Assembly: GCA_028705955.1 (NCBI GenBank)
Contig: JAQWCN010000001.1
Coordinates: 5,247-56,491 of the forward strand
Source: Eubacteriaceae bacterium
GTDB lineage: Bacteria > Bacillota > Clostridia > Eubacteriales > Eubacteriaceae
Direction: 5' to 3'
Length of the DNA stretch: 51,245 nt
A program made the translations under genes and the position numbers. Under the pieces are notes generated by a model, which saw only the letters and a program-made list of their open reading frames with translations, had not been told where the DNA came from and did no database searches. Positions 1 to 51,245 of this stretch are shown one piece after another. The number at the start of each line of letters is the position of its first letter. Positions within the stretch are counted from its first letter, which is position 1.

Positions 1-1
1 G

Positions 2-1909
2 ATCTTTGGTGTGGATGCGGCGCCAGCGGCATTGACCGGAGGCGCTTTGGTCAGTCTTGGAATTGTGTCAGGATCACCGCAGGCCGGGGCGGTGGTTCCG
101 GTCATTACATTTTTTGTGGCCGTCTGGCTCCTGTTCTTTTCAATTTTCAAGTTTGGTTCTTTTGTCAAATACATATCGGAATCGGTCATGGGAGGGTTTA
201 TCACCGGGATCGGGGTGACCATTATCGTAATGCAGGTGCCAAAACTGATGGGGGGAACCGCCGGCCATGGGGAAATCGTGGAACTCATTGTGCATGCAGC
301 CGGTCAATGGGCCAGTTTTAACGGGCCGTCGCTGATTCTGGGGTTGGGAACCCTTGCGGTTATTTTAACCGGTCGTCGTGTGGCGCCGAAAATTCCGTTT
401 GCCGTGATAGTGATGGGACTGGGTGCATTGGCCCAGGCGCTGTTTCATTTGGACCAGTACGGGGTGGCCCTGCTTCCGGCGGTTTCCCCGGGACTTCCCG
501 GGTTCAGTCTGCCCCGGTTTTCCCAGGTGACCGAGTGGGCTTCGGTGATCACCACGAGCTTGACCATCGCTTTGGTCGTTATGGCAGAGACCCTGCTCTC
601 TTCCAATAATATGGCGGCGCGCAAGGGTCAGGCCCTTAACGATAATCAGGAGATTCTGGCTTACGCGATGGGGAATTTCGTTGCGGCGGCAACCGGGTGC
701 TGTCCGGTCAACGGTTCGGTTTCCCGGATGGGAATGGCGGATCAGTTTGACAGCCAGTCCCAGCTCACCGGCGTGGTGGCCGGATTAGTGATGATTGTGG
801 TGTTGCTGTTTGGCACCGGCTTTATTGCGTACCTACCGGTTCCGGTGTTGACGGCTATCGTGATCGCCGCCCTTTGCGGCATTCTGGAATTTGACGAAGC
901 CAGGCGGCTGTTTAAAATGGATCTCCGGGAATTTTATATTTTTCTGGGAGCTTTTGCCGGAGTCCTTTTTTTAGGAACCCTTTATGGCGTGGTGATCGGG
1001 GCGGTTTTATCCTTTGGGTCGGTTTTGATCCGGTCGGTATCCCCGCCCCGGGATGTGCTGGGCGTGATTCGGGGGAGTCAGGGATTTTACAGCCTCAAAC
1101 GGTATCCCAAGGCTTATCCCATTTTGCATGTGGTGATTTACCGTTTTTCGGCCAATCTATTCTTTGCCAATATTGATGTGTTTGAGGAAGATCTTAAAAA
1201 ATGTATGGACGCGGATACCCGGGTGGTGATTGTGGATGCCAGCGGGATCACCAGCCTGGATTTGACAGCAGCCAAACACATCGATTGTTTGTACCGGCGG
1301 ATGAAATCCCGGGGGATTGCATTTTATCTGGCAGAACACATTGCGGAGATCAATGACGCATTGCGCAAAGCTGGCTACGGGTACATTATTGAAGACGGCG
1401 GCGTGAGCCGGACCATTGCAGGGGCTTTGAGAGCGGCAGGAATGAGCCGGCCCTTTACGCTTAAAGGGGAAGAATGGCAGAGACCGGAACTGGGGAGCTT
1501 TCGGAAACAGCAGCTTCAAAACGATTTAGCCTGGGCTTTTGGCGATGATCAGGATGCAGAGATGGAAAAGCATATTCAACAGTGGGTGGCGCAGACCAAT
1601 CCGGAGCATTCGCTGGATCTGGAATTGGAACGCTACCTGCATGAAGGCGGGCTTTGGGGTCGTTTGTCCCGGATTGAAGAGGATGAGCTGCTGGAAAGAC
1701 TGGAAACCCATCTGCCAGAGCTGGCCCGGAAAATGGGAAAACGGGAAAAGGATATTGGAGCGGCGATCCTTCGCTACCGCCGGCAGATTGCCCGGGATTT
1801 GGAAACGCAAAATCCTGAAATGTTTCAGCTCCTGGTGAAACACCGGAAGGAACTGAGGCGTCTGTTGGAAGAAAAACGGAAAAACAGGAATGAACAAGAT
1901 TTAACCTGA
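2..1909 (+). CDS. SulP-family anion transporter with STAS domain and charged helical C-terminal tail (5' end cut by window edge)
   Basis: The frame is open from nt 2 (IFGVDAAPAALTGG...). It has many hydrophobic TM segments and a STAS-like block (VVIYRFSANLFFANIDVF...VVIVDASGITSLDLTAAKHIDCLYRRMKSRGIAFYLA). A tail of about 150 aa rich in E/R/K/L follows. Confidence 0.8.
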   Translation: MFGVDAAPAALTGGALVSLGIVSGSPQAGAVVPVITFFVAVWLLFFSIFKFGSFVKYISESVMGGFITGIGVTIIVMQVPKLMGGTAGHGEIVELIVHAAGQWASFNGPSLILGLGTLAVILTGRRVAPKIPFAVIVMGLGALAQALFHLDQYGVALLPAVSPGLPGFSLPRFSQVTEWASVITTSLTIALVVMAETLLSSNNMAARKGQALNDNQEILAYAMGNFVAAATGCCPVNGSVSRMGMADQFDSQSQLTGVVAGLVMIVVLLFGTGFIAYLPVPVLTAIVIAALCGILEFDEARRLFKMDLREFYIFLGAFAGVLFLGTLYGVVIGAVLSFGSVLIRSVSPPRDVLGVIRGSQGFYSLKRYPKAYPILHVVIYRFSANLFFANIDVFEEDLKKCMDADTRVVIVDASGITSLDLTAAKHIDCLYRRMKSRGIAFYLAEHIAEINDALRKAGYGYIIEDGGVSRTIAGALRAAGMSRPFTLKGEEWQRPELGSFRKQQLQNDLAWAFGDDQDAEMEKHIQQWVAQTNPEHSLDLELERYLHEGGLWGRLSRIEEDELLERLETHLPELARKMGKREKDIGAAILRYRRQIARDLETQNPEMFQLLVKHRKELRRLLEEKRKNRNEQDLT

Positions 1910-1981
1910 ATTTAAAATAAATGATATCGATTTTCATGGTATAATTAAAAATATTAAAACAGTGAGTAAGGAGAATCCGCC

Positions 1982-3526
1982 ATGATCAAAAGATATGGGG
2001 TCATTTATATTGGATCAAACAAATGCGAATTGGTAGTGGGCCAGCGCGGTAAAGGAGGGGTTAATATCCTGGACCGGGCGATGTATCCCATCGATCTGGG
2101 CAGTCAGACCTTTGCCCGGGGCAAGATTGATTACGCATCGGTGATTGCACTGAGCAAAATAATCAACGACTATCTGGCTGTGGCCAAATCGTCGGATGTG
2201 AGTGAAATAGATATCGTCGGGACGTCGGCGCTGCGGGAAGCCCGGAACCGGGCTTATGTGCTGGAACAGCTGCGGATTTTTACCGGAGGCCATGTGGTGA
2301 GGCTGCTGACCCGGGAAGAAGAAGTGGCCCTGGGTCTTCGGTATATGGTTTTTACCGGCGGCCCCGGGATCATTGATGAAAAAACCGACAATCTGCTGTC
2401 GGTTATTTCCAGCGGAAACATCACCATGGCAGTGGCAGAGAAAGGGAAGATCGTCAATCTCCACCATTCGGATATGGGGTATCTCAAAATGCGGGAACTT
2501 TTCCGCAGTGTGGAAGAAAGCTCTACCCATTACGAAACCCTTCTGTCGGATTACATTGCCATCCGCTCCCGGGTGATTGCTGAGAGCATTGGCGGGCGGT
2601 CAATTGAACGGCTGACCATCGCTTCCCACGACGTGGATGTTGTGGCTGGGCTTTGCGGCATTCCCGCCGGGGAAGACGGCTGTTACCACGTTCCCAAAAA
2701 GGCGTTCAGTACCCTAAGGGACGATGTGGAAGGCCTGGGGGTTCGGCAGATTATGAAAAAATACCCGCGCCTCAATCATTTTCAGGCAGAAACCCTGCGT
2801 CATACACTGCTTTTGTATCTGCGCCTGATGAAAGAGGCGCATGCGCCGGAACTGACGTTAATCGGGATGAATATCGGGGACGCGCTGATGAATTTTAAAT
2901 TTAACGTGACCCGGGACCGGGAACTCCAGGAATGGATTGAAGAGAGTGCTTATCTGTCAGTTCAGAGCCTGGCCCGGAAATTTCATACCGATACAAATCA
3001 TACCAAGATGGTGGAGGTGCTGGCCAACCGGCTGTTTAACGCGTTAAAAGGGAAGTATCAAATGAAAAACGAAGACGCCTGGGTCATGAGCCTGGCAGCC
3101 CAGCTTTTGGATATCGGGCAATTTGTGGGAGAAAGCGATCAGGGCGCCATGGCCAGGGATTTGATATCCCGTTCAGATATTATCGGACTGGGAGCAGCGG
3201 AAAAACGGGTTATCGGCAGTATTGTGTACGGAGTGCGCCAGTTTCCCTATGAAATGTCCGTTTTTGACGGGGTGTTGTCCCCGGAAGAAAGTCTCCGGGT
3301 TTCCAAACTGGTCGCCATTTTAAAATTGGCGCAAACCCTGGACAAAAGCAGAAAACAAAAAATCAGTAAACTGCGCTGTCATCTGGACGAAAAAGAATTT
3401 GTTGTGACGGCGACGACAGGTAAAAATATCCAGTTGGAAAAATACTTTTTTCAGCTGAACCGGGATGCACTTAAAAAAGTTTTTGGTCTGGAAGCAAAAT
3501 TACGAATTAAGAGGACGTCATTATGA
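1982..3526 (+). CDS. ppx: Ppx/GppA-family phosphatase (exopolyphosphatase paralog 1)
   Basis: The N-terminus has an ASKHA-fold signature (VIYIGSNKCELVVGQ ... DIVGTSALREARN). SD AAGGAG lies upstream. The stop overlaps the ppk1 start (ATGA). Confidence 0.8.
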   Translation: MIKRYGVIYIGSNKCELVVGQRGKGGVNILDRAMYPIDLGSQTFARGKIDYASVIALSKIINDYLAVAKSSDVSEIDIVGTSALREARNRAYVLEQLRIFTGGHVVRLLTREEEVALGLRYMVFTGGPGIIDEKTDNLLSVISSGNITMAVAEKGKIVNLHHSDMGYLKMRELFRSVEESSTHYETLLSDYIAIRSRVIAESIGGRSIERLTIASHDVDVVAGLCGIPAGEDGCYHVPKKAFSTLRDDVEGLGVRQIMKKYPRLNHFQAETLRHTLLLYLRLMKEAHAPELTLIGMNIGDALMNFKFNVTRDRELQEWIEESAYLSVQSLARKFHTDTNHTKMVEVLANRLFNALKGKYQMKNEDAWVMSLAAQLLDIGQFVGESDQGAMARDLISRSDIIGLGAAEKRVIGSIVYGVRQFPYEMSVFDGVLSPEESLRVSKLVAILKLAQTLDKSRKQKISKLRCHLDEKEFVVTATTGKNIQLEKYFFQLNRDALKKVFGLEAKLRIKRTSL

Positions 3527-5664
3527 GAGAAGAGTATTATATCAACCGTGAAATCAGCTGGCTGGATTTTAACTACCGGGTACTGGAAGAGGCCTACGAT
3601 AAAACCAACCCGCTGATGGACCGTTTTAAATTTCTGGCCATTACCGCGTCTAATCTGGATGAATTTGTAATGGTGCGAATCGCCGGGATCATGGATCAGA
3701 TCGGTGTGGGGTATGAAAAAAAGGGGCTGGACGGCAAAACACCCCGGGAACTGCTCGCTGAGGTCAACAGTGGCACCCATGAAATGATGAAGCGCCAATA
3801 CAATTGTCTGAACAAATCTCTGCTGCCGGAAATGGAACAGGTTGGAATTTCACTGATTAGCGCAGAAGAAATGACGGCGGAAGAAGCGGATTTTGCCGAA
3901 AGTTATTTCTCAGAGATGGTTTATCCGGTGTTAACGCCCCAGGCCATCGATAACAGCCGGCCGTTCCCTCTGGTCAAAAACAACCGGGTTTATTTGTGCA
4001 TTCAGCTTTCGGACACCGAAGCGGGCAAAAAGAAAAAAAAGGATAAGAACAAAGACGACCTGCTCATGGCAATTCTGGAAGTACCGGGGGTGCTGCCCCG
4101 GATTATCCCGATGCCCTGCCCGGAAACGGACGCTGAAGCTGCGGAAAAACCCCGCCGCTATATCTTTCTGGAAGAACTGTTGAAACCCCATGTGGGTGAA
4201 CTGTTCCCGGGGTATGATGTCAAACACACGGGGACCTTTCGGATCACACGAAACGGAGACCTCGATATCGATGAAGATGAAGCGGAAGATCTGCTGATCG
4301 AAATTGAAAAGTCCATAAAGCAGCGCAAATGGGGAGCTTGTATCCGGCTGGAAATCGGCAAGGGTTTTAACAAAAAGGCCCTGAAAAAACTCGCCGATGA
4401 ACTGGAAATTGACAACTCCAATATTTTTGAAGAAAAAGGGCCTCTGGACCTGACCTGCTTTATGAAATTTCAGGGGCGTCCGGAATTTGCCGGGCTTCGG
4501 GAAGCCTCCTGGAAACCGGTGCCTTCGGCCGATTTCTACGGCCGTCCGGATATCTTTAAAGTGATCCGGGAAAAGGACCGGCTGCTCCACCATCCGTATC
4601 AGTCCTTTGATACGGTGGTTAATTTTGTGCACCAGGCCGCAGAGGATCCGGATGTGTTGGCCATCAAACAAACGCTGTACCGGGTGAGTGGGGATTCCCC
4701 CATCATTGCGGAACTGATCAAGGCGGCGGAAAATGGAAAACAGGTTACGGTGCTTGTGGAACTCAAGGCCCGTTTTGACGAGGCCAATAATGTGGTCTGG
4801 GCCAAAAAACTTGAAAGGGCGGGCTGCCATGTAATCTACGGGCTGGTGGGTTTAAAGATTCATTGCAAAATGATTCTGGTCGTGCGTAAAGAAAGTGACG
4901 GTATCCGCCGGTATGTCCATCTGGGAACAGGAAACTACAATGATGTGACGGCCGGGTTGTACACCGATCTGGGGATGCTTACGGCCAAGGAAAGCTACGC
5001 CACCGATGTGTCCACATTGTTTAACGTGCTCTCCGGCTACAGCCATTACACGCTGTGGAACAAGCTGGAAGTGGCCCCGTCTACAATGCGGGACGCGTTT
5101 AACCGGATGATCGACCGGGAAATTCAAAATGTAACGATGGGGGGCAAGGGGAAGATCGTGGCCAAAATGAATGCCCTGATCGACGATAAAATTGTGGAAA
5201 AACTTTACGAAGCGTCCCAGGCCGGAGTCGTGATCCACTTGATTGTCCGGGGGATGTGTTCACTGTTTCCGGGGGTACCGGGGATTAGCGACAACATCGA
5301 AGTTCACAGCATTGTCGGAACGTTTTTGGAACACAGCCGGATCTATTATTTTTACAATAACGGGGAAGATGAGATTTATATGTCCAGCGCGGACTGGATG
5401 CAGCGTAACTTAAACCGCCGGATTGAAACCCTCTTCCCGATCGAAGATGAAGCACTACGGCAAAAACTTTTCCATATTGTCGACATCACCTGGCGGGATA
5501 CCATTAAAACCCGGGTGATGCAGCCAAACGGCAAATACGAACGGGTGGACAAACGGGGGAAGGAATTGCTGGAATGCCAGTCATATTTCTGTGAAGAAGC
5601 GGAAGAAGCCTTTGAAGCGGCCAAAAGAAAACTGACAGGAGCGAAAAGAGATGAAATCCAATAA
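3523..5664 (+). CDS. ppk1: Polyphosphate kinase 1
   Basis: The N-terminus is a classic PPK1 start (YINREISWLDFNYRVLEEA...NPLMDRFKFLAI). PLD-like HKM blocks are present (KIHCKMILVVR; HSRIYYF). The length of 713 aa is typical. Confidence 0.95.
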   Translation: MREEYYINREISWLDFNYRVLEEAYDKTNPLMDRFKFLAITASNLDEFVMVRIAGIMDQIGVGYEKKGLDGKTPRELLAEVNSGTHEMMKRQYNCLNKSLLPEMEQVGISLISAEEMTAEEADFAESYFSEMVYPVLTPQAIDNSRPFPLVKNNRVYLCIQLSDTEAGKKKKKDKNKDDLLMAILEVPGVLPRIIPMPCPETDAEAAEKPRRYIFLEELLKPHVGELFPGYDVKHTGTFRITRNGDLDIDEDEAEDLLIEIEKSIKQRKWGACIRLEIGKGFNKKALKKLADELEIDNSNIFEEKGPLDLTCFMKFQGRPEFAGLREASWKPVPSADFYGRPDIFKVIREKDRLLHHPYQSFDTVVNFVHQAAEDPDVLAIKQTLYRVSGDSPIIAELIKAAENGKQVTVLVELKARFDEANNVVWAKKLERAGCHVIYGLVGLKIHCKMILVVRKESDGIRRYVHLGTGNYNDVTAGLYTDLGMLTAKESYATDVSTLFNVLSGYSHYTLWNKLEVAPSTMRDAFNRMIDREIQNVTMGGKGKIVAKMNALIDDKIVEKLYEASQAGVVIHLIVRGMCSLFPGVPGISDNIEVHSIVGTFLEHSRIYYFYNNGEDEIYMSSADWMQRNLNRRIETLFPIEDEALRQKLFHIVDITWRDTIKTRVMQPNGKYERVDKRGKELLECQSYFCEEAEEAFEAAKRKLTGAKRDEIQ

Positions 5665-7186
5665 CAGTATCGGTGTGATTGATATCGGGTCCAACAGTGT
5701 GCATCTGGTGGTGGGCCATTACCATGAAAAAGGGTATTTTACCATTCTGGACGATGTTAAAGTGAATGTGCGGCTGTGCGAAGGCCTGTCGGAAACGGGA
5801 CTGCTCAGCCCCTCCCGGATGGATCTGGGGGTGGAAACCCTGGGCCTTTTTAAACGCATGTGCGACACGTATCAGACAGAAAGCGTGATCGCTGTGGCCA
5901 CTGCGGCGGTGCGCAAAGCCGACAACGGTCCGGAATTTTGCAAGCGCGTCGCGAAAGAAGTGGGCATTGACATTTCGGTGATCCCCGGGGAAAGCGAAGC
6001 GACTTACGATTATCTGGGTGTCGTGAATACCATTGCGGTCAAGGATGCGCTGATGATGGACATCGGCGGCGGATCGGTGGAGTTTGTGCTGATTCAAGAC
6101 CGGAAGAAAAAGGACGCCATCAGTTTGCCCTTTGGCTCCATCGATCTGGCGGAACAATTTGGTCTGGCCGACACGGTTAATCCGGAGGCACTGGGGCGTT
6201 TAAAGGCCTATATGGACGGGGCTTTTTCCCAGTATCAACTGTTTAAAAAGGCCAGGGGCCTGCCGGTAATCGGCGTGGGTGGAACGATCCGGAACCTGGG
6301 ACGGATTCATCGGCGCATGGTGGACTATCCACTGGAAATTGCCCACAATTATCCCATGACAGCCCAGGAAGTCAAAGCGGTTTGTGATTTGACTGCCGGA
6401 ATGAATCTGGAAGAACGGCGCAACCTGAAAGGACTGTCCAAGGGACGTAGCGATATTTTTGTCGGGGCGAGCCAGGCGGTGCGCCGGGTGATGAAGGCGA
6501 TCGGGGCCAGTCAGCTCATCATTGCGGATGCCGGCCTGAGAGACGGGATCCTTTACGATCAGCTGGGGTATGGCGAGGGCAAACTCGTGCCCGACGTGTA
6601 CGATTATTCCCTGGCCAATGTGCTGGTGAATTACGATGTTAATATTCCCCATGCTTACCATTTGTACAAACTGTCCCTCAAAATGTTTGAGGAACTCAAA
6701 CCCCTCCACCGGATCGACGGCGACGTGGGGCGGATCATCAAAACCAGCGCGCTGCTCCACGATTCCGGAATTAAAATTCAGTACACCAATCACCACGAGC
6801 ACAGTTTTTATCTGATTCTCAATTCCGGGCTTTACGGACTGACCCATAAAGAACTGTTGATGAGTGCTTTTTCAGCGCTCAACCACCGGACGAATAAAAA
6901 GGTGAAAGTCGATGCGGCTTATGAAGCCATGCTCTCTGGAAAAGACAAAGCGGTCATCGATACCGTCAGTCTGTTTTTACAGATTGGTGAATATCTGGAC
7001 CGGAGCATGGACGGTGTGGTAGAGGATATTCGGTGTGAAATGACAAAAGACACGGTCACCATGCATGTGATCTCCCGGGAACACACGGTGTTTGCCGATA
7101 TGGTTATGCAGGAATGCGGCAAAAAGTTTAACCGGGTTCTCGGCCGGGAGCTGCGGGTCTTAAATGATGTGGTCGCAGTGGAATAA
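5651..7186 (+). CDS. ppx: Ppx/GppA-family phosphatase (exopolyphosphatase paralog 2)
   Basis: Motifs IGVIDIGSNSVHLVVG, VATAAVRKADNG and DIGGGSVEF are present, plus a C-terminal HD-like region (LLHDSG). The start overlaps the ppk1 end by 14 nt. Confidence 0.85.
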   Translation: MKSNNSIGVIDIGSNSVHLVVGHYHEKGYFTILDDVKVNVRLCEGLSETGLLSPSRMDLGVETLGLFKRMCDTYQTESVIAVATAAVRKADNGPEFCKRVAKEVGIDISVIPGESEATYDYLGVVNTIAVKDALMMDIGGGSVEFVLIQDRKKKDAISLPFGSIDLAEQFGLADTVNPEALGRLKAYMDGAFSQYQLFKKARGLPVIGVGGTIRNLGRIHRRMVDYPLEIAHNYPMTAQEVKAVCDLTAGMNLEERRNLKGLSKGRSDIFVGASQAVRRVMKAIGASQLIIADAGLRDGILYDQLGYGEGKLVPDVYDYSLANVLVNYDVNIPHAYHLYKLSLKMFEELKPLHRIDGDVGRIIKTSALLHDSGIKIQYTNHHEHSFYLILNSGLYGLTHKELLMSAFSALNHRTNKKVKVDAAYEAMLSGKDKAVIDTVSLFLQIGEYLDRSMDGVVEDIRCEMTKDTVTMHVISREHTVFADMVMQECGKKFNRVLGRELRVLNDVVAVE

Positions 7187-7215
7187 AAATGCGGTTCAAA
7201 AGATTTGATCCGGAC

Positions 7216-7254
7216 AAAAAAGGCGGGGAAAGCATAAAGCTTTCCCCGCCTTTT
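7216..7254. terminator. Bidirectional intrinsic terminator between ppx and xth
   Basis: GGCGGGGAAAGC-ataaa-GCTTTCCCCGCC hairpin with a 12-bp stem, flanked by an A-run upstream and a T-run downstream. Confidence 0.75.
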
Positions 7255-7264
7255 AAATGTCTAT

Positions 7265-8026
7265 TTATTTGAGGGTTAACGAAACCGGGCAGTGGTCGGA
7301 GCCCATAATATCACTGTGGATGGCCGCGTCGGCAATCAAATCTCTGGCGTTGTCAGAGGCAAAAAAGTAGTCAATGCGCCATCCCGCGTTGTTTTTCCGG
7401 GCATTAAAACGGTAGCTCCACCAGGAATAGGCCACGGTGTCAGGGTACAAAGCCCGGAAGGTATCGATGTAACCGGAGTCGAGGAATTGATCCATCCAGG
7501 CCCGTTCGATGGGCAAAAAGCCTGAGCGCTTGGCGTTGGATTTGGGATTTTTAAGATCGATTTCCCGGTGAGCGGTATTTACATCCCCGCAGACAATCAC
7601 ACGCTTGCCCTGGGCCACCAGCGCGTCCACATCTTTTTGAAAACAAGCGTAAAAATCCATTTTAAACCCAAGGCGTTCGTCATCCTTCTGCCCGTTGGGA
7701 AAATAGATATTAAAGAAGGTGAAATCCGGGTATTCCATAATGATGGTCCGGCCCTCATGGTTAAACCGCTCATCGGATAAACCGGTCCGGATGGAGAGGG
7801 GCTCCTGTTTGTAATAAACGGCGGTGCCGCTGTAACCTTTGCGTTCCGCCGGGTTAAAGAAAGCGTGATAGCCGTCGATGTTTTTAAGGCTGTCCTCAAG
7901 CTGGGAATCATCGGCCTTGACCTCCTGAATCCCCAGGATATCCGGCTGGGCGGACAGAACCCAGTCAATAAACCCTTTTTTTTGAGCGGCCCGGATGCCA
8001 TTGACGTTCCAGGAATATAATTGCAT
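7265..8026 (-). CDS. xth: Exodeoxyribonuclease III (AP endonuclease, EEP fold)
   Basis: The sequence MQLYSWNVNGIRAA...ILGIQEVK...GDVNTAHREIDL...SDHCPVSL matches Xth/ExoA. The start is placed at the second Met (nt 8026); the upstream extension in the ORF track is probably not translated. Confidence 0.9.
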   Translation of the reverse strand: MQLYSWNVNGIRAAQKKGFIDWVLSAQPDILGIQEVKADDSQLEDSLKNIDGYHAFFNPAERKGYSGTAVYYKQEPLSIRTGLSDERFNHEGRTIIMEYPDFTFFNIYFPNGQKDDERLGFKMDFYACFQKDVDALVAQGKRVIVCGDVNTAHREIDLKNPKSNAKRSGFLPIERAWMDQFLDSGYIDTFRALYPDTVAYSWWSYRFNARKNNAGWRIDYFFASDNARDLIADAAIHSDIMGSDHCPVSLTLK

Positions 8027-8203
8027 AACAATCTCCTTTTGTTTTTTGTTTTCATTATAAAAGATGGCCTGGAATTTGTAAAGCACCCGGGGGGTTATCA
8101 GAAAGGGCGCATCTTTTTGAACCTGGATTTGTTAACCATGGATTTTTAAAGGGGATTCTGTTATACTGATAAATAATGTAAAAGAGCGAGGAAGGATGAT
8201 TCC

Positions 8204-9709
8204 ATGAAATATATGATTGGATTGGACGGTGGGCTGACCCAGACGAAAGCGGTTCTTTTTGATTTAAAAGGAGCCGAAATCAATAAAGTGATGGTTGAAA
8301 ATGATATTATTGCCGGGGGAGAGTGCCGGGAGATCGAAATGATTTCTTTTTGGGAAAAAGCAGCGGCAGCGGTCGCGTTGCTTATGGGCCAGGGACCGGC
8401 GGAGCCCAAAGACATCATGGGCATAGGGGTGACTGGCCAGGGTGAAGGCCTGTGGCCGGTAGGCGCCAATGGCAAGCCGGTGTGCAACGCCATTTTAGGC
8501 ATTGATCACCGGGCCCGGGAAGAAGCAGAATACGTCTCAAAGATTACCCCGGGAATGGGCAAGCTGATCCACCGGAATATTGGCTGCCCGGTGCGGGAAG
8601 GCAGCACGCTGATGATTTTAAAATGGATGAAAAAGCATCGTTTGGATCAATACCGGAAGATCAAAGTGGTTTTGCTGGCAAAAGACTGGCTGCGTTACTG
8701 CATGACCGGACGGATGGTCACGGATTTTTCCGATGGGGTCGCCTCTTTCCTGCGGTTTCCCAGTGGCCGGGTACCGAGCCAGATGCTCACGGTTTTGGAA
8801 TTGTCCGACGTGGTGGAAAAGCTGCCAGGGGTCCTCAATTCCACCACAATCGCCGGGACGCTGAGCCCGGGTGCGGCGGAAAAAATGGGCCTGAAGGCGG
8901 GAATTCCTGTCGGGGTGGGCGCCATGGATATGGTCGCCGCTTCGCTGGGGGTGGGGGCCATTACCCCGGGGGATGTGTCTGTGGTGCTGGGCAGCACCAA
9001 TGCATCCATGGTGGTCCACGATCACGAAGATTGCGACCCGACCCGGTACTGGCAGCATTTTGTGTGTCACGCCAAGGAAGAACTGACGCTGGAAATCATG
9101 TCCACTTTGGACATCACCGCCAATATCGAATGGGCGCTGGAAGAACTGACGGGAACCCTGGATTATCTGCTGGCGGATCATTTGGTGGAAAACGCGGAAC
9201 CGGGCAGCGGCGGCGTGGTGTTTATGCCCTATCTGGCAGCGTCCCGGGAACGGGTGACCAATGTGCCGGAAGATGCGACGGCGGCTTTTTTTGGAATGAC
9301 GGAAGAGACCAACAAACGTCAGATGCTCCGATCGGTTTACGAGGCGGTGGCATATTCCCTGAGAGATGCGATGATTGACTACCGGGACGTGAGCCGGATC
9401 ATGCTGTCCGGGGGGAATGCAGCAGAAGGGGTGCTTCCCCGGATCATTGCAGATGTCACCGACGCCACGGTTGCGGTTTCCAAAGGATCGGAATTTGCAG
9501 CCCGGGGAGCGGTGATGGCGGCAGGAATCGGTTTGGGCGCTTATCAGGATTTTGACGACGCGGTGAAACGCTGCTGCAAACTGGAACATATTTATCAGGC
9601 CAAACCCAGGGCGGTTTATCAGGACGGGTACCAGCTTTACCGCAATCTGCGCCGGAGTTTAAATGATTTTTGGGATCAGCGTCAGGTTTTTATCAAAAAA
9701 TATCAGTAA
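8204..9709 (+). CDS. FGGY-family carbohydrate kinase (xylulokinase/glycerol-kinase-like)
   Basis: The N-terminus reads YMIGLDGGLTQTKAVLFD and GVTGQGEGLWPV is present. The C-terminal FGGY block reads IMLSGGNAAEGVLPRIIADV...RGAVMAAGIGLG. SD GAGGAAGG lies upstream. Confidence 0.8.
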   Translation: MKYMIGLDGGLTQTKAVLFDLKGAEINKVMVENDIIAGGECREIEMISFWEKAAAAVALLMGQGPAEPKDIMGIGVTGQGEGLWPVGANGKPVCNAILGIDHRAREEAEYVSKITPGMGKLIHRNIGCPVREGSTLMILKWMKKHRLDQYRKIKVVLLAKDWLRYCMTGRMVTDFSDGVASFLRFPSGRVPSQMLTVLELSDVVEKLPGVLNSTTIAGTLSPGAAEKMGLKAGIPVGVGAMDMVAASLGVGAITPGDVSVVLGSTNASMVVHDHEDCDPTRYWQHFVCHAKEELTLEIMSTLDITANIEWALEELTGTLDYLLADHLVENAEPGSGGVVFMPYLAASRERVTNVPEDATAAFFGMTEETNKRQMLRSVYEAVAYSLRDAMIDYRDVSRIMLSGGNAAEGVLPRIIADVTDATVAVSKGSEFAARGAVMAAGIGLGAYQDFDDAVKRCCKLEHIYQAKPRAVYQDGYQLYRNLRRSLNDFWDQRQVFIKKYQ

Positions 9710-9711
9710 AT

Positions 9712-9741
9712 AAAAAAATCAGGCTTTTGCCTGATTTTTTA
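9712..9741. terminator. Bidirectional intrinsic terminator (kinase / pilT)
   Basis: AAAAAAATCAGGC-tttt-GCCTGATTTTTT hairpin that overlaps the pilT stop codon. Confidence 0.75.
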
Positions 9742-10800
9742 TTGCAATTTTTTTTCAAGCATGGCCGGGTTAACGGCGTGGCTGATTGCTGTTTCGGCAG
9801 TGATCCGGTCATGGGTCACTAAATTGTAGAGATAGGTATCCATGGAAAACATATCCGGCTGGGTGGAGGAATAAAGCAGGCCTCCAATTTGATGCGCCTT
9901 GTGATCCCGGATCATATTGCGCACGCCGGGAGTGACGGTGAGCACCTCAAAAGCAGGGATGAGCCGGGAATGGTCCACAGAAGGAATCAGCTGCTGGGAA
10001 ACCACGGCGCTTAAACACATGGAAAGCTGCACCGCAATCTGATTTTGCTGATTGGGCGGAAAGGCATCCACAACCCGGTCAATGGTGTCCGCCGCGCTGA
10101 TGGTGTGCATGGTGGATAAAATCAAATGGCCGGTTTCAGCAGCGGTCATGGCTACATTGATGGTTTCGTGATCCCGCATTTCCCCGAGTAGAATGACATC
10201 CGGGCTCTGGCGCAGGGCCGCGCGGAGCGCGGTGACGTAATCCTCGGTGTCGGTACCGATTTCCCGCTGGCTCACGATGCTTTTTTTATGATGGTGCAGG
10301 TGTTCCAACGGGTCTTCCAGTGTGATGATATGTTCGGCCCGGGTCTCGTTGATATGATCGATCATGCAGGCCATGGTTGTGGATTTCCCGCTGCCGGCCG
10401 GTCCGGTAACCAGAATCATGCCCTTGCGCAAATCGGCGAGGTCCGTGACACAGTCCGGAATGCCCATGGCTTTGGGATCGGGAAGGGAAAAAGAAATGAT
10501 CCGGATCACCGCGGCGTCGGTCCCCCGCTGTTTGTAAGTGCTGGCCCTGAAACGGGAAACGCCGGGCAGAGCGAAGGAAAAGTCGTCATCCCCATTTTTA
10601 TTAAAGGTATCGTAATCCCGGCCGCTGGCAAGACCGTAAATTCCCCGGACAAGGGATTCGGTATCCGAAGGCATCAGGGGTTTTTCGGTGATGTGAACCA
10701 GTTGACCGTTGACCTTGTACGTTAAGGGTAAACCGGTGACCAGAAAAACATCGGATGCTTTTTGAAGAGTTGCGTGGGTTAATATTTGTTTGATATCCAT
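9739..10800 (-). CDS. pilT: PilT-family type IV pilus retraction-type ATPase
   Basis: Walker A GPAGSGKST, the Asp box/Walker B region DVILLGEMRD and the His box LSTMHT are present. GVRNMIRDHKAHQI corresponds to the PilT-specific AIRNLIRE motif. The start is placed at MDIKQIL (nt 10800), which has SD AGGAG. Confidence 0.85.
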   Translation of the reverse strand: MDIKQILTHATLQKASDVFLVTGLPLTYKVNGQLVHITEKPLMPSDTESLVRGIYGLASGRDYDTFNKNGDDDFSFALPGVSRFRASTYKQRGTDAAVIRIISFSLPDPKAMGIPDCVTDLADLRKGMILVTGPAGSGKSTTMACMIDHINETRAEHIITLEDPLEHLHHHKKSIVSQREIGTDTEDYVTALRAALRQSPDVILLGEMRDHETINVAMTAAETGHLILSTMHTISAADTIDRVVDAFPPNQQNQIAVQLSMCLSAVVSQQLIPSVDHSRLIPAFEVLTVTPGVRNMIRDHKAHQIGGLLYSSTQPDMFSMDTYLYNLVTHDRITAETAISHAVNPAMLEKKLQ

Positions 10801-10828
10801 GGTTGCTCCTGTTGATAAAATCGTTGCG

Positions 10829-11302
10829 TTATTTGATGACATTGAGGGTGTCCTGTTGTTGCCAGCTTTGCGTGTTGACTACCTGCCACTGGGTTACGGT
10901 GTAGTAAGTCTCCCCGGGATTTTGGGGGAAGGTGGGCTGGACGCTGACCACAAGATTCTGATTTTCTTTGATGGCGATTTGGGTTGTCGCTTTTTCGGCA
11001 GCATTGTCCCAGGTCCAGCCCTCCGGCAGCACACCGGGAACCCCGGAAACGTAAGCAGCCGCGCTGCCGGCCCCGGGAGCCAGGGCAGCCAGGGCGCTGT
11101 CCAGACTGGCCAGGCGGCTATTGGCCTGATTAGAGGCGGCGTAATAGGCAGTGGTGGTCGCTTCGGTGGCTGTTGCCAGCTTTTGATCGGTGGTGGCGCT
11201 GACCAGGGACAAGGCGGCAAAAATGACCAGACACAGCACGGTAAAGATGACCAGCAAAAAAGCGGAGCCGGTGCCGACAAAACTAAAGCGTTGTTTTTCC
11301 AT
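10829..11302 (-). CDS. Pilus-operon membrane-anchored protein (single N-terminal TM, no recognisable family)
   Basis: The start is placed at MEKQRFSFVGTGSAFLLVIFTVLCLVIFAALSLVSA, which has SD GAAGGAA. The gene is tightly packed in the operon, 13 nt after the upstream stop. Confidence 0.55.
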   Translation of the reverse strand: MEKQRFSFVGTGSAFLLVIFTVLCLVIFAALSLVSATTDQKLATATEATTTAYYAASNQANSRLASLDSALAALAPGAGSAAAYVSGVPGVLPEGWTWDNAAEKATTQIAIKENQNLVVSVQPTFPQNPGETYYTVTQWQVVNTQSWQQQDTLNVIK

Positions 11303-11315
11303 AAACGTTCCTTCT

Positions 11316-11759
11316 TTAAAGTGTTTTGGGAATGTGGTAATCCGTATCCAGGGTGTACAATGTGCTGTCGTCTTCAAGTTTTTTCACTTCAAGAGTGACC
11401 CGGGTCAGATCATCGGCCGGGGTTTCCCGGACATCCATCCGGTAGACTCCGGCGTTTTGGGTACTGGGTTGCCAGTTGGCGTCGTAGTAAAGGTGAAAGC
11501 CGGCCTGGTCCGTGTTCACAGCGGGGTTCCCGGTGGCCAGTTGTGTGCCGATATGGGCAGGGTCGGCGGCAATGCATTCGGATACGCTTTGCACAGCGCT
11601 CACTGCGTTTTCCCTTAGAGCGGTGTCCCGGCTGATGACGTGGGCTTTGGCAAAGAGTTGAATACAGACAGCGCTGGCAATGGCAAAGAAGAGAATGGCC
11701 AGAATCAGCTCCATTAAGGTAAGGCTGGTTCGGGAGTGATGGGTGCGGGGCGCTTTCAT
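11316..11759 (-). CDS. Prepilin-like (pseudopilin) protein with N-terminal methylation-type motif
   Basis: MKAPRTHHSRTS/LTLMELILAILFFAIASAV is a class III signal-like segment with Glu at +5 but Ser instead of Gly at -1. The start overlaps the upstream stop (ATGA). Confidence 0.65.
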   Translation of the reverse strand: MKAPRTHHSRTSLTLMELILAILFFAIASAVCIQLFAKAHVISRDTALRENAVSAVQSVSECIAADPAHIGTQLATGNPAVNTDQAGFHLYYDANWQPSTQNAGVYRMDVRETPADDLTRVTLEVKKLEDDSTLYTLDTDYHIPKTL

Positions 11760-12259
11760 GGGGTCGCCTCCCCGGAGAAAGCCGGGCACACGTGGACGTA
11801 GGTTTCCCGGGTTTGGCCGGTGGTGTCGGTCATCTTCAGGCAGAGCAGACTGGGGGAAACCTGTTCCGGTTCAAACTTGGTGATCTCTGTGATTTTCTGT
11901 CCCTGGCCCGGGCTCACGGCGGTGCCGTCTTTGACAAAGAGTTCCATGAGTTCTCCCTGGGAGCTGTAGAGATAGGTGGTGGTACCGGCGCCTTCGCCTT
12001 CCCCGGTGATAACCACTGCGGGCTGGGTGCCGACCTGGCCCACAGTTACCCGGCCGTTGCTGTTGTTCTGGCGTATTTTTTGAGTGACATAGGTAATGGC
12101 AGTCCGGCTGGTAAAATGATCGTTGAGGTTGGTCACCGTGCCTTTATACACGTCGATACCGATGATAATCACGGCCAGTGCAGAGGCCGCGAAAGCGCAG
12201 AACAGAGCGATGACAAAGACGACATCCACGGTATGCCGGCGTTCTCCCCGGGGCGTCAT
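11756..12259 (-). CDS. Pilus-operon membrane-anchored protein (pseudopilin-sized, DUF4860-like by recollection)
   Basis: One N-terminal TM (VDVVFVIALFCAFAASALAVIIIGI) precedes a beta-rich domain. The gene has ATGA overlaps with both neighbours. Confidence 0.55.
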   Translation of the reverse strand: MTPRGERRHTVDVVFVIALFCAFAASALAVIIIGIDVYKGTVTNLNDHFTSRTAITYVTQKIRQNNSNGRVTVGQVGTQPAVVITGEGEGAGTTTYLYSSQGELMELFVKDGTAVSPGQGQKITEITKFEPEQVSPSLLCLKMTDTTGQTRETYVHVCPAFSGEATP

Positions 12260-12597
12260 GACGTCCCTCCCAATTTGACCACGGTGATATCGGGCATGAC
12301 ATTGGAGGCAAAGCCCTGATAATCTATAAAATATTTCTGGTGATCGTAGGTCAGACCGTAGTGATCCTCCAGATAGCTGACTGAAGACGGATACTGCCCT
12401 TCGACAGCGTAACAGTGGACCACGGCGTGGCGTACCGAGGTCTCCAACCGCTTGGCGCCTTCTTCCGAAGACGTTTTGGAGAATCCGGTGATGGCGGCGC
12501 AGAAGATCACAAAAAGGAGCAAGAGGACAACGGCGGAAAAAATAGCGCCCCGGTAAGGGGAAACACTTCTATCGCTGGCATCCATTCGGTTTTTCAT
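12256..12597 (-). CDS. Pilus-operon small membrane-anchored protein
   Basis: The start is placed at MKNRMDASDRS, which has SD AAGGAGGG. There is a single TM (AIFSAVVLLLLFVIFCAAITGF). The stop overlaps the start of the next gene. Confidence 0.55.
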   Translation of the reverse strand: MKNRMDASDRSVSPYRGAIFSAVVLLLLFVIFCAAITGFSKTSSEEGAKRLETSVRHAVVHCYAVEGQYPSSVSYLEDHYGLTYDHQKYFIDYQGFASNVMPDITVVKLGGTS

Positions 12598-12607
12598 GAG
12601 GCCCTCC

Positions 12608-13657
12608 TTATCCGATATTGGACATGATACCCAAAAGGGGAAACATGACCGACAGCAAAATGAGTCCGACAATGATTGAAATGATGGCCACGAGGGTTGG
12701 TTCCAGAATCGACAGCATATGTTCGATGGCGTCGTCCACCTCGTCGCTGTAACGGACGGCGATCCGGTTCATGGCGTCGTCCATGTTGCCGGATTTATCC
12801 CCAATGGCCAGGATCCGGTCGTAGATTCCGGAAAAAAGCTTCGCCTGGTGTAAAGCTGCGGGAAAGGATTCCCCTTCGGTCATGGCCTGCCGGCAGCAGA
12901 CAATTTTTGCTTTAAGCACCGGATGATCGGTAATGCTGTCCACCAGATCCAGACATTGATCCGGATTTAAGCCGCTGGACAGGGTCATGGACAGGCCGTT
13001 GGCAAACCGGCTCAGGGCGATTTTTTCGTTCAGGCGCCGGGTCAGGGCAAAATGGACAATAAAATGGGAAAAGTGTTTCCGGCCTTTCTCCGTTTTGCTC
13101 AGGTAAAACAGCCCGCCGGCAAGCAGCGCGAGAATGGCGATAAAGACTGCAGCGTAACGGCTCATGACCGAGCCGGCATTCAAAACAGCTCCGGCAAACC
13201 CGGTCATCTCGGTCCCCAGCATGGTAAAAACCTGATTAAAAACCGGCATCACCTGGACCATCAGCACCACGATAATCACCACCATCATGCCGATCATGAT
13301 CAGGGGGTAGGTGACCGCGCTTTTAATGCCTTTGGCGATAGACTCTTCCCGGCTGTAGTAAACCGTCAAGGAATCCAGAACATCGTCGAGCTTGCCGGAA
13401 AGTTCCCCCAGACGAACCATCTCGATGAGGTAAGAGGGAAAGACTCCGGAAGTTTTGAGGGCTTCGGAAAACGGCAGCCCCGCCATCAGCCCCTCGCTGG
13501 TGGTCTGAAGAATGGACTGGGTGTCCGGATTTTTCATATCCTCCATCATAATCATAATGCCTTCATCGGTGGAGATCCCCGCTTTAATAATCATGGCCAT
13601 CTGGCTGCAGAACGCGGCGATTTCGGTATTGTTCAGCGGTGTCAATTTTGTTTTCAT
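12608..13657 (-). CDS. GspF/PilC-family type II secretion / type IV pilus platform protein
   Basis: The protein has two T2SSF repeats (AAFCSQMAMIIKAGIS...; FANGLSMTLSSGLNPDQCL...), each followed by TM segments. SD AAGGAG lies upstream; the start is ATG 13657 or TTG 13660. Confidence 0.85.
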   Translation of the reverse strand: MKTKLTPLNNTEIAAFCSQMAMIIKAGISTDEGIMIMMEDMKNPDTQSILQTTSEGLMAGLPFSEALKTSGVFPSYLIEMVRLGELSGKLDDVLDSLTVYYSREESIAKGIKSAVTYPLIMIGMMVVIIVVLMVQVMPVFNQVFTMLGTEMTGFAGAVLNAGSVMSRYAAVFIAILALLAGGLFYLSKTEKGRKHFSHFIVHFALTRRLNEKIALSRFANGLSMTLSSGLNPDQCLDLVDSITDHPVLKAKIVCCRQAMTEGESFPAALHQAKLFSGIYDRILAIGDKSGNMDDAMNRIAVRYSDEVDDAIEHMLSILEPTLVAIISIIVGLILLSVMFPLLGIMSNIG

Positions 13658-13675
13658 CAACGAGCTCCTTTTGTT

Positions 13676-14572
13676 CTAATAGACGTATTTTGTCTGATAA
13701 TTACTGCCGTCCCCGATGTATTCCTTGACGGATTCGTTGCCGTTGTTGGCGCCCAGAGTGGGATCCATCAGGGTCCAGGCCTTGCCGTCAAACTGAATGA
13801 CGCCGTTGATCCATCCGGATTCGTCGGTATAGACAGAAATCCACGCGTGGTAGAGGGAACCGGCGTAGCCCACTTCCAGCCGGGTGGGAATATTCTGGGA
13901 GCGGAGCATGGCGGCCATCAGGGCAGTGTAGTCAAAACAAATGCCTTTGCCGGAATCCAAAATTTCGTCCACATTGGGAAGATAGTCCGAAGTGACCGTC
14001 GCGGCCTCGCTGGAATCATAGGTAATATTTTTGGTGCCATAATCGTATACGTTTTTGACCACATCCAGATCCGAATCGGCATTGGCCGCCAGATCTTTTC
14101 CCTTGGCCACCGCTTTGGAGCTGGCGTTGAAATTGACGTATTGGCTCGGGTACAGGTAAGGGCCAAAGGCGTTGGCGATGGTTACCGCTACCGTTTGACT
14201 GAAGGCGGTGGTATACTGATTGTCGTAGGCATGTTCCAGGACGGTGAGGGTATAGTCTCCGCTGTCCCCGGTTAGGGGAAAGGCAGCCCAGTCAGTCCCG
14301 AGGTTGTAGGTGTATACCGTCCCCGATGGAACGGTAATCTGAAGTTTGACTTTATCCGAGGATCCGGTGTAGTGGACCATCACGTAACCCTGATCGCTGT
14401 GGGACGCGTCGATGACGGCGGAAGCGCTCTCGTAAGTGGTGGTGCCGTCAGCGGCGGGGGTGAGCACCTGGGGGGTATTGTCCCGGGTTCCTTTTTTGCC
14501 GCATCCGCTCAAAACCAGACAGCCTGCGAGTATTCCGATAAAAAAGAGAAAGACCCATTTCTTTCGCTTCAT
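13676..14572 (-). CDS. Transglutaminase-like (Cys-His-Asp) lipoprotein, first gene of the pilus-like operon
   Basis: A lipobox is present (LVLSGC). The transglutaminase core reads GKGICFDYTALMAAMLRSQNIPTRLEVGY...YHAWISVY...LMDPT. The stop is only 18 nt upstream of the gspF-like ATG. Confidence 0.8.
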   Translation of the reverse strand: MKRKKWVFLFFIGILAGCLVLSGCGKKGTRDNTPQVLTPAADGTTTYESASAVIDASHSDQGYVMVHYTGSSDKVKLQITVPSGTVYTYNLGTDWAAFPLTGDSGDYTLTVLEHAYDNQYTTAFSQTVAVTIANAFGPYLYPSQYVNFNASSKAVAKGKDLAANADSDLDVVKNVYDYGTKNITYDSSEAATVTSDYLPNVDEILDSGKGICFDYTALMAAMLRSQNIPTRLEVGYAGSLYHAWISVYTDESGWINGVIQFDGKAWTLMDPTLGANNGNESVKEYIGDGSNYQTKYVY

Positions 14573-14660
14573 GGCGTTGTCCTTTCAAGTTGCGTTGCGC
14601 ATAAAAATGATTTAAAATTATTATACCACACAGAGCGTGATTGCTCCAAAAACTTCTGGC

Positions 14661-14694
14661 GTGTGACTTTGGTGTGACACAAAGGGGGTATACT
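14661..14694 (+). promoter_or_regulatory. Activator-type promoter: direct repeats GTGTGAC-N4-GTGTGAC, then 10 nt, then TATACT
   Basis: The repeats start at 14661 and 14672 (11-bp period). The -10 TATACT lies at 14689-14694. There is no good -35 hexamer. The same layout recurs at 19043-19076. Confidence 0.65.
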
Positions 14695-14768
14695 CAATAC
14701 TAAAAGTGGTCTGGTAGCGGGATCAAAGCCCAGACAGAAATTTTCGGAACCGGAAAAGGAGCGGATTT

Positions 14769-15440
14769 ATGAAGAAAGAAACAAAGAAGATCATGATTCC
14801 ACTAACCATTGGGATCATATTGATCGCTTTGGCAGTGACTTTCGCAGCTTTCTATACATCGACAAAAACCCAGGAGGATGTGTCAACCACCGATTTGGGG
14901 ATTGAACTGGTGCAGACCGGCGGCAGCGGAGCGGTCACACTGGATACCAGCAGCAAGTACAGCGGCGGGTTTTCCTACACCGGAATGCCGGGAAGCGACC
15001 CCATCGATGAACAGGTAGCGGTTAAAAATACAGGCAGCAAGCCGGCTTATATCCGGGTGACCATCAACCGCAGCTGGAAAAAGGACGGGACCAAGGTGTC
15101 GGATGTGGATCCTCAGGAAATCGGCATCGTGACCAACAGCGGAGACTGGTACGTCGATACCGCAAGTGATAAAAATCACGAACAGGTGATCTGTTATTAT
15201 AAATATCCCTTAAAAAGCGGGGAACAAACCGCCAACGTGATGGACAGCTTTACCATCATGAAAGATCTGGCGGGTCAAAACAGCAACGCTTACTCCGGTC
15301 TGCAAAGCGAAATTGATTTTAAGGCAGAAGGCATTCAGACCACATCGGCGAAAGACGCCATGCTGGCAGAATGGGGTGTCAACGTCACAATGGACAGCAG
15401 CGGCACGATCACAGCCATGCCGGCAGAACAACAGGATTAA
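14769..15440 (+). CDS. TasA/camelysin/BsaA-like secreted matrix protein with SipW-type signal peptide
   Basis: The signal reads MKKETKKIMIPLTIGIILIALAVTFAAFYTSTKT, similar to the xxAYFTD-type SipW signal. The core motif is MPGSDPIDEQVAVKNTGSKPAYIRVTI. SD AAGGAG lies upstream. Confidence 0.65.
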   Translation: MKKETKKIMIPLTIGIILIALAVTFAAFYTSTKTQEDVSTTDLGIELVQTGGSGAVTLDTSSKYSGGFSYTGMPGSDPIDEQVAVKNTGSKPAYIRVTINRSWKKDGTKVSDVDPQEIGIVTNSGDWYVDTASDKNHEQVICYYKYPLKSGEQTANVMDSFTIMKDLAGQNSNAYSGLQSEIDFKAEGIQTTSAKDAMLAEWGVNVTMDSSGTITAMPAEQQD

Positions 15441-15458
15441 ACAGGGAGGAAAGAAACG

Positions 15459-16177
15459 TGAAAAAAACAATGACAGCCATCCTCGTTACGCTCCTGATGA
15501 TTTTTGGGCTGAGCGGACAGGCTCTGGCTGCAGACAGTTATGTTTTTGAAGGCGGTGCCAATGCGTTTGTCACCGACGTATCCGGCTCTGCCACCGGCGG
15601 ATTTACAGGAATGGAACCTGGGGAAACCCGGGATTTGACCTTAAGTTTAACCAACGGCGACAGTAAGGATGTCAACTTTTATATGAGTGCAGAGATTTTA
15701 AAAAATCTCGCCGAACAAGGGGATCAAAATGCCGTATACACCTTTACGATCAGCAAAAACGGAACTCCCTTCTTTGAAACGGTCATCGGCGGAGGCAGCG
15801 ACAGCCAGAACATTTCCATCGGTGCGGAATATTTAAAAGAGGATAATACGATTCTGCTGGATACCATGGCTCCGGGCCAGAAGGATACCATTACCGTTAC
15901 ACTGGCTTTGGACGGGGATTCTGCAGAAAATGTGTACATGAACCAGAATGGTAAAATTCAGCTGGTGTTTAGTGCCGGGTCGCCGGTGACCAACGAACCG
16001 GGAACCGTCATCAACCGCATTGTCCGCACCATCACCGGACAAAGCAGCACCTCGCCGGATACCGGGGTTCAGGCGGGTGACATCCTGCTGCTTGTGGCAT
16101 TTGCAGCGGTGATCGCCGGAATCATTCTCGCCATAATTCTATTGAGAAAAAAACATAAGGAGGGAAAACAGTCATGA
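15459..16177 (+). CDS. Secreted surface protein with C-terminal sortase-type sorting signal (SPDTG + TM + basic tail)
   Basis: A GTG start follows SD GGGAGGAAA. The Sec signal is ...GQALA/ADSY. A TasA-like strand motif is present (MEPGETRDLTLSLTNGDSKDVNFYM). The C-terminus reads SPDTGVQAGDILLLVAFAAVIAGIILAIILLRKKHKEGKQS. Confidence 0.7.
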
Positions 16178-17094
16178 AAACCGCACAGCGTCACTTGAGT
16201 TTTGGGTGGGCCGGACTGCTTGTCCTGACCATTGCGCTTTTCTGTTTTTCAGCCGCTCCCGTCCAGGCCGCAGACAGTTATCAAATCAGCTTTAAAGGTG
16301 GATCCCACGGGACCATCAGTTATAATGAAACCAACGAAGGGGTCAGTTACGACATCGAGGTTCCTTATCAAAGCAGTCTGGACACGAGTCAGGTCCGGGT
16401 GGTGCCGGAAGACGGCTGGTACTGTACCGGCTGGAGTCCGGAAGTGGAAAGTCCGGTGACTGAAAAAGCGACCTACGTGGCCCAGTATAAACGCATCATT
16501 GACGAAGCGGTGTATCGCGTGAATTACGTGGATACCTCCGGCAATGCCCTGGCGACCCAGGCGATCCGTAAAACCAACGCGGGAGTGGATGTGACCGAAT
16601 ACGCCGTTCCGGTGGACGGATACGCCGTGGACAGTGCTTCCAAAACGGCGACAGTGGCAAAAGAAGGAACCGAAATTACCTTCACCTATCAGTCCGCCCA
16701 GGAACCCAGTGTGGTTGACCAGGTGGAAAACGTCGTGATTCCCGGGGGAACGACCATCGCCACAACCGGCGGGGTAACGGCAGGAACCACTGCTGCAGGG
16801 AATGGGGCCAATGCCGTCACCGCAGGCGGTACCGGGACAGCCGGTAATGCGGCTGCCGGCAATGCCGGAACCGACGGAGCGGCCGCGGCGGATGGCACGA
16901 CTGACGGAACAGTTAATCAGCAGGGGCAGACCACCACGGTTGACGATAATAATGTGCCTTTGGCCAATCAGCAGGTCGGGGATCAAAAACAGATGCCAAC
17001 CTGGGGCTACATTGCGATCATTGCAGGAGCAGCGCTCATTGCCGGAAGCCTGATCACGTTACTGGTGAAGCGCCGGAAGAAAAAACAGCATTAA
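16174..17094 (+). CDS. Secreted, C-terminally membrane-anchored surface protein with MucBP-like repeat and Gly/Ala/Thr-rich stalk
   Basis: The signal is ...APVQA/ADSY. A MucBP-like block is present (YRVNYVDTSGNALATQ...EITFTYQ), followed by a low-complexity stalk (TAGTTAAGNGANAVTAGGTG...). The C-terminal TM is followed by KRRKKKQH. The start overlaps the upstream stop (ATGA). Confidence 0.65.
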   Translation: MKTAQRHLSFGWAGLLVLTIALFCFSAAPVQAADSYQISFKGGSHGTISYNETNEGVSYDIEVPYQSSLDTSQVRVVPEDGWYCTGWSPEVESPVTEKATYVAQYKRIIDEAVYRVNYVDTSGNALATQAIRKTNAGVDVTEYAVPVDGYAVDSASKTATVAKEGTEITFTYQSAQEPSVVDQVENVVIPGGTTIATTGGVTAGTTAAGNGANAVTAGGTGTAGNAAAGNAGTDGAAAADGTTDGTVNQQGQTTTVDDNNVPLANQQVGDQKQMPTWGYIAIIAGAALIAGSLITLLVKRRKKKQH

Positions 17095-17117
17095 ATCATC
17101 AATAAAAGAGAAAACTT

Positions 17118-17166
17118 AAAGAAGTCTGGGAACCGCTGTCAACGGGGCCTGGACTTCTTTGTTTTT
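17118..17166 (+). terminator. Intrinsic terminator of the TasA-like operon
   Basis: AAAGAAGTCTGGG...CCTGGACTTCTTT forms a 13-bp stem with two G-U pairs, followed by GTTTTT. Confidence 0.6.
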
Positions 17167-17176
17167 CATCAAAGAC

Positions 17177-17205
17177 TTGTCAAGAAAACGCGTAAACGGT
17201 ATAAT
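17177..17205 (+). promoter_or_regulatory. SigA-type promoter of the SARP/BTAD regulator gene
   Basis: TTGTCA, a 17-nt spacer, then TATAAT. Its position means the TTG-initiated 5' part of the tracked ORF is not translated. Confidence 0.7.
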
Positions 17206-17233
17206 AAAATCATTATATTATAATGGAAAAATA

Positions 17234-18493
17234 ATGGAAAAAGAAATACAGGATTTGGAATGGGAGCGGCACAATATGGAAATGAATGACAAGAAAAATA
17301 CGGGGTTGACCGTTAAAACCCTCGGTGGATTTTCCATTCAGGGAATGGGTGGCCACTTAAAGGAAGACGGGATACGCTCGGAAATGCTCATCAAATTGAT
17401 GGCTTACATTTTCTGCCACCACACTCAGGAAATGACGGTCCAGGAGCTGACCGATGTCCTCTGGACAGAAGAAGGCAGTGATAATCCGGCGGGAGCACTC
17501 AAAAATTTAATGTACCGGTTGCGGCTGCTGCTTAAAAAAACCTGGGGCCCCCATGATTTTATTTTAACCGGTCAGGGCGCCTACAGCTGGAATAAGGAAA
17601 TCCCCCTTGACATTGACGCGGAGGATTTCGACAAAGGCTGTAAACAGGCATCCCGGGAGCAGGATACAAATCAGAAAATTGAAGATTTAAAACAAGCACT
17701 GAGTTATTATCAGGGCACCTTTCTTCCCAAATTTTCCAGTGAATATTGGATCATGGCGCTCAGTACCTATTACCAGGGGACCTATTTGAGCGCGGTCAAA
17801 ACACTGGCTGATCTGCTGGGAAAAGAACAGCGCTATAAAGAAATGGCCCGGTGGTGCACAGTCGCCCTGCAGTACGAGCCGCTGGATGAGGACATCCATA
17901 CCGATTTGATCAAAGCCCTCATCGGCCAGAATAAGCTTAAAATGGCTATGGATCATTATAAAGAGACGGAAGCCCTGCTTTATGAAAATTTGGGGGTAGC
18001 CCCCTCGGATGAATTGCGGCGGACTTACGAAGCCCTTTTGAAAGAAACCAACAGTCAGCAGATGGATTTAAAAGCCATCGAGGAAGAACTGACAGAGAAT
18101 AACGAGAGCGGTGCTTTCCTGTGTGATTTTGGGGTGTTTAAAAAAACGTATAATCTCGAAATGCGCCGGGCTGCCCGCCTGGGGCTTTCCGTATTTGTCG
18201 TTTTGATTACGGTGGGGCCGGCCGGAAAGATGACGGTAGCCAGCCCAAACTATCTCGAAGTGATTAATGATGGCATGGACCGGCTGGAACGTGTTTTACT
18301 GGGGTGTTTGCGTTCCGGGGATGTCATTTCCAGATACAGTGGTGCCCAGTTTATTATTTTGCTGCCGACGTGTCAGTACGAGACCACCAAAATGGTTATT
18401 CAGCGTATCGAAGACAATTTTTACGAAACTGGGGACAAGCAGATTCCCAAGGTTAAACTGCATTACAGTCTTGACGAAATGGACGAAAAATAA
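17234..18493 (+). CDS. SARP/BTAD-family transcriptional activator fused to a degenerate GGDEF domain (RxxD I-site retained)
   Basis: The N-terminus has an OmpR-like winged helix (LTVKTLGGFSIQ...). The BTAD region reads LSYYQGTFLP...ALQYEPLDEDIHTDLIKAL...AMDHYKETEALLYENLGVAPSDELRRTYEALL. The C-terminus reads RSGDVISRYSGAQFIILLP, where an active domain has RxxD-xxx-RxGG(D/E)EF. The start is uncertain (17234 or 17276). Confidence 0.75.
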   Translation: MEKEIQDLEWERHNMEMNDKKNTGLTVKTLGGFSIQGMGGHLKEDGIRSEMLIKLMAYIFCHHTQEMTVQELTDVLWTEEGSDNPAGALKNLMYRLRLLLKKTWGPHDFILTGQGAYSWNKEIPLDIDAEDFDKGCKQASREQDTNQKIEDLKQALSYYQGTFLPKFSSEYWIMALSTYYQGTYLSAVKTLADLLGKEQRYKEMARWCTVALQYEPLDEDIHTDLIKALIGQNKLKMAMDHYKETEALLYENLGVAPSDELRRTYEALLKETNSQQMDLKAIEEELTENNESGAFLCDFGVFKKTYNLEMRRAARLGLSVFVVLITVGPAGKMTVASPNYLEVINDGMDRLERVLLGCLRSGDVISRYSGAQFIILLPTCQYETTKMVIQRIEDNFYETGDKQIPKVKLHYSLDEMDEK

Positions 18494-18524
18494 GGAAAAG
18501 ATCCATATCATTCAGGAGGGCAAT

Positions 18525-18965
18525 ATGACATTTGCAGATAATTGTATCAGAGTGTGCGTCGATCAGGCGGACGATGACCATTTTACCGGAACGCTGTACG
18601 GGGTGGCATTGCAGCAACCGATTCCCTTTTGCAACCGGATGGATTTTGTGGTTAAGGTGGACAAGGCTTTTGACCGGATCGGCAAGCCCCAGTCCGGTCA
18701 GGTGATCCGGTCCTTTACCGGAAACGGCGCCGCCGGCAGTTCTTATTGCGGCAGCCCGAAACATTATCATACGTCAGAATCCCTGGTTGATAAATCCGGC
18801 AGTGCAGGGACGTTTGGTTTAACGATGCTGACCCGACGCCGGGCTGAGTGGCAGGGACGGCTGACAGATGGACAGGGACGGCTGTTGGGGTTCTTTGAAA
18901 CGGCCATGGAATGTGTCACCCTGATCACCCGGGCCACAAACGCTAAAAAAGAAGCAGAACGTTGA
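18525..18965 (+). CDS. Hypothetical 146-aa cytoplasmic protein, co-transcribed with the SARP regulator
   Basis: An ATG follows the strong SD AGGAGGG, 32 nt after the regulator's stop. There is no TM or signal peptide and I recognise no family. The longer ORF-track version (18267..) lies out of frame inside the regulator gene. Confidence 0.55.
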   Translation: MTFADNCIRVCVDQADDDHFTGTLYGVALQQPIPFCNRMDFVVKVDKAFDRIGKPQSGQVIRSFTGNGAAGSSYCGSPKHYHTSESLVDKSGSAGTFGLTMLTRRRAEWQGRLTDGQGRLLGFFETAMECVTLITRATNAKKEAER

Positions 18966-18969
18966 CAGC

Positions 18970-19016
18970 AGCCGGATCTAAAACCTGTAACGGGGAAGGA
19001 AATCCGGCTTTTTTTA
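18970..19016 (+). terminator. Intrinsic terminator after the regulator/orphan pair
   Basis: AGCCGGAT...ATCCGGCT stem followed by TTTTTTT. Confidence 0.65.
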
Positions 19017-19042
19017 TTTAAAAAAGGACTCAGAATAAGAGG

Positions 19043-19076
19043 GTGTGACTGGGATGTGACTGCCGCCTGTTATCAT
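19043..19076 (+). promoter_or_regulatory. Activator-type promoter of the adhesin gene: GTGTGAC-N4-ATGTGAC, then 10 nt, then TATCAT
   Basis: The repeats start at 19043 and 19054 (11-bp period). The -10 TATCAT lies at 19071-19076. The geometry is identical to 14661-14694. Confidence 0.65.
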
Positions 19077-19201
19077 ATCCAGTAAAGGTGACAAAGCATA
19101 TCATTCTGCCCGGATTTTGAAAAACAAAGATCGGAAACAAAAAAGCATCCGGCAGAAAAAACCAATAAACGCCAGGGCGCAATCCGTGAAAGGAGTCAAA
19201 C

Positions 19202-22200
19202 ATGAACGCAGCAATCTATCAAAAAAGAATCATTCAGATCATCGGAGGACTGATGATAGCTCTCGTGGCTATGATTGGTTTGACGAATCCTGTATGGGCC
19301 GAGGATACGGCTCCCCGCACGACGGTTCAGGAAAACGGGGCTGAGGTCGTTCGTTTTGACTACAAGAGCAGTGATGTAAATGTGCTGGTCACATTGACCA
19401 ATGCCAGCGATCTGCCGGACAACGCAGTGATGTCCGTGACACCGGTAAGCCTTGACAATCAGGAAAAGGGCAAGGTTGAAGAAAAAGCCAAGGAAGAAAG
19501 CAAAGATGTCAAAAGCACCAAGGCCTACGATATCAAATTTACGGTAGACGGCAAAGAAGTGGAACCCGGAGCGACCGTTAAAGTCGCCGTCACAACGCCC
19601 CAGGTACAGGCGGGGGAAAAAGCAGCGGTTTATCATGTGAGTGATGACAAAAATTCGGTGGACAACATGGATGCCAACACTTCGGATCAGGGTCAGGTTG
19701 ATTTTAATACCAATCATTTTTCCCGGTACGTCATTATCAATTACAGCCCCAATCCGGTTAACGTGACCATTCAGAGATATTATTACAGCGATGGTGACAG
19801 CACCAATACCGCAGACAGCAATTTACAGATGATTTATAAATCCTCCAAAACCATCAAAGCTCAGGAAGACGGCAAAACCTACCAGCTCAGCGGAGTGGAT
19901 TACAATCAGGATAACTACACGTTTGTCAAAGCCACAAAGACGACAACCGTGAATGGCGAACAGAAGACGGAGGATTTCAGCCCCAGTGATCTGGTGGTAA
20001 CAGGAGACACGACGATCTCGGTGTATTACACGAGGGCGGAAGCCACAAAAAGCGGGGATACCACCTTTTATGATTACAGCATTCAAAAAGGAATCAATCA
20101 GGCCGCCAACTACAGCAATTATACGAATAACCGGGAAGAAACAAGCGCCAAAAAAAATGCCCGGATTGCCATCCACAGTTCATGGACCGGGACCAATGTA
20201 TACAGTCCGTTAAATGGAACGGCTCAGAGCATCAACGGGTATGACGGTGGCCATGACCGGGATTTATATTCCATCAAGCAGGGCATCGTCGTCGGTACGG
20301 ACAGCAGCGGGGCCGTGGTCTACGGTAAAAACACAAGCGGCACAACCCTTTCTGATCCGGGACTCTTTACGACAGACACCAAAAGCGGTAAGACCATCAT
20401 GGATGATTACCAGCTGACCTTCAAGCAGACTGGTGACGATTATCATCTGAGCACCGTTAACTGTAAAGACACGACGCATAACACCCAGGTTCAAAACGCG
20501 GGCAGCAATTTCCTGCCACTCAATAACGACACCAGAAAATTAACAGAAAACAACAACAACAGCGGTACAGATTTCTATTTTGGCATGCGTTACGATGTCG
20601 ATTTTACCCTGGGCGATTACGTTGGTCCCCTGAACTATTCCTTCACCGGGGATGATGACTTGTGGGTTATCCTGGACGGCAAAACGGTTTTGGATATGGG
20701 CGGTATCCACGGCGCTGTTAAAGGCAGTGTCAATTTATGGACCGGTGACGCCACTTACACCGGCTATCAAAGTCATTCGACGGTTGAATCCGGAACTAAA
20801 ACCCTTTCGGGGGAAGACGGTTTGTACGATCTTTTGGGGATCACCGATCCGTCCCAGCTGACCGATGCGCAAAAGAGTCAGAAACACACCATTACCATTC
20901 TCTACATGGAACGGGGCGCCGGAGAATCCAACTGTAACATGAACTTTACCCTGCCCAATGCAAAAGTAACGGAAGTCACCCAGGTTCCAAAGGGAGACTT
21001 AACCTTTAATAAAGTGGGCAAGGTTGAAACAACCGATGCGGGAACGCCTCTAGCGGACGCGACCTTTACCATTGCCAAAAAAGATACACCGGATGCAATC
21101 ATTGCCACCGCGACATCGGACGACAGCGGGACAGTGACTTTCCCGAATCTGGAAGTGGGCGAGTACGTCGTTAAGGAAGAAACCGCTCCGACCGGTTACG
21201 CCTGTGCCAACCAGACCTTTTACGTTCAGGTCACATTGAACGAAGACGGCACAACGGCGACAGCAAAGATGTATTCGGACGAAAAATATACCCAGGAAGT
21301 GACCCAGGTGGACAACTATGAAATCAACAGCCATCTGCTTCAGCAAAAAACGGCCCACGTCACCGACTGGGATAACCGGATTTACCAAATCGATTTGTAC
21401 ACATCCCAGACCGTTCCGGTTCTGAAAGAAATTAGCGGAGCCACCATTGTGGATACCATCGATTCCCGGTTTGATGTGGTGGATAAAGACGGCAACCAGC
21501 TGGCCGACGGCACCGCAGTGGATGGCGGAACCCTTAAATACAACGAACCCGGGGAAGCCTATATCATCTGGGGAAGCCAGGTCATTCCAGGGAATAACGA
21601 TGTGACCCAGGGTTGGCACAAAACCCTTTACGTTAAAGCCAAAGCCGACTATATCGGCGGCAACAACGTGCCGACCAATGTCGAATCCAAATCCGGGATT
21701 ACGGTCAGCGGGATCACCAAAAACTTTGACAATCCAAAGGTCAATGTCAAGGCCCGGTTTGCGATGAGCAACGTGACCAAAACGGTTTTCCTCGGGGACA
21801 CCGTCGACAATCAGGATTCCCAAAATGCGATGCTGACCACGGCCGGAATCAAAGATATGATTGGCGGATCTTACCAAAGCATTACCGCAGCGGCGGATAA
21901 ACTCGCCACCCAGTGGTTTACAAAAGAAGCGATGGGCAGCGGGGATCAGACAACCGTGAATCAAATGCCGGCCAACCCGACGGAAGAAGAAACCGTCTGG
22001 TATCTCAAAGCCACCTACAATTTAGGACAGGCGACAGAAGAAAGTACAAAGAATACGACCATAAACAATAAAGGTTATATTTCCGGTGACGCGACAGCCA
22101 ATGGCGTGGACAGTTTTGTTACAGGCGCCAATGATGACCAAATGGTGCGCAACGGGGTCACGACGACGTCAGAACCCAGCGTTAAAGGAAAAGAATACGG

Positions 22201-22729
22201 AGTGTATACTGTCCATGTGGTCCGGGGACAACTGATGATTACCAAGACCATTGACAATCAGTACTCCACCATCCGCAAAATCAATGCAAATCAAACTTTT
22301 GTGTTTAAGGTCGAACGCTACGACATGGACGCAAAAGGGGAAAAAGTGGGGGATACCCCAACCGACACTTTCTACGAAACCATCAACTTTGACGCCAACG
22401 CCGGAACCACAACCAGCAGCAAACTGATTTCCAACTTGAAAGCCGGTTTTTACACCGTCACCGAAGAAACAAAGTGGTCGCCGAAATACGTGATCGATGG
22501 CAGCACACCGGTTTCCCAGAGCTACTCCATCGGCATTGTCCAATCGACAGATGACAAAGGCGTGCGTACTTTTAACGGTTTGGAAGACATGAACAAGAAT
22601 CTGAAAGCAACCAACAAGTATGGAAAAGTTGCGGAAGGCAAACATTGTACCACTACCTACATGAATAAACGGACCGACTGGAACTGGCTCTCAGATACAG
22701 CCGCGGCGGTGAATGAATTTGTAAAATAA
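19202..22729 (+). CDS. Large secreted adhesin: fibro-slime/PA14-like domain plus SpaA/Cna-B-type prealbumin-fold domains; no C-terminal anchor
   Basis: The Sec signal is ...TNPVWA/EDT. The fibro-slime/PA14 signature reads GTDFYFGMRYDVDFTL...FTGDDDLWVILDGKTVLDMGGIHG. A Cna-B/SpaA-like block reads LTFNKVGK...ATFTIAKK...GTVTFPNLEVGEYVVKEETAPTGY. The C-terminus has pilin-like beta domains (GQLMITKTI...FVFKVERYD...GFYTVTEE). SD AAAGGAG lies upstream. Confidence 0.8.
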   Translation: MNAAIYQKRIIQIIGGLMIALVAMIGLTNPVWAEDTAPRTTVQENGAEVVRFDYKSSDVNVLVTLTNASDLPDNAVMSVTPVSLDNQEKGKVEEKAKEESKDVKSTKAYDIKFTVDGKEVEPGATVKVAVTTPQVQAGEKAAVYHVSDDKNSVDNMDANTSDQGQVDFNTNHFSRYVIINYSPNPVNVTIQRYYYSDGDSTNTADSNLQMIYKSSKTIKAQEDGKTYQLSGVDYNQDNYTFVKATKTTTVNGEQKTEDFSPSDLVVTGDTTISVYYTRAEATKSGDTTFYDYSIQKGINQAANYSNYTNNREETSAKKNARIAIHSSWTGTNVYSPLNGTAQSINGYDGGHDRDLYSIKQGIVVGTDSSGAVVYGKNTSGTTLSDPGLFTTDTKSGKTIMDDYQLTFKQTGDDYHLSTVNCKDTTHNTQVQNAGSNFLPLNNDTRKLTENNNNSGTDFYFGMRYDVDFTLGDYVGPLNYSFTGDDDLWVILDGKTVLDMGGIHGAVKGSVNLWTGDATYTGYQSHSTVESGTKTLSGEDGLYDLLGITDPSQLTDAQKSQKHTITILYMERGAGESNCNMNFTLPNAKVTEVTQVPKGDLTFNKVGKVETTDAGTPLADATFTIAKKDTPDAIIATATSDDSGTVTFPNLEVGEYVVKEETAPTGYACANQTFYVQVTLNEDGTTATAKMYSDEKYTQEVTQVDNYEINSHLLQQKTAHVTDWDNRIYQIDLYTSQTVPVLKEISGATIVDTIDSRFDVVDKDGNQLADGTAVDGGTLKYNEPGEAYIIWGSQVIPGNNDVTQGWHKTLYVKAKADYIGGNNVPTNVESKSGITVSGITKNFDNPKVNVKARFAMSNVTKTVFLGDTVDNQDSQNAMLTTAGIKDMIGGSYQSITAAADKLATQWFTKEAMGSGDQTTVNQMPANPTEEETVWYLKATYNLGQATEESTKNTTINNKGYISGDATANGVDSFVTGANDDQMVRNGVTTTSEPSVKGKEYGVYTVHVVRGQLMITKTIDNQYSTIRKINANQTFVFKVERYDMDAKGEKVGDTPTDTFYETINFDANAGTTTSSKLISNLKAGFYTVTEETKWSPKYVIDGSTPVSQSYSIGIVQSTDDKGVRTFNGLEDMNKNLKATNKYGKVAEGKHCTTTYMNKRTDWNWLSDTAAAVNEFVK

Positions 22730-22747
22730 AAGCGTTTGAACAACAAG

Positions 22748-22787
22748 AGGCCAGGGAGGGACGACAGTCCAGCCCTGGCCTTTTTAA
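22748..22787 (+). terminator. Intrinsic terminator of the adhesin gene
   Basis: AGGCCAGGG...CCCTGGCCT hairpin followed by TTTTT. Confidence 0.75.
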
Positions 22788-22899
22788 TGGAGCAATGGGC
22801 GCTTTTTATAAGGAATCGGTGAGTGTAAAATGTCAGGATAGATACAATAAAAAATTGAAGAAGGAAATTTCTCCATGGTGCAGGGCTTTGAAAATACAA

Positions 22900-22955
22900 A
22901 GAACCCCTTGTCATCGACAGCCTCAACGGAAGCGGTCACGATGACAAGGGGTTCT
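22900..22955 (-). terminator. Long-stem hairpin / probable terminator of the micropeptide operon
   Basis: A perfect 17-bp stem (AGAACCCCTTGTCATCG / CGATGACAAGGGGTTCT) encloses a 22-nt loop. On the minus strand it is followed by TTGTATTTTC. It begins 17 nt after the stop of micropeptide 1. Confidence 0.55.
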
Positions 22956-22971
22956 GTTTATAAAAAATCAC

Positions 22972-23055
22972 TTATTTTTCAGCTTTTAAAGCATCCAATT
23001 CAGCCTTGAGTTCTGCGATCTGTTTTAATAATTCATCATAAGGGTTAAAGTTCAT
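22972..23055 (-). CDS. Micropeptide 1 (27 aa): MNFNPYDELLKQIAELKAELDALKAEK
   Basis: Found by manual translation because it is below the ORF-track size cutoff. SD AAAGGAGA lies 7 nt before the ATG and the stop is TAA. It is paralogous to the two ORFs upstream. Confidence 0.6.
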   Translation of the reverse strand: MNFNPYDELLKQIAELKAELDALKAEK

Positions 23056-23123
23056 GTTTATTTCTCCTTTGTTTTTATATTTTGATACGAATTAAATTCT
23101 TTTATGGAATCAGATAAGTTCAA

Positions 23124-23207
23124 TTATCTGGATGCTTTCATGGATTCAACTTCAGCTTTGAGTTCCTGAATTTGTTTTAAAATTTCATTCATTGCATTGT
23201 AGCCCAT
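23124..23207 (-). CDS. Micropeptide 2 (27 aa): MGYNAMNEILKQIQELKAEVESMKASR
   Basis: Found by manual translation. SD AAAGGAGA lies 7 nt before the ATG and the stop is TAA. It shares the xYNxxxElLkqIqELKaEl core with its neighbours. Confidence 0.6.
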   Translation of the reverse strand: MGYNAMNEILKQIQELKAEVESMKASR

Positions 23208-23284
23208 TGAGTTTTCTCCTTTCTGTTTTACTTTCATTATAAGAGTTATCCGATATCCGGATGGATTTACACGTTAAAAACGGT

Positions 23285-23365
23285 TCAGGCGTTTTTCAGT
23301 GAAGCAAGTTCAGATTTTAATTCCTGGATTTCCTGGAGCAATACTTCGTATGGATTGTAATTCAT
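23285..23365 (-). CDS. Micropeptide 3 (26 aa): MNYNPYEVLLQEIQELKSELASLKNA
   Basis: Found by manual translation. SD AAAGGAGA lies 7 nt before the ATG and the stop is TGA. It shares 15 of 26 residues with micropeptide 1, although many codons differ synonymously. Confidence 0.6.
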   Translation of the reverse strand: MNYNPYEVLLQEIQELKSELASLKNA

Positions 23366-23510
23366 AGTGCGTCTCCTTTCTTTCAATGGCGGATCCAATC
23401 GGATTCGCAATGTCTGTAGGAACAAGATAAAAACAAATGATTAAATATACAATAAATGTAATAATTTCAAGATCAGCAAGTTGTTTCATTTGTTTTCATC
23501 TATGTGTAAT

Positions 23511-23539
23511 ATTATACAACCCGTTTTTGAGTTAGTCAA
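23511..23539 (-). promoter_or_regulatory. Near-consensus SigA promoter driving the micropeptide array
   Basis: The minus strand reads TTGACT, a 17-nt spacer (aactcaaaaacgggttg), then TATAAT. The predicted TSS is near 23503, about 140 nt upstream of micropeptide 3. Confidence 0.7.
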
Positions 23540-23567
23540 GCTTTCCTATGTACTTTATTTAAAACAA

Positions 23568-24212
23568 TTATAATGTAGCGTATACAGGAATCGCAATGCG
23601 TTTCTGGGCCTTGATTTCAGAGGTGAAACGGTCATTGGTTTCCTCCTGAATGAAGTTAAGAAAGCCTTGGGTTTCAGAAATTGGTATCTCAAAGTCCAGG
23701 GTTACTTTTTCGGCAAAGCTTTCGTTGCAGGGGGAAACGTTTCGGTCAGTCAGTTTGTTTTTGAGATTGCCATATTGGGGATAATCGATGGTCAGACGCA
23801 CGCAATCGGCCAGGGTTTCCCTGACGACGGTGGCGGTATCAAGAACGGCAGATGCAGATCCGGAATAAGCCCGGATCAGACCGCCAGCCCCCAGTTTGAT
23901 GCCGCCAAAATAACGGATGACCAGCACGAGGACATCTTTGAGTTCCCGGCGCTCAAGGACTTCCAAAATGGGTTTGCCGGCGGTGCCGGAAGGTTCCCCG
24001 TCATCACTGGCTTTTTGCCGGGCGGGCGTGGTGGACAGAATGTATGCCCAGCAGATGTGGTTGGCTTTATAATGGGTTTTGCGCATGGTGGCAAGGAGGG
24101 TTTCAGCCTGTTCCTCACTGGTAATGGGATAGGCCTGTCCGATGAAACGGGACTTTTTGATACGCGCTTCAGATTCGGAAAAACCGGTAATGGTTAAATA
24201 GTCAGGCTTCAT
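23568..24212 (-). CDS. YigZ/IMPACT-family protein (UPF0029)
   Basis: Matches the family in ...KKSRFIGQAYPITSEEQAETLL...HKANHICWAYIL...DDGEPSGTAGKPIL...LVLVIRYFGGIKLGAGGLIRAY. The start is placed at MKPDYL (nt 24212), overlapping the hflX stop. Confidence 0.85.
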   Translation of the reverse strand: MKPDYLTITGFSESEARIKKSRFIGQAYPITSEEQAETLLATMRKTHYKANHICWAYILSTTPARQKASDDGEPSGTAGKPILEVLERRELKDVLVLVIRYFGGIKLGAGGLIRAYSGSASAVLDTATVVRETLADCVRLTIDYPQYGNLKNKLTDRNVSPCNESFAEKVTLDFEIPISETQGFLNFIQEETNDRFTSEIKAQKRIAIPVYATL

Positions 24213-26010
24213 GGGGATCCTCCTGATAGGAAAGGTACAGGTGGGCGGGAAAATCCCGTCCGCTGCGAACACTCACCCGCGTTCCGGCATCGGTATAGGC
24301 TGTATTTATAATGTCGGCATCGTCGTGGAGGCGGGCCAGAACTTTGCTGTCTGCATAAGGAATCAAATAGGTATAGATTTGGGTTTGACCGTTCAGGTGA
24401 TCACTGACGGCAGCCATAAGCTCCGGAAGGCCGTCCCCGGTTCTGGCACTGATGACAAAAGCGCCAGTGCGTTTGGCCCGGAGGCGAAGACCGTCAGCGG
24501 CAGAGGGGAGAAGTTTGTCGACTTTATTGTACACAAGCAGACAGTCGACACCCTGGGCCCCGATGTCCCGGGTCACTTGCTGGACGACATCGATGTGTCG
24601 GGCAGCGTTGGGATTGGCGGCGTCAATCACGTGGAGGAGCAGGTCGGCGCTTTGAACTTCCGACAAGGTGGTCTGAAAGGCGTTGATCAAATCGTGGGGA
24701 AGTTTTTCAATAAATCCAACCGTATCTGAGAGAAGATAGCGGCCGTATTGGGGACGGATTTTACGAACAGTGGCATCCAGGGTGACGAAGAGGCCATCTT
24801 TCATGGCCACGTCACTTTCGGTCAGGGTGTTGAACAAGGTGCTTTTGCCGGAGTTTGTGTAGCCGACGAGGCTGACGGTCCGGATATGGTTTTTGGAGCG
24901 GCGCTTGGCGCTCAGGGTATTGGTCTTGACCGTTTGGTTGAGCTGCCGGCGCAGTTCATCCACCTGGCGGCGAATGTGGCGGCGGTCAGTTTCAAGTTGT
25001 TTTTCACCGGGCCCCCGGGTGCCGATGCCTCCGCCGGTCCGGGAGAGGACAAGGCCCAGGCCTTTAAGGTGACTCAGGCGGTAACGCTGCTGGGCCAGTT
25101 CAACCTGAAGTTTGCCTTCCCGGGTGGTGGCGTGCCGGGCGAAGATATCGAGGATGACAGTGGTGCGGTCGATGGTCTTGACACCGGTCAAGGTTTCAAT
25201 GGTGGCAATCTGGCTGCTGACCAGTTCGTCATTGGTGATGATCAGATTGGCGTTGAGATTTTGAACGGTCCGGACCGTTTCCAGAATTTTCCCTTTGCCC
25301 AGATAAGTTAAGGCGTCGGGCTGGAGCCGGTTTTGTACAGTTTGTCCGACGACGGTGCACCCGGCGGTGGTGGCCAGCCGGGCCAGTTCGTTCATGGAGT
25401 CGTCGATGGCGATGGCTTCGGTCCGGCTGGTGGGTGCGACGCCAAGCAGCAGGGCGCGCTCACGTTCACCTTCGGTGTGATAAAACTGATCCATTGTTTT
25501 GCGAAGGTCCCGGTTGACCCGATGGACACAGGCGCTTAAGGGCACTTCGTTTAAGGTTTTGAGATCCGGCAGGATCGATAAACGGTAACTCAGGCCGTCA
25601 GCGGTGCAAAGGGGCAGGGCAATGCCAAAACGGTCGGAGGTGCCGGCTTTAACCCCAATGGCAATCATGGCCTGGAGCCGCTCCTGCCTGGCGGAGGAGA
25701 GGTCTTCTTCCGACAGCACCGGGGAGCCGCTGGGATGGGTATGGATGGCCCGGAGCCGGGAGAGTCCCGGACCGCCGGAAGTGGTGCGGGCGGGGAAACG
25801 GGCGCTGGTGGCATCCCCGACGCATACGTCTTCCACGATGCCCCGGTCGTTAATGAGCAGCAAAATTTCCCGGTTCAGTTGAAGGGTGGTATCGTGGAGC
25901 AGGGTCAGAATATCCGGGTCCAGAATCCCTTCTGTCAGTTTCGTTTTTTTGAGAGCATTCAGCTTTTTTAGGACAGTGCGCCGGATGCCGTCGGTTTGGC
26001 GATCGGTCAT
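24202..26010 (-). CDS. hflX: GTPase HflX with an N-terminal extension of about 180 aa carrying a JAB/MPN (RadC-like) metalloprotease motif
   Basis: The HflX N-domain and G-domain are present (VSLVGYTNSGKSTLFNTLT; DTVGFI; NKVD). The strong SD AAGGAGGAGG precedes the first ATG. Residues 90-103 read HTHPSGSPVLSEED, which fits HxHx7Sx2D. Confidence 0.85.
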   Translation of the reverse strand: MTDRQTDGIRRTVLKKLNALKKTKLTEGILDPDILTLLHDTTLQLNREILLLINDRGIVEDVCVGDATSARFPARTTSGGPGLSRLRAIHTHPSGSPVLSEEDLSSARQERLQAMIAIGVKAGTSDRFGIALPLCTADGLSYRLSILPDLKTLNEVPLSACVHRVNRDLRKTMDQFYHTEGERERALLLGVAPTSRTEAIAIDDSMNELARLATTAGCTVVGQTVQNRLQPDALTYLGKGKILETVRTVQNLNANLIITNDELVSSQIATIETLTGVKTIDRTTVILDIFARHATTREGKLQVELAQQRYRLSHLKGLGLVLSRTGGGIGTRGPGEKQLETDRRHIRRQVDELRRQLNQTVKTNTLSAKRRSKNHIRTVSLVGYTNSGKSTLFNTLTESDVAMKDGLFVTLDATVRKIRPQYGRYLLSDTVGFIEKLPHDLINAFQTTLSEVQSADLLLHVIDAANPNAARHIDVVQQVTRDIGAQGVDCLLVYNKVDKLLPSAADGLRLRAKRTGAFVISARTGDGLPELMAAVSDHLNGQTQIYTYLIPYADSKVLARLHDDADIINTAYTDAGTRVSVRSGRDFPAHLYLSYQEDPHEA

Positions 26011-26232
26011 GGTTCCTCCTCCTTGAAGATCATTTATTATTTTATTATAGCATAGAAGTCATTTTGGATGATAGACTGGGAATCGGGAAACCCAGCTCCC
26101 TTTTTGGATGAAGAAGGGAGAAGCATAGCATTTCTGTGAATTGGCGTAAAAGAAGGATAAACCGGGTTAAAACATTTACATCCTATGCTATAATATATAA
26201 ATCAACAACCAAAACAACAGAAGGGGAATGTC

Positions 26233-27279
26233 ATGTTTAAAAAAACACAGAATTCTGCAAAAAATCCGGATAAAAAAGAGAAAAAGAAATGGTCAAAGAA
26301 AAAGAAAATTATAACCGGCGTGATTGTTGTGGCAGCGCTTTTGATCATCACTATCGGCGTGAACATTGCCAAGGGAATGAACAGCACCACTGCGGTGAAT
26401 GCGACCACATTAAAAAAGGGGGATATCCAGCGAACGGTATCGACAACCGGGACCACAGAAAGTACGGAAGTGACCGTGGTATCCGATAACACCGGGCTGC
26501 CGGTATGGTCCATCGATGTATCCGTCGGCAGTGTTGTCAATAAGGGCGACAGGCTGTGCCAGCTTTATAATGAACAGGCAACGGAAGAAAAGGATAAGTG
26601 GGTATCCGTATACGCCACGGCTTCCGGAACGATTACGGCGATCAATGCCAAAAGCGGTATGGCGGCTTCGGGCAGTCTGTTTACCATTGAAAATACCAAC
26701 AGCTTGCGCATATCGGCCAAAATTAAACAGTCCGATTTGGGATCGGTGCGTTCCGGCATGGCAGTGATTATAAAAACCGACGCCACCGGAGATAAAGAAT
26801 ATTCGGGAACCCTGCAGGCCATCGCGCCGTCGGCAACGGGAAGTACAGACAGCACGGGGACAGCGACAGCGTCTGGCACATCTTCGTCCAGTAATCCGGA
26901 GTTTAAGGGGATCGTGAGTATCGATTCAGACACTTCTGATCTGCGCATCGGGATGAAGACCAATCTGGAAATTATCGTAGAAAAAAAACAGGGAGTATAC
27001 AGCGTGGATTACAGCGCCATTACCACCGATGACAGCGGGGCCAATGTCGTTTATGTCGCGGCGGATGAAACCAACGGGGTGTACACGGTCAAGGCCGTTC
27101 CGGTAACGACGGGGATCGAATCGGATTTTGCCGTGGAGATTACCGGATCCGGTTTAAGTGACGGCCTGCCGGTGATTACCGATATCAGCAAGGTGAAACC
27201 GGGAGCCAAGGTTACCCTGAACCAGAATACAACAAGCAATACGACAAGCCAGGCAGGAGCGGAAGATGCCAGCAGTTGA
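26233..27279 (+). CDS. HlyD/MacA-type membrane-fusion (periplasmic adaptor) protein
   Basis: An N-terminal TM anchor is followed by lipoyl/beta-barrel motifs (VSVGSVVNKGDRLCQL; GTITAINAKSGM; ISAKIKQSDLGSVRSGMAVIIK) and a Ser/Thr-rich linker. Confidence 0.75.
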   Translation: MFKKTQNSAKNPDKKEKKKWSKKKKIITGVIVVAALLIITIGVNIAKGMNSTTAVNATTLKKGDIQRTVSTTGTTESTEVTVVSDNTGLPVWSIDVSVGSVVNKGDRLCQLYNEQATEEKDKWVSVYATASGTITAINAKSGMAASGSLFTIENTNSLRISAKIKQSDLGSVRSGMAVIIKTDATGDKEYSGTLQAIAPSATGSTDSTGTATASGTSSSSNPEFKGIVSIDSDTSDLRIGMKTNLEIIVEKKQGVYSVDYSAITTDDSGANVVYVAADETNGVYTVKAVPVTTGIESDFAVEITGSGLSDGLPVITDISKVKPGAKVTLNQNTTSNTTSQAGAEDASS

Positions 27280-27357
27280 GATAAAAACACAATGTCACAA
27301 CCGGTATGACAGATGAACAAAAAGGTTTGACAGCATTATCGCAGATGGAGGAGATGT

Positions 27358-28612
27358 ATGAATAAATTATGGGAATATATCAAGCTGGCACTGGAAGGGC
27401 TGAAGGCTGATAAAAAAAGAACGGTGCTCACGACGCTGGGAATTGTTGTCGGGATAGCCTCGGTGATTATCATCAACACCTTTGGAACGTTTGTGTCGGA
27501 TATGCTCAAAAAAAAGTAATGAAGCCGATCTGCTGGGGCAGAACATTCAGATTAAACTGATTGACGCGGAGGCGAAGGACGACGGGGATGATGCCAGCAT
27601 CAGCGATACGGTCATTGACCCGGCCGATTACATTACCGATGAAATGATCAGTCAGTATAAGAGTAAATACGGCACCAGCATTGTGGGCATTGAGCAAAGT
27701 TCGGAACTCAATTCCTACGGCAAAGTCAAAAGCGGACTCCAGGAACAAAAATTTAAACTGACAGGAATCAACGGGGATTACTCCAATGTGAAGGCTGTTA
27801 ACATAACGATGGGGCGCAGCATTATGGACCGGGATGACGAAGGGACCAAAAATGTCATTGTTATATCCAGTGATCTGTCAAAAAAACTGTACGGGGAGAA
27901 TGCCTATCCCATTGGTCAGAAGCTCGCAGTAGAAACCAATTATGGAACCCGGGATCTTTATGTGATCGGTGTGTTTAGCAAAAAATTAACGGAAAGCAGC
28001 CGCGAATTTGCTTACATTCCCATGGCCACGGCCAATGATATCTCAGGAAGTGTGTCCACCGGATACCCGATGATCACGGTCATGGTCAAAAACAGTGAGG
28101 ATCTGAAGGCCTTTATGAATAAGACGTCCAGCTTTTTCTCTTCCTGGTACAAGGGAAAAACGTGTAAAGTGAGTGTCCAGGAGGAAAAAGAAGTGCAGAA
28201 AAAAAACCAGGATAGTTTTCAGATGATCTCAACGATGCTGACCGTCATTGGGGGAATTTCCCTGCTGGTCGGAGGCATTGGCGTTATGAATGTCATGCTG
28301 ATTTCGGTGACGGAAAGGACGCGGGAAATCGGTATCCGCAAGGCGCTGGGGGCTCCCAACAGTGCCATTCAAATTCAATTTATTGTGGAATCCATGATTA
28401 TGTGTCTGGCAGGGGGGATCATCGGGATGGCCATCGGCTTTGCAGCGGTTTATATCACGTTTGCGCTCTTTCTTAACACAAGTTTTACGATTCATCCAGA
28501 GGTTGTGCTCATTGCCATTGGTTTTTCCATGGCCATTGGGGTATTTTTCGGGGTTTATCCAGCCAATAGAGCGGCCAGACTTAACCCGATTGAAGCACTG
28601 CGCTACGAATAA
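27358..28612 (+). pseudogene. MacB/FtsX-type ABC permease, frameshifted at an A8 run (27508-27515)
   Basis: Frame 1 encodes MNKLWEYIKLALEGLKADKKRTVLTTLGIVVGIASVIIINTFG...MLKKK*, with its stop at 27517. Frame 2 continues as SNEADLLGQNIQIKL... through the MacB periplasmic domain and the FtsX C-terminal TMs (REIGIRKALGA). Deleting one A would restore a single ORF. Confidence 0.75.
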
Positions 28613-28685
28613 ACAAACACTGGCCGCCTAAGGAAAAGCCTGGTCGGGGTGTGGTACACTGTACACAGAACGTGAGGGATATAAT

Positions 28686-29495
28686 ATGGATAACAAAAAG
28701 AAAGCCCGCCGGATTGTTATTATCATGATCGTTATGATTGCAGTTGTGGCGGCTTTGGGCGCGGGTCTCTGGATCGAGGAACAAAGCGATGAAAAGAACC
28801 GCCAGCAGGGCGCCGATACACTGGCGAAAGCCGTTGGAGAGCGCTACACCCAAATTGTACAAAATACCGGAGAAACGGGTGTTTGGGCTGCTTACCTGGA
28901 AAATCCGGCGGATGAAACCGGGGAAACAAAAGCCCAGGCGGCCTTAAAGACAGTCAAGTCCAAAACGGCGGACAGTCTATCCGTGACGCTGATGAATACA
29001 TCCGGCCAGGTTTTGATGTCAACCGATGGGGGACAAACCGGAAAAAATGCCGGGAATACCAACGCCCTTAAGCAATTGAACACCGCCGGCCAGGTTTACA
29101 GTGAACTCAGCGTGGAAAAGGGGCTGCCGGTGATGGTAGTGAGCCGGCCACTCATCCAGGGCAATGATACAATCGTTGGTGTACTCGAAATAAAAAGTGA
29201 CCTTTCAGCGCTCAAAAATCAGGTTGCAGATCAGCTGGACAGCAATATGAGTTTTTGGATCGTTGATAATAACGGGAAAGGGCTGCGCTTGACGGCCAAG
29301 GCAGGCTGGGAAACGGCTCTCCGGGATTTGTCCAAAGACAAAGAAGGCCCTTCGGCGCTGGCTGTCGGTCTGGAGCAGCAGACCTGGCAGGAATCCCAGG
29401 GTATACTCAGTTACAGCATGGATGGGGAACAGACCAAGGCGGCCTATAAAACGATTGATAGTCTGGGCTGGGCGGTTGTGGCCGGCCCACGATAA
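28686..29495 (+). CDS. Membrane-anchored extracytoplasmic Cache/PDC-like sensor domain protein with no output domain
   Basis: One N-terminal TM is followed by an alpha/beta domain of about 230 aa that resembles a double-PDC sensor (weak call). The ORF ends where TM2 would be expected. Confidence 0.45.
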   Translation: MDNKKKARRIVIIMIVMIAVVAALGAGLWIEEQSDEKNRQQGADTLAKAVGERYTQIVQNTGETGVWAAYLENPADETGETKAQAALKTVKSKTADSLSVTLMNTSGQVLMSTDGGQTGKNAGNTNALKQLNTAGQVYSELSVEKGLPVMVVSRPLIQGNDTIVGVLEIKSDLSALKNQVADQLDSNMSFWIVDNNGKGLRLTAKAGWETALRDLSKDKEGPSALAVGLEQQTWQESQGILSYSMDGEQTKAAYKTIDSLGWAVVAGPR

Positions 29496-29509
29496 AGCAT
29501 TTAAAATAA

Positions 29510-29544
29510 AAAACCCTCTTTCCCAACGGAAAGAGGGTTTTTTA
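29510..29544. terminator. Bidirectional intrinsic terminator
   Basis: AAAAACCCTCTTTCC-caac-GGAAAGAGGGTTTTTT hairpin. Confidence 0.8.
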
Positions 29545-29575
29545 ATGCACAGAATTATCATCATGAAGGGGGTCC

Positions 29576-31564
29576 TTATTGGAAACGGGCAGGTTGCTTA
29601 TACAGCAAGAGGCGCATGGCGTTGAGGATGCACAGGAAAGCGACCCCGGTATCGGCAAAGACCGCCAGCCACAAATTGGCATAAATGCCGGTGATTCCGA
29701 GGATCATCACGGCGATTTTAATGGTCAGGGCGAAGATAACATTTTGCAGGGCGATATGCTGGGTGTGTCGTGAAAGAGCGATGGATTCCGGAATGGCATT
29801 CATATCGGAACGCATGTACACCACATCTGCCGCTTCGAGGGCGGCATCCGCACCGCTGCCCATGGCAGCCCCCACGTCGGCTCCGGCCAGAACCGGCGCA
29901 TCGTTAATCCCGTCCCCGACAAACAGCACAGGGCCGTGGGTTTGCCGGATGTTTTTTAAGGTTTCAAGCTTTTCTTCCGGAAGCAGCCGGGCATGAACGT
30001 CTTCAATCCCTGCTTTGCGGGCGATGGCCCGGGCACTGTCAACGGTATCCCCGGTAAGCATGGCGGTGACAAGATTTTCGTGCCGGAGCCGGGCGATGGC
30101 ACCGGGCGCTTCGGCCTTAAGGGTATCGGCAATGACAATGGATCCGGCGTACCGGCCGTCAACTGCGAGCAGAACTTCAGATCCCTGGTCTGATTTCTGA
30201 TAACAGGAACAATCCACCGAAAAGTGTTCCATGAGTTTAAGGTTGCCGCAGAGCAGAGACTGCCCCTTGAGCACTGCAGAAATGCCTTTGCCGGGAAGCT
30301 CGGTTATCTTTTCGGGCCGGGACACGTCCAGATTTTTGGCTTTGGCCGCGGCAGAAATGCTGGTGCCGATGGGATGGGTAGAGCCTTGCTCGCAAGCGGC
30401 GCAGAGGGCCAGAAGCGTCTCCTCAGAAGGACCGCCGGACACCGGGTTCAACCGCTGAACGCTAAAATTGCCCTCTGTAATGGTGCCGGTTTTGTCCATA
30501 ACGACGGCTTTAATGGTGGCCAGAGTCTCCATGACAACGCCGCCCTTAAATAAAATGCCCTGCCGGGAGCCGGAACCAATGCCACAGAAGAAAGCCAGGG
30601 GAACAGAAAGAACCAGGGCACAGGGACAGCTCATGACCAGAAAGCTCAAGGCGGTGTAGACCCAGGGATAAAAAGACTGACCGGTGACGAGGGGCATACC
30701 GACAGCGGTTAAAACCGCAATCCCCACGACAACAGGGGTGTAGATCCGGGCAAACCGGGTGATAAAGGCGTCGATGTGAGGTTTGCTGGCCGCGGCATTT
30801 TCCACGGAATTTAAAATTCGGGAAACCATGGAATCCGCCAACACGTTGGTGACCCGGATTCGGATCACCCCGGTTGTGTTCACACAGCCGGAGATCACCG
30901 CATCTCCCCGAACGGCCCGGACGGGAACGGGTTCGCCGGTTACCGCAGAGGTGTCGAGACGGGTTTCTCCGTCCACCACTGTGCCGTCAAGGGGAATCCG
31001 GTCCCCGGGGCGGACCATTAAAATATCGCCCACCCGGGCTTCTTTTGCGGCAATCTCCTGAACGGTGTCCCCGGTCACCCGATTGACCACCTCAGGCCGG
31101 AGATCCACGGCGTCCATAATTTGGCTGCGGCTGCGGCCAACCGCGTAATCTTCAAAAGCTTCTCCAATTCGGAAGAAAAGCATCACACCCACGGCTTCCG
31201 GGTACTGAGCGATGGCAAAAGCGCCAAGGGTCGCGACGCTCATTAAAAAGTTTTCGTCAAAAACGTGGCCGGAGAATAAATTTTTGATAGCCGTCCAGAC
31301 GACTTCGCCGCCGAGAATGAAATAAGCGCAGACAAAACCGAGAATCATGGGCAGGGGGTAATCCCCGCCGGTCACCTGGTGAATGATGATCAGACCGAGA
31401 TAGAGCAACGTGCCGGCGATCAGGGTAATGCGGTCTTTATGATCGGCTTTGGGGTGAACGTGATCGTGTTCACAGCCACAGGATGGTGTGTGGGAATGAC
31501 CGTGGTCATGGCCGCAGGCGCAGCCGATTTCCCGGGCGGTCGAAGAGGAATGAGATTCGTGCAT
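29576..31564 (-). CDS. Heavy-metal (Zn/Cd/Co-type, CPC) P1B-type ATPase with His/Cys-rich N-terminus
   Basis: Motifs CPCALVLS, DKTGTIT, GDGINDAP and TGEP are present. The N-terminus reads CACGHDHGHSHTPSCGCEHDHVH. The start is placed at MHESHSS (nt 31564), which has SD AAGGAG. Confidence 0.9.
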   Translation of the reverse strand: MHESHSSSTAREIGCACGHDHGHSHTPSCGCEHDHVHPKADHKDRITLIAGTLLYLGLIIIHQVTGGDYPLPMILGFVCAYFILGGEVVWTAIKNLFSGHVFDENFLMSVATLGAFAIAQYPEAVGVMLFFRIGEAFEDYAVGRSRSQIMDAVDLRPEVVNRVTGDTVQEIAAKEARVGDILMVRPGDRIPLDGTVVDGETRLDTSAVTGEPVPVRAVRGDAVISGCVNTTGVIRIRVTNVLADSMVSRILNSVENAAASKPHIDAFITRFARIYTPVVVGIAVLTAVGMPLVTGQSFYPWVYTALSFLVMSCPCALVLSVPLAFFCGIGSGSRQGILFKGGVVMETLATIKAVVMDKTGTITEGNFSVQRLNPVSGGPSEETLLALCAACEQGSTHPIGTSISAAAKAKNLDVSRPEKITELPGKGISAVLKGQSLLCGNLKLMEHFSVDCSCYQKSDQGSEVLLAVDGRYAGSIVIADTLKAEAPGAIARLRHENLVTAMLTGDTVDSARAIARKAGIEDVHARLLPEEKLETLKNIRQTHGPVLFVGDGINDAPVLAGADVGAAMGSGADAALEAADVVYMRSDMNAIPESIALSRHTQHIALQNVIFALTIKIAVMILGITGIYANLWLAVFADTGVAFLCILNAMRLLLYKQPARFQ

Positions 31565-31580
31565 GAGGGTCTCCTTTTTA

Positions 31581-31617
31581 ATATTAATACATGAATGATT
31601 GTTCATATATTGATATT
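31581..31617. promoter_or_regulatory. AT-rich imperfect palindrome upstream of the metal ATPase (candidate metalloregulator operator)
   Basis: The core ATGAATGATTGTTCAT (31591-31606, ATGAA-N6-TTCAT) has partly symmetric flanks. It starts 17 nt upstream of the ATPase start codon. Confidence 0.35.
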
Positions 31618-31906
31618 AGAGCAGAAATCCGGTTTTGTCAACTGTTTTTTAATGGATTTACCAGATCATTTTTCAATTGACAGGATCATGAAGTCAGTCA
31701 GGACAGCAGAGTATTCAAAGTGTCTTGCCGGTATCGGTTGAAAGGAGAGGATAAAAAACAGTGGCACTTGTTTCTGATATCGGTTATAATAACTGAAAAC
31801 GAATGCTCAATCATGAGAATGACAACAAAAGGGTCGATAAAAGATCATCCCGGATTTTACCATCGATTCCAATGAACGGCTCCTTGAGAAGCTCAACACC
31901 GGTTCG

Positions 31907-33508
31907 TTGGGGAACGCAACGGCTGATCTTCAGGATCAGAGTGCCATTGAAACGGATGAAGGCGCCACCTGCGGATATTCTCAGCACGACCAAAGTCTTG
32001 TGGATATGGAAGATCTTCGGGACCGGATGGCGGCTAATGACCTGGAGACTCAGGGTGCTGGCTACAAGGTCGGTGACAAGAAGGGGATCTATGGCTCAAG
32101 TGAAAAAGATGATCATACACTTTATAATATGACTTGTCAGGGTATCGGTACAAGTTGCACAGTCTGGGTCCAGGATGGTAAAACCTTTGATGGGGATACA
32201 GAAGAAAGCGTTAAAAATTTAATCAGGATATTTGATGCGATGTATCCTAAAATGGTGGAGAATTATGGCAGTGGTGAAAAAATTGATGTGGATAAGGACG
32301 GTAAGATCGCTTTGATGGTTTACGAAATGGATCCGAGCTTTCTGGGTTATTTTTGGGACAGGGATCTAAATACCCGATCCCAAAATGATCCTTACGGCAA
32401 TGGTATGGATATGCCCAATTTGAATATTGTCCCCAGGGACATCAATAATTTATACAATACCATGACCCACGAGTGTCAGCATTTGGTCAACTTTGCGGTG
32501 ACGGGTGGCAATTCAGACTCCTGGCTCAATGAGACGTTTTCCCAATGCGCATCACCGGTCTGTGGAATAGAAAACCTCGCACGGGATACTTATACGAATA
32601 AATTGACAACAGCAATCGGTGAACGGGGTTGTACCATCCCCTTTATTTTTGACAAAACCTATGTTGCGAATTTTGACAAAAAAAGTGACTATGAATGGAT
32701 GAATAGCACGGTTTACGCCAGCTGGTTCCTGTTTGGCACGTATCTTTCAGCCCAGACGCAGGGCGTTGACGGTGGGGGCAATAGCATTTATAAGACCGTT
32801 TTAGACACGCATGCGTGCACGATGGATTCTTTGATCTCGGTGCTCACCAACATGGGAGTGATTGGCCCGGACACCGACACCACGGATATGCCCGCTTTTG
32901 TCAACAACTTTAATCTGGCCCTCAAGCTGCAAGATGAGGAGGGGGCCTACGGTTTTAACGGCATGGACATTACCGGCTTTCAGTATCCCGAAGTAACGGC
33001 CACCGCTCTGCCTGCACAGTTGTGGGGCGGTGGAGCAGCCAGCTTTTCGAACAGTTCCCCCGATACGGCGTTTATACCGACGAATGCGGCGGAATCCATG
33101 CTTTTTGCCAGTGTGGATCCCGAGGCACTGGACAGGGTTACGGCTGATGTTCCGGATGGCGAAGTTTCGGCGGGAACAACCATCTCTCTGACCTGCACCA
33201 ACACCGGCGATGTGACGATTCGTTATACAATGGCAAGTGATGGTACTACGCCGGCGGATCCGACAGAGGACAGCGCAGCTTATCAGAAGCCAATTGCGAT
33301 CAACAGCAGTACGGTGATTGTTGCCCGGGTTTTTGGCGCAGATGGCCGTCAAAGCAAGGCGAATACTTTTACCTACACAGTAGCAACACAGCAGCGGTCG
33401 ACCAACACTAAAACCGGGGTTGAAGGAGGAACCCACCTGCCCCTGGCTGTGATTCTGATTTTAATGGCAACGGCCACAGCGGGTGTGCTGGTTTGGAAGA
33501 AAAGATAA
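31907..33508 (+). CDS. Gluzincin-type metallopeptidase with chitobiase/FN3-like C-terminal domain and sortase-type signal (NTKTG); the 5' end looks truncated or disrupted
   Basis: HECQH lies at 32468-32482 and is followed by SWLNETFS, giving an HExxH-x16-E pattern. The C-terminus reads ...NTKTGVEGGTHLPLAVILILMATATAGVLVWKKR. No signal peptide appears in any frame upstream. The frame is open only from 31841 and has no ATG before the TTG at 31907. Confidence 0.6.
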   Translation: MGNATADLQDQSAIETDEGATCGYSQHDQSLVDMEDLRDRMAANDLETQGAGYKVGDKKGIYGSSEKDDHTLYNMTCQGIGTSCTVWVQDGKTFDGDTEESVKNLIRIFDAMYPKMVENYGSGEKIDVDKDGKIALMVYEMDPSFLGYFWDRDLNTRSQNDPYGNGMDMPNLNIVPRDINNLYNTMTHECQHLVNFAVTGGNSDSWLNETFSQCASPVCGIENLARDTYTNKLTTAIGERGCTIPFIFDKTYVANFDKKSDYEWMNSTVYASWFLFGTYLSAQTQGVDGGGNSIYKTVLDTHACTMDSLISVLTNMGVIGPDTDTTDMPAFVNNFNLALKLQDEEGAYGFNGMDITGFQYPEVTATALPAQLWGGGAASFSNSSPDTAFIPTNAAESMLFASVDPEALDRVTADVPDGEVSAGTTISLTCTNTGDVTIRYTMASDGTTPADPTEDSAAYQKPIAINSSTVIVARVFGADGRQSKANTFTYTVATQQRSTNTKTGVEGGTHLPLAVILILMATATAGVLVWKKR

Positions 33509-33612
33509 ATTTTGAATGATAAGTGTTGGTATTGATGGATGAATGGATTTTTTCTATATAGAGGGATAAGACCAGAGTTCACAAGCATGGGAAAATAAAA
33601 AGGATTGTTCCG

Positions 33613-33649
33613 GCAAAGAAGCGGGCGGAGCCGCTTCTTTGCTTTTTTT
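33613..33649 (+). terminator. Intrinsic terminator of the metallopeptidase gene
   Basis: GCAAAGAAGCGG-gcggag-CCGCTTCTTTGC hairpin followed by TTTTTTT. Confidence 0.8.
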
Positions 33650-33656
33650 ATTGCCA

Positions 33657-33686
33657 ATAAAAAATCCGCTGCGTAAAAACAGCGGA
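33657..33686 (-). terminator. Intrinsic terminator of the ATP-grasp gene
   Basis: The minus strand reads TCCGCTG-tttttacg-CAGCGGA followed by TTTTTTATT. Confidence 0.65.
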
Positions 33687-33694
33687 AAAAGAAC

Positions 33695-35068
33695 TTATTC
33701 TTCCAAAAGTTCCAGAGTGGGAACGGCCTTTTCGTTGACACCGGAACACACGATTCCCCCATCGGACTGGCGGGAATAGAAACCGGCCAGGCGGCCGCCA
33801 AATACGTAGAGACCGGTCATATTGATATAGGCTTTGAGCTGGGGATCCCGGCTCGAAAAATCAATATTGGTGCTGCGGTAGGGCTGGGTGTAGGCCTGGA
33901 TAATGTAGTGGTCGTCGGCACAATCTTCAAGAACAGCGGCCCATTCGTTCACACTCAGGTCGACGCCGGCGTGGACGCCATGGCAGGCGTAGGAATCCAC
34001 CGGTTTTACAATCCAGTCGTCCTTGGTTTCGACGGCAGAAAGGGTATTGATTTTTTCCCGGGTTAATTTATAGGTTGCCGGGAAATGCGTTGCGACAAAA
34101 TCATTTTCATGGGGGGTTAGAAAAGCTTTGGTGGCGTCGTCGTGAATTACGGCGAACAGCCATTTATTATGAATGATTTGAGTGCTCATGGGGCCAAACA
34201 GGATAACAGCCTGGTCTTTAACGGCCTGGATGAAGTCGGGGACTTCGGCATAATGGGTCATGATATCACTGGTGACGGCCCGGCGGTAGATAATCTGAAT
34301 CGGTGTGCCGTCTTCGGTCTGCAAAGAGCCATTGATATATTTGAGACTGCGGATATCGGCGATGACAGTGGGAATGCCTTTCTTTTCGAAGTGGCGTTTG
34401 AATTCTTTGAATTCTTCGAGGGAATCCTGCTTGGAAGGGGTGTCATCGATAAAATCGACGATGGCTACGGTCGGGGATTCCGGCTGCCCGGGGATTTCCC
34501 GGTACAGGCGCATCATCCGGTCAATCCAGGTGTCAAAAAGTTTGAAGGTCTTAAAGGTGTGGTACTTTTTGAGTTTCCGGGTGGCCAGATTGTAGCTCAG
34601 CGCATTTTCCAGTTCCCGGACTTCATTCATGGCGCTGGTGCCGTCCGTGTTGATTTCGCAGAATTTAAAATCGTGGGAGACTTCATCGTAGAAGATATCG
34701 TACCGGGCCATGGGCAGGGCACAGGAAAACAACGTGGGCAGACAGATCAGTTCTTCCAGTTCCGGGGAAAAGGGGAAAAGTTTGCGGTAGTCGGCATGGG
34801 TCTGGTAATGAAAAATAATTTTGTCAAAAATGGTCGTGGTGATGGTGACCAGGTTTTTAAAGATCGCCAGGTCTTCCGGCGTGAATACCTTGGGAAAATA
34901 CAAGGTGTTCAGGTGTCTGCCGTCGTGGCAAAAAGTTGTGCCGTCAAGGTAATGGGTCATTTTGATGCCGGCCTGTTGATGAGCATCAAAATGGCTTTGA
35001 ATCATATTCTGACAGCTTTCGTTTAATTCTTTCATGGTAGTGGTTTCCTTCTTTATTATATACTTCAT
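33695..35068 (-). CDS. Glutathionylspermidine-synthase-like / circularly permuted ATP-grasp family protein
   Basis: The motif ARYDIFYDEVSHDFKFCEINTDGTSAMNE resembles the RfDf...llEyNaDtP signature. The length of about 450 aa fits. The start may instead be the internal MKELNES (nt 35035). Confidence 0.5.
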   Translation of the reverse strand: MKYIIKKETTTMKELNESCQNMIQSHFDAHQQAGIKMTHYLDGTTFCHDGRHLNTLYFPKVFTPEDLAIFKNLVTITTTIFDKIIFHYQTHADYRKLFPFSPELEELICLPTLFSCALPMARYDIFYDEVSHDFKFCEINTDGTSAMNEVRELENALSYNLATRKLKKYHTFKTFKLFDTWIDRMMRLYREIPGQPESPTVAIVDFIDDTPSKQDSLEEFKEFKRHFEKKGIPTVIADIRSLKYINGSLQTEDGTPIQIIYRRAVTSDIMTHYAEVPDFIQAVKDQAVILFGPMSTQIIHNKWLFAVIHDDATKAFLTPHENDFVATHFPATYKLTREKINTLSAVETKDDWIVKPVDSYACHGVHAGVDLSVNEWAAVLEDCADDHYIIQAYTQPYRSTNIDFSSRDPQLKAYINMTGLYVFGGRLAGFYSRQSDGGIVCSGVNEKAVPTLELLEE

Positions 35069-35201
35069 TGCTATTATAACGCAAAGTGTCTGTAAGGAAA
35101 AGTTGGTGGCCGGTTTTTCTTATGGTATAATGGTGAGAATTCAGTCAATATTAAACAATTCGGGTTAGGGAGTAACCGGATTAAAACAAGAGGGGGGTCC
35201 C

Positions 35202-36599
35202 ATGGGCTTCAAAATAAAACAAGAAAAACCGGAAGTTGATTCCGTCCAGGGCAGTCAATTTCTCGAGACGGAACCGGTTCGGCCGCTGGTGATTCGTTTG
35301 GCGCTGCCGGCGGTAGCCGCTCAGGTGATCAACATGCTTTACAATATTGTGGACAGAATTTATATCGGTCATATTCCAGGGGTTGGCGCTTTGGCCCTGA
35401 CCGGGGTGGGGGTTTGCCTGCCGGTTATTTTGGTTGTTTCGGCCTTTGCCTGTTTGGTCGCGATGGGGGGAGCACCCCAGGCCTCCATCGCCATGGGAAA
35501 GGGACAGCATGATCAGGCGGAAAAGATTATGGGCCACTGTCTGGTTTTGCTGATTCTGATCGCCGTAGCGCTCACGGCAGTGCTGCTCATTTTTGGCCAG
35601 GGTCTGCTGCTTAATTTTGGCGCCAGTGCCAATACGATCGATTATGCCATTGCCTATCTTAATGTTTACGCCATCGGCACCATCTTTGTGCAATTGACGC
35701 TGGGGATGAACGCGTTTATTACGGCGCAGGGGTTTGCCAAAACAGGAATGATCACGGTGGCCATTGGAGCGGTGTGCAACATTGTTCTGGATCCCATTTT
35801 CATTTTTGGATTTGGAATGGGGGTTCGGGGGGCCGCGCTGGCAACCATTATTTCCCAGGCCGTATCTTGTGTTTGGGTGCTGCGCTTTTTAAGAAGCCCC
35901 CAGTCGACGCTGCGCATCAAAAAAAAGGCGATGGGTCTTTCCAGAGAGGTGCTGCTGCCCTGTGTGGCACTGGGAGTAGCCCCGTTTATTATGCAGTCCA
36001 GTGAAAGTGTGATCTCCGTTTGTTTTAATGCGTCACTGCTACGTTACGGCGGGGACATCGCCGTGGGGGCGATGACGATTTTAACCAGTGTTATGCAGTT
36101 TGCCATGTTGCCGCTTCAGGGTCTGGGTCAGGGAGCCCAGCCGGTGGTCAGTTACAATTTTGGGGCAAAAAATAAAGACCGGGTTATTGCGGCCTTCGTG
36201 GTGCTGCTTAAAACAAGTCTTGCTTATTCCCTTGTGTTGTGGGTGCTGGTTATGCTGTTTCCCGGTAGTTTTGCAGCAATTTTTACAACGGATACGGCGC
36301 TTCAATCCTTCACAGCCTGGGCGCTGCGTATCTACGCAGCAGGAATGGGAATCTTCGGGATTCAAATCGCCTGTCAGATGACCTTTATCGCCCTGGGCAA
36401 TGCCAAAGCCTCGGTATTGGTGGCGGTCATGAGAAAGTTTGTGCTGCTCATCCCCCTGATTTACTTTTTGCCGGCGTTGATGGCCAATCAGACACTGGCC
36501 GTTTATCTGGCGGAGCCGGCAGCTGATATTTTGGCCGTGACCTTTACCGCGATTCTCTTTGTCTTTCAATTTAAGAAAGCGATGCGTCAACTGGATTGA
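35202..36599 (+). CDS. MATE-family efflux transporter
   Basis: The protein has 12 predicted TMs and a typical N-terminus (LALPAVAAQVINMLYNIVDRIYIGH...GVGALALTGVGV). The second half shows the internal repeat. Confidence 0.9.
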   Translation: MGFKIKQEKPEVDSVQGSQFLETEPVRPLVIRLALPAVAAQVINMLYNIVDRIYIGHIPGVGALALTGVGVCLPVILVVSAFACLVAMGGAPQASIAMGKGQHDQAEKIMGHCLVLLILIAVALTAVLLIFGQGLLLNFGASANTIDYAIAYLNVYAIGTIFVQLTLGMNAFITAQGFAKTGMITVAIGAVCNIVLDPIFIFGFGMGVRGAALATIISQAVSCVWVLRFLRSPQSTLRIKKKAMGLSREVLLPCVALGVAPFIMQSSESVISVCFNASLLRYGGDIAVGAMTILTSVMQFAMLPLQGLGQGAQPVVSYNFGAKNKDRVIAAFVVLLKTSLAYSLVLWVLVMLFPGSFAAIFTTDTALQSFTAWALRIYAAGMGIFGIQIACQMTFIALGNAKASVLVAVMRKFVLLIPLIYFLPALMANQTLAVYLAEPAADILAVTFTAILFVFQFKKAMRQLD

Positions 36600-37150
36600 C
36601 GGTTTGAATCAGAGGATTTGCGCCGGGTGTAACCCTCCCCGGTGACGGCAAAACAGTCGTTGTCCCGGATCTGACCGTCGTAACAGAGTTCGCATTGGGA
36701 GAGGCGGCCTTCCCAGTGAAAACCGCTTTTGCGCAGGACGGCCTTGGAGCGGTTGTTTTCCGGATAACAATAAGCGGAAACCAGGGTGATGCCCTGGCTA
36801 GAAAAACAGGCACGCAGCAGGGCAGAAACGGCTTCGGTCATGAGGCCGTGGCCCCAGTAATCCTGATTCATGGCGTAACCCATCATCCGGGCGTTTTGGT
36901 TTTGCCGCTTGGGATCCGGAACCAGGCCGATGGTCCCGATGACTTTGTTGGCACCGGCGTAGACAATGGCCAGTACCGCATCGTTACCGAGCAGTACCCC
37001 GTCGATTAAATCCTGGGTCTCCTGCCGGGTGGTGTGGGGCTTCCAGCCGGCATTGCGTCCCACATCGGCTTGACTGGAATATTCAAAAAGATCGTCGAGA
37101 TCCCCGGCATTGACCGGACGTAAAATCAGACGTTGGGTATGGATGATCAT
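36587..37150 (-). CDS. GNAT-family N-acetyltransferase (RimJ/RimL-like)
   Basis: The sequence reads MIIHTQRLILRPVNAGDLDDLFEY...IGTIGL...GYAMNQDYWGHGLMTEAV. The start is placed at nt 37150, which has SD AAAGGAG. The 3' end overlaps the convergent MATE gene by 13 nt. Confidence 0.85.
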   Translation of the reverse strand: MIIHTQRLILRPVNAGDLDDLFEYSSQADVGRNAGWKPHTTRQETQDLIDGVLLGNDAVLAIVYAGANKVIGTIGLVPDPKRQNQNARMMGYAMNQDYWGHGLMTEAVSALLRACFSSQGITLVSAYCYPENNRSKAVLRKSGFHWEGRLSQCELCYDGQIRDNDCFAVTGEGYTRRKSSDSNRQSS

Positions 37151-37189
37151 GGTGACTCCTTTACAGTGAACGGGTGTCTCATAACAATA

Positions 37190-37246
37190 AAACAGTCTGC
37201 GGCCCCAGAGACATCTTTGTGTCCCTGGCATGGCAGCAGACTGTTT
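37190..37246 (-). terminator. Compound hairpin terminator after glyA
   Basis: The outer stem AAACAGTCTGC / GCAGACTGTTT is 11 bp and encloses an inner hairpin. On the minus strand it is followed by TATTGTTAT. Confidence 0.6.
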
Positions 37247-37259
37247 ATTTATGTTTCGG

Positions 37260-38498
37260 TTAGATCATATCCGGATAGAGGGGATATTTATCGGTCAGGG
37301 ATTTTACTTTTGACCGGGCCAGATCCAAATCGTGGTTAATCAGTGCCGCTTCAAAAGCGTCGGCAATAACTTGCATATCCGCTTCGATCAGTCCGCGGGT
37401 GGTCACGGCCGGCGTTCCGACACGGACACCGCTGGCGATCGCCGGTTTCTGAGGATCAAAGGGAATGGTGTTTTTATTGGCGGTGATGTTGACCGAACCC
37501 AGGGTGTCATCGGCATCCCGGCCAGTCATTCCGACAGCGCTCACGTCGACGAGCATCAGATGGTTGTCGGTGCCTCCGGAAACGATCCGGAATCCTTTAT
37601 CGGACAAAGCATCGGATAAAACGGTGGCATTTTTGACAATCTGGTGCTGATAGGCTTTAAAATCATCGCCCATGGCTTCTTTTAAAGCGACAGCTTTGGC
37701 TGCGATGGTATGCATCAGCGGACCGCCCTGGGTGCCTGGGAAAATTGCTTTATCGATGGCTTTTCCAAATTCTTCCTTGCATAAGATTAAACCGCCCCGG
37801 GGACCACGCAGGGTTTTATGAGTGGTTGTGGTGACGATGTCGGCGTAAGGCACCGGGGAAGGGTGAACGCCTGCAGCGACCAGACCGGCGATGTGCGCCA
37901 TGTCCACCATCAGCAGGGTGCCGTTTTCGTGGCATATTTTGGCAATGCGTTCAAAGTCGATGATCCGGGGGTAAGCCGAAGCACCAGCCACCAAGAGCTT
38001 GGGTTTGTTTTCGACAACCAGTTTTTCCATGGCGTCGTAATCCAGCCGTTCGGTTTTGGGATCGACACCGTAGGGGATAAAATGATAATATTTCCCCGAC
38101 AGGTTGACCTTTGATCCGTGAGTCAGGTGGCCGCCCTGGTCCAGGGACATCCCCATGACGGTATCCCCGGGTTTCAGCAGGGCAAAATACACCGCAGTGT
38201 TGGCCTGGGCACCGGAATGGGGCTGAACATTGGCGTGTTCTGCGCCGAAAAGGGTACAGGCTCTTTCGATGCATAAGGATTCAATCTGGTCGACAAATTC
38301 GCAGCCGCCGTAATAACGGGCGCCTGGAAGCCCCTCAGCATATTTGTTGGTCAGATGGCTGCCCATGCAGTCCAAAACCGCTTCGGATACAAAGTTTTCT
38401 GAAGCGATCAGTTCCAGATGACTTTGCTGACGGTGCAGTTCTTTCACCATCATTTCATAAAGGGCCGGGTCCTCATTTTTTACATGTTGGTATCTCAT
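37260..38498 (-). CDS. glyA: Serine hydroxymethyltransferase
   Basis: The sequence reads ...[15 protein letters not shown]...[15 protein letters not shown]...[14 protein letters not shown]. The start is placed at MRYQHVK (nt 38498), which has SD GGAGGAA. Confidence 0.95.
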
Positions 38499-38728
38499 TA
38501 TTCCTCCACAGAAAATTAGAATCATATATTTTCAAACAAGTGACCGTAACAGCGAAAGAAACGCGTCCGATTCTTTTGGGTTATGGAAAACACTTGTTTG
38601 TATATAACATACAATATAGAATATTTTATCATTATTTGAAAAATATTCAACCAAAAGCGACCTTTAAACTTAAAATACTTTTGAACAGTACAGTGGACTA
38701 ACCACAAAACGCAGAAGACGGCAATGGT

Positions 38729-38767
38729 AAAAAAAGACGCCGTCACAGAACGAGGTTGTGATGGCGT
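38729..38767 (-). terminator. Intrinsic terminator after the Lys/Ala-rich protein gene
   Basis: The minus strand reads ACGCCATCACA-acctcgttc-TGTGACGGCGT followed by CTTTTTTT. Confidence 0.7.
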
Positions 38768-38789
38768 TTGTCAAAATGATTTACATCGC

Positions 38790-39224
38790 TTAGAGTGCAA
38801 ATTTGCCGTTCACGTCATTATTAATGACGTAATAAGCCATGGATTCGTCCGCATTGACATAAACTTTAATTTCTTTAAGATCCCTGACCAGTTTTCCCAT
38901 TTCCTTGGTCCAAATTTCTTTAACCCGTTCGGTCAGATCGGTGGAAGTGATTTCGATGCCGGAGAATTGAATGAACACTTCACTTTTGTAATTGCTGCGT
39001 TTTGAAGCGGTCTTCTTTGCAACGGGTTTTTTGGCAGCGGGTTTGGCAGCAGTCTTTTTAACAGCAGCTTTGGGTTCCGCTTTCTTTTCAGCCTTTTGAG
39101 CCGATGCTTTTGGGGATTTGGCCGCTTGACTTTCCGTTGTTTTCGCAGACGCCGCAGTCACCGTCTTAACAGACGAAGCTGTATGATTGGTGAGGACTGA
39201 TTTTTTAGAAACTTTTCTTGCCAT
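38790..39224 (-). CDS. Histone-H1-like Lys/Ala/Pro-rich protein with a conserved-looking C-terminal domain of about 65 aa
   Basis: The N-terminus reads AKSPKASAQKAEKKAEPKAAVKKTAAKPAAKKPVAKKTASK. The C-terminus reads SEVFIQFSGIEITSTDLTERVKEIWTKEMGK...KVYVNADESMAYYVINNDVNGKFAL. SD AGGAGG lies upstream. Confidence 0.6.
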   Translation of the reverse strand: MARKVSKKSVLTNHTASSVKTVTAASAKTTESQAAKSPKASAQKAEKKAEPKAAVKKTAAKPAAKKPVAKKTASKRSNYKSEVFIQFSGIEITSTDLTERVKEIWTKEMGKLVRDLKEIKVYVNADESMAYYVINNDVNGKFAL

Positions 39225-39500
39225 GATTATTTACCTCCTGTGAGCCAATCCAGATTATGATGACGCGGTTGAAAGCGGGGCGCAACTGGAAAGAACTCTA
39301 TTAAAATTTCACACTGTGTAAAATTTATCATAAATGAAAATGAATGTAAATACTTATTTGTAAAGTTAATTATTTAACGTATTACGATAAGTTTTTTTGA
39401 GTTGAGAAAGACAGGCCGGCCAATTCCTGTTAAAACCGGTGGGACTTTGACGATGCATATGATATAATCGGGTCAAGACAAAGCAAATGGAGGAGAAATC

Positions 39501-40682
39501 ATGGATAAACCCGGCGATGATATGGCGGCATTGATCGCTGAAAGCAATACGTTTTTTAATAAGATCAACAGCGAAAATGCAATCAAGGGAAAGCCAGTGG
39601 ACAATCTGTCCGGCATTCTTCATAAAACCAGGGTCAAGAATCTCCGCGATATGGCGTTGTTTAGAGACATTAAGGGTGCGTCCCATTATAAAAAAGCGGA
39701 ATTAATTGAAAAACTGGAGCCCCAGATTTTGGATCCGAAACGGATGAAAGAATTTTTAATGTTTACAGATCCTGAAGTTTTAACATTTTTTATCGGGGCG
39801 ATGCAGACCGCTGTTTTCGAGCCGGAATATTGTACACCGGATCTTTATATGGAGTTGTGTCTGTTGGGATACATCGGAATGTTTGCGGCCGGGGATAACC
39901 GGTTTACCTTTGTGGTCCCTTTTGAAATTCGCAATCTGGCAGAAGCAACCTTGACGGAGACCTTCGGCGTTTTTAGAAAACAGGTGCTGATAGTGGATCG
40001 TATTGCCCGGATAGCCGTTCATCTGTATGGGGTGGTCACCTTAAAAGAAATTCAAATGCTGGTCAACCATTATTTTCCGGGCGAAGTGACGTTTGATCTG
40101 ATCAAGCCGATCCTGGACGGTTTGGCACCCCGGCGCTGGCAGTACGAGATCAACGAAAAATACATTTTGAATCCTTTTTTCTTTGAAGAGCAGGAAGAAG
40201 GCTGTGAAGAAGAACAGGAATTTTACTATGCGGAGGCGGAGCGTCATTTGCGGTATATGCCGGATAAACGCAATTTTTTGAAATACGAAAGCAGTGCGTA
40301 TCACGAAAATACAGAGGAAATCAGTCAGCTGGAAGATTATATGGCAGCGGTGGGCTGTACGGATGCAGTCAGCACCTGTCTGGCGTCAGACGTTGCAGAT
40401 TTGTGCCGCAGCGGGGGAAGTTTTCCTGATATTATGGAGGCGCTTTGCGGCGAACTGGAACAGTATAACCCGGATATCGATCCGGATGAATTGGCCAGCT
40501 ATGTAGCCCGGGTTAACAATACCACCCGGATGTGGCTTAATAACGGGTTTACCCCGGATGAGCTGGTGGATCAAAAACGCCCGCCATTATCGGTGATTAA
40601 CGGGGATGCCTCTTGCAAAACGGGGGCGGCCCCCACCGGAAAACGGCCCCGGCTGTATTTGCTGAAAAATGATCAGGAATAA
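39501..40682 (+). CDS. Hypothetical protein with Rho-N/SAP-like helix-extended-helix motif
   Basis: The motif TRVKNLRDMALFRDIKGASHYKKAELIEKL resembles Rho_N/SAP. I recognise no family in the rest. SD GGAGGAG lies upstream. Confidence 0.55.
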   Translation: MDKPGDDMAALIAESNTFFNKINSENAIKGKPVDNLSGILHKTRVKNLRDMALFRDIKGASHYKKAELIEKLEPQILDPKRMKEFLMFTDPEVLTFFIGAMQTAVFEPEYCTPDLYMELCLLGYIGMFAAGDNRFTFVVPFEIRNLAEATLTETFGVFRKQVLIVDRIARIAVHLYGVVTLKEIQMLVNHYFPGEVTFDLIKPILDGLAPRRWQYEINEKYILNPFFFEEQEEGCEEEQEFYYAEAERHLRYMPDKRNFLKYESSAYHENTEEISQLEDYMAAVGCTDAVSTCLASDVADLCRSGGSFPDIMEALCGELEQYNPDIDPDELASYVARVNNTTRMWLNNGFTPDELVDQKRPPLSVINGDASCKTGAAPTGKRPRLYLLKNDQE

Positions 40683-40692
40683 TCAAAGAGAG

Positions 40693-40739
40693 AAAAAAAC
40701 ACCGGTTAAAAGCCCAGCGCTTTTAACCGGTGTTTTTTT
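40693..40739. terminator. Bidirectional intrinsic terminator
   Basis: CACCGGTTAAAAGC-ccagc-GCTTTTAACCGGTG hairpin with a 14-bp stem, flanked by A7 upstream and T7 downstream. Confidence 0.85.
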
Positions 40740-42093
40740 AACGATCTTTTAAATGGCGGTAAGGCCGGGGTTCCATCACACTTTGATAAGCCGGGCGGAT
40801 GATTTTATCGGCGTTCACCAATTCTTCAATCCGGTGGGCGCTCCAGCCGACGATACGGGCGATGGCAAAAATAGGCGTGTATAATTCCAGCGGAATATCC
40901 AGCATGCTGTACACAAAACCGCTGTAAAAGTCGACGTTGGCACTTACCCCTTTAAAGATATGCCGTTCCCCGGAAATAATCTGTGGAGCCAGTTGTTCCA
41001 CCATGGCATAGAGGGCAAAATCGTCGCCCCGGTCTTTTTCCGAGGCCAGTTTTTTAACAAAACGCTTAAAAACCCGGGCCCGGGGATCCGACAGGGAATA
41101 AACCGCATGCCCCATGCCGTAAATCAGGCCCTTGTGGTCAAAGGCTTCGCCGGCCAGGCATTTTTCAAGATAATCGGCAACAGCTTCTTCATCGGTGGGG
41201 TCGGAAACGTTGGCCTTGAGATCCTGCATCATTTCGACGACTTTAATATTGGCACCACCGTGTTTAGGCCCTTTGAGGGATGAAAGTGCGGCCGCCACAA
41301 CCGAATAGGTATCGGAACCGGAAGAAGTCACAACCCGGGTGGTAAAGGTCGAGTTATTCCCGCCGCCGTGTTCCATGTGGAGAACCAGGGCGATGTCCAG
41401 AACCCGGGCTTCCAGATCTGTGTATTTTTTATCCGGACGCAGCATGAGCAGAATATTTTCCGCCGTGGACAGATGGGGATCGGGCCGGTGAATGTACAAA
41501 CTGTCGTCGTTAATATAATGATTGTAGGCCTGATAACCATAAACGGCCAGCATCGGGAACTCACTGATCAAAGCCATGCACTGGCGCAGCACGTTGCTGA
41601 GTTCCGGATTGGAGATCTGGTCGTCGTAGGAAGCCAGGGTCAGAACACTGCGGGTGATGGAATTCATCAAATCTTTGCTGGGGGCTTTCATAATGACATC
41701 CCGGGTAAAATTGGTGGGAAGGGTCCGGGCCGCGACCAGCATGCTGTTAAAGCGCCGGATCTGTTCCAGATTGGGCAGTTCACCAAAAAGAAGGAGATAA
41801 GCCACTTCTTCGTAGCCGTAGCGCTTGTCCTGAAAACCCTTGACCAAATCGATCACATTGTATCCGCGATACCAGAGTTGACCGTCACAGGGCACCTTCT
41901 TGCCATCTACCATTTTAAAAGCATCAATCCGGGAGACATTGGTCAGCCCGGCCAAAACGCCTTTGCCGTTCTGATCACGCAGACCGCGGTTGACACCGTA
42001 TTCCTTGAACAGCGTGGGGTCGATACGGTCCTTTGTTGTACAGATGTTTCCATATTCTTTGGTAAATTTGTCAAGTGGATATGATTCGATCAT
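40738..42093 (-). CDS. Citrate synthase
   Basis: Citrate synthase family blocks are present: LVLHMEHGGGNNSTF, LKGPKHGGANIKV, GMGHAVY and ARIVGWSAHRIEE. Confidence 0.9.
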   Translation of the reverse strand: MIESYPLDKFTKEYGNICTTKDRIDPTLFKEYGVNRGLRDQNGKGVLAGLTNVSRIDAFKMVDGKKVPCDGQLWYRGYNVIDLVKGFQDKRYGYEEVAYLLLFGELPNLEQIRRFNSMLVAARTLPTNFTRDVIMKAPSKDLMNSITRSVLTLASYDDQISNPELSNVLRQCMALISEFPMLAVYGYQAYNHYINDDSLYIHRPDPHLSTAENILLMLRPDKKYTDLEARVLDIALVLHMEHGGGNNSTFTTRVVTSSGSDTYSVVAAALSSLKGPKHGGANIKVVEMMQDLKANVSDPTDEEAVADYLEKCLAGEAFDHKGLIYGMGHAVYSLSDPRARVFKRFVKKLASEKDRGDDFALYAMVEQLAPQIISGERHIFKGVSANVDFYSGFVYSMLDIPLELYTPIFAIARIVGWSAHRIEELVNADKIIRPAYQSVMEPRPYRHLKDR

Positions 42094-42225
42094 GATTGTT
42101 TCCTCCTAAATATCCGGAGTCCCCGGTTGAGGGAATTCCTGATTCGGGTATGATACCGGGGATCGTGACGGTAAAACACCAATGCCGGCCGTAAAAGGAC
42201 CGGGCTTTAAGTAAAATATAATAAG

Positions 42226-42239
42226 GTTCATTAGTGAAC
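42226..42239. promoter_or_regulatory. Palindromic box GTTCATTAGTGAAC upstream of citrate synthase (candidate MarR operator)
   Basis: A perfect 5-4-5 palindrome lies 133 nt upstream of the citrate synthase ATG. On the minus strand it is followed almost immediately by TATTAT. A copy matching 13 of 14 positions lies at 42759-42772. Confidence 0.5.
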
Positions 42240-42253
42240 GATATGTCTAAAAA

Positions 42254-42751
42254 TTAATTTCCTTTGACAGAGGCTGATTTTTCCGGATCGTGTCCGGCGT
42301 CTTTTGGATAATGACAAGCGTCATTCATATTGGAAAGAATTTTACGGATAACCCCTCCGATAATTGATTTTTCGGATTCGGTAATCCCGGAAAATAGAAT
42401 TTCCTGAAGATGTTTGTGGGCAAGATAGTAAGCTTCGAGAACAGGTTTGGCCTCCGGTGTGATTTGAATGTGAAAACACCGGTGATCCGATTCGTCCTCA
42501 GTAAGTGAAATGTACCCGTATTTCTTTAAATTGTTGACCGATTTGGAAACGTGGGCCTTGGACAGATAGCGCCAGTCCATAATGTCTTTTGCGGTATCCC
42601 GGGATCCAGCTTTGGCGATGAAGTTTAAAATATCGAGTTCTACCTTACGCAGATGGTAACGCGCCATGATATCCCGGTATTGGGCATCCGCAATTTTTTT
42701 AAAGAGTTGACCTGTCAGAAGATTTTCAAATTCATTGTACATTATTATCAT
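42254..42751 (-). CDS. MarR-family transcriptional regulator
   Basis: The winged-helix region reads LRKVELDILNFIAKAGSRDTAKDIMDWRYLSKAHVSKSVNNLKKYGYISLTEDESDHR. Confidence 0.8.
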   Translation of the reverse strand: MIIMYNEFENLLTGQLFKKIADAQYRDIMARYHLRKVELDILNFIAKAGSRDTAKDIMDWRYLSKAHVSKSVNNLKKYGYISLTEDESDHRCFHIQITPEAKPVLEAYYLAHKHLQEILFSGITESEKSIIGGVIRKILSNMNDACHYPKDAGHDPEKSASVKGN

Positions 42752-42758
42752 CGCCTTT

Positions 42759-42772
42759 GTTCGTTAGTGAAC
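42759..42772. promoter_or_regulatory. Box GTTCGTTAGTGAAC in the marR leader (candidate autoregulatory operator)
   Basis: It matches the 42226 box at 13 of 14 positions and lies 8 nt upstream of the marR ATG region. Confidence 0.5.
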
Positions 42773-42794
42773 TAATGATAATATTATTGTATAG

Positions 42795-42830
42795 CAAAAA
42801 CGGACACCTGTCAATCAAAAGGTGTCCGCT
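42795..42830 (-). terminator. Intrinsic terminator after the uracil permease gene
   Basis: The minus strand reads CGGACACC-ttttgattgaca-GGTGTCCG followed by TTTTTGC. Confidence 0.7.
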
Positions 42831-42858
42831 TAAGCGTTTTATAAGTTTTAGGTAGCTG

Positions 42859-44280
42859 TTACTTGTCAGAGGTTTCGTCGGATTCTTTGATATGGGAATC
42901 CATATAAACGCCCCGGGAAGCGTCACCTTTGGGGTGAGCCCCAAATTCATAATCATTTCCGGGAAGCACTGCGTTAAGAAAGATTCCGGCAATTGATGCG
43001 ATGGCCAGGGCCGTCAGCGTGATGGTGGCGCCGCCAATGGAAAAAGTGATGCCGTCGGCAAAACCCAAACCGGAGACCAGAATGACTGCGGCGATGATTA
43101 AGTTGCGGGAGTTGGTAAAATCCACCTGATTTTCCACCACGTTGCGCATCCCGATGGCAGAGATCATGCCGTAAAGGATAAAGGAGACGCCGCCGATAAT
43201 GGAAGCCGGCAGGGAGGAGATGATCATGGCAAACTTGGGAACAAAGGACAAGATAATGGCATAAACGGCCGCGAGACGGATAATCCGGGGATCGTACACG
43301 TGGGAGAGTTCCAGAACACCGGTGTTTTCCCCATAGGTGGTATTGGCAGGACCGCCGATTAGAGCGGAAAGAGAAGTGGCCAGTCCATCCCCGATTAAGG
43401 TGCGGTGCAGACCGGGATCTTCGAGAAAGTTTTGCCCGACAGTGGCGGAGATGGCGGAAATGTCCCCGATGTGTTCCATCATGGTGGCGATAGCGATGGG
43501 AGCCATGACCAGAATGGCCGTCGTATCAAATTTACACCATTCGAAAGGGGGAATGCCGACCCAGGCGCTGGAGGAAACTTGAGTAAAATTTAGGATAGCT
43601 GAGCCATCGGGATTGGTAAAGCCCATTTTAAACAGGATAAAGGCGACGCCGTAAGAAATAAAAATTCCCAGAAGAATGGGAATAATTTTAAACATGCCTT
43701 TTCCCCAGATATTAAAAATAATAATAACGGCCAGGGCAACCAGGGCGATGGGCCAGTTGGTAGAAGCGTTGGTGACTGCGGAACCCGCCAGCGAAAGCCC
43801 GATGAGAATGATGATGGGGCCGGTGACGACCGGGGGTAAAAACCGCATAACCTTTTTAATGCCGACAAAACGGATCACCAGGGCTAAAACCAGATATAAA
43901 GCGCCGGCCACAACGATCCCGCCACAGGCGTAGGGCAGTTTTTCTGCGTAACTCATGTTGGCAAAAATGCCGGATTTCAGATTGGCGACAGTGGCAAATC
44001 CTCCGAGAAAGGCAAAAGATGAGCCGAGAAAAGCCGGAACCTTAAATTTGGAACAGACATGGAAAAACAGGGTGCCCATGCCGGCGCAAAAAAGGGTTAC
44101 CTGTACCGTCAATCCCCGGGTGAGTTCTCCGCCAAAATAGGAGTTGACCAGGATGGGAACCAAAATGGTTGCGCCGAACATGGCGAACATGTGCTGAAGT
44201 CCCAAAATCATCATTTTGGGTTTGCCCAGACTCCGGGCATCCCGGATCGCACGGGGTTTGGAAACAGAATTGTTTTTCAA
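42859..44280 (-). CDS. uraA: NCS2-family uracil/xanthine permease
   Basis: Typical blocks are present (LGLQHMFAMFGATILVPILV...; GENTGVLELS...). A TTG start follows SD AGAGGTG. A hydrophilic C-terminal tail of about 40 aa follows the last TM. Confidence 0.85.
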   Translation of the reverse strand: MKNNSVSKPRAIRDARSLGKPKMMILGLQHMFAMFGATILVPILVNSYFGGELTRGLTVQVTLFCAGMGTLFFHVCSKFKVPAFLGSSFAFLGGFATVANLKSGIFANMSYAEKLPYACGGIVVAGALYLVLALVIRFVGIKKVMRFLPPVVTGPIIILIGLSLAGSAVTNASTNWPIALVALAVIIIFNIWGKGMFKIIPILLGIFISYGVAFILFKMGFTNPDGSAILNFTQVSSSAWVGIPPFEWCKFDTTAILVMAPIAIATMMEHIGDISAISATVGQNFLEDPGLHRTLIGDGLATSLSALIGGPANTTYGENTGVLELSHVYDPRIIRLAAVYAIILSFVPKFAMIISSLPASIIGGVSFILYGMISAIGMRNVVENQVDFTNSRNLIIAAVILVSGLGFADGITFSIGGATITLTALAIASIAGIFLNAVLPGNDYEFGAHPKGDASRGVYMDSHIKESDETSDK

Positions 44281-44433
44281 TTAATACACCTCTTCTTTTC
44301 ATACTGGTTTTGATTATAGTATAAAAGCGAAGCGGCGTCCATGATCAATCTCAAAAAATCCAGAGGCAGATCGGCGACGGCGTTTCTTACGGTTAAGGGC
44401 ATCGCTTATCGAATGGTGACGCGGGAGAATCAA

Positions 44434-44462
44434 AGGACAGTTTCCAATAAAAATGGTATAAT
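44434..44462 (+). promoter_or_regulatory. Extended -10 promoter of the HD-HD gene
   Basis: AGGACA, a 17-nt spacer, then TGgTATAAT. Confidence 0.55.
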
Positions 44463-44496
44463 AATCTAAAAGAAAAATGAAAAGGAGACCTTGCAT

Positions 44497-45870
44497 ATGA
44501 AACGTCACGAAGCCATTGAATTTGCAGCCCGGGCCCATCTCGGCCAGATCAGAAAAGGATCGGATATCCCCTACATCAGTCACCCTTTTGAAGTCGCTCT
44601 GCTTCTGGATGAAGCCGGGGCGGATGACACGTTATTTATCGCCGGACTGCTCCACGATACATTGGAAGATACCAGTGTGACGCCGGAGGCCATTCGTGAA
44701 CGTTTTGGGGAGGAGGTTCTCACCCTGGTGCAAAACGCCTCGGAAGATAAATCCAAAACCTGGGAAGAACGCAAAACCCGGACCATCGACCGGCTGACAA
44801 AAACCCGGGACCGGCGAATCATGATGCTGGCCTGTGCGGATAAAGCAGCCAATTTGCGCAGCACCCGTTATAATTATGAAGAACACGGAGAAAAAGTGTG
44901 GGACCGGTTCAACCGGGGAAAGGATCAATTTAAATGGTACTACCACGGCGTGATCAAAGCACTGGCCGAACCGGAGCGCAAGGCAGAAGACCGGAGCCAA
45001 AACCGCAGGAACATCACTGAACTGCCGATGTACCATCAACTGACGGAAGATTTCAAACGGATCTTTGTCGCGTATTATATAAATAATGAAGAGACGGAAC
45101 TGATCAGTTATTATACCGATTGGAAAAACCGGTCGGTCAGGGTTTTAAAAAAGGATGAGGTTCAATCAGGCTGGCAGCCGGGCGAAACACGGGAGGTAAA
45201 ACAGGGTAAGCCGGTTAGTTTTGACGCAGCCAAAAAAATGGCAGGACAATGGCGGCAAAAAAGGAGAAAAGAAACCCTTCAAAACCGGCTGGATCAGCAA
45301 TTTGCTTTTATCCGGGAAATTGATAAGGAAAAATTCATTACCCGCCAGACCTATTTGAGCGATGGCGTTCGGAAAGAAAATGACGCGGAGCATGCCTGGC
45401 ACATGGCGGTAATGGCCGCGCTTCTTGGCGGGTATGCCAACACGGACATCGATCTTCAAAAGACCATGCTGATGCTCCTCACCCACGATTTGGTGGAAAT
45501 TGATGCCGGGGATACCTATGCTTATGACGAAGTGGGCAAAAAAACCCAGAGAGCCCGGGAGGAAAAGGCCGCCGACCGTCTTTACGCATTGCTTCCGGAA
45601 GATCAGGGAGTCTGGCTGCGGGACCTTTTTGAAGAATTTGATACCGGACAAACACCGGAAGCCTTATTCGCCAGGGCCCTGGACCGGATCCAGCCCACCA
45701 TGCTTAACGCAGCGACCGGCGGCAAAGGCTGGGAAGAACGGGGCGTGCGTTTGTCCCAGTGGATGGGGCGTAACACCCAGACCGAAGAAGGGTCCCGGGT
45801 GTTATGGGAATATGTTTTGTCGCATTTTGTCATGCCCTTTGTCCAAAGCGGAAAGTTAAAAAATGAATGA
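44497..45870 (+). CDS. Two-HD-domain fusion: SpoT/Mesh1-type (p)ppGpp-hydrolase-like HD domain plus YfbR-type HD 5'-nucleotidase-like domain
   Basis: The N-terminal domain reads AARAHLGQIRKGSDIPYISHPFEVALLLDEAGADDTLFIAGLLHDTLEDT. The C-terminal domain reads ENDAEHAWHMAVMAALL...LLTHDLVEIDAGDTYAYD. The ATG at 44497 follows SD AAGGAG. Confidence 0.75.
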   Translation: MKRHEAIEFAARAHLGQIRKGSDIPYISHPFEVALLLDEAGADDTLFIAGLLHDTLEDTSVTPEAIRERFGEEVLTLVQNASEDKSKTWEERKTRTIDRLTKTRDRRIMMLACADKAANLRSTRYNYEEHGEKVWDRFNRGKDQFKWYYHGVIKALAEPERKAEDRSQNRRNITELPMYHQLTEDFKRIFVAYYINNEETELISYYTDWKNRSVRVLKKDEVQSGWQPGETREVKQGKPVSFDAAKKMAGQWRQKRRKETLQNRLDQQFAFIREIDKEKFITRQTYLSDGVRKENDAEHAWHMAVMAALLGGYANTDIDLQKTMLMLLTHDLVEIDAGDTYAYDEVGKKTQRAREEKAADRLYALLPEDQGVWLRDLFEEFDTGQTPEALFARALDRIQPTMLNAATGGKGWEERGVRLSQWMGRNTQTEEGSRVLWEYVLSHFVMPFVQSGKLKNE

Positions 45871-45897
45871 GAATTTGAACATGGAGACAAATGGCTT

Positions 45898-46671
45898 TTA
45901 AATCACATGCTTGAGTAATGCCATCAACGGAACCATGATAAAATGCGGAATAAATTTGGCGGCGATGCGGTGAAGCAGGCAAACGGGCCCCGGGGTGGAG
46001 ACCCAGAGATTGAGATGACTGTCATTGAGAGCCAGCGCCGCCACGGTATGGGCCCGGTTGGCAAACAAAAAATGATGATAGCTCTTGGCATTGTGCTTTT
46101 GAGCCTTATGGATGAACTCGGTGTCTTTGATCCAATACGGACAAACCGCAGTAACGTGAATCCCCCGGGTCAGGAGTTCATGGTGTAAGGTTTTGGTGTA
46201 ACTTTGAAGAAAGGCCTTGGACGCGGCGTAAACCGCGAGATCTGGCATGGGCTGAAAGGCGGCGGTAGAACAGATTTCTATAATTTGACTGCCCTTTTGG
46301 GTATAGGGGAGACAAAGGGAAGTCACGGCCACAGCCGCCTTACAGTTGAGATCGATCATCGCGTTATTGTCGGCGGCAGAAAGGGTGGCGGCCCGGCCCA
46401 GACGGCCAAAACCGGCGGCGCAGATCACCATAGCGATGGTGGGTTGCTCAGAACGTATTAGCGCGGCCAGGTGGTTGTAACTTGCAGGATCTGTCAGATC
46501 GAGGGAAAGAGGCCGGATGGGAACAATGGACATTTGTTGCAGAGCTTTAAGGCGTTCAGTTCTCCGGGCAATCGCCCATATTGCATCAACTTTTTGAGTA
46601 TTTTTTCCAATGATCTGGACGAATTCCCGGCCAAGGCCGCTGGAGGCTCCGGTAATGACAGCAATCTTCAT
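45898..46671 (-). CDS. Short-chain dehydrogenase/reductase (SDR)
   Basis: The Rossmann motif MKIAVITGASSGLGREF is present, with the catalytic YAASK. Confidence 0.85.
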   Translation of the reverse strand: MKIAVITGASSGLGREFVQIIGKNTQKVDAIWAIARRTERLKALQQMSIVPIRPLSLDLTDPASYNHLAALIRSEQPTIAMVICAAGFGRLGRAATLSAADNNAMIDLNCKAAVAVTSLCLPYTQKGSQIIEICSTAAFQPMPDLAVYAASKAFLQSYTKTLHHELLTRGIHVTAVCPYWIKDTEFIHKAQKHNAKSYHHFLFANRAHTVAALALNDSHLNLWVSTPGPVCLLHRIAAKFIPHFIMVPLMALLKHVI

Positions 46672-46851
46672 GCTTTTCTCCTTTTCTTTTTAGCATACGC
46701 TTTTTTTCTTTATATCGCGTTTTAAATGAAGTGTCAATTGCAATTTTCTTTCATTTACAACCTCGCTGAAAACCTGAATTGCACTTGTGTTAAAAGATTT
46801 CATATGATATTATAACATCATTGGAAAATTTATACAGAGGGTGGGGAATGT

Positions 46852-48099
46852 ATGCCAATGAAAAATCCGAAAGAAGCGATGGCGCCGGCCACACAATCAT
46901 CCGGCTATTCAGAAGCATTTAAAACGATGCCTTGCGCAGTCGTTATTTTTGAAAAAGATGGCCGGGACTGGGAACCAGTCTATCGCAATCTAAAATATCA
47001 ACGCATGTTTGACTATGCCAATGCCATGGAAGCGGCACTAAAGGACGATGTGTTCGGTTGGGTTCACCCCAATGACAGAAAAAACATTGAAATCATGACC
47101 GAAAAAAGTAAAGAGGGCATCCCGGGACAACAGGTATGCCGCCTTAAACGCAAGGACGATGTCATTTGTTGGGTGGTTGCTTTTAGCTGGCGGCTTGAGA
47201 GTCCGGGGCAAACCGGGGCAGTTGTTTTGGCGTTTAGTGAATTTGCATCGGTTCCCGGACATGAAAAACTGATCGCACTTCAGGAACAACGGTACCGGAC
47301 CATTGCAGAGAATATCAATTCGGTGAGTTTTGACTATGATGTCATTCAGGACCGGTTGTTTTACATTGTCAGACGGGAAGGGCAAGCGCCGGAAGAAAAA
47401 ATTATTGAGCAGTACCTTCAAAATTTAACAAAGAGTAAAATGGTTCATTCCAGCACCTGCCGGGAATACCGCAATGCACTGCTAGGTAAACGCAATGTCG
47501 ACTATGTCGATTTCCTTTGCCGGTTTGCAGACGGCCAGTATCACTGGTGCCGGGCCCATTACCGGGCAGTGTACGTTGGGGAAAATAAAGATTTTCATAC
47601 CGTGGGCCGGGTGGTCATTACCACAGACGAATTGCATCAGGAAGTCCGGATTCAAATGGACAAAGTGACCGGAACCCTGGACCGGGCAGCGGCCGACATG
47701 ACCATCGAATTGGTCCTCAAGGATCAAATAATGGTGGGAAGCCGGGCCATTGTGTTATTCAAGCTTCAGGGCTTATCAGAAATCGACGAGGTCATGGGGA
47801 CAGAAACCGGCAATCTGGTCCTGCGGAACGTGGGCAGCTTGATCGCTGAAAATCTCCGGGGCAATGATGTCATTGGCCGGTTTTCCGGAAGCATTTTTGT
47901 GGCACTGATTCGCAACGCGGGCAGTCGTCAGGCTGTTTTAGACATGATAGCCCGGGTTCAGGACGCGGTGGGGGGTCTGATGGGAACGATTCGTTTGGAA
48001 GTCCCCATCAATCTGTTGGCCGGCATTGCCTTGATGCCGGAAGATGCCACGGATTATAAATCCCTGGTGGCCGTGGCCTCCAGTCAGATCGGCGAATAA
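46852..48099 (+). CDS. PAS-domain protein with degenerate GGDEF domain (I-site RGND retained, active site SGSIF)
   Basis: Two PAS-like blocks are present (VVIFEKDGRDWEPVYRNLKYQRMF...; ...FDYDVIQDRLFY...YHWCRAHY). The GGDEF fold ends ...LRGNDVIGRFSGSIFVALI. Confidence 0.7.
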   Translation: MPMKNPKEAMAPATQSSGYSEAFKTMPCAVVIFEKDGRDWEPVYRNLKYQRMFDYANAMEAALKDDVFGWVHPNDRKNIEIMTEKSKEGIPGQQVCRLKRKDDVICWVVAFSWRLESPGQTGAVVLAFSEFASVPGHEKLIALQEQRYRTIAENINSVSFDYDVIQDRLFYIVRREGQAPEEKIIEQYLQNLTKSKMVHSSTCREYRNALLGKRNVDYVDFLCRFADGQYHWCRAHYRAVYVGENKDFHTVGRVVITTDELHQEVRIQMDKVTGTLDRAAADMTIELVLKDQIMVGSRAIVLFKLQGLSEIDEVMGTETGNLVLRNVGSLIAENLRGNDVIGRFSGSIFVALIRNAGSRQAVLDMIARVQDAVGGLMGTIRLEVPINLLAGIALMPEDATDYKSLVAVASSQIGE

Positions 48100-48137
48100 A
48101 GCCGGATTCGCAGAGCAACAGTGGGGTTTACCTTGAT

Positions 48138-48166
48138 TTGACCGGATCCGTGAGTTGTGATAATAT
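48138..48166 (+). promoter_or_regulatory. SigA-type promoter upstream of nfo
   Basis: TTGACC, a 17-nt spacer, then TAATAT. Confidence 0.55.
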
Positions 48167-48183
48167 AGAATCATTCTAAAATG

Positions 48184-48217
48184 ACAGCGTCCGTGTCACA
48201 GAGGATGCTGTTTTTTT
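48184..48217 (+). terminator. Intrinsic terminator-like hairpin inside the nfo leader
   Basis: ACAGCGTCC-gtgtcacaga-GGATGCTGT forms a 9-bp stem with one G-U pair, followed by T7. It lies between the 48138 promoter and the nfo SD. Confidence 0.55.
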
Positions 48218-48246
48218 CGTATAAGCATGAAACAGGGAGGAAAACA

Positions 48247-49092
48247 ATGACATTAACGATTGGGCCCCATGTTTCCATCGCCCGGGGATATACCCAGGCG
48301 GGAAAAGATGCCGTATCGGTGGGAGCCAACACTTTTCAGTTTTTTACAAGAAATCCCCGGGGCGGGTCGGTCAAGGCACTGGATCCAAAAGATGTGGAAG
48401 GGCTGCGGCAAATCATGACAGCCCACGCTTTCGGACCGCTTCTGGCCCATGCTCCCTATACCCTTAACATGGCCTCGGCCACCGAAAAGACAAGGGATTT
48501 TGCAAGACAGGCGTTTCGGGAGGATCTGAAGCGGCTGGAACAACTGCCTTGCAGCTTGTACAACTTTCATCCGGGCAGTCATGTGGGCCAGGGATCAGAG
48601 ACGGGCATCCATCTGATTTTGGATATTTTAAATTCCCAGATGTGGGAAGAGCAACAGACGACCGTTCTGCTGGAGGCCATGGCCGGCAAAGGCAGCGAAG
48701 TGGGGCGAAATTTTGGAGAACTGGCCGCCATTATTGGAGGCGCCCGGTTTCCTGAACACGTGGGCGTTTGTCTGGACACCTGTCATCTTTTTTCGGCGGG
48801 ATACGATATCGCAGGCGATCTTGATGGGGTCCTTGAAGACTTTGACCGCCAGGTGGGACTGGATAAACTCAAAGCCCTGCATCTGAATGACAGCATGACA
48901 CCCTTTGAAAGCCACAAGGACCGCCATGAAAAACTGGGACAGGGCAGTATTGGGATGGAAGCCTTTCAAGCCATCGTGACCCATCCGGCACTGGCTGGAA
49001 AACCCTTTTTTCTGGAGACGCCCCAGAAAGCATTTGGGGATTATGCCCTGGAAATTCAAAAGCTCAGGGACTTTTCAAAGAACACGGTTTAA
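48247..49092 (+). CDS. nfo: Endonuclease IV (deoxyribonuclease IV)
   Basis: The sequence reads MTLTIGPHVSIARGY...GANTFQFFTRNPRGG...YNFHPGSH...VCLDTCHLF...LHLNDS. The start is placed at 48247, which has SD GGGAGGAA. Confidence 0.9.
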   Translation: MTLTIGPHVSIARGYTQAGKDAVSVGANTFQFFTRNPRGGSVKALDPKDVEGLRQIMTAHAFGPLLAHAPYTLNMASATEKTRDFARQAFREDLKRLEQLPCSLYNFHPGSHVGQGSETGIHLILDILNSQMWEEQQTTVLLEAMAGKGSEVGRNFGELAAIIGGARFPEHVGVCLDTCHLFSAGYDIAGDLDGVLEDFDRQVGLDKLKALHLNDSMTPFESHKDRHEKLGQGSIGMEAFQAIVTHPALAGKPFFLETPQKAFGDYALEIQKLRDFSKNTV

Positions 49093-49108
49093 GGGTGAGG
49101 GAAAAGCC

Positions 49109-49137
49109 TTGACAGATGGAGACCAGGGTGTTATACT
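49109..49137 (+). promoter_or_regulatory. SigA-type promoter of the CDF transporter gene
   Basis: TTGACA, a 17-nt spacer, then TATACT. Confidence 0.65.
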
Positions 49138-49168
49138 GGATAGAATTTATTAAAATGGAAGTGATGGT

Positions 49169-50140
49169 ATGCAACAGGAAAAATTAAAAAGGAAAAAGAA
49201 AGATCAGCAGACTGCGGATGAAGGCCAACTGGGTCATAACGCGGCGATGATCAAAGCCAACCATAAGGTGGCCATGCACGTTTCCACGGTATCCATTATC
49301 GTGAACGTGTTATTGTCGGCCTTTAAATTTATAGCCGGGATTTTGGCCAATTCGGGCGCCATGATTTCCGATGCTGTTCACTCGGCATCAGACGTCCTCT
49401 CCACTTTTGTGGTTATTATTGGAGTCAATATTTCCAACAAAGCCAAGGATGCAAAGCATCCCTACGGTCACGACCGGATGGAATGCGTGGCAGCCATGTT
49501 GTTGGCGGCGATCCTAATGGTGACCGGGGTTCTTATCGGATGGAACGGAATCAATAAAATTATCAATATCAACACGACCCCCATTGCCCAGCCGGGGATT
49601 TTGGCTCTGGTGGCGGCAGTTGTATCCATTGTCGCTAAAGAATGGATGTATTGGTACACCAAGGGCGCGGCAAAAAGGATCAATTCGTCGGCATTGATGG
49701 CCGATGCCTGGCATCACCGCTCCGATGCCCTGTCTTCCATTGGCTCGCTGATCGGGATTGGCGGAGCCAGACTGGGCTTTCCAATTATGGATCCTCTGGC
49801 GGCAGTGGTCATTGCGATCCTCATCGTGAAAGTGGCCTATAATATAGGAAGAGATAGCATTAATAAAATGCTGGATTCCTCGGTGGATGAAAAAACAGCC
49901 GATGATATTCGGGAGAGAGTCCTTTCCCATGAAAAAATATTGGGTGTGGATGATTTGAGAACCCGAACCTTTGGTTCCAGTTTTTATGTGGATCTGGAAA
50001 TTGCCATGGATGGTGAAATGAAGCTGAAGGATGCCCATGCCGTGGCGGAGGATGTTCACGATCAATTAGAGGCGGCGTATCCAACCCTTAAACATTGCAT
50101 GATTCATGTGAATCCCTATGGGGTTGGCAAGCACGAATAA
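49169..50140 (+). CDS. Cation diffusion facilitator (CDF) family metal efflux transporter
   Basis: Motifs ...SGAMISDAVHSASDVLS... and ADAWHHRSDALSS are present. The C-terminal cytoplasmic domain reads VDDLRTRTFGSSFYVDLEI. Confidence 0.85.
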   Translation: MQQEKLKRKKKDQQTADEGQLGHNAAMIKANHKVAMHVSTVSIIVNVLLSAFKFIAGILANSGAMISDAVHSASDVLSTFVVIIGVNISNKAKDAKHPYGHDRMECVAAMLLAAILMVTGVLIGWNGINKIININTTPIAQPGILALVAAVVSIVAKEWMYWYTKGAAKRINSSALMADAWHHRSDALSSIGSLIGIGGARLGFPIMDPLAAVVIAILIVKVAYNIGRDSINKMLDSSVDEKTADDIRERVLSHEKILGVDDLRTRTFGSSFYVDLEIAMDGEMKLKDAHAVAEDVHDQLEAAYPTLKHCMIHVNPYGVGKHE

Positions 50141-50285
50141 ATGTGAAATAAGCGTAACAATTGTAAAACTTAAGTAAAGAATAAGAAAAAAATTTTTTAA
50201 CTTGCAAAAAGCAAATAATAAGTCTAATGTAGAGGGCAAGGTAAAACCTTCATCCTTGAGATGAGTAAATTTGGAGGTGTATTTT

Positions 50286-50492
50286 ATGAAGGAATACCAA
50301 TGTCCATTGTGTGGTTATTCATATGATCCAGCAGCTGGGGATCCGGAAAACGGCGTTGCCCCAGGTACCGCTTTTGAAAACTTGCCAGATTCATGGTACT
50401 GTCCGGCGTGTGGAATCGGTTTGGAGCAATATAAAAGTGGACGGAAAAAATCAGCTTTTGGTGCAGAAAGTATGGCTGCGATTATTGGATAA
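50286..50492 (+). CDS. Rubredoxin with short C-terminal extension
   Basis: The sequence MKEYQCPLCGYSYDPAAGDPENGVAPGTAFENLPDSWYCPACG has two CxxC pairs. SD GGAGGTG lies upstream. Confidence 0.85.
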   Translation: MKEYQCPLCGYSYDPAAGDPENGVAPGTAFENLPDSWYCPACGIGLEQYKSGRKKSAFGAESMAAIIG

Positions 50493-50509
50493 AATTTTGT
50501 AGTGACGAG

Positions 50510-50547
50510 CATCTGGTCTTTGATTTTCAGAGACCGGATGTTTTTTT
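50510..50547 (+). terminator. Intrinsic terminator after rubredoxin
   Basis: CATCTGGTCT...AGACCGGATG hairpin followed by TTTTTTT. Confidence 0.7.
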
Positions 50548-50759
50548 ATTCCCGACAATGGAGCAGATATGTCAAAAAGGGACAATAATGATCCAATGCG
50601 GAGAAACGCCGGAAACAAGGGATTTACGACCAATAATTGGTAAAAAACCAGGCAGCAGGTTTTTGTGCAAACGGGAAAACACTTGAATAAAAACGAAAAC
50701 ACTGTTAAAATATTGTCAGTATTAAAAGATTACAACGCAGCAAGAAGGAGGGTAAAATT

Positions 50760-51155
50760 TTGTCCAATGGATTTGTTGTTGCAATGGGAATGGGGACGGT
50801 TTTTATCGGACTGATCTGTCTGGTCTTTTTGTGTAAGATCATGGATGCCGTGGTGCGGCACTTTGATCACTCAAAGCCAAAGGAGATGAACCATTCGGAA
50901 AGCGTACCGGATTCGGCCGGAAGGCCGGCTGTCACCGCCAATCGGGGGGAATGGATGGCGGCGGTATCTGCTGCTTTGGCGGAAGAAAACGGAACCGATG
51001 TATCCGGAATTAAGATTGTTTCCATGAAGAAAATTTCCGAAGGAAGCAAAAGGGCAAATGGTGCCGTCAAAGCCGCGGTTGCTGCTGCTTTGGCGGAAGA
51101 GCTTGGAACCGGAGTGGCGGGATTGCGGATCGTTTCGTTTAAACGCTGCGATTAA
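50760..51155 (+). CDS. OadG-family small membrane subunit of a Na+-translocating decarboxylase
   Basis: A TTG start lies 7 nt after SD AAGGAGG. The N-terminal TM reads GFVVAMGMGTVFIGLICLVFLCKI. The C-terminus carries AAxAAALAEE repeats typical of OadG-like proteins. Confidence 0.7.
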   Translation: MSNGFVVAMGMGTVFIGLICLVFLCKIMDAVVRHFDHSKPKEMNHSESVPDSAGRPAVTANRGEWMAAVSAALAEENGTDVSGIKIVSMKKISEGSKRANGAVKAAVAAALAEELGTGVAGLRIVSFKRCD

Positions 51156-51198
51156 AAATGTTTTGGGTTGAAGGTAAAACGTTGAGGAGGATGTTATT

Positions 51199-51245
51199 AT
51201 GAAAAAATATCGTGTGATTGTCAATGGGACGACTTATGAGGTCGG
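51199..51245 (+). CDS. Biotinyl/lipoyl-carrier subunit of the decarboxylase (3' end cut by window edge)
   Basis: MKKYRVIVNGTTYEV is a typical N-terminus for a biotin carboxyl carrier subunit. SD GAGGAGG lies upstream. Only 15 codons are visible. Confidence 0.5.
   Translation, partial: MKKYRVIVNGTTYEV

Follow-up and report, generated by a model that had tools for sequence, protein, structure and literature searches.

Genes and transcription units at the locus

The window, meaning the whole 51,245-nucleotide stretch of DNA that was analysed, carries a run of surface-protein genes with the gene of a predicted DNA-binding regulator in their midst. The genes, the signals that end their transcripts and the regulator's own promoter, all on the forward (+) strand, are as follows.

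14769–15440, + strand: BsaA/TasA-like secreted protein, first gene of the site 1 unit (TIGR04090, orthologs)
15458–16177, + strand: second secreted protein with a C-terminal SPDTG, hydrophobic stretch and basic tail, sortase-anchor-like (TIGR01167 LPXTG anchor, E=0.008; synteny)
16174–17094, + strand: MucBP-like surface protein with a C-terminal membrane anchor (MucBP, E=1.7e-4; synteny)
17120–17158, + strand: terminator-like hairpin followed by UUUGUUUUU, ending transcription unit 1 (−23.2 kcal/mol, z=−3.1)
17177–17205, + strand: the regulator's own sigma-A promoter, TTGTCA-17-TATAAT, near consensus (11/12 matches) and without a heptamer box
17234–18493, + strand: regulator with an OmpR-type winged helix-turn-helix (wHTH) and BTAD, which together make up a SARP domain, then a GGDEF domain of degenerate sequence (SGAQF) (Pfam, profiles, AF2/Foldseek)
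18525–18965, + strand: conserved 146-aa protein, co-transcribed with the regulator (homolog beside the regulator in 60 of 78 loci)
18970–19009, + strand: terminator-like hairpin and U7 run that close the regulator unit shortly before site 2 (−16.7 kcal/mol)
19202–22729, + strand: 1175-aa secreted adhesin with a fibro-slime domain and a SpaA/prealbumin-like fold, behind site 2 (domain matches)
22745–22784, + strand: terminator hairpin past the adhesin gene (−31.1 kcal/mol, z=−6.0)

Structures of the hairpin plus U-run kind delimit three units, and each of the two promoter sites described below therefore heads a unit of its own. The operon behind site 1 had been called TasA-like in the initial annotation, a label that is weak for the window protein itself, which scores 21.6 bits (E=1.5e-4) with the BsaA family model TIGR04090 against a cutoff of 60; 11 of 19 orthologs match that model (best E=1e-10, all below the model cutoff). 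Two of the 19 orthologs match the SipW-signal model, and a profile of the BsaA-like protein found no match to TasA in the PDB. SipW is encoded in related loci and is missing from the 51-kb window. A T2SS/T4P-like cluster adjoins the locus, and BsaA secretion has been reported with such a cluster (PMC11580942). The 146-aa protein yielded no Pfam family or PDB match in profile searches, and a word-indexed homology search returned the protein itself only.

Two promoters carry phased heptamers in place of a −35 element

Both sites are again on the + strand; positions relative to the transcription start assume that the −10 hexamer lies at −12 to −7.

14661–14667, + strand: site 1 upstream heptamer GTGTGAC, predicted −40 to −34
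between 14661–14667 and 14672–14678, + strand: site 1 linker, tttg
14672–14678, + strand: site 1 downstream heptamer GTGTGAC, predicted −29 to −23
between the 14672–14678 heptamer and the −10, + strand: site 1 spacer, acaaaggggg, 10 bp
14689–14694, + strand: site 1 −10 hexamer TATACT, 10 bp past the heptamer
19043–19049, + strand: site 2 upstream heptamer GTGTGAC (sequence, position weight matrix)
between 19043–19049 and 19054–19060, + strand: site 2 linker, tggg
19054–19060, + strand: site 2 downstream heptamer ATGTGAC (the first heptamer base is variable in the family)
between the 19054–19060 heptamer and the −10, + strand: site 2 spacer, tgccgcctgt, 10 bp
19068–19076, + strand: site 2 extended −10, TGtTATCAT, with its hexamer TATCAT at 19071–19076, 10 bp past the heptamer

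Direct reading of the sequence bears out the architecture first described for site 1, GTGTGAC-tttg-GTGTGAC-acaaaggggg-TATACT (14661–14694), and its recurrence before the adhesin gene at 19043–19076 as GTGTGAC-N4-ATGTGAC-N10-TATCAT. The heptamers start 11 bp, or one turn of the helix, apart in both sites, and the second heptamer ends 10 bp before a good −10. Hexamers lying 16–18 bp upstream of the −10 match TTGACA at only 0–1 of 6 positions at site 1 and 0–3 of 6 at site 2, and for this reason the earlier description of these promoters as having no usable −35 holds. With the −10 placed at −12 to −7, a 22-bp box is predicted at −40 to −19, and site 1 transcription is predicted to start near 14701.

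Exact occurrences of the pattern GTGTGAC-N4-RTGTGAC in the 51-kb window are confined to sites 1 and 2. Allowing up to 2 mismatches gives 3 matches where 0.34 are expected, the third (position 42457) falling within a gene and having no −10. The lone hexamer TGTGAC is not enriched in the window (20 observed, 18 expected), so it is the phasing of two copies that makes the signal. A position weight matrix (PWM) comprising heptamers, spacer and −10, trained on sites from other genomes only, scored 32.3 bits at 19043 and 31.6 bits at 14661, as compared to 6.3 for the next best position in the window and 13.7 for the best position over 20 shuffles of the window. The phased pairs at sites 1 and 2 are far beyond chance.

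A near-palindrome around the second heptamer of site 1, CTTTGgTGTgACACAAAG, is regarded as incidental, being missing from site 2 and from the other loci. An Rfam scan of the whole window found no RNA family, and neither 5′ leader folds into a significant structure (z=−0.8 and −0.7); a riboswitch or leader explanation was dropped.

The box is conserved across regulator loci

Homologs of the regulator at 17234–18493 were used to collect 78 genome loci, 940 kb in total; as the loci were gathered through the regulator, the linkage evidence that they provide is one-directional by design. At least one site is present in 67 of the 78 loci, which span Eubacterium, Blautia, Roseburia, Robinsoniella, Lactonifactor, C. 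paraputrificum and other genera, and the layout beside the same regulator gene is kept in dozens of gut and rumen Clostridia. The 940 kb contain 133 repeat pairs as compared to ∼6 expected (our own arithmetic, assuming uniform base composition). Nearly all of these (132/133) lie on the same strand as the regulator gene, and 127 of the 133 are followed by a TAnnnT −10 exactly 10 bp past the heptamer. Exact TGTGAC pairs number 102 at the N5 spacing that gives 11-bp phasing and 0–3 at each other spacing from 0 to 20, while an inverted TGTGAC arrangement is found nowhere in the 940 kb. Across the 133 related sites, information content is ∼2 bits at TGTGAC and TAtAnT and stays under 0.5 bits over linker and spacer, a profile that matches the Streptomyces activator AfsR, whose contacts fall on the leading 8 bp of every 11-bp repeat (PMC10936776). 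A TG extended −10 is present in some 40% of these sites, possibly giving some activator-independent basal activity.

The same signal is seen when upstream regions are picked by protein homology alone: among 39 BsaA-like ortholog upstream regions, TGTGAC is the most widely shared 6-mer (35/39), and a phased TGTGAC pair is present in 33. The genes behind the sites encode BsaA/TasA-like proteins, the adhesin, and SipW or further matrix proteins, and related loci follow the order [site]-BsaA-like ×2-MucBP-like-regulator-146-aa protein-[site]-adhesin-(BsaA-like, SipW)-[site]. Adhesin orthologs stand behind the second site in most of them, and Blautia-type loci have a box in front of the regulator gene itself as well. 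No site at up to 2 mismatches was found in 11 of the 78 loci; two of these (L030 and L036) have 3-mismatch sites, and a search for diverged heptamers in the remaining 9 revealed no site, only chance-level direct repeats. These loci thus gave no basis for an argument from co-evolution of regulator and repeat.

A SARP-like regulator with a degenerate GGDEF domain lies between the two sites

The initial annotation had placed a SARP gene between the two sites, and the protein at 17234–18493 answers to this description in fold. BTAD (PF03704) is matched over its full model at residues 130–269 (E=4e-20) and is present in 28 of 28 family members. The OmpR-type wHTH model PF00486 is matched by 27 of the 28; the window's regulator misses it at E≤0.01 and aligns throughout with the members that match. 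A family profile aligns with AfsR over residues 71–284, the SARP domain (E=2.7e-8). The AF2 model (pLDDT 84.6) has EmbR as its top Foldseek match (E=3.6e-10), with AfsR (8k60/8hvr) matched at TM 0.72–0.74 across 255–260 columns. The recognition helix, GALKNLMYRLR, is invariant across the family, and the residues with which AfsR contacts bases, T88 and R92, correspond in the alignment to N91 and R95, likewise invariant; this fits an invariant motif even though the proteins are only 37–61% identical. Response_reg, the receiver domain, has no match in any of the 28 family members, and the regulator, with its wHTH N-terminal and followed by BTAD, departs in this from the receiver-bearing OmpR/PhoB proteins. 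Its homologs are found in Eubacterium, Blautia, Roseburia, Robinsoniella, Clostridium and other Firmicutes, in a family of about 1,600 representatives at 50% identity. This host range and the surface-protein targets set the regulator apart from SARPs as defined by actinomycete origin and secondary metabolism, a distinction of naming and not of structure.

The C-terminal region matches the GGDEF model PF00990 (E=6.5e-6), and Foldseek superimposes GGDEF domains on the regulator model at 2.4–3.9 Å rmsd. At the catalytic position, SGAQF aligns with GGEEF/GGDEF of 4wxw and 4urg (the SadC and TM1788 comparison), and the upstream D-x-D and N-D motifs are missing. The candidate I-site reads RSGD-VISRY-SGAQF, in which RSGD is the counterpart of the aligned RxxD in SadC and TM1788 and sits five residues ahead of the GGDEF position. 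R360 and D363 (R360-x-x-D363) and R391 are invariant in the 28 regulator sequences. The I-site residues of PleD are R359, D362 and R390 (PMC7288161), and the 28-residue spacing from D363 to R391 equals that from PleD D362 to R390, an equality of spacing, and not a direct alignment to PleD, on which the correspondence of R391 with R390 rests. By these motifs the domain appears catalytically dead with its I-site residues kept, and because the catalytic motifs are lost and the I-site residues retained, c-di-GMP is the likeliest ligand.

Proposed mechanism and alternative readings

We consider it likely, at a probability of roughly 0.78, that the box is the docking site of the regulator encoded at 17234–18493, which would activate the surface fibre and adhesin genes by −35 replacement. 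The regulator's binding, its activating role, the start site and the ligand are what we infer here, with linkage and fold as the basis for who binds. Sites 1 and 2 would be activator-dependent sigma-A promoters whose −35 region is replaced by the 22-bp box, that is, by two 11-bp direct-repeat units, in each of which roughly 8 bases (nTGTGACY) are conserved and 3 are free. The regulator would read this box as a side-by-side (head-to-tail) dimer, each OmpR-type winged helix inserted in one major groove on the same DNA face, so placed that 10 bp separate the end of the downstream protomer from the −10. Its BTAD and DNA-binding domains would touch RNA polymerase at sigma region 4, the beta flap and the alpha-CTD, and these contacts would stand in for the missing −35 contact, as in the AfsR structures. 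The on/off decision is probably post-translational, through the C-terminal degenerate GGDEF domain, because the promoter that the regulator gene has to itself in the window looks constitutive. The output would be the coordinated production of BsaA/TasA-like matrix or fibre proteins, sortase-anchor-like and MucBP-like proteins and the large adhesin, and in relatives also of SipW. The proposal in which the phased heptamers stand in for the −35 and the regulator encoded between the sites binds them is supported in that its sequence-level predictions have all held.

It is unlikely, but the best of the alternatives, that the box is real and is read by another protein of the OmpR/PhoB type, such as a two-component response regulator whose gene lies elsewhere, with the SARP-like gene being just a member of the regulon. 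Direct repeats of 11 bp placed 10 bp from a −10 are generic for OmpR/PhoB winged helices, as seen in the pho box (PMC1906773), and the occurrence of the exact motif in metagenomes leaves some room for such a reader. Only 32 of 120 exact-motif metagenome loci show the cluster within the flanks examined. The other 88, which reduce to 16 different promoter sequences, lie ahead of other genes or of a gene-less leader, and no regulator gene is visible near them within about 5–12 kb. Several of these non-cluster promoters stand before secreted-protein genes, and either the regulon is wider than the cluster or the box is open to another factor. The regulator, on the other hand, is present in every metagenome locus in which BsaA-like genes are followed by 4 kb or more of sequence. 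The SARP-GGDEF gene encodes the sole DNA-binding protein constant in motif-bearing loci, and its invariant recognition helix parallels the invariant TGTGAC core. The box ahead of the regulator gene in Blautia-type loci, expected of a mere regulon member, is explained equally well by autoregulation.

That the regulator binds the box as a repressor, occluding the −35 and spacer of extended −10 promoters, seems improbable. The box position, −40 to −19, is a usual place for repressors (remark in PMC11301090), and a TG extended −10 of the kind present at site 2 and in the ∼40% of related sites can fire even where a −35 is absent. Site 1, however, lacks both a −35 and the TG extension and should be very weak alone. 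The 10-bp distance to the −10, strictly kept by 127 of the 133 sites, suits an activator that contacts polymerase, whereas occlusion would not need it, and the BTAD/SARP-domain proteins studied so far are activators that bind at exactly this position (PMC10936776).

An ordinary promoter, a chance pattern, a CRP/FNR-type TGTGA site or an alternative-sigma promoter is very improbable. A consensus scan does list GTGACA at 14674 on the + strand, followed after a 16-bp spacer by AATACT at 14696–14701 (9/12 matches), and TGTGA is a CRP half-site. The GTGACA-16-AATACT pairing was rejected for site 1, as the −10 that relatives conserve is the one at +10 and few related sites also have a TAnnnT at +15/+16; site 2 has no equivalent −10 at 16–18 bp, and the upstream heptamer is no less strongly conserved than its downstream partner, something a lone −35 would not require. 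A CRP/FNR-like palindrome was rejected on the lack of any inverted TGTGAC..GTCACA in the 940 kb, an alternative sigma factor is opposed by a −10 that is the sigma-A consensus TATAAT, and chance is excluded by the window scan, the 133 linked pairs and the PWM scores as compared to shuffles.

Within the preferred reading, activation by the regulator, a more specific and as yet doubtful version is that this Clostridial family senses c-di-GMP by the intact I-site of its dead GGDEF domain, and that only the bound form dimerises on nTGTGACY-N3-nTGTGAC and recruits polymerase. If true, this would be the first c-di-GMP-gated SARP, and c-di-GMP levels would be wired directly to the making of SipW/BsaA-type fibres and adhesins by Lachnospiraceae and Eubacteriaceae that abound in gut and rumen. 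In this version the conserved 146-aa partner might be a co-factor or an antagonist.

Relation to known systems

The literature consulted describes SARP-type activation in actinomycetes, mostly as a switch of antibiotic clusters. AfsR and the small SARPs of Streptomyces (ActII-ORF4, DnrI, RedD) share the OmpR-type wHTH and BTAD with the present regulator, whose best sequence-profile match is AfsR and whose best structural matches include AfsR and EmbR. Their boxes likewise consist of two direct repeats of 11 bp, some 8 bases of each conserved and 3 free, that overlap a missing or poor −35, and in the AfsR structures a side-by-side dimer replaces the contact of sigma R4 to the −35 (PMC10936776, PMC11301090). 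The SARP-like target design claimed at the outset fits in position too, the afs box spanning −40 to −19 (PMC10936776, PMC11301090). SARP targets have direct repeats of 11-bp or 22-bp periodicity over the −35, at a short and constant distance from the −10, and the sites here show the 11-bp form. The differences lie in the host (a Firmicute of the Eubacteriaceae/Lachnospiraceae here, actinomycetes there), the repeat (nTGTGACY as compared to TCGAGC-like), the regulon (surface and matrix proteins as compared to antibiotics) and the C-terminal module (a degenerate GGDEF domain as compared to NOD plus TPR or nothing). Here the −10 is also near consensus and lies 10 bp past the heptamer, while SARP papers quote 8 bp between the 3′ repeat and the −10 (PMC10936776); despite this, the 22-bp box occupies an equal position.

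The E. coli pho box, two 11-bp direct repeats that replace the −35 with 10 bp to a TAnnnT −10 (PMC1906773), shares the spacing found here, and PhoB binds it with tandem, head-to-tail winged helices, as proposed for the present regulator. Unlike PhoB, the regulator lacks a receiver domain, has BTAD and GGDEF-like domains and would recognise another repeat sequence. EmbR of M. tuberculosis, in which a SARP domain is joined to FHA, sets a precedent for the fusion of such a domain to a C-terminal one that receives signals, though with FHA in place of a GGDEF-like sensor and with another organism and other targets. Degenerate-GGDEF receptors that bind c-di-GMP by the I-site (PelD; the PleD/WspR I-site) resemble the C-terminal domain in having a GGDEF fold with GG(D/E)EF lost and RxxD plus a downstream Arg kept (PMC7288161), and PelD also controls a biofilm matrix component, Pel exopolysaccharide; unlike in these proteins, the domain is fused here to a predicted DNA-binding activator, a combination for which our literature search found no paper.

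The predicted target genes, putatively of BsaA/TasA type, resemble those of sipW-bsaA in C. perfringens and tapA-sipW-tasA in B. subtilis, which are SipW-dependent and BsaA/TasA-type, with SipW present in related loci. The B. subtilis operon is under other regulators, of the Spo0A/AbrB/SinR type. We know of no control of either operon by a SARP-type activator with phased TGTGAC repeats. The C. perfringens sipW-bsaA operon has likewise been placed under other regulators of this type (PMC7395162). GSU1771 of Geobacter sulfurreducens, compared here by description, is a non-actinomycete SARP-family regulator of biofilm and surface structures, but it has a receiver domain in place of a GGDEF-like one and is reported to be mainly a negative regulator (PMC10599522). 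Searches of the literature found no publication on this regulator family or the TGTGAC motif, and those on BTAD+GGDEF, SARP+TasA, SARP in Lachnospiraceae and SipW+Lachnospiraceae returned nothing on this system.

The locus would bring SARP-like promoter logic, a phased box in exchange for a −35, to gut and rumen Clostridia, and joins a sharply defined motif and a large uncharacterised regulator family to a coherent regulon of surface fibres and adhesins. It also indicates a plausible second-messenger input to surface-gene control. The motif gives a predictor of regulons for colonisation and aggregation genes in the genetically difficult Blautia, Roseburia, Eubacterium and Robinsoniella, and the 34-bp element is predicted to be a compact activator-dependent promoter part for genetic tools in such bacteria.

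Phased heptamers in place of a -35 at two promoters

The initial annotation had described phased GTGTGAC repeats that replace the -35 at two promoters flanking a SARP gene, and this observation is confirmed. At site 1, two heptamers 11 bp apart, the second ending 10 bp before the -10, are read directly from the sequence, and the same layout (GTGTGAC-tggg-ATGTGAC-10 bp-TATCAT) is present at site 2 (19043-19076), with both distances identical at the two sites.

Promoter elements of the two sites
14661-14667, +, site 1 upstream heptamer GTGTGAC, followed by tttg
14672-14678, +, site 1 downstream heptamer GTGTGAC, followed by acaaaggggg
14689-14694, +, site 1 -10 hexamer TATACT
19043-19049, +, site 2 upstream heptamer GTGTGAC, followed by tggg
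19054-19060, +, site 2 downstream heptamer ATGTGAC, followed by tgccgcctgt
19071-19076, +, site 2 -10 hexamer TATCAT, with TGt directly before it

Neither promoter has a usable -35, the hexamers 16-18 bp 5' of the -10 matching TTGACA at only 0-1 of 6 positions at site 1 and 0-3 of 6 at site 2. Nor is the motif common at random positions: exact GTGTGAC-N4-RTGTGAC pairs occur in the window at sites 1 and 2 only, and a weight matrix trained on sites from other genomes' loci only, with the window's sites not included, scored them at 31.6 and 32.3 bits, respectively, compared with 6.3 for the runner-up in the window and a top score of 13.7 in 20 shuffles of it. Allowing up to two mismatches yielded three pairs versus 0.34 expected, the third of which (42457) lies inside a gene and is without a -10. 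Since the lone TGTGAC hexamer is not in excess in the window (20 versus 18 expected), the distinctive signal is the phased pair and not the single hexamer.

Transcription units around the sites

As initially annotated, the regulator gene lies between the two sites.

Genes and signals around sites 1 and 2
14769-15440, BsaA/TasA-like secreted protein, a distant relative of the SipW-dependent family; first gene after site 1
15458-16177, another secreted protein, carrying a sortase-like SPDTG anchor; second gene after site 1
16174-17094, MucBP-like protein, C-terminally anchored; third gene after site 1
17120-17158, hairpin and U-run (-23.2 kcal/mol), 3' of the three site 1 genes
17177-17205, near-consensus promoter TTGTCA-17-TATAAT, the regulator's own
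17234-18493, regulator gene
18525-18965, +, conserved 146-aa ORF directly after the regulator
18970-19009, hairpin and U7, 3' of the 146-aa ORF
19202-22729, adhesin of 1175 aa with a fibro-slime domain and SpaA fold, predicted to be driven by site 2
22745-22784, strong terminator (-31.1 kcal/mol) ending the adhesin unit

Because hairpins with U-runs or a terminator end each of them, the region consists of three transcription units, and the box (the heptamer pair upstream of a -10) heads both structural units and not the regulator unit. In contrast to most related loci, a tblastn search of the window turned up neither a SipW-type signal peptidase nor further BsaA-like genes beyond the adhesin; SipW, if needed by the BsaA-like proteins, must be encoded elsewhere in the genome. 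Just past the adhesin terminator, three tandem paralogous small ORFs of ~27 aa each (22975-23370, minus strand; e.g. MNFNPYDELLKQIAELKAELDALKAEK) each follow an apparent ribosome-binding site.

Conservation of the box beside regulator homologs

Through the regulator alignment, 78 genome loci were fetched whose regulators share 37-58% protein identity with that of the window, from Eubacterium barkeri, E. aggregans, E. callanderi, E. limosum, Lactonifactor, Blautia, Robinsoniella, Roseburia, Agathobacter, Acetatifactor, Clostridium paraputrificum, Longicatena and others. With up to two mismatches, GTGTGAC-N4-GTGTGAC occurs 133 times in their 940 kb versus ~6 expected (our own arithmetic, assuming uniform composition), 132 of these on the regulator's strand. 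At least one site is found in 67/78 loci, and two more have a 3-mismatch site. While the -10 was not included in the search pattern, TAnnnT (consensus TATAAT) lies exactly 10 bp past the second heptamer in 127 of the 133. Exact TGTGAC pairs number 102 at N5 spacing versus 0-3 at each other spacing from 0 to 20, and none in the 78 loci is inverted or everted. Information content is ~2 bits over TGTGAC and TAtAnT; the base right behind the first and second hexamer carries 0.8 and 0.55 bits, while linker and 10-bp spacer positions stay under 0.5 bits. As an unbiased control, 39 regions upstream of BsaA-like orthologs were picked by protein homology only; TGTGAC was their most widespread 6-mer (35/39), and 33/39 contained the phased pair.

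Gene order is strongly conserved, running from a site through BsaA-like, second secreted, MucBP-like, regulator and ~144-aa protein genes to another site and the adhesin, and then (BsaA-like, SipW-type signal peptidase) to a further site before another SipW-dependent protein or SipW. In most non-Blautia-type loci, three genes separate the first site from the regulator; Blautia-type loci have a site ~0.5 kb upstream of the regulator gene itself, which suggests autoregulation. In seven such loci (L012, L014, L015, L017, L019, L031 and L056, about 5500-5830), a GTATGAC-N4-GTGTGAC box is followed by a 70-72-aa ORF, which has no family match, and then the regulator, as if the regulator activated its own gene by way of a small leader gene; two further loci, L022 and L027, have the box upstream of the regulator too, with the 70-72-aa ORF not among their listed ORFs.

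The 146-aa protein, which has no match in Pfam, NCBIfam or PDB, has a homolog beside the regulator in 60/78 loci, mostly downstream but upstream in Blautia-type loci, and may be a partner of the regulator. Invariant are C11, G53-x-P55-Q56, R62, R104 and Q110-G111, with W109 nearly so.

Divergent from site 1, an operon at 9739-14572 (minus strand) encodes a transglutaminase-like lipoprotein, T2SSF, a DUF4860 protein, a T2SSE ATPase and several small pseudopilin-like ORFs. Its likely promoter, TGgTATAAT (minus strand, reverse complement of 14620-14628), lies ~35 bp from the upstream heptamer. The lipoprotein and T2SS/T4P-like cluster is likewise divergent from the first site in 24/78 loci, an arrangement reminiscent of C. 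perfringens, where BsaA secretion is T4P-associated (PMC11580942).

A SARP-type regulator with a GGDEF-like domain

The assignment of the regulator as SARP-type holds. Pfam detects BTAD (E=4e-20) and, in part, GGDEF, and the best solved structure for the family profile is the AfsR SARP domain (8hvr, E=2.7e-8, wHTH and BTAD), with EmbR also found. In Foldseek, the AlphaFold2 model (pLDDT 84.6) matches EmbR and AfsR best, with a TM of 0.72-0.74 on AfsR across 255-260 columns, and GGDEF domains rank after these for the C-terminus. Homologs number 402 at E<=1e-10 in a large protein database (Eubacterium, Blautia, Lachnospiraceae, Ruminococcus, Anaerorhabdus), and an exhaustive profile search with a cutoff of E<=1e-30 gave 1,620 representatives, clustered at 50% identity. 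Among 28 aligned members, the OmpR-type wHTH, BTAD and GGDEF models match 27, 28 and 27, respectively. The recognition helix GALKNLMYRLR is invariant in the family, and its N91 and R95, both invariant, align with the AfsR base-contact residues T88 and R92 (PMC10936776).

The GGDEF-like domain (about residues 290-419) has SGAQF in place of GG(D/E)EF and lacks the upstream motifs conserved in active cyclases, and is thus catalytically degenerate. In an alignment with SadC and TM1788, its RSGD falls on their RxxD I-site, R360, D363 and R391 are invariant in the 28-member alignment, and the 28-residue D-to-R spacing equals that of D362 and R390 in the PleD I-site (PMC7288161). These features point to c-di-GMP as the most likely ligand, by inference only, and the regulator may combine a SARP domain with a c-di-GMP receptor.

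Proposed mechanism

The adjacent SARP-GGDEF protein is predicted to activate the two promoters with the box as its operator (probability roughly 0.78), a reading in line with the SARP-like binding first proposed and supported by the fixed -10 distance, the 11-bp phasing, the linkage to the regulator and the afs-box geometry. When the -10 hexamer is set at -12 to -7, the site 1 repeats occupy -40 to -30 and -29 to -19, precisely where both 11-bp repeats of the AfsR afs box lie. The distance to the -10 is given as 8 bp in SARP papers and as 10 bp for the E. coli pho box (PMC1906773), a discrepancy that comes from how the repeat is delimited. In the AfsR complex, every SARP protomer sits on one repeat and contacts its first 8 bp, and the side-by-side dimer stands in for the contact of sigma region 4 with the -35, with further contacts to the beta flap, the beta' zinc-binding domain and alpha-CTD (PMC10936776, PMC11301090). 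Given the shared coordinates, a head-to-tail regulator dimer would bind the box and recruit sigma-A RNA polymerase to promoters with a good -10 and without a -35. As the regulator in the window has its own consensus promoter, control would probably act on the protein itself.

That a different OmpR-type protein reads the box is unlikely, and repression by the regulator through occlusion somewhat more so; the constant spacing to the -10, two repeats that are equally well conserved, the lack of inverted pairs and the strong linkage of box and regulator speak against both. The same four observations make it highly improbable that the feature is an ordinary promoter or a CRP-like site, or that it arose by chance.

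Activation of this type belongs to an already familiar class. AfsR and small SARPs share the domain and promoter geometry, PhoB and its pho box share the layout although PhoB is a response regulator, and EmbR pairs a SARP domain with a different sensor. Among degenerate GGDEF receptors, PelD and the PleD I-site come closest, the sipW-bsaA (PMC7395162) and tapA-sipW-tasA operons have the same kind of target genes under other regulators, and GSU1771 is a SARP outside actinomycetes that affects biofilm (PMC10599522). Full-text literature searches returned nothing on BTAD and GGDEF in one regulator, nor on SARPs with TasA or SipW, in Lachnospiraceae and related genera, or with c-di-GMP and a degenerate GGDEF domain; as far as found, the regulator architecture, motif, host clade and regulon are undescribed in the literature searched.

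The box in metagenomes

A scan of metagenome contigs for exact GTGTGAC-N4-GTGTGAC-N10-TATAAT found at least 120 loci. The BsaA-like/regulator cluster is at 32 of the 120 matches listed (8 distinct promoter sequences), and among these matches the regulator is always present with BsaA-like genes where at least 4 kb of downstream sequence exists. Because the other 88 of the matches listed (16 distinct sequences) precede other genes or leaders, the box is not confined to the cluster. These are dominated by four families, the same loci re-sampled across many human-gut metagenomes. In five of the loci examined (L103, L195, L098, L122 and L131), the box lies upstream of secreted-protein or lipoprotein genes, and a wider surface-protein regulon is the simplest reading of the non-cluster boxes. 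In one family, ~680 nt without an ORF of at least 100 aa separate the box from a flotillin-like gene. In two others, the box and -10 precede a conserved leader without a convincing ORF, and then tRNA-Glu(CTC) with its own promoter. This arrangement is seen at metagenome loci L089 (7850-8200, minus strand) and L170, with leaders of ~230-300 nt that form two diverged sequence families, each re-sampled in many human-gut metagenomes.

Follow-up and report, generated by a model that had tools for sequence, protein, structure and literature searches.

The stretch of DNA analysed here, hereafter the window (51,245 nucleotides from a Eubacteriaceae bacterium), carries on its forward strand a gene for a 419-residue regulator, and the identical gene call is found in public Eubacteriaceae MAGs. 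The gene is preceded by three matrix genes and followed by genes for a small protein, which we call the partner, and for a giant adhesin (Table 1). An earlier, preliminary description had set the regulator between a TasA-like matrix operon and a giant adhesin gene; this placement stands, except that the gene at 18525-18965, which that description had overlooked, intervenes before the adhesin promoter.

Table 1. Features at the regulator locus and their positions in the window.
Feature	Position	Strand	Remarks
Cluster of T2SSE ATPase, DUF4860-type pseudopilin-like, T2SSF and transglutaminase-like lipoprotein genes	9739..14572	-	
Putative operator 1, TGTGAC-N5-TGTGAC, 11-bp period, before matrix operon	14662..14678	+	GTGTGAC at 14661-67 and 14672-78, 10 nt, -10 box TATACT at 14689-94
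Matrix gene 1, remote BsaA/TasA-family protein, SipW-type signal peptide	14769..15440	+	TIGR04090 E 1.5e-4
Matrix gene 2, secreted, C-terminal membrane-anchor-like tail	15461..16177	+	
Matrix gene 3, weak MucBP-like surface protein, C-terminal anchor-like tail	16174..17094	+	
Regulator's own near-consensus sigma-70 promoter, TTGTCA-17-TATAAT, 11/12 match	17177..17205	+	without TGTGAC repeat
Regulator, 419 aa	17234..18493	+	ATG at 17234 within ORF 17159-18493
Winged helix of regulator	~residues 24-120 (nt 17303-17593)	+	recognition helix includes NPAGALKNLMYRLR
BTAD of regulator	residues 130-269 (nt 17621-18040)	+	Pfam PF03704
Minimal GGDEF-fold domain of regulator	residues 293-415 (nt 18110-18478)	+	
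R311 to R315, C-terminal end of helix alpha0, candidate secondary I-site	18164..18178	+	
I-site RxxD (R360-S-G-D363)	18311..18322	+	counterpart of PleD R359/D362
Degenerate A-site SGAQF (S369-G-A-Q-F373) replacing GG(D/E)EF	18338..18352	+	
R391	18404..18406	+	counterpart of PleD R390, third primary I-site residue
Partner, 146 aa	18525..18965	+	RBS AGGAGGG, 32 nt past regulator stop codon
Terminator-like hairpin AGCCGGAT...ATCCGGCT then T-run, closing regulator-partner unit	18970..19015	+	sequence reading
Putative operator 2, TGTGAC-N5-TGTGAC, before adhesin gene	19044..19060	+	GTGTGAC at 19043-49, ATGTGAC at 19054-60, 10 nt, -10 box TATCAT at 19071-76
Giant secreted adhesin, 1175 aa, fibro-slime domain and SpaA/CnaB-type domain	19202..22729	+	

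Matrix gene 1 matched TIGR04090 with 21.6 bits, below the 60-bit cut-off, and 21 of 30 of its orthologs matched the same model (best E 3e-11), all of them likewise below the cut-off; 3 of the 30 matched TasA. Other members of the regulon score above the TIGR04088 cut-off. As judged by these profile scores, the kinship to BsaA/TasA is one of remote homology and not of curated membership, and it is in this sense that the TasA-like label given to the operon was borne out. Orthologs of matrix genes 1 and 2 were each found in 47 of 80 loci, in unchanged order, with matrix gene 3 present in 37 and the giant adhesin in 43 of the 80.

The cluster on the opposite strand is divergent from the matrix operon and has no TGTGAC site, its association with the locus being kept by synteny. 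By analogy with Clostridium perfringens, in which Bsa secretion is T4P-dependent (PMC11580942), it is possible that this cluster encodes the export machine for the matrix proteins. The sipW-bsaABC locus of that species likewise combines SipW-dependent fibres of the BsaA/TasA family with a nearby type IV pilus/T2SS-like cluster (PMC7395162, PMC11580942); there the operon includes the two-component system BsaRS, whereas here the regulator and the 146-residue partner occupy that position.

As a near-consensus promoter of its own would supply the regulator, its control is probably post-translational. The hairpin that closes the regulator-partner unit has a long loop, for which reason a simple terminator scan missed it. 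Rfam detected neither a riboswitch nor any other RNA in the window, which indicates that a c-di-GMP riboswitch is not a local control element, and the window contains no tRNAs.

A SARP-type regulator with a degenerate GGDEF domain

In the window protein, the BTAD matched PF03704 over profile positions 4-146 of 146 (E 3.7e-20), and a sequence search of the PDB aligned AfsR (8hvr) with residues 55-269. The Pfam match to Trans_reg_C was weak (residues 53-114, E 0.046), while PF00486 is precomputed for many homologs of the regulator. The AF2 model (pLDDT 89.5) shows an N-terminal helix-turn-helix followed by a beta-hairpin wing, and with this model Foldseek retrieved AfsR (8k60 and 8hvr) at E ~1e-10 (1.8e-10 for the SARP domain; TMt 0.73-0.75), followed by EmbR, as well as more than 40 chains from diguanylate cyclases, among them DosC 4zve (TMt 0.61, rmsd 2.7), with TMt values of 0.55-0.69 for DosC, TM1788 and TM DGC. 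The Pfam match to GGDEF (PF00990; residues 352-396) reached 26.4 bits against a gathering cut-off of 23.8 (E 6.5e-6) and covers profile positions 63-107 of 161 alone. In the PDB, the regulator profile matched 22 GGDEF chains with E values down to 1e-7, and hhalign gave a 94% probability against PleD, although the identity to cyclases in the Foldseek alignments is only ~20-25%.

Pfam, PDB profile searches, the AF2 model and Foldseek thus agree on the order proposed initially, that is, an OmpR-type winged helix, a BTAD and a C-terminal GGDEF fold; the last of these had been put forward as something that profile searches could overturn, and they support it. It is the fold that holds and not a full domain: in the model, the C-terminal part consists of a beta-alpha-beta-beta-alpha-beta core plus alpha0, lacking alpha1 and the alpha4-beta5 C-terminal third. 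HMMER pairwise alignment had offered GAFLCDFGVFKK as the counterpart of the cyclase 'DxDHFK', and this was rejected, as the AF2 topology and the profile alignments place the segment in the turn before alpha0. Sequence and model together therefore confirm the architecture as that of a 'medium-size' SARP with a degenerate GGDEF domain as its predicted sensor module.

The regulator shares its N-terminal winged helix and BTAD with AfsR and the large SARPs of Streptomyces and with EmbR of M. tuberculosis, which likewise carry a further C-terminal module, the presumed gate of their SARP domain. That module is a degenerate GGDEF core here, compared with NOD/TPR in AfsR and FHA in EmbR, and the regulator occurs in Clostridia (Eubacteriaceae, Lachnospiraceae and others) in place of Streptomyces and M. 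tuberculosis.

The motif RSGD...SGAQF lies exactly where it had been read, and HMMER and hhalign aligned it column for column with the RxxD-x5-GG(D/E)EF of SadC, TM1788, DgcR and PleD. R360, D363 and R391 align with R359, D362 and R390 of PleD. Conservation was assessed in 85 sequences derived from the loci and in a representative set, which combines the window protein with 150 cluster representatives of at most 50% pairwise identity. Both sets contain R360 and D363 without exception (85/85 and 151/151), and R391 is present in 85/85 and 147/149, respectively; the loss of the A-site with retention of RxxD is therefore a family-wide property and extends to the third I-site arginine. Six residues of the C-terminal domain, namely C297, R315, R360, D363, Q372 and R391, and no others, are unchanged throughout the 85 locus-derived sequences, and the chance of finding three prespecified positions among 6 invariant ones of 134 is 5e-5. 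Furthermore, RxxD occurs in only 7 of the 11 intact cyclases encoded near regulator loci, so that it is no structural necessity. At the end of alpha0, R315 is conserved in 85/85 locus-derived and 146/147 representative sequences and R311 in 82/85 and 143/147; hhalign placed PleD R313 opposite R312 of the regulator, and the equivalence of R311/R315 to PleD R313 is accordingly approximate.

The A-site motif of the family is S-x-x-Q-[FY], PleD D327 is replaced by T or S, and neither N335 nor D344 is conserved. The regulator thus has neither the GG(D/E)EF motif nor the Mg2+- and GTP-binding residues that characterise active cyclases, and on sequence and model its C-terminal domain is judged to be catalytically dead and incapable of making c-di-GMP. 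PleD and WspR, with which the I-site residues match one to one and whose R313 (PleD) lies near the conserved alpha0-end arginines, are active cyclases, whereas the regulator lacks their receiver domains as well as the catalytic residues and joins a truncated fold to a DNA-binding output. RxxD together with an R390-type arginine constitutes the guanine-specific c-di-GMP I-site seen in the PleD, WspR and PelD structures, and the invariance of R360, D363 and R391 suggests that c-di-GMP would be bound at this retained site. We are not aware that so minimal a GGDEF domain has been demonstrated to bind c-di-GMP.

Another ligand in the pocket, such as cGAMP or a further cyclic dinucleotide, GTP or (p)ppGpp, could be reported instead. 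GTP can be a ligand of the A-site in degenerate GGDEF domains, Hypr GGDEFs handle cGAMP, and the divergence of the domain from cyclases leaves room for such a change. We nevertheless consider it quite improbable, since the A-site and the GTP-binding elements are gone, the retained residues are those of the guanine-specific c-di-GMP site, and the signalling genes found in the neighbourhood are of the GGDEF and EAL types.

The A-site is also lost in PopA (Caulobacter), PelD (Pseudomonas), YdaK (B. subtilis), PssE (Listeria) and SgmT (Myxococcus). Like receptors of the PopA/PelD type, the regulator has its RxxD five residues ahead of the A-site motif and keeps the third arginine, and its predicted output, like theirs, is matrix or surface biology. 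To our knowledge, none of these five proteins has a DNA-binding domain; receptors of the PopA/PelD type act through protein contacts, on exopolysaccharide synthases or by localisation, whereas the regulator is a DNA-binding fusion. Its GGDEF domain is shorter than theirs, and its c-di-GMP binding is a prediction.

TGTGAC direct repeats at the flanking promoters

Both promoters flanking the regulator carry the pattern TGTGAC-N5-TGTGAC-N10-TAnnnT, and the matching direct repeats reported there were recovered exactly. Without mismatches, TGTGAC-N5-TGTGAC occurs twice in the window compared to 0 times in 100 shuffles. In 81 related loci (1.53 Mb) it occurs 128 times on the strand of the regulator and never on the other, against an expectation of 0.09, and one-mismatch sites add 13 on the plus strand compared to 1 on the minus strand. 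The motif is conserved with the same geometry in 62 of the 81 loci, with the consensus TGTGACc...gTGTGACt-N10-TATAaT; no recognisable TGTGAC site was present in 10 of 82 loci. The genes behind it in the related loci encode BsaA-family proteins, proteins with SipW-type signal peptides, a SipW peptidase and giant adhesins, and 49 downstream sites precede open reading frames of more than 800 amino acids. The shared direct-repeat promoter is, from its phylogenetic conservation, a predicted operator, and the near-invariance of the recognition helix among homologs (NPxGALKNLxYRLR) is in keeping with an operator that does not vary.

These figures also bear on the reading that the GGDEF likeness and the repeats are both accidental, the protein being nothing more than a conventional small SARP that carries an unrelated tail. 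The confinement of the Pfam match to a small part of the GGDEF profile would fit such a reading, but it would have to accommodate the match to 22 PDB chains, the hhalign probability against PleD and the Foldseek results, in addition to 128 sites that all lie on one strand. We regard it as extremely improbable, and chance resemblance was ruled out on these grounds.

With the transcription start taken ~7 nt past the -10 box, the 17-bp site would span ~-39 to -23. A good -10 is found at the target promoters, without a -35 at 16-18 bp, and the repeat is separated from the -10 by 9-10 nt, according to the boundaries chosen for the repeat unit. SARPs are activators, and their promoters have direct repeats whose period is 11 bp (or 22 bp), with ~8 bp between the 3′ repeat and the -10; the afs box is centred at -29.5, which its authors set apart from class II (PMC10936776). 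Repeats of 11-bp period near the -10, as expected of a SARP operator, are found at the window sites and at the 128 sites in the 81 loci, and AfsR and EmbR share such repeats abutting the -10 and a poor -35. The repeat here is TGTGAC rather than the TCGAG-type heptamer of actinomycetes, with a gap to the -10 of 9-10 nt versus 8, and surface and matrix genes take the place of the antibiotic clusters targeted by the large SARPs. On the other hand, the TGTGAC sites are not centred near -41.5 so as to overlap a -35, as CAP-type class II sites are. Of the initial designation as a class II activator, the activator part is therefore supported, whereas 'class II' is imprecise. An alternative promoter reading, GTGACA-16-AATACT, was dropped, since conservation across loci is confined to the N10-TATAnT arrangement. 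We consider it very probable that the regulator activates the adjoining genes for biofilm fibres and the giant adhesin.

The opposite sign was also considered, namely that c-di-GMP switches the activator off through a non-productive dimer, as in PleD and WspR, or that the protein represses by occluding the promoter. I-site cross-linking does inhibit cyclases, and the putative operator overlaps the core promoter. Yet a good -10 with no -35 at this distance is a hallmark of activator-dependent SARP promoters, the SARPs themselves are activators, and matrix and adhesin genes are generally c-di-GMP-induced, which makes this reading improbable.

The partner protein and a model for control

A partner of ~145 amino acids is encoded beside the regulator in 65 of 80 loci, is absent from the examined stretch in the other 15, and is fused to the regulator in three lineages (P0259, P0264 and P0303). 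A single-sequence search returned only the protein itself, and its orthologs were found with a profile of locus-derived orthologs. No Pfam or NCBIfam family matched it, Foldseek against the PDB gave nothing better than E 0.6, and no PilZ motifs were seen by eye in its sequence. Its most conserved segment, G-x-PQ...RSF...Y-G-P (~residues 53-78), is predicted to be disordered. Most likely, the partner binds and modulates the regulator.

This raises the possibility of a ligand-independent SARP with the same regulon, in which the GGDEF core serves as a dimerisation module or as a dock for the partner, the signal arrives through the partner, and R360, D363, R391 and R315 form interface salt bridges. 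The frequency of the partner and its fusions would be expected in that case, and the disorder of its best-conserved segment would suit a sequence that folds on binding; the truncation of the GGDEF domain and a window without c-di-GMP genes, where no cyclase or phosphodiesterase gene was found in the 51 kb, point the same way. Against this, the invariant residues are exactly the three c-di-GMP contacts of PleD at equal spacing, a triad that a family-wide interface would not be expected to produce so precisely, and they remain invariant although 15 loci show no partner. Moreover, cyclase or phosphodiesterase genes are embedded in some cassettes, those of E. callanderi and of Blautia-type loci containing GGDEF or EAL genes. 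A GGDEF or EAL gene lies within 10 kb in 18 of 80 loci, a figure based on regex calls without a genome background and hence suggestive only. On balance, we view ligand independence as unlikely, although it is the alternative to be taken most seriously.

We favour a SARP with an I-site c-di-GMP sensor that turns on fibre and adhesin genes, and give this explanation as a whole a probability of roughly 55%. By analogy with the AfsR-RNAP structures, two regulator protomers would sit head-to-tail at ~-39 to -23, where they would stand in for the -35 contact and bring in RNA polymerase. The regulator would be supplied from its own promoter and controlled post-translationally, its dead C-terminal domain binding c-di-GMP at R360/D363/R391, as the invariance of these residues suggests. 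An intercalated c-di-GMP dimer might then bridge this I-site to R311/R315 on alpha0 of the second protomer, thereby favouring the dimeric form that tandem repeats require, and high c-di-GMP would switch fibre and adhesin production on. The sign of the effect is a guess, taken from the general rule that high c-di-GMP means a sessile life.

A direct c-di-GMP read-out on matrix or adhesin genes, as proposed here, is known from BldD, VpsT, FleQ, MrkH, Clp, BrlR and LtmA, and the proposed dimerisation resembles the ligand-mediated dimerisation of BldD and VpsT (PMC4151990, PMC3359988). In contrast to what is proposed for the regulator, none of these seven is known to have a GGDEF I-site sensor or a SARP output, and a 2025 effector review includes no c-di-GMP transcription factor with either (PMC12564702). 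The literature yielded no paper on a BTAD and GGDEF architecture, on SARPs and c-di-GMP, on SARPs of Lachnospiraceae or on a SARP at SipW/TasA genes, in agreement with the initial description, which knew of no characterised regulator of this architecture.

The family comprises 312 clusters at 50% identity (E<=1e-10), with relatives in ~200 species-level genomes, among them Blautia, Roseburia, Agathobacter, Eubacterium, Robinsoniella and Clostridium paraputrificum. These are thus widespread regulators of gut Clostridia, with an architecture so far unstudied in the literature. In Clostridia, c-di-GMP has so far been found to act mostly via riboswitches, and protein effectors are scarce. Our broadest proposal, which we offer tentatively and with somewhat less than even confidence, is that they are the first c-di-GMP-reading transcription factors with a GGDEF I-site, acting as a bridged dimer on TGTGAC repeats, gated by a partner of novel fold, and serving as the master switch of SipW-dependent fibres and giant adhesins in many gut Lachnospiraceae and Eubacteriaceae. 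If correct, c-di-GMP would be linked directly to transcription in Clostridia, in the control of biofilm fibres and large adhesins that bear on gut colonisation and aggregation; the SARP family would gain a new type of sensor beyond actinomycetes, and the GGDEF I-site would prove recyclable as a ligand pocket in a DNA-binding protein. The TGTGAC operator is sharp enough for genome-wide prediction of the regulon, and an ortholog of the regulator, with four TGTGAC sites at its locus, is also present in the tractable relative E. limosum / E. callanderi.

A SARP module joined to a degenerate GGDEF core

The open reading frame of the regulator spans 17159-18493 (+), and the ATG at 17234 chosen in the preliminary description lies inside it, giving 419 aa; an identical 419-aa gene call is present in public assemblies of Eubacteriaceae MAGs, and homologues bear the database name 'BTAD domain-containing putative transcriptional regulator'. 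In Pfam, residues 130-269 matched BTAD (E 3.7e-20), residues 352-396 matched part of GGDEF (26.4 bits vs a gathering score of 23.8) and residues 53-114 gave a weak match to Trans_reg_C. The NCBIfam matches were AfsR/SARP models and several diguanylate cyclases, all far under their equivalog cut-offs. A sequence search of the PDB matched residues 55-271 to AfsR (8hvr, 8k60) and the C-terminus to the GGDEF domains of SadC, TM1788, DgcR, WspR and DosC. When an AF2 model made with 43 family members (mean pLDDT 89.5) was compared with the PDB by Foldseek, it matched the AfsR SARP domain in RNAP complexes (8k60, 8hvr; E ~1e-10, TMt 0.73-0.75), with EmbR also among the matches, followed by more than 40 diguanylate-cyclase chains, including DosC (4zve; TMt 0.61, rmsd 2.7 Å) and T. 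maritima 4urg. Together with the hhalign comparison of the C-terminal domain to PleD (94% probability), these searches back the SARP layout with a C-terminal GGDEF fold proposed earlier, and we regard an architecture of winged helix, BTAD and dead GGDEF core as practically certain.

In the AF2 model the C-terminal domain consists of the ferredoxin-like GGDEF core plus an N-terminal helix, without helix alpha1 and without the C-terminal alpha4-beta5. The guanine-binding Asn/Asp of cyclases sit on helix alpha1. With PleD residue numbers checked against PDB chains beforehand, hhalign paired the Mg2+ ligand D327 with T326 (T/S across the family), N335 and D344 with positions that vary within the family, and GGEEF with SGAQF; judging from this alignment, the domain therefore cannot be a cyclase. 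The motif RSGD-VISRY-SGAQF (nt 18311-18352) pairs column by column with R-x-x-D-x5-GG(D/E)EF of the cyclases matched in the PDB, confirming its reported position and alignment, and the PleD and family alignments agree with the earlier reading that the catalytic motif is lost and RxxD kept.

The regulator shares the defining sequence, structure and operator features of SARPs, and its GGDEF motifs resemble those of I-site receptors of the PopA/PelD/YdaK/PssE type in what is lost and what is kept; neither group has a described member bearing the other's module. In the literature searched, including a 2025 review of c-di-GMP effectors, we found no SARP or other DNA-binding protein that senses c-di-GMP via a GGDEF I-site, and the statement that no regulator of this architecture has been characterised holds there as well. 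The family is widespread in gut Clostridia.

The TGTGAC direct repeat and the genes behind it

One arrangement is common to both intergenic regions bordering the regulator unit. The 51-kb window has just two copies of TGTGAC-N5-TGTGAC, and 100 shuffles had none. Across 81 related loci (1.53 Mb; Eubacteriaceae, Lachnospiraceae, Clostridium paraputrificum, Longicatena and others), the motif was found 128 times on the strand of the regulator and 0 times on the opposite strand, against an expected 0.09 per strand, with the consensus TGTGACc...gTGTGACt-N10-TATAaT. Of these sites, 46 lie upstream of the regulator (median distance 2.7 kb), where the three-gene operon begins, and 81 lie downstream, 49 of the latter preceding ORFs >800 aa. 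Allowing one mismatch in the loci without an exact match added 13 sites (+) vs 1 (-). The direct-repeat promoter first noted at the matrix operon and adhesin gene is accordingly conserved in most of the 81 loci. Even at one mismatch, no plausible TGTGAC operator was found in L085, L026, L029, L042, L043, L062 (a single opposite-strand match only), L067, L076, L078 and L080; these related loci, which include the one encoding the regulator-partner fusion P0264, may have a diverged operator or a contig that ends too early.

Coordinates of features discussed (window positions unless a locus or residues are named)
Feature	Position	Strand	Remarks
Divergent T2SSE ATPase/T2SSF/DUF4860-type pseudopilin-like cluster + transglutaminase-like lipoprotein	9739-14572	-	Syntenic in many loci
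Putative operator 1	GTGTGAC 14661-67 + GTGTGAC 14672-78		Then 10 nt, then TATACT; 5' of matrix operon
Partner gene	18525-18965	+	146 aa; RBS AGGAGGG; 32 nt past regulator stop codon
Putative operator 2	GTGTGAC 19043-49 + ATGTGAC 19054-60		Then 10 nt, then TATCAT; 5' of adhesin gene
Blautia-type one-mismatch sites	~9300-9570 in L019, L020, L022, L035, L041; 1688 in L027
C-terminal domain, first half (residues)	beta(295-297), alpha0(299-316), beta1(320-329), alpha2(338-358)		AF2 model
C-terminal domain, second half (residues)	beta2(364-369), beta3(372-378), alpha3(382-398), beta4(407-415)		AF2 model

A -35 hexamer is absent at 16-18 bp from the -10 box of the operator promoters. SARP promoters follow a rule in which the repeats have an 11- or 22-bp period and 8 bp separate the 3' repeat from -10, with an afs box centred at -29.5 (PMC10936776); the present operator agrees in its 11-bp period, its place beside the -10 box and the absent -35. 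The proposal of an activator stands, although the label 'class II' is loose, since the same authors set the SARP mode apart from class II activation at -41.5 (PMC10936776). The recognition helix NPAGALKNLMYRLR is nearly invariant across the family, which fits the invariant operator. Just 5' of the regulator gene, Blautia-type loci carry a site with one mismatch, TATGACC..GGTGTGACC-N10-TATAAT, which suggests positive autoregulation there, in contrast to the plain near-consensus promoter of the regulator in the window.

The conserved gene order is matrix genes 1, 2 and 3, regulator, a ~145-aa gene, the site and the giant adhesin, which has fibro-slime and SpaA/CnaB-type domains. The product of matrix gene 1 matched TIGR04090 at E 1.5e-4, and among 30 orthologs 21 matched this model (best E 3e-11) and 3 matched TasA; by these profile matches, matrix gene 1 appears to be a remote member of the BsaA/TasA family, in keeping with the TasA-like character ascribed to the operon. 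In relatives, further site-preceded genes encode members of the BsaA family and proteins with SipW-dependent-type signal peptides (TIGR04088, over cut-off); one locus has such a site before the gene of the SipW-type signal peptidase itself. Comparative analysis shows that the regulator is of SARP type, with a conserved putative TGTGAC direct-repeat operator at activator-type promoters, and that these promoters belong to SipW-dependent matrix genes and giant adhesin genes. We put the probability that it is a SARP activator of a matrix/adhesin regulon at roughly 0.85.

In C. perfringens the BsaRS two-component system governs the Bsa operon (PMC7395162), whereas here the gene of a SARP-GGDEF-core regulator adjoins the matrix operon. 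Since Bsa proteins undergo type IV pilus-dependent secretion (PMC11580942), the divergent export-like cluster, from which the TGTGAC site is absent, may by analogy be an export machine for the matrix proteins.

Tandem genes for two paralogous regulators of the family occur in six related loci (L011, L012, L014, L035, L041, L067), with the partner gene between them in L011, L012 and L014. In the window, the low-GC (~43%) gap after the adhesin gene holds tiny tandem ORFs at 23124-23237 (-) and 23285-23365 (-), whose products MGYNAMNEILKQIQELKAEVESMKASR and MNYNPYEVLLQEIQELKSELASLKNA are similar, and 28686-29495 (+) encodes a membrane-anchored protein of 269 aa that has a dCache_1 sensor domain, lacks an output domain and may be a truncated or split sensor.

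The partner protein

The partner gene, overlooked in the preliminary description, is followed by a terminator-like hairpin. Orthologs occur in 65 of 80 loci, mostly within ~30 nt of the regulator stop codon; in Blautia-type loci the gene lies just 5' of the regulator. All 151 database homologues are 'hypothetical' and lack a Pfam domain, no NCBIfam family matched, and the partner is thus an added component of no assigned family. Its AF2 model (pLDDT 83) has two beta-beta-beta-alpha units, with no PDB match better than E 0.6 in Foldseek, and its most conserved segment, G-x-PQ...RSF...Y-G-P, is predicted to be disordered. Because regulator and partner are fused in three independent homologue clusters (P0259, P0264, P0303; 548-558 aa), they probably act together, on Rosetta-stone evidence; residues 408-545 of P0264 match the partner at 99% hhalign probability (E 8e-18), and in an NCBI genome the P0264 gene stands in the usual cassette context.

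The retained I-site and c-di-GMP

The 81 genomic loci yielded 85 distinct family members (37-61% identity to the window regulator), in which the C-terminal 134 residues are invariant (85/85) only at C297, R315, R360, D363, Q372 and R391. An exhaustive search with the C-terminal domain alone among 50%-identity representatives returned 1196 clusters at E<=1e-3 and 312 at E<=1e-10, nearly all ~400 aa long and ending in this domain. In 150 listed representatives plus the window regulator, R360 and D363 were each kept in 151/151, R391 in 147/149, Q372 in 150/151 and R315 in 146/147. By hhalign, R360, D363 and R391 pair with PleD R359, D362 and R390, which in PleD form the primary inhibitory site, where intercalated c-di-GMP binds. 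With six of 134 positions invariant, three positions specified beforehand would all be among them with a probability of 5e-5. The fold does not require RxxD in the host organisms, since just 7 of the 11 intact GGDEF enzymes that the loci encode carry it. At its C-terminal end, helix alpha0 carries R311 and R315; PleD has R313, its secondary I-site, in this place, an equivalence that is only approximate because hhalign sets R313 against R312.

Binding of c-di-GMP by the regulator is, from this conservation, more probable than not. The main rival reading, in which a protein interface, for instance with the partner to which the regulator is sometimes fused, accounts for the invariant residues and no nucleotide is sensed, seems less likely beside the coincidence with the PleD site. 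The regulator's own promoter is near consensus (TTGTCA-17-TATAAT), which implies post-translational control. Like AfsR, the regulator would recruit RNAP as two protomers arranged head-to-tail at about -39 to -23. If c-di-GMP is the signal, the dead GGDEF core would hold it at the retained I-site, and a c-di-GMP dimer would bridge this site to the arginines on alpha0 of the other protomer, stabilising the active dimer, so that high c-di-GMP would induce fibres and adhesin. The partner would modulate this activation. Positive control by c-di-GMP is tentative, its odds a little short of even.

The 51-kb window contains no GGDEF/EAL enzyme gene. Of 80 loci, 18 have one or more such genes within 10 kb by a regex screen. 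Next to the cassette in E. callanderi (L004, 1-2390) stand one GGDEF-EAL gene and one dCache-GGDEF gene, in Blautia sp. (L015, 8399-9871) the partner and regulator genes are separated by an intact GGDEF gene, and in another locus (L032, 3198-8807) a GGDEF gene and a GGDEF-EAL gene lie directly 5' of the partner and regulator genes. The association of the cassette with c-di-GMP enzyme genes is suggestive only.

Two cysteines of the dead GGDEF core, the invariant Cys297 (window 18122-18124; 85/85, 143/146) and the frequent Cys380 (window 18371-18373; 76/85), could be structural, or form a redox or metal site.

Follow-up and report, generated by a model that had tools for sequence, protein, structure and literature searches.

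What switches on the gene for the 1175-aa secreted protein encoded at one end of a conserved gene cluster is the question raised by a 34-nt element, 19043-19076, of the window (the whole stretch of DNA analysed here, 51,245 nt). The element joins a pair of direct repeats, here called box 2, to a -10 hexamer, and a second copy of the same arrangement, box 1, occurs at 14661-14694. The gene of a SARP-type regulator lies between the two copies. SARPs are familiar from Actinobacteria, where they activate antibiotic gene clusters, and their repeat-containing promoters offer a ready comparison. The neighbouring SARP-type activator most likely docks at the box. On this reading, 19043-19076 is quite probably an activator-dependent sigma-A promoter of the 1175-aa gene, at which the SARP would bind as a tandem dimer and recruit RNA polymerase.

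Examination of the two sites side by side shows an identical 7-4-7-10-6 spacing, with 13 of the 14 repeat positions alike; both the sequence and the spacing given for them in the initial annotation can be read directly from the DNA (Table 1). The hexamer TGTGAC begins at 19044 and 19055 in box 2 and at 14662 and 14673 in box 1. Neither promoter has a -35 element. With spacers of 16, 17 and 18 nt, TTGACA is matched at 3, 0 and 0 of its 6 positions at site 2, and at 1, 0 and 0 of 6 at site 1. A consensus promoter scan missed the conserved -10 of both box promoters, proposing GTGACA-16-AATACT at site 1 instead; this candidate was rejected, the conserved element being TATAnT exactly 10 nt past the box in 120 sites of other genomes. 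Site 2 carries the TG of an extended -10 and site 1 is without it, while the hexamer of site 2, TATCAT, is weaker than the -10 of most orthologs.

A terminator-like hairpin follows the regulator gene and its neighbour, displaying a modest stability (z only -1.6) that is weak evidence by itself, and box 2 begins 27 nt past the end of its T-run at 19016, the distance reported earlier. The proposed 5' UTR of about 120 nt agrees with the roughly 119 nt that separate the ATG at 19202 from a start inferred near 19083. Folding of this leader is unremarkable (z -1.1). No Rfam family was found at E<=1 in 14000-23500, so neither leader contains a riboswitch.

Table 1. Features of the cluster and of its two box promoters, in window coordinates.
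Feature	Coordinates	Strand	Description
Transglutaminase-like protein gene	13676..14572	-	Pfam Transglut_core 2.3e-19; divergent from the box 1 promoter
Box 1	14661..14678	+	GTGTGAC-tttg-GTGTGAC, direct repeats 11 bp apart
Elements of site 1	14661-14667, 14672-14678, 14689-14694		GTGTGAC (14661-14667), tttg, GTGTGAC (14672-14678), acaaaggggg, TATACT (14689-14694)
-10 hexamer TATACT of box 1, predicted mat operon promoter	14689..14694	+	10 nt past box 1
mat1	14769..15440	+	Secreted 223-aa protein, TasA-like signal peptide; homologs behind the box in many genomes
mat2	15458..16177	+	Secreted; ends in SPDTG, membrane helix and basic tail (sortase-type sorting signal); homologs in relatives
mat3	16174..17094	+	Secreted, C-terminal membrane anchor, weak MucBP-like region; homologs in relatives
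Terminator-like hairpin and T-run past mat3	17119..17166	+	AAGAAGTCTGGG...CCTGGACTTCTT TGTTTTT; read from the sequence
Promoter of the regulator gene, TTGTCA-17-TATAAT	17177..17205	+	Near-consensus sigma-A type, 11/12 matches, no box
Regulator gene	17234..18493	+	Winged helix ~25-127, BTAD 128-275, degenerate GGDEF-like domain 295-415; exact start codon uncertain
Partner gene	18525..18965	+	146-aa protein, conserved unannotated family
Terminator-like hairpin after the regulator/partner pair	18970-19009, T-run to 19016	+	-16.7 kcal/mol, long loop
Box 2	19043..19060	+	GTGTGAC-tggg-ATGTGAC, direct repeats at 11-bp spacing; predicted to seat two SARP protomers in tandem
Elements of site 2	19043-19049, 19050-19053, 19054-19060, 19061-19070, 19071-19076		GTGTGAC, tggg, ATGTGAC, tgccgcctgt, TATCAT
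Extended -10 of box 2, TG-t-TATCAT	19068..19076	+	Hexamer at 19071-19076, 10 nt past box 2; TG at 19068-19069
Predicted 5' leader, ~119 nt	19083..19201	+	Start inferred ~7 nt past the -10; RBS AAAGGAG near 19189; ATG at 19202
Gene for the 1175-aa secreted protein, putative adhesin	19202..22729	+	Signal peptide, fibro-slime and SpaA-type prealbumin-fold domains

Conservation of the element was followed across related loci. As a single-protein query against GTDB species representatives, the regulator returned no close relative; an alignment-based search yielded 78 loci from other species, totalling 1.18 Mb, with 37-58 % identity to the regulator. These loci represent Eubacteriaceae (E. barkeri, E. 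aggregans, E. callanderi and E. limosum), Clostridium paraputrificum, Erysipelotrichaceae and many Lachnospiraceae, the latter including Blautia, Roseburia, Agathobacter, Acetatifactor, Robinsoniella and Lactonifactor. The 78 loci, picked by a relative of the regulator alone and thus with the linkage of box and regulator partly built in, contain 122 exact copies of TGTGAC-N5-TGTGAC on the regulator's strand (120 unique sequences), against about 0.07 expected. With one mismatch permitted and a minimal check for a -10, 161 boxes lie on the regulator's strand and a single one on the opposite strand.

Within the 120 unique sites from other genomes, the 11-bp repeat spacing is invariant, and a -10 (T 93, A 100, T 91, A 93, n, T 100 %) follows the second repeat at a distance of exactly 10 nt, even though the -10 formed no part of the exact-box search. 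The base after each hexamer is also constrained, being Y after the first and T or A after the second, and the distance to the -10 is fixed at 10 nt from TGTGAC or 9 nt from TGTGAC+W. The TG of an extended -10 occurs in about half of the box promoters (T 64 %, G 45 %). The heptamer repeat described initially is real as a repeat, but its conserved core is TGTGAC with the following Y or W, not the heptamer as drawn, and the motif can be summarised as TGTGAC-Y-N3-R-TGTGAC-N10-TAtAnT.

The positions of the boxes are conserved along with their sequence. The syntenic order runs transglutaminase (on the minus strand), box, mat1-3, regulator, partner, box, large secreted protein. Of 39 loci with a mat1 homolog, 38 have a box less than 400 nt upstream of it; past the regulator/partner pair, a box lies within 1.3 kb in 54 of 75 loci and is missing in the other 21. 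It had been suggested that orthologous loci would keep repeats and spacing while the flanking sequence drifts, and footprinting bore this out: in the aligned partner-to-adhesin spacers of 10 genomes, TGTGAC, TGTGAC and TG-n-TA---T alone are invariant and the rest has drifted. Eight loci are without any box, and a covariation test with the regulator for an alternative direct-repeat box in TGTGAC-less loci gave nothing convincing. The two position counts, together with the 161 to 1 strand bias, favour the earlier grouping of the matrix operon and the adhesin into one predicted regulon.

A scan independent of the regulator covered 185,579 species genomes with the pattern TGTGACY-N3-RTGTGAC-N10-TATAAT and returned at least 120 matches, against about 4 expected under uniform base composition. 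Among the 120 matches listed nearly all fall in Clostridia, exceptions including a thaumarchaeote, one Acidobacteriota genome and one Bacteroidales genome, and the listed matches add Oscillospiraceae and Acutalibacteraceae to the box-bearing families. Homologs of cluster genes occur in 72 of the 120 listed 8-kb stretches, with none within 8 kb in the other 48, so the scan relieves the regulator-based selection bias of the loci only in part. Past the box, the first open reading frame in the listed matches typically codes for one of four kinds of product: TasA-like proteins of about 215 aa, secreted proteins 600-1700 aa in length, partner-family proteins or SipW-type signal peptidases. Two of the listed matches, L146 and L190, place SipW-type genes under the same box in relatives; L146 derives from a goat-ileum MAG that also contains L001, which together with one other locus is nearest to the window's regulator. 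With SipW-type and other secreted-protein genes behind boxes, the regulon therefore reaches beyond the cluster in those relatives.

The description of the gene between the two sites as a SARP gene is one on which sequence profile and predicted fold agree. Pfam BTAD (PF03704) matches the regulator at 4.2e-20, with 73 bits against a cut-off of 22.1, and the GGDEF match is partial; at E<=0.01 a Pfam scan of the window's regulator returned these two models only, without the Trans_reg_C winged-helix model. The winged-helix model PF00486 is precomputed in many regulator homologs. A profile built from 24 members of the regulator family aligns with the SARP domain of AfsR, 8hvr (6.6e-8, AfsR residues 71-284), with EmbR 2fez and, separately, with GGDEF domains. 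The AF2 model (pLDDT 85.7) comprises a beta/helix/wing unit at residues 25-127, a helical BTAD and an alpha/beta domain. In a Foldseek search of the PDB the model came closest to EmbR and to AfsR as resolved within the Streptomyces transcription initiation complex (8k60 and 8hvr, with E ~1e-11, TM 0.73-0.75 and rmsd 3.7-3.9 A over ~254 columns); GGDEF domains ranked next. Judged by profile and modelled fold, the regulator is a SARP.

The gene that accompanies the regulator had been regarded as an orphan, a label that does not hold: it is a conserved partner, whose homolog adjoins the regulator in about 60 loci and whose family counts 428 database homologs, all annotated as hypothetical and without a Pfam family. 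The protein itself has no Pfam, NCBIfam or PDB sequence match, and a single-protein database search with it returned just the query. Its AF2 model (pLDDT 85.9, pTM 0.79) consists of two beta-beta-beta-alpha modules, a fold without significant match in the PDB; Pur-alpha and SRP9/14 were considered and set aside at E about 1. Blautia-type loci carry the partner gene upstream of the regulator, and there a variant box, TATGAC-N5-TGTGAC, lies within the 3' end of the partner gene, ahead of a 72-aa single-module paralog. This placement hints at feedback.

Characterised SARP promoters are among the nearest counterparts of the element. In these promoters the direct repeats lie 11 or 22 bp apart, the 3' repeat is 8 bp from the -10, and the -35 is poor (PMC10936776). 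Cryo-EM shows two SARP protomers side by side on the 22-bp afs box, centred at -29.5, where they give sigma region 4 and other parts of the polymerase an alternative docking surface, an arrangement termed 'sigma adaptation' (PMC10936776). The window's sites resemble the Streptomyces SARP promoters (the AfsR afs box of afsS and the ActII-ORF4 and DnrI heptamers) in having 11-bp repeats that overlap or replace a poor -35. They also resemble the afs box in the fixed short distance between 3' repeat and -10, with a centre near -29.5 if transcription starts 7 nt past the -10. The likeness extends to the proteins, AfsR sharing the OmpR-type winged helix and BTAD, and the regulator model superposing on AfsR as seen in the initiation complex. 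There are also differences. The Streptomyces repeats are TCGAGxx or GTTCAxx, 8 nt from the -10, whereas those described here are TGTGAC(Y/W), at 9-10 nt. Streptomyces SARPs belong to Actinobacteria and to antibiotic clusters, in contrast to the Clostridia and the secreted or surface-protein genes predicted here from sequence. Finally, they carry a C-terminal NOD/TPR region or nothing, unlike the degenerate GGDEF-like domain and small partner gene of this system.

The layout by itself fits more than one kind of protein. PhoB of E. coli recognises the pho box, two 11-bp units of 7 conserved and 4 variable positions that lie 10 nt upstream of the -10 and replace the -35. Two winged-helix domains bind the pho box head-to-tail and contact sigma region 4. 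The window's sites share with such PhoB/OmpR class II sites the two 11-bp units and the 10 nt to the -10, a layout in keeping with the winged helix of SARPs, itself of OmpR/PhoB type; the consensus is another one, and the window regulator, unlike PhoB, has its winged helix fused to BTAD, with neither a receiver domain nor a linked histidine kinase. A true activator site serving another protein, with the SARP acting otherwise, would thus present the same 7+4+7 layout, which any tandem-binding winged-helix protein could fit, be it an OmpR/PhoB-type response regulator encoded elsewhere or the partner, whose confident model is of no assigned fold type and shows faint, non-significant PUR-repeat-like matches. 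The 48 of the 120 listed genome-scan stretches that have no regulator within 8 kb can be read in the same direction. This explanation is nevertheless unlikely: no response-regulator gene was detected in the conserved synteny, and the sole DNA-binding gene that travels with the boxes, in Lachnospiraceae, Eubacteriaceae, Clostridiaceae, Erysipelotrichaceae and Oscillospiraceae alike, is the SARP gene. The boxes follow the strand of that gene, and SARP domains are known to bind such sites (PMC10936776).

Binding by the SARP itself, the preferred reading, would proceed as follows. The two TGTGAC repeats, one helical turn (11 bp) apart, would stand in for the -35. The SARP, with its winged helix and BTAD, would bind as a head-to-tail dimer whose protomers lie side by side along a single face of the DNA over 19043-19064, approximately -40 to -19, the 22-bp unit R-TGTGAC-Y-nnn / R-TGTGAC-W-nnn being centred at -29.5 if the start lies 7 nt past the -10 (~19083). 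This dimer would supply the polymerase contacts of the missing -35, allowing sigma-A holoenzyme to engage the extended -10 by an AfsR-like 'sigma adaptation'. Box 1 would work likewise on the three-gene mat operon, and since the same box stands at 14661-14694, the mat operon and the adhesin gene are taken as one predicted regulon.

A protein bound at -40 to -19 might instead block RNA polymerase, making the repeats a repressor operator. At site 2 and in its orthologs the -10 is extended by TGn and so able to work without a -35, and the box overlaps the polymerase footprint, features that would suit repression. However, TG is found in just about half of the box promoters, and site 1, with neither TG nor -35, should therefore need an activator. 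Rigid phasing, exactly 10 nt in the 120 sites, is typical of activators that contact the polymerase, and BTAD/SARP proteins characterised to date are activators (PMC10936776). Repression at these sites accordingly appears quite improbable, and activation by the SARP is the reading retained.

The specificity of the motif was also assessed inside the window. Exact TGTGAC-N5-TGTGAC is present in 2 copies, against about 0.006 expected (2 x 51245 x 4^-12). A weight matrix of 36 columns, built only from sites of other genomes, which themselves score 25.8-44.4 bits, finds just two sites above 8 bits in the window, box 2 at 32.2 and box 1 at 28.4, the best score in 20 shuffles being 10.6. Single GTGTGAC heptamers are not over-represented (5 against 3.9 expected), and the pattern with 2 mismatches permitted shows no enrichment. 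The flanks of box 1 and box 2 are unalike, and the two sites therefore do not belong to a duplicated DNA segment. The earlier judgement that two such sites are unlikely to arise by chance is thus well founded, and a functionless resemblance left by chance or by local duplication is scarcely conceivable, the ordinary frequency of single heptamers and of the loose pattern being outweighed by the repeated exact composite, the unrelated flanks, the selectivity of the foreign matrix and the retention of the motif at orthologous positions in dozens of species.

How the predicted activator would be controlled is a further question. Since the regulator gene has its own near-consensus promoter, free of the box, control probably acts on the activity of the protein, via the GGDEF-like domain and/or the partner protein. 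Alignment of the C-terminal domain sets RSGD against RxxD and SGAQF against GGEEF/GGDEF, and a downstream Arg also aligns, while the Mg-binding Asp of the 'vDl' strand is replaced. With both the GG[D/E]EF motif and the Mg-binding Asp lost, the domain, as judged from its sequence, cannot be a cyclase and is catalytically dead. R360, D363, S369, Q372 and R391 are invariant in the regulator family, as is the RxxD itself, five residues ahead of the degenerate GGDEF motif. The retained RxxD and Arg residues correspond to those that bind c-di-GMP in I-site receptors.

PelD and PopA are degenerate-GGDEF receptors that bind c-di-GMP through an RxxD I-site, and the window regulator's family resembles them in the lost active-site motif and in the invariant RxxD, 5-residue linker and downstream Arg. 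The domain described here differs in being shorter (~125 aa) and fused to a SARP, and the residues make it a candidate receptor. Signalling by c-di-GMP through the GGDEF-like domain may tentatively be considered on these grounds. EmbR of Mycobacterium tuberculosis, itself a structural match, offers a parallel for the overall architecture, since its winged helix and BTAD, of SARP type, lead into a C-terminal domain that reads a signal; in EmbR this is an FHA domain reading phosphothreonine, in place of the GGDEF-like domain of the window regulator. A bolder and rather doubtful extension would see a large family of Clostridial SARPs fused to I-site-only GGDEF-like second-messenger receptors, always paired with a 145-aa two-module protein and switching on a TGTGAC-N5-TGTGAC surface regulon by AfsR-style 'sigma adaptation' in response to c-di-GMP or a related nucleotide.

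The genes placed behind the two boxes encode predicted secreted proteins, for which 'adhesin' and 'matrix' serve as labels based on domains only. The 1175-aa protein matches Pfam SpaA at 3e-17 and TIGR02148 fibro-slime at 2e-12, and no LPXTG motif is present in it; its homologs stand downstream of the box in relatives. For mat2, the start is probably GTG 15458, with the RBS GGGAGG, rather than ATG 15371. The divergent transglutaminase gene is a syntenic member, and more than 30 related loci have a homolog of it next to the cluster. The small secreted mat1 product, with its TasA-like signal peptide, recalls TasA/SipW of Bacillus subtilis and BsaA/SipW of Clostridium perfringens. It matches TIGR04090, the model for BsaA-type matrix proteins that depend on SipW, but weakly, at 21.6 bits against a cut-off of 60, and no sipW gene is present in the window, in both respects unlike those systems. 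A further point in common with the TasA/SipW systems is that, in relatives, the same box stands ahead of SipW-type signal peptidase genes. The Bacillus matrix operon is regulated by SinR/SlrR, not by a SARP.

The literature searched contained no description of a SARP/BTAD regulator with GGDEF or c-di-GMP, or of one in Firmicutes, Lachnospiraceae or TasA/SipW contexts, and none of this box motif or system. The analysis thus points to an undescribed surface-protein regulon common to many gut Clostridia and marked by the box, with SARP binding predicted from sequence. SARP-type promoter logic appears conserved across at least five clostridial families that include many dominant commensals of the gut, and in those genomes it stands ahead of genes encoding secreted fibres, proteins anchored to the cell wall and surface proteins of very large size. 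The motif is highly specific and could be used to predict regulons of surface and biofilm genes from genome and metagenome data, and the cluster supplies both a candidate master regulator with a likely nucleotide-sensing domain and an unannotated family of partner proteins. Motif, regulator and partner family are all open to direct testing in tractable relatives, among them Eubacterium limosum/callanderi, Clostridium paraputrificum and Blautia. If the bolder extension outlined above were true, it would be the first SARP mechanism described outside Actinobacteria, and the regulators would turn on TasA-like fibres, sortase substrates, SipW peptidases and giant adhesins as a master switch for surface and biofilm genes common to gut Blautia, Roseburia, Agathobacter, Eubacterium, Erysipelotrichaceae and Oscillospiraceae.

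In the alignment of box promoters from other genomes, those that carry the TGTGAC-N5-TGTGAC direct repeat upstream of the -10 hexamer, a T-A-n-A-n-A pattern is conserved approximately 6-11 nt downstream of the -10 (alignment positions +38 to +43), where it may represent a start-site preference, and an A-rich tract lies 10-14 nt 5' of the box, where it may be UP-element-like. Feature coordinates are collected in the table.

Features of the cluster and of related loci
Feature	Sequence	Position	Strand	Remarks
Transglutaminase-like protein gene	window	13676-14572	-	divergent from box 1
T-A-n-A-n-A	window	14701-14706; 19083-19088		after the -10 of each box promoter
Regulator's own promoter	window	17177-17205		near-consensus sigma-A, TTGTCA-17-TATAAT
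GGDEF-like domain	window	18101-18490		regulator residues 290-419
Partner ORF	window	18525-18965	+	conserved unannotated family, ~145 aa
Variant box and 72-aa ORF	L011	7463-7764		Blautia-type arrangement
Box array	L005	16889, 16990		
Box array	L007	15200, 16003, 16759		
Box array	L044	15064, 15199, 15333		

The active site of the regulator's GGDEF-like domain is dead (SGAQF), with the Mg-binding Asp lost, although R360-x-x-D363 and R391 of the I-site remain invariant in the regulator family. Fused to the SARP domain, this domain is a candidate nucleotide second-messenger receptor. Because the regulator has its own sigma-A promoter without a box, transcriptional autoregulation is probably absent in this genome. 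The leader up to the annotated ATG at 17234 would be just ~22 nt and lacks a clear ribosome-binding site, for which reason the true start may instead be one of two later ATGs, at 17273 and 17279, the two Met codons of 'HNMEMNDKK'.

Partner-family genes always lie beside a gene for the SARP/GGDEF-like regulator, an adjacency seen in about 60 related loci. The partner ORF, labelled an orphan in the initial annotation, proves to be a member of a family with 428 homologs among database relatives and without a Pfam family. Its predicted structure comprises two beta-beta-beta-alpha modules, a fold for which comparison against the PDB gave no significant match. In Blautia-type loci (L009, L011, L013, L014, L016, L018, L056 and others), the partner gene precedes the regulator gene and carries within its 3' end a variant box, TATGAC-N5-TGTGAC, followed by a 72-aa ORF resembling one partner-family module (HTWQG...FRSALELIKLI). 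The variant box and this ORF may constitute a feedback loop in these loci.

In over 30 related loci the transglutaminase-like gene keeps its synteny with the cluster, and its product might cross-link or process surface proteins. Adjoining the cluster on its upstream side, and transcribed from the opposite strand (12608-13660, minus strand), is a gene for a type II secretion/type IV pilus platform protein (T2SSF, 1e-47). For mat2, the second secreted-protein gene after box 1, the longest ORF (start at 15371) overlaps mat1 by 70 nt; the more likely start is the GTG at 15458, which has GGGAGG ahead of it and a typical signal peptide (KKTMTAILVTLLMIFGLSGQALA) behind it.

Box promoters also occur elsewhere in relatives. 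In several of them, arrays of two or three lie downstream of the adhesin gene at intervals of 100-800 bp, which suggests families of small box-driven genes there. The window contains no sipW gene; in relatives, SipW-type signal peptidase genes (…SGSMEPTY) sit behind the same box promoter (L146 6307, L190 2300), L146 belonging to the same MAG as L001, which is among the closest loci. This placement of the box supports a TasA/SipW-like fibre system.

Follow-up and report, generated by a model that had tools for sequence, protein, structure and literature searches.

A predicted operon of three unannotated small genes encoding 26-27-residue, coiled-coil-like peptides in a Eubacteriaceae bacterium

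In a bacterium of the class Clostridia (family Eubacteriaceae), two ordinary genes, encoding an adhesin and YigZ, are separated by a gap of 838 nt, running from the adhesin stop (22729) to the yigZ stop (23568); positions are those of the window, i.e. the whole 51,245-nt stretch of DNA that was analysed. A first-pass annotation had placed three small ORFs, here P1, P2 and P3, on the minus strand of this gap, and translation recovers all three where it had put them, with the same products. It had also described an AAAGGAGA Shine-Dalgarno (SD) sequence 7 nt before every ATG, which holds for P1 and P2, the distance for P3 being 6 nt. In most of the long genes in the window, too, the start codon comes 4-11 nt after an AGGAG, so the SD sequences of the P genes are normal ribosome-binding sites for this organism. 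The features of the locus are as follows.

23534-23539, minus strand: -35 hexamer TTGACT of the predicted promoter; an equivalent TTGAC..TGTATAAT/TGTATACT occupies the corresponding site of L040 and L041, the homologous loci of two further lineages
23511-23516, minus strand: -10 hexamer TATAAT of the predicted promoter
23425-23501, minus strand: predicted 5'-terminal leader hairpin, 16-bp stem, 45-nt loop, -16.2 kcal/mol
23488-23498, minus strand: 11-mer TGAAAACAAAT, common to the leaders of all three lineages
23389-23408, minus strand: second, small predicted leader hairpin, GCGAAUCC-GAUU-GGAUCCGC, -7.3 kcal/mol
23372-23379, minus strand: SD AAAGGAGA of P3
23285-23365, minus strand: P3 gene, 26 aa, MNYNPYEVLLQEIQELKSELASLKNA; from translation and from paralogue and cross-lineage comparison, without polymorphism among strains
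23215-23222, minus strand: SD AAAGGAGA of P2
23124-23207, minus strand: P2 gene, 27 aa, MGYNAMNEILKQIQELKAEVESMKASR; from translation, its sole polymorphism among strains being synonymous (CAA to CAG)
23063-23070, minus strand: SD AAAGGAGA of P1
22972-23055, minus strand: P1 gene, 27 aa, MNFNPYDELLKQIAELKAELDALKAEK; from translation and from paralogue and cross-lineage comparison, without polymorphism among strains
22891-22954, minus strand: predicted intrinsic terminator, a G+C-rich outer stem of ~15 bp with a structured loop, then TTTGTATTTT

Genes of 26-27 codons fall under the standard length limit of gene finders, and in public assemblies the locus is either empty or carries wrong ORFs, i.e. 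a 37-aa extension of P2, a 59-aa ORF overlapping P3, or a 44-aa antisense ORF. The 37-aa form, with its start extended to 23237, is what gene callers give for P2; the 10 additional upstream codons have no SD and carry a double substitution in other strains (P0121). The 59-aa ORF (23310-23489, minus strand) lies over P3 in another frame and does not figure in the first-pass annotation. Several assemblies (L001, L004 and L013) list it as a gene, and it holds a hydrophobic stretch, but that it is the real gene of the locus, with a type I toxin-like product, is barely conceivable, given that it has no SD, its ATG falls within the stem of the leader hairpin, it has no match in Pfam or NCBIfam, and its frame stops after 11 codons in L040 and is reduced to ATG-TGA in L041; the ORF is spurious. 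A type I toxin system, taken as a hydrophobic transmembrane peptide with an overlapping antisense RNA, was also rejected as a model for the P genes, their peptides being hydrophilic and the hydrophobic 59-aa ORF not conserved; on the opposite strand, the sole promoter-like site falls within the terminator and agrees with the consensus at 9 of 12 positions.

The similarity among the three ORFs is striking for such short sequences. P1 and P3 share 15 of 26 residues, as first reported, with different codons at 10 of the 15, and some of the shared Leu codons differ at two or three positions. The window holds 509 ORFs of 20-60 aa that begin with ATG, and of the 129,286 pairs these form, the P pairs take ranks 1-3 (14, 13 and 11 identical residues after Met1, the next best pair sharing 9), in agreement with their description as tandem paralogues. 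A degenerate DNA motif derived from the three ORFs has three matches in the window, as against none in 100 shuffles. When the observed nucleotide differences were placed at random, the amino acid identity of P1 and P3 was reached in none of 20,000 trials, and that of P1-P2 and P2-P3 in 0.09% and 2.3% of trials, respectively. The similarity far exceeds what chance would give. Between paralogues 46-58% of residues are kept, with pN at 0.26-0.36 and pS, which is saturated, at 0.47-1.18. The repeat similarity runs from the SD to the stop codon, and the alternative frames contain stops and are much less alike.

Homologous units are present in two further lineages, with two copies in L040 and a single copy in L041, both of which repeat the frame, SD sites, promoter, long leader and terminator of the window. 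The common layout comprises a promoter, a leader of ~130-140 nt, one (L041), two (L040) or three (window) ORFs each with its SD, and a terminator; such one- and two-copy versions had no place in the first-pass annotation. The L040 copies have Ser at position 15 and Arg encoded by CGT, and the L041 copy has a three-codon N-terminal insertion; throughout the family, length differences are of whole codons, with the frame intact, and the SD and ATG are kept in every copy. The pN/pS ratio, which the first-pass annotation expected to lie well below 1 for coding sequence, is <1 in 15 of 15 pairwise comparisons across the three lineages, the two L040 copies differing from one another with a pS of 0.53 and a pN of 0.04. 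The neighborhoods of the unit are unrelated, being pdxT/SIR2 in L041 and yigZ/adhesin in the window. Variation within the window's own lineage is similarly informative, in that among six strain variants a single position of 249 nt is polymorphic in the three ORFs, and this change is synonymous, compared with 13 of 227 nt in the spacers and terminator (Fisher p = 5e-4).

On this sequence evidence P1, P2 and P3 are very probably protein-coding genes. The earlier proposal that it is the peptide sequence, and not an RNA, that is under selection is supported by the differing codons, the pN/pS values and the whole-codon indels. That the locus holds no genes, and is instead a non-coding RNA with a threefold repeat or a set of chance ORFs in AT-rich DNA, is correspondingly a highly improbable reading. 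It could appeal to ORFs smaller than gene finders call, to the small number of lineages (three) and to the whole predicted transcript folding better than shuffled sequence (z = -3.6), but it is mostly the terminator and leader hairpin, rather than the ORFs, that contribute the excess folding energy, and neither a repeat bounded by SD and stop nor the preference for one frame fits it. The family is known from three lineages and its sequences are non-independent; the comparative evidence is thin because no more lineages than these were found.

Several searches define the reach of the family. A search for related loci with an alignment of the three peptides confirmed none in viral or genome contigs, and a protein search with the three peptides concatenated gave no match. 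Scanning with the degenerate motif ATG-x-[FY]-N-x4-h-L-x2-h-x-E-L-[KR]-x-E returned 10 matches each in genome and metagenome contigs, all attributable to chance (inside longer ORFs or SD-less); this motif would miss the L040 and L041 copies and is too strict for its negatives to be a sign of rarity. A wider motif fitted to all six sequences had no match in viral contigs, and all of its matches among the fetched loci were true copies; a second profile search with an improved alignment returned only the three ORFs already known. Larger proteins matched by profile (P0122-P0133) are repetitive coiled-coil proteins with only generic coiled-coil family matches, and were treated as convergent. A blastn comparison of the unit with plasmids and phages gave no match. 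The nearest YigZ relatives (~60% identity; Eubacterium, Acetobacterium and Pseudoramibacter) have no peptide array beside hflX-yigZ, the genes downstream of this pair being yebC or a transposase gene. From its sequences, the group appears to be a narrowly distributed small-protein family.

No match at cut-off was obtained in Pfam-A or NCBIfam, where generic coiled-coil matches reached 12-18 bits compared with cut-offs of 22-50; the sub-threshold Pfam matches were only to leucine-zipper/coiled-coil families, e.g. HALZ, ZapB and DivIC. There was likewise no match in PHROGs or to any named protein, and a literature search with peptide substrings found no paper, in keeping with the suggestion that the family had not yet been described.

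The unit probably has its own promoter, the predicted TTGACT-17-TATAAT agreeing with the consensus at 11 of 12 positions. The terminator fold is predicted at -35.7 kcal/mol and terminators lie at the same place in L040 and L041; a consensus scanner missed the window's because its loop exceeds 8 nt. The leader hairpin, with its arms at 23501-23486 and 23440-23425, starts within a few nt of the predicted transcription start, and a hairpin of different sequence at the site equivalent to the second, small hairpin, upstream of the first SD, is found in L040 and L041, a recurrence that concerns three sequences only.

Nowhere in the locus are nucleotides better conserved than in the two arms of the 5'-terminal hairpin. 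Between the window and L040 these are identical at 20 of 21 and 13 of 14 positions, compared with 39% identity in the hairpin loop, 48% in the remaining leader sequence and 60-65% for the ORFs, and a single G-U/G-C difference between the two stems keeps the pairing. Among the six strain variants the promoter and leader, including the hairpin, have 0 of 160 nt polymorphic, which differs from the figure for spacers and terminator given above (p = 0.001). The first-pass annotation had made no mention of a leader of ~140 nt with a hairpin more conserved than the ORFs. Sequence conservation of this degree in the arms is more than a pure mRNA stabiliser would need, so part of the function of the locus may reside in RNA or DNA.

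It may be that the transcript is a dual-function RNA, in which the peptides are encoded and the leader, through its 5' hairpin and TGAAAACAAAT, is also a riboregulator or a protein-binding RNA/DNA operator. Such a reading is unlikely, though by no means negligible; it adds to coding and is not in conflict with it, and the main phenotype could then stem from the RNA rather than from the peptides. Beyond the conservation of arms, promoter and leader, it is favored by the 11-mer, which recurs in all three leaders (L040 leader 48-58; L041 leader 3885-3895) although the whole 51-kb window has just one exact copy of it, by the length of the leader relative to ORFs of 26-30 codons, and by the prediction of a complete short unit, from promoter to terminator, that is conserved in three lineages. 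By contrast, no relevant Rfam match was found, either at the gathering score over the whole window or at E <= 10 over 22700-23700, where only noise matches to snoRNA and miRNA models appeared, and no target can be proposed. The 5' hairpin of L041 has a different stem and carries the 11-mer in its loop and on its 3' side, so the leaders lack one common conserved structure. Visual comparison of the leader motif with CodY, cre and Rex boxes, as possible operators, gave no adequate fit. A hairpin at the 5' end also has the look of a simple stabiliser; 5' stem-loops shield Bacillus mRNAs, such as those of ermC and aprE, from 5'-end-dependent decay.

Precedents for a dual-function RNA exist. SR1/SR1P and SR7/SR7P of Bacillus subtilis are small proteins encoded on short, independently transcribed RNAs (PMC10730256), and AzuCR of E. 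coli is a 164-nt RNA encoding the 28-aa AzuC, an amphipathic helix (bioRxiv 10.1101/2021.04.27.441574). Shared with these are a transcription unit that stands alone, with a promoter and a terminator of its own (here predicted), and an untranslated part that is long relative to the ORF (here highly conserved), as well as a tiny cytosolic peptide that acts by binding a larger protein, a mode of action that for the P peptides is a proposal. There is, however, no sequence similarity, and each of these RNAs has a single ORF rather than an array of paralogues. A base-pairing function of the leader is here no more than a possibility.

The first-pass annotation had noted hydrophobic residues at positions 9, 13, 16, 20 and 23 and the lack of Cys and of any hydrophobic segment, all of which are visible in the sequences, and had proposed a heptad-patterned amphipathic helix behind a conserved N-terminal cap, which both helix prediction and heptad conservation support. 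In an AlphaFold2 model of the 37-aa P2 ORF, peptide residues 5-26 form a helix, with a pLDDT of 90 or more at 20 residues, although as a single-chain model it is silent on oligomerisation. In all six sequences position a is occupied by Y/M/V6, I13 and L/V20, and position d by L/I9, L16 and L/M23; E/Q at g12 pairs with K/R at e17 and E at g19 with K at e24, E19 and K24 being invariant. The columns for a, d, e and g have an entropy of 0.55 bits, compared with 1.39 bits for b, c and f (p = 0.007). The conserved g-to-e' pairs favor a parallel, in-register coiled coil, as judged from sequence pattern. When the family profile was compared with the PDB, GCN4-like adaptor segments matched best, together with two designed coiled coils, CC-pIL and CC-Di. 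With GCN4-type, CC-Di and CC-pIL zippers the peptides share a beta-branched or aliphatic a, Leu at d, Glu at g and Lys/Arg at e; those zippers, by contrast, have at least four heptads and are eukaryotic or synthetic, whereas the P peptides would be free-standing bacterial products of ~2.6 heptads with a conserved N-cap. The likeness to GCN4-type zippers is a convergence of pattern, not homology.

The peptides are probably cytoplasmic, since they have neither a signal peptide nor a hydrophobic segment. A contrary reading is that they are secreted leaderless amphipathic peptides, i.e. phenol-soluble modulin (PSM)-like surfactants/cytolysins or a leaderless bacteriocin, exported by an ABC transporter; a tandem layout of this kind is that of the psm-alpha operon and of multi-peptide leaderless bacteriocins. 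The psm-alpha operon of Staphylococcus, which belongs to the same phylum but a different class, has in common with the P genes a tandem array of paralogues for helical peptides of ~20-27 aa on one short transcript (here predicted), with an SD for each gene and no signal peptide. PSMs, however, are exported surfactants/cytolysins whose hydrophobic face is broad and whose hydrophobic moment is high, whereas the hydrophobic stripe of the P helices is limited to a narrow a/d face, their large hydrophobic fraction being 0.30 and their moment 0.13-0.25, compared with 0.42-0.50 and 0.40-0.60 for PSM-alpha1, PSM-alpha3 and delta-toxin. Their mean hydrophobicity is likewise far lower. The first-pass annotation had discounted resemblances to PSMs and to Spo0E, and these values and the Pfam search bear it out. 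There is no sequence similarity to PSMs, and no counterpart of Pmt, their dedicated ABC exporter, was found directly beside the unit. Genes for an HlyD/YknX-like adaptor and a MacB/FtsX-type permease do lie ~3 kb off in the window, but the permease gene is frameshifted and has no adjoining ATPase gene, and the L041 homologue, between pdxT and a SIR2 gene, has no transporter or immunity gene beside it. Bacteriocins of the aureocin A70/garvicin KS type, i.e. strongly cationic peptides of 30-50 aa that are rich in Trp and Gly and have transporter and immunity genes linked to their own, were rejected as relatives, the P peptides having a net charge of 0 to -2, no Trp and no such linked genes. Secretion is, all told, quite improbable.

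Still more remote is the prospect that the peptides are precursors of ribosomally synthesised, modified peptides (RiPPs), modified by a maturase and exported, with the helix as a leader/follower recognition element. RiPP precursors are often tandem paralogues, and P2 has a sub-threshold match to NF050045 (radical-SAM RiPP precursor; 13.7 bits compared with a cut-off of 50), but no maturase, protease or exporter gene adjoins the unit in any genomic context compared, the radical-SAM gene near the L041 unit encodes an NrdG-type activase (it adjoins nrdD), Cys is lacking, and what varies among the peptides is the solvent-exposed side of the helix rather than a core peptide. Spo0E-like aspartyl-phosphate phosphatases were rejected in turn. 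These are also small helical Firmicute proteins, and the first-pass annotation had seen in the P helix a loose likeness to their helix 1, but they have ~50-85 aa (about twice the length here), forming helical hairpins with an SQELD motif; SQELD is absent from all six sequences, the model is of a single helix and Pfam gave no match.

The preferred reading, which is given an even chance, is that the locus is a self-contained, unannotated small-protein operon whose peptides act via their coiled-coil face. The translation, transcript ends, oligomerisation and cellular role that we infer for the unit would be as follows. A sigma-A-type promoter would give an mRNA of ~615 nt, opened by the long 5'-terminal hairpin, the most economical role of which would be 5'-end protection, leading to high mRNA stability. 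Three ORFs, each with a strong SD, would be independently translated, and a strong intrinsic terminator would end the transcript. Each product would be a 26-27-residue cytoplasmic peptide, consisting of a cap, M-[NG]-[YF]-N-[PA], and then a single alpha-helix of ~22 residues that carries ~2.6 heptads of canonical leucine zipper. The a/d/e/g face may form parallel homo- or hetero-oligomeric coiled coils, or may modulate a larger protein by docking on one of its helical or coiled-coil regions; granted that the genes are coding, action through this face, by oligomerisation or docking, has slightly less than to just an even chance. A zipper of ~2.6 heptads is at the lower limit of autonomous coiled-coil stability, as indicated by studies of coiled-coil length and stability, so docking on a partner is favored; no conserved neighboring gene that could serve as a clue to such a partner was found in the genomic contexts compared. 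The best guess is that these are abundant cytoplasmic peptides working by coiled-coil association. A bolder and rather unlikely version of the operon reading is that they are the smallest free-standing natural leucine zippers known from bacteria, acting as parallel homo- or hetero-oligomers or as dominant coiled-coil modulators, coupled to a regulatory 5' hairpin, i.e. a dual-function RNA with a paralogue array. Were this so, these peptides of 26-30 residues would be abundant, and the three diverged paralogues of this genome would allow mixed assemblies.

The analysis illustrates how coding status can be established without data on expression, by comparing paralogues together with a small number of homologous loci. 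It points to a new small-protein family in Eubacteriaceae-like fermenters, the predicted signature of which is an N-cap followed by a minimal parallel zipper. The conserved 5' hairpin would offer a compact system for the study of mRNA 5'-end elements or dual-function RNAs in Clostridia. If the peptides self-assemble or dock, they would represent a natural minimal coiled-coil module, of use both in small-protein biology and as a reference for design.

P1–P3 lie on the minus strand between the yigZ stop codon (23568) and the stop codon of a convergent SpaA-domain adhesin gene (22729), in a unit with the following features.

23539-23511, minus strand, putative promoter TTGACT-17-TATAAT upstream of P3, matching 11 of 12 consensus positions
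23285-23365, minus strand, P3 ORF, MNYNPYEVLLQEIQELKSELASLKNA
23124-23207, minus strand, P2 ORF, MGYNAMNEILKQIQELKAEVESMKASR
22972-23055, minus strand, P1 ORF, MNFNPYDELLKQIAELKAELDALKAEK
before each ORF, minus strand, Shine-Dalgarno (SD) sequence AAAGGAGA, spacer to ATG 6 nt (P3) or 7 nt (P1, P2)
22954-22891, minus strand, G+C-rich terminator stem-loop downstream of P1, ~15-bp outer stem, -35.7 kcal/mol, followed by TTTGTATTTT

The first-pass annotation gave a 7-nt SD spacing for all three ORFs, which is right for P1 and P2 and one nucleotide too long for P3. Since most long genes in the window likewise have AGGAG 4-11 nt ahead of the start codon, these are normal strong ribosome-binding sites for the organism. 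With a promoter-like site upstream and a stem-loop downstream, the unit is a predicted transcript of ~615 nt, including a ~140-nt leader; as no hairpin was found between yigZ and the unit, read-through from hflX-yigZ may also be possible.

The similarity between P1–P3 is real, not a chance effect. When all ATG-initiated ORFs of 20-60 aa in the window are compared (509 ORFs, 129,286 pairs), the pairs within P1–P3 outrank all others, with 14, 13 and 11 identities after Met1 compared with 9 for the runner-up, and a three-peptide profile has no match in the window beyond P1–P3. The repeat similarity spans, and is bounded by, the SD site and the stop codon; the remaining two frames are interrupted by stops and show far less similarity. 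Nucleotide identity between the paralogues is just 56-62%, but 12-15 of 26 residues are identical, and pS is saturated (0.47-1.18) compared with a pN of 0.26-0.36. P1 and P3 use different codons at 10 of 15 common residues, among them four Leu codons that differ at 2-3 positions. When an equal number of substitutions was placed at random, the observed amino acid identity was reached in 0/20,000 (P1–P3), 0.09% (P1–P2) and 2.3% (P2–P3) of cases. The proposal that selection has acted on the peptide sequence is thus borne out, and this codon-level evidence argues against the alternative that P1–P3 are a non-coding repeat or chance ORFs.

Same-species contigs, one of them labelled fermentation metagenome, were taken from 20 or so assemblies, and six strain variants were compared. 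The only polymorphic site in the 249 nt of the three ORFs is a synonymous CAA>CAG change in P2, compared with 13 sites in the 227 nt of the two spacers and terminator (Fisher p = 5e-4); the promoter and leader have 0 in 160 nt. The segment between the convergent terminators of the adhesin gene and the peptide unit (22730-22889) is a strain-level hotspot; strains with flanking genes <1.5% apart show 20% differences there, along with a 20-nt indel.

When 1.84 billion representative proteins were searched exhaustively with the three-peptide profile (HMMER), two genuine relatives came up besides an over-extended P2 ORF. Both are ORFs that were mis-called or only just called, namely P0127 (final 28 residues, MNYNPYTELLGEIRSLRAEVESLKKARD) and P0134 (MNSTYYNPVNELIKEIKELRAEVQQLKESK). 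Among the contigs of these relatives, L040 (metagenomic, 543 nt) carries a complete unit with two copies (promoter, leader, SD-PA, spacer, SD-PB, terminator; PB is MNYNPYTELLEEIRSLRAEVEALKASR). In L041–L043 the unit has one copy, a TTGACG-17-TATAAT promoter of its own, a ~130-nt leader and a terminator, and is flanked by pdxT and a SIR2 gene. These loci include a contig of GCA_029782595.1, an assembly that also holds P0005, which is among the nearest YigZ relatives. The check on homologous loci suggested in the first-pass annotation came out in favour of coding, in that the reading frame is kept in all copies, length differences are of whole codons, and pN/pS is <1 in 15/15 pairwise comparisons; the two L040 copies have a pS of 0.53 and a pN of 0.04.

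The nearest YigZ homologues, from Eubacterium sp., Acetobacterium and Pseudoramibacter, all Eubacteriaceae, are only ~60% identical. In the relatives examined the peptides were not found after hflX-yigZ, where yebC or a transposase is present instead, so the genomic position of the family is not conserved; the unit behaves as an autonomous cassette with one, two or three ORFs. Wide DNA-motif scans of genome and metagenome collections gave chance matches only, the motif being too strict even for the L040 and L041 versions, and no copy was present in the viral contigs, phage records or plasmid records searched.

Beside the unit is an apparent surface-protein island (14769-22729, plus strand), comprising a 1175-aa SpaA-domain protein, a MucBP-domain protein, a regulator with BTAD and degenerate GGDEF regions, and several ORFs without a Pfam match; the nearest relatives (loci L036 and L038) lack this island around hflX-yigZ. 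HflX (24202-26010, minus strand; 602 aa) has an N-terminal extension of ~200 residues with a weak Prok-JAB match (residues 87-122, E = 0.005), a long form also present in Eubacteriaceae relatives (604-609 aa). At 27340-27560 (plus strand), a MacB/FtsX-type permease gene is split into 53-aa and 376-aa ORFs by one extra A, the homopolymer near 27507-27515 being A8 compared with A7 in locus L009 (GCA_040765585.1), where the gene is intact (417 aa); the difference could mean that the tract is phase-variable, that the gene is a pseudogene or that the assembly is in error.

In public assemblies, gene finders place other ORFs at the locus.

23310-23489, minus strand, 59-aa hydrophobic ORF overlapping P3
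23124-23237, minus strand, 37-aa extended P2
22875-23009, plus strand, 44-aa ORF antisense to the terminator

That the 59-aa ORF is a real gene is argued against by its lack of conservation, its frame not being kept in L040 or L041; it has no SD and its ATG is within a hairpin stem. The 10-codon P2 extension lacks an SD and, in other strains, contains a double substitution, and comparison with L040 and L041 supports neither the 59-aa nor the 37-aa ORF. All three calls look like artefacts of a minimum-length rule. Four independent lines, i.e. paralogues, population data, homologues and the failure of competing ORFs, point to coding, and it is highly probable that P1–P3 are translated genes.

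The 5' end of the predicted transcript is predicted to fold into a 16-bp hairpin (arms 23501-23486 and 23440-23425). Between the window and L040, 20/21 positions of the 5' arm and 13/14 of the 3' arm are identical, the sole 3'-arm difference being U or C, both of which pair with G; identity is 39% in the loop, 48% in the rest of the leader, 52% in the spacer after the first ORF and 60-65% in the ORFs. L041 differs in having an 8-bp hairpin at its predicted 5' end, yet includes the 11-mer TGAAAACAAAT, found only once in the 51-kb window. All three leaders have a small hairpin 25-45 nt before the first SD, with unrelated sequences. Stem-loops at the very 5' end are typical in appearance of mRNA stabilisers in Firmicutes, and this one, with the strong promoter, SD sites and terminator, suggests that the unit may be highly expressed. 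Conservation of both arms exceeds the needs of pairing and could reflect an operator, protein-binding site or riboregulatory function. Leader conservation lends support to the rival reading of a dual-function RNA, with a leader that is functional besides the peptides, which is compatible with coding.

The peptides match no Pfam, NCBIfam or PHROG family; sub-threshold models are only of the leucine-zipper or coiled-coil type, e.g. HALZ, ZapB, DivIC and L29. The heptad-patterned helix first proposed from inspection is supported, in that positions a (6/13/20; Y/M/V, I, L/V) and d (9/16/23; L/I, L, L/M) are hydrophobic in every sequence, and AlphaFold2 models the 37-aa P2 ORF as a single helix spanning residues 5-26 of the peptide, 20 residues reaching a pLDDT of 90 or more. 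An N-cap with Pro at N1 would fit the conserved [YF]-N-P that precedes the helix, in agreement with the modelled helix start. Mean column entropy is 0.55 bits at a, d, e and g compared with 1.39 at b, c and f (Mann-Whitney p = 0.007, indicative only as the sequences are related). Position e is L/I, K/R, K and position g is E/Q, E; by established coiled-coil rules, acidic g with basic e five residues on is the classical arrangement in which g and e' attract each other when the helices are parallel and in register, and it would be repulsive in antiparallel pairing. In the PDB, the family profile best matches GCN4-like adaptor segments of an engineered NEMO construct, a helix designed de novo, and the designed coiled coils CC-pIL and CC-Di. 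Larger coiled-coil proteins from the profile search, encoded outside the window, include segments strikingly similar to the micropeptides: P0129 has the 11-mer LKQIAELKAEL in common with P1, P0131 has AMNELNKQVQELKAEVASLKAEK compared with AMNEILKQIQELKAEVESMKASR in P2, and P0125 contains GYNEM..KQVQEL; as family matches are only generically coiled-coil, these likenesses are treated as convergent, though P0125 and P0131 may possibly be homologous.

With 30% large hydrophobic residues and a net charge of 0 to -2, the peptides are hydrophilic, and their hydrophobic moment is 0.13-0.25 compared with 0.40-0.60 for PSM-alpha1, PSM-alpha3 and delta-toxin, so that a membrane-active or surfactant role is unlikely; a cytoplasmic location is the default. 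Secretion as PSM-like peptides or as a leaderless bacteriocin is at odds with these properties and with the L041 context, while RiPP precursors are disfavoured by the absence of a maturase from every genomic context examined. The best-supported reading is an autonomous operon producing what would be abundant cytoplasmic micro-zippers, acting via the a/d/e/g face. They would associate in parallel, with themselves or with one another, or else dock onto a larger protein at one of its helical regions. About 2.6 heptads give marginal autonomous coiled-coil stability, which makes binding to a partner no less likely than free oligomers; in the contexts examined, no partner is suggested by a conserved neighbour.

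The layout resembles that of the psm-alpha operon, and the peptide pattern that of GCN4-type and designed zippers. There is similar logic, i.e. a tiny cytosolic protein, a short autonomous RNA and a conserved untranslated part, in SR1/SR1P and SR7/SR7P (PMC10730256) and in AzuCR/AzuC (bioRxiv 2021.04.27.441574). By sequence or defining features, the locus is not a member of the psm-alpha, SR1/SR1P, SR7/SR7P, AzuCR/AzuC, GCN4-type or designed-zipper groups. The observation and core interpretation of the first-pass annotation are upheld, with the ORFs where it placed them and a coding signature across paralogues, strains and homologues. Thousands of unannotated bacterial small-protein families exist; on the comparative evidence, P1–P3 are bacterial small-protein genes of one such unannotated family, apparently narrow in distribution so far.
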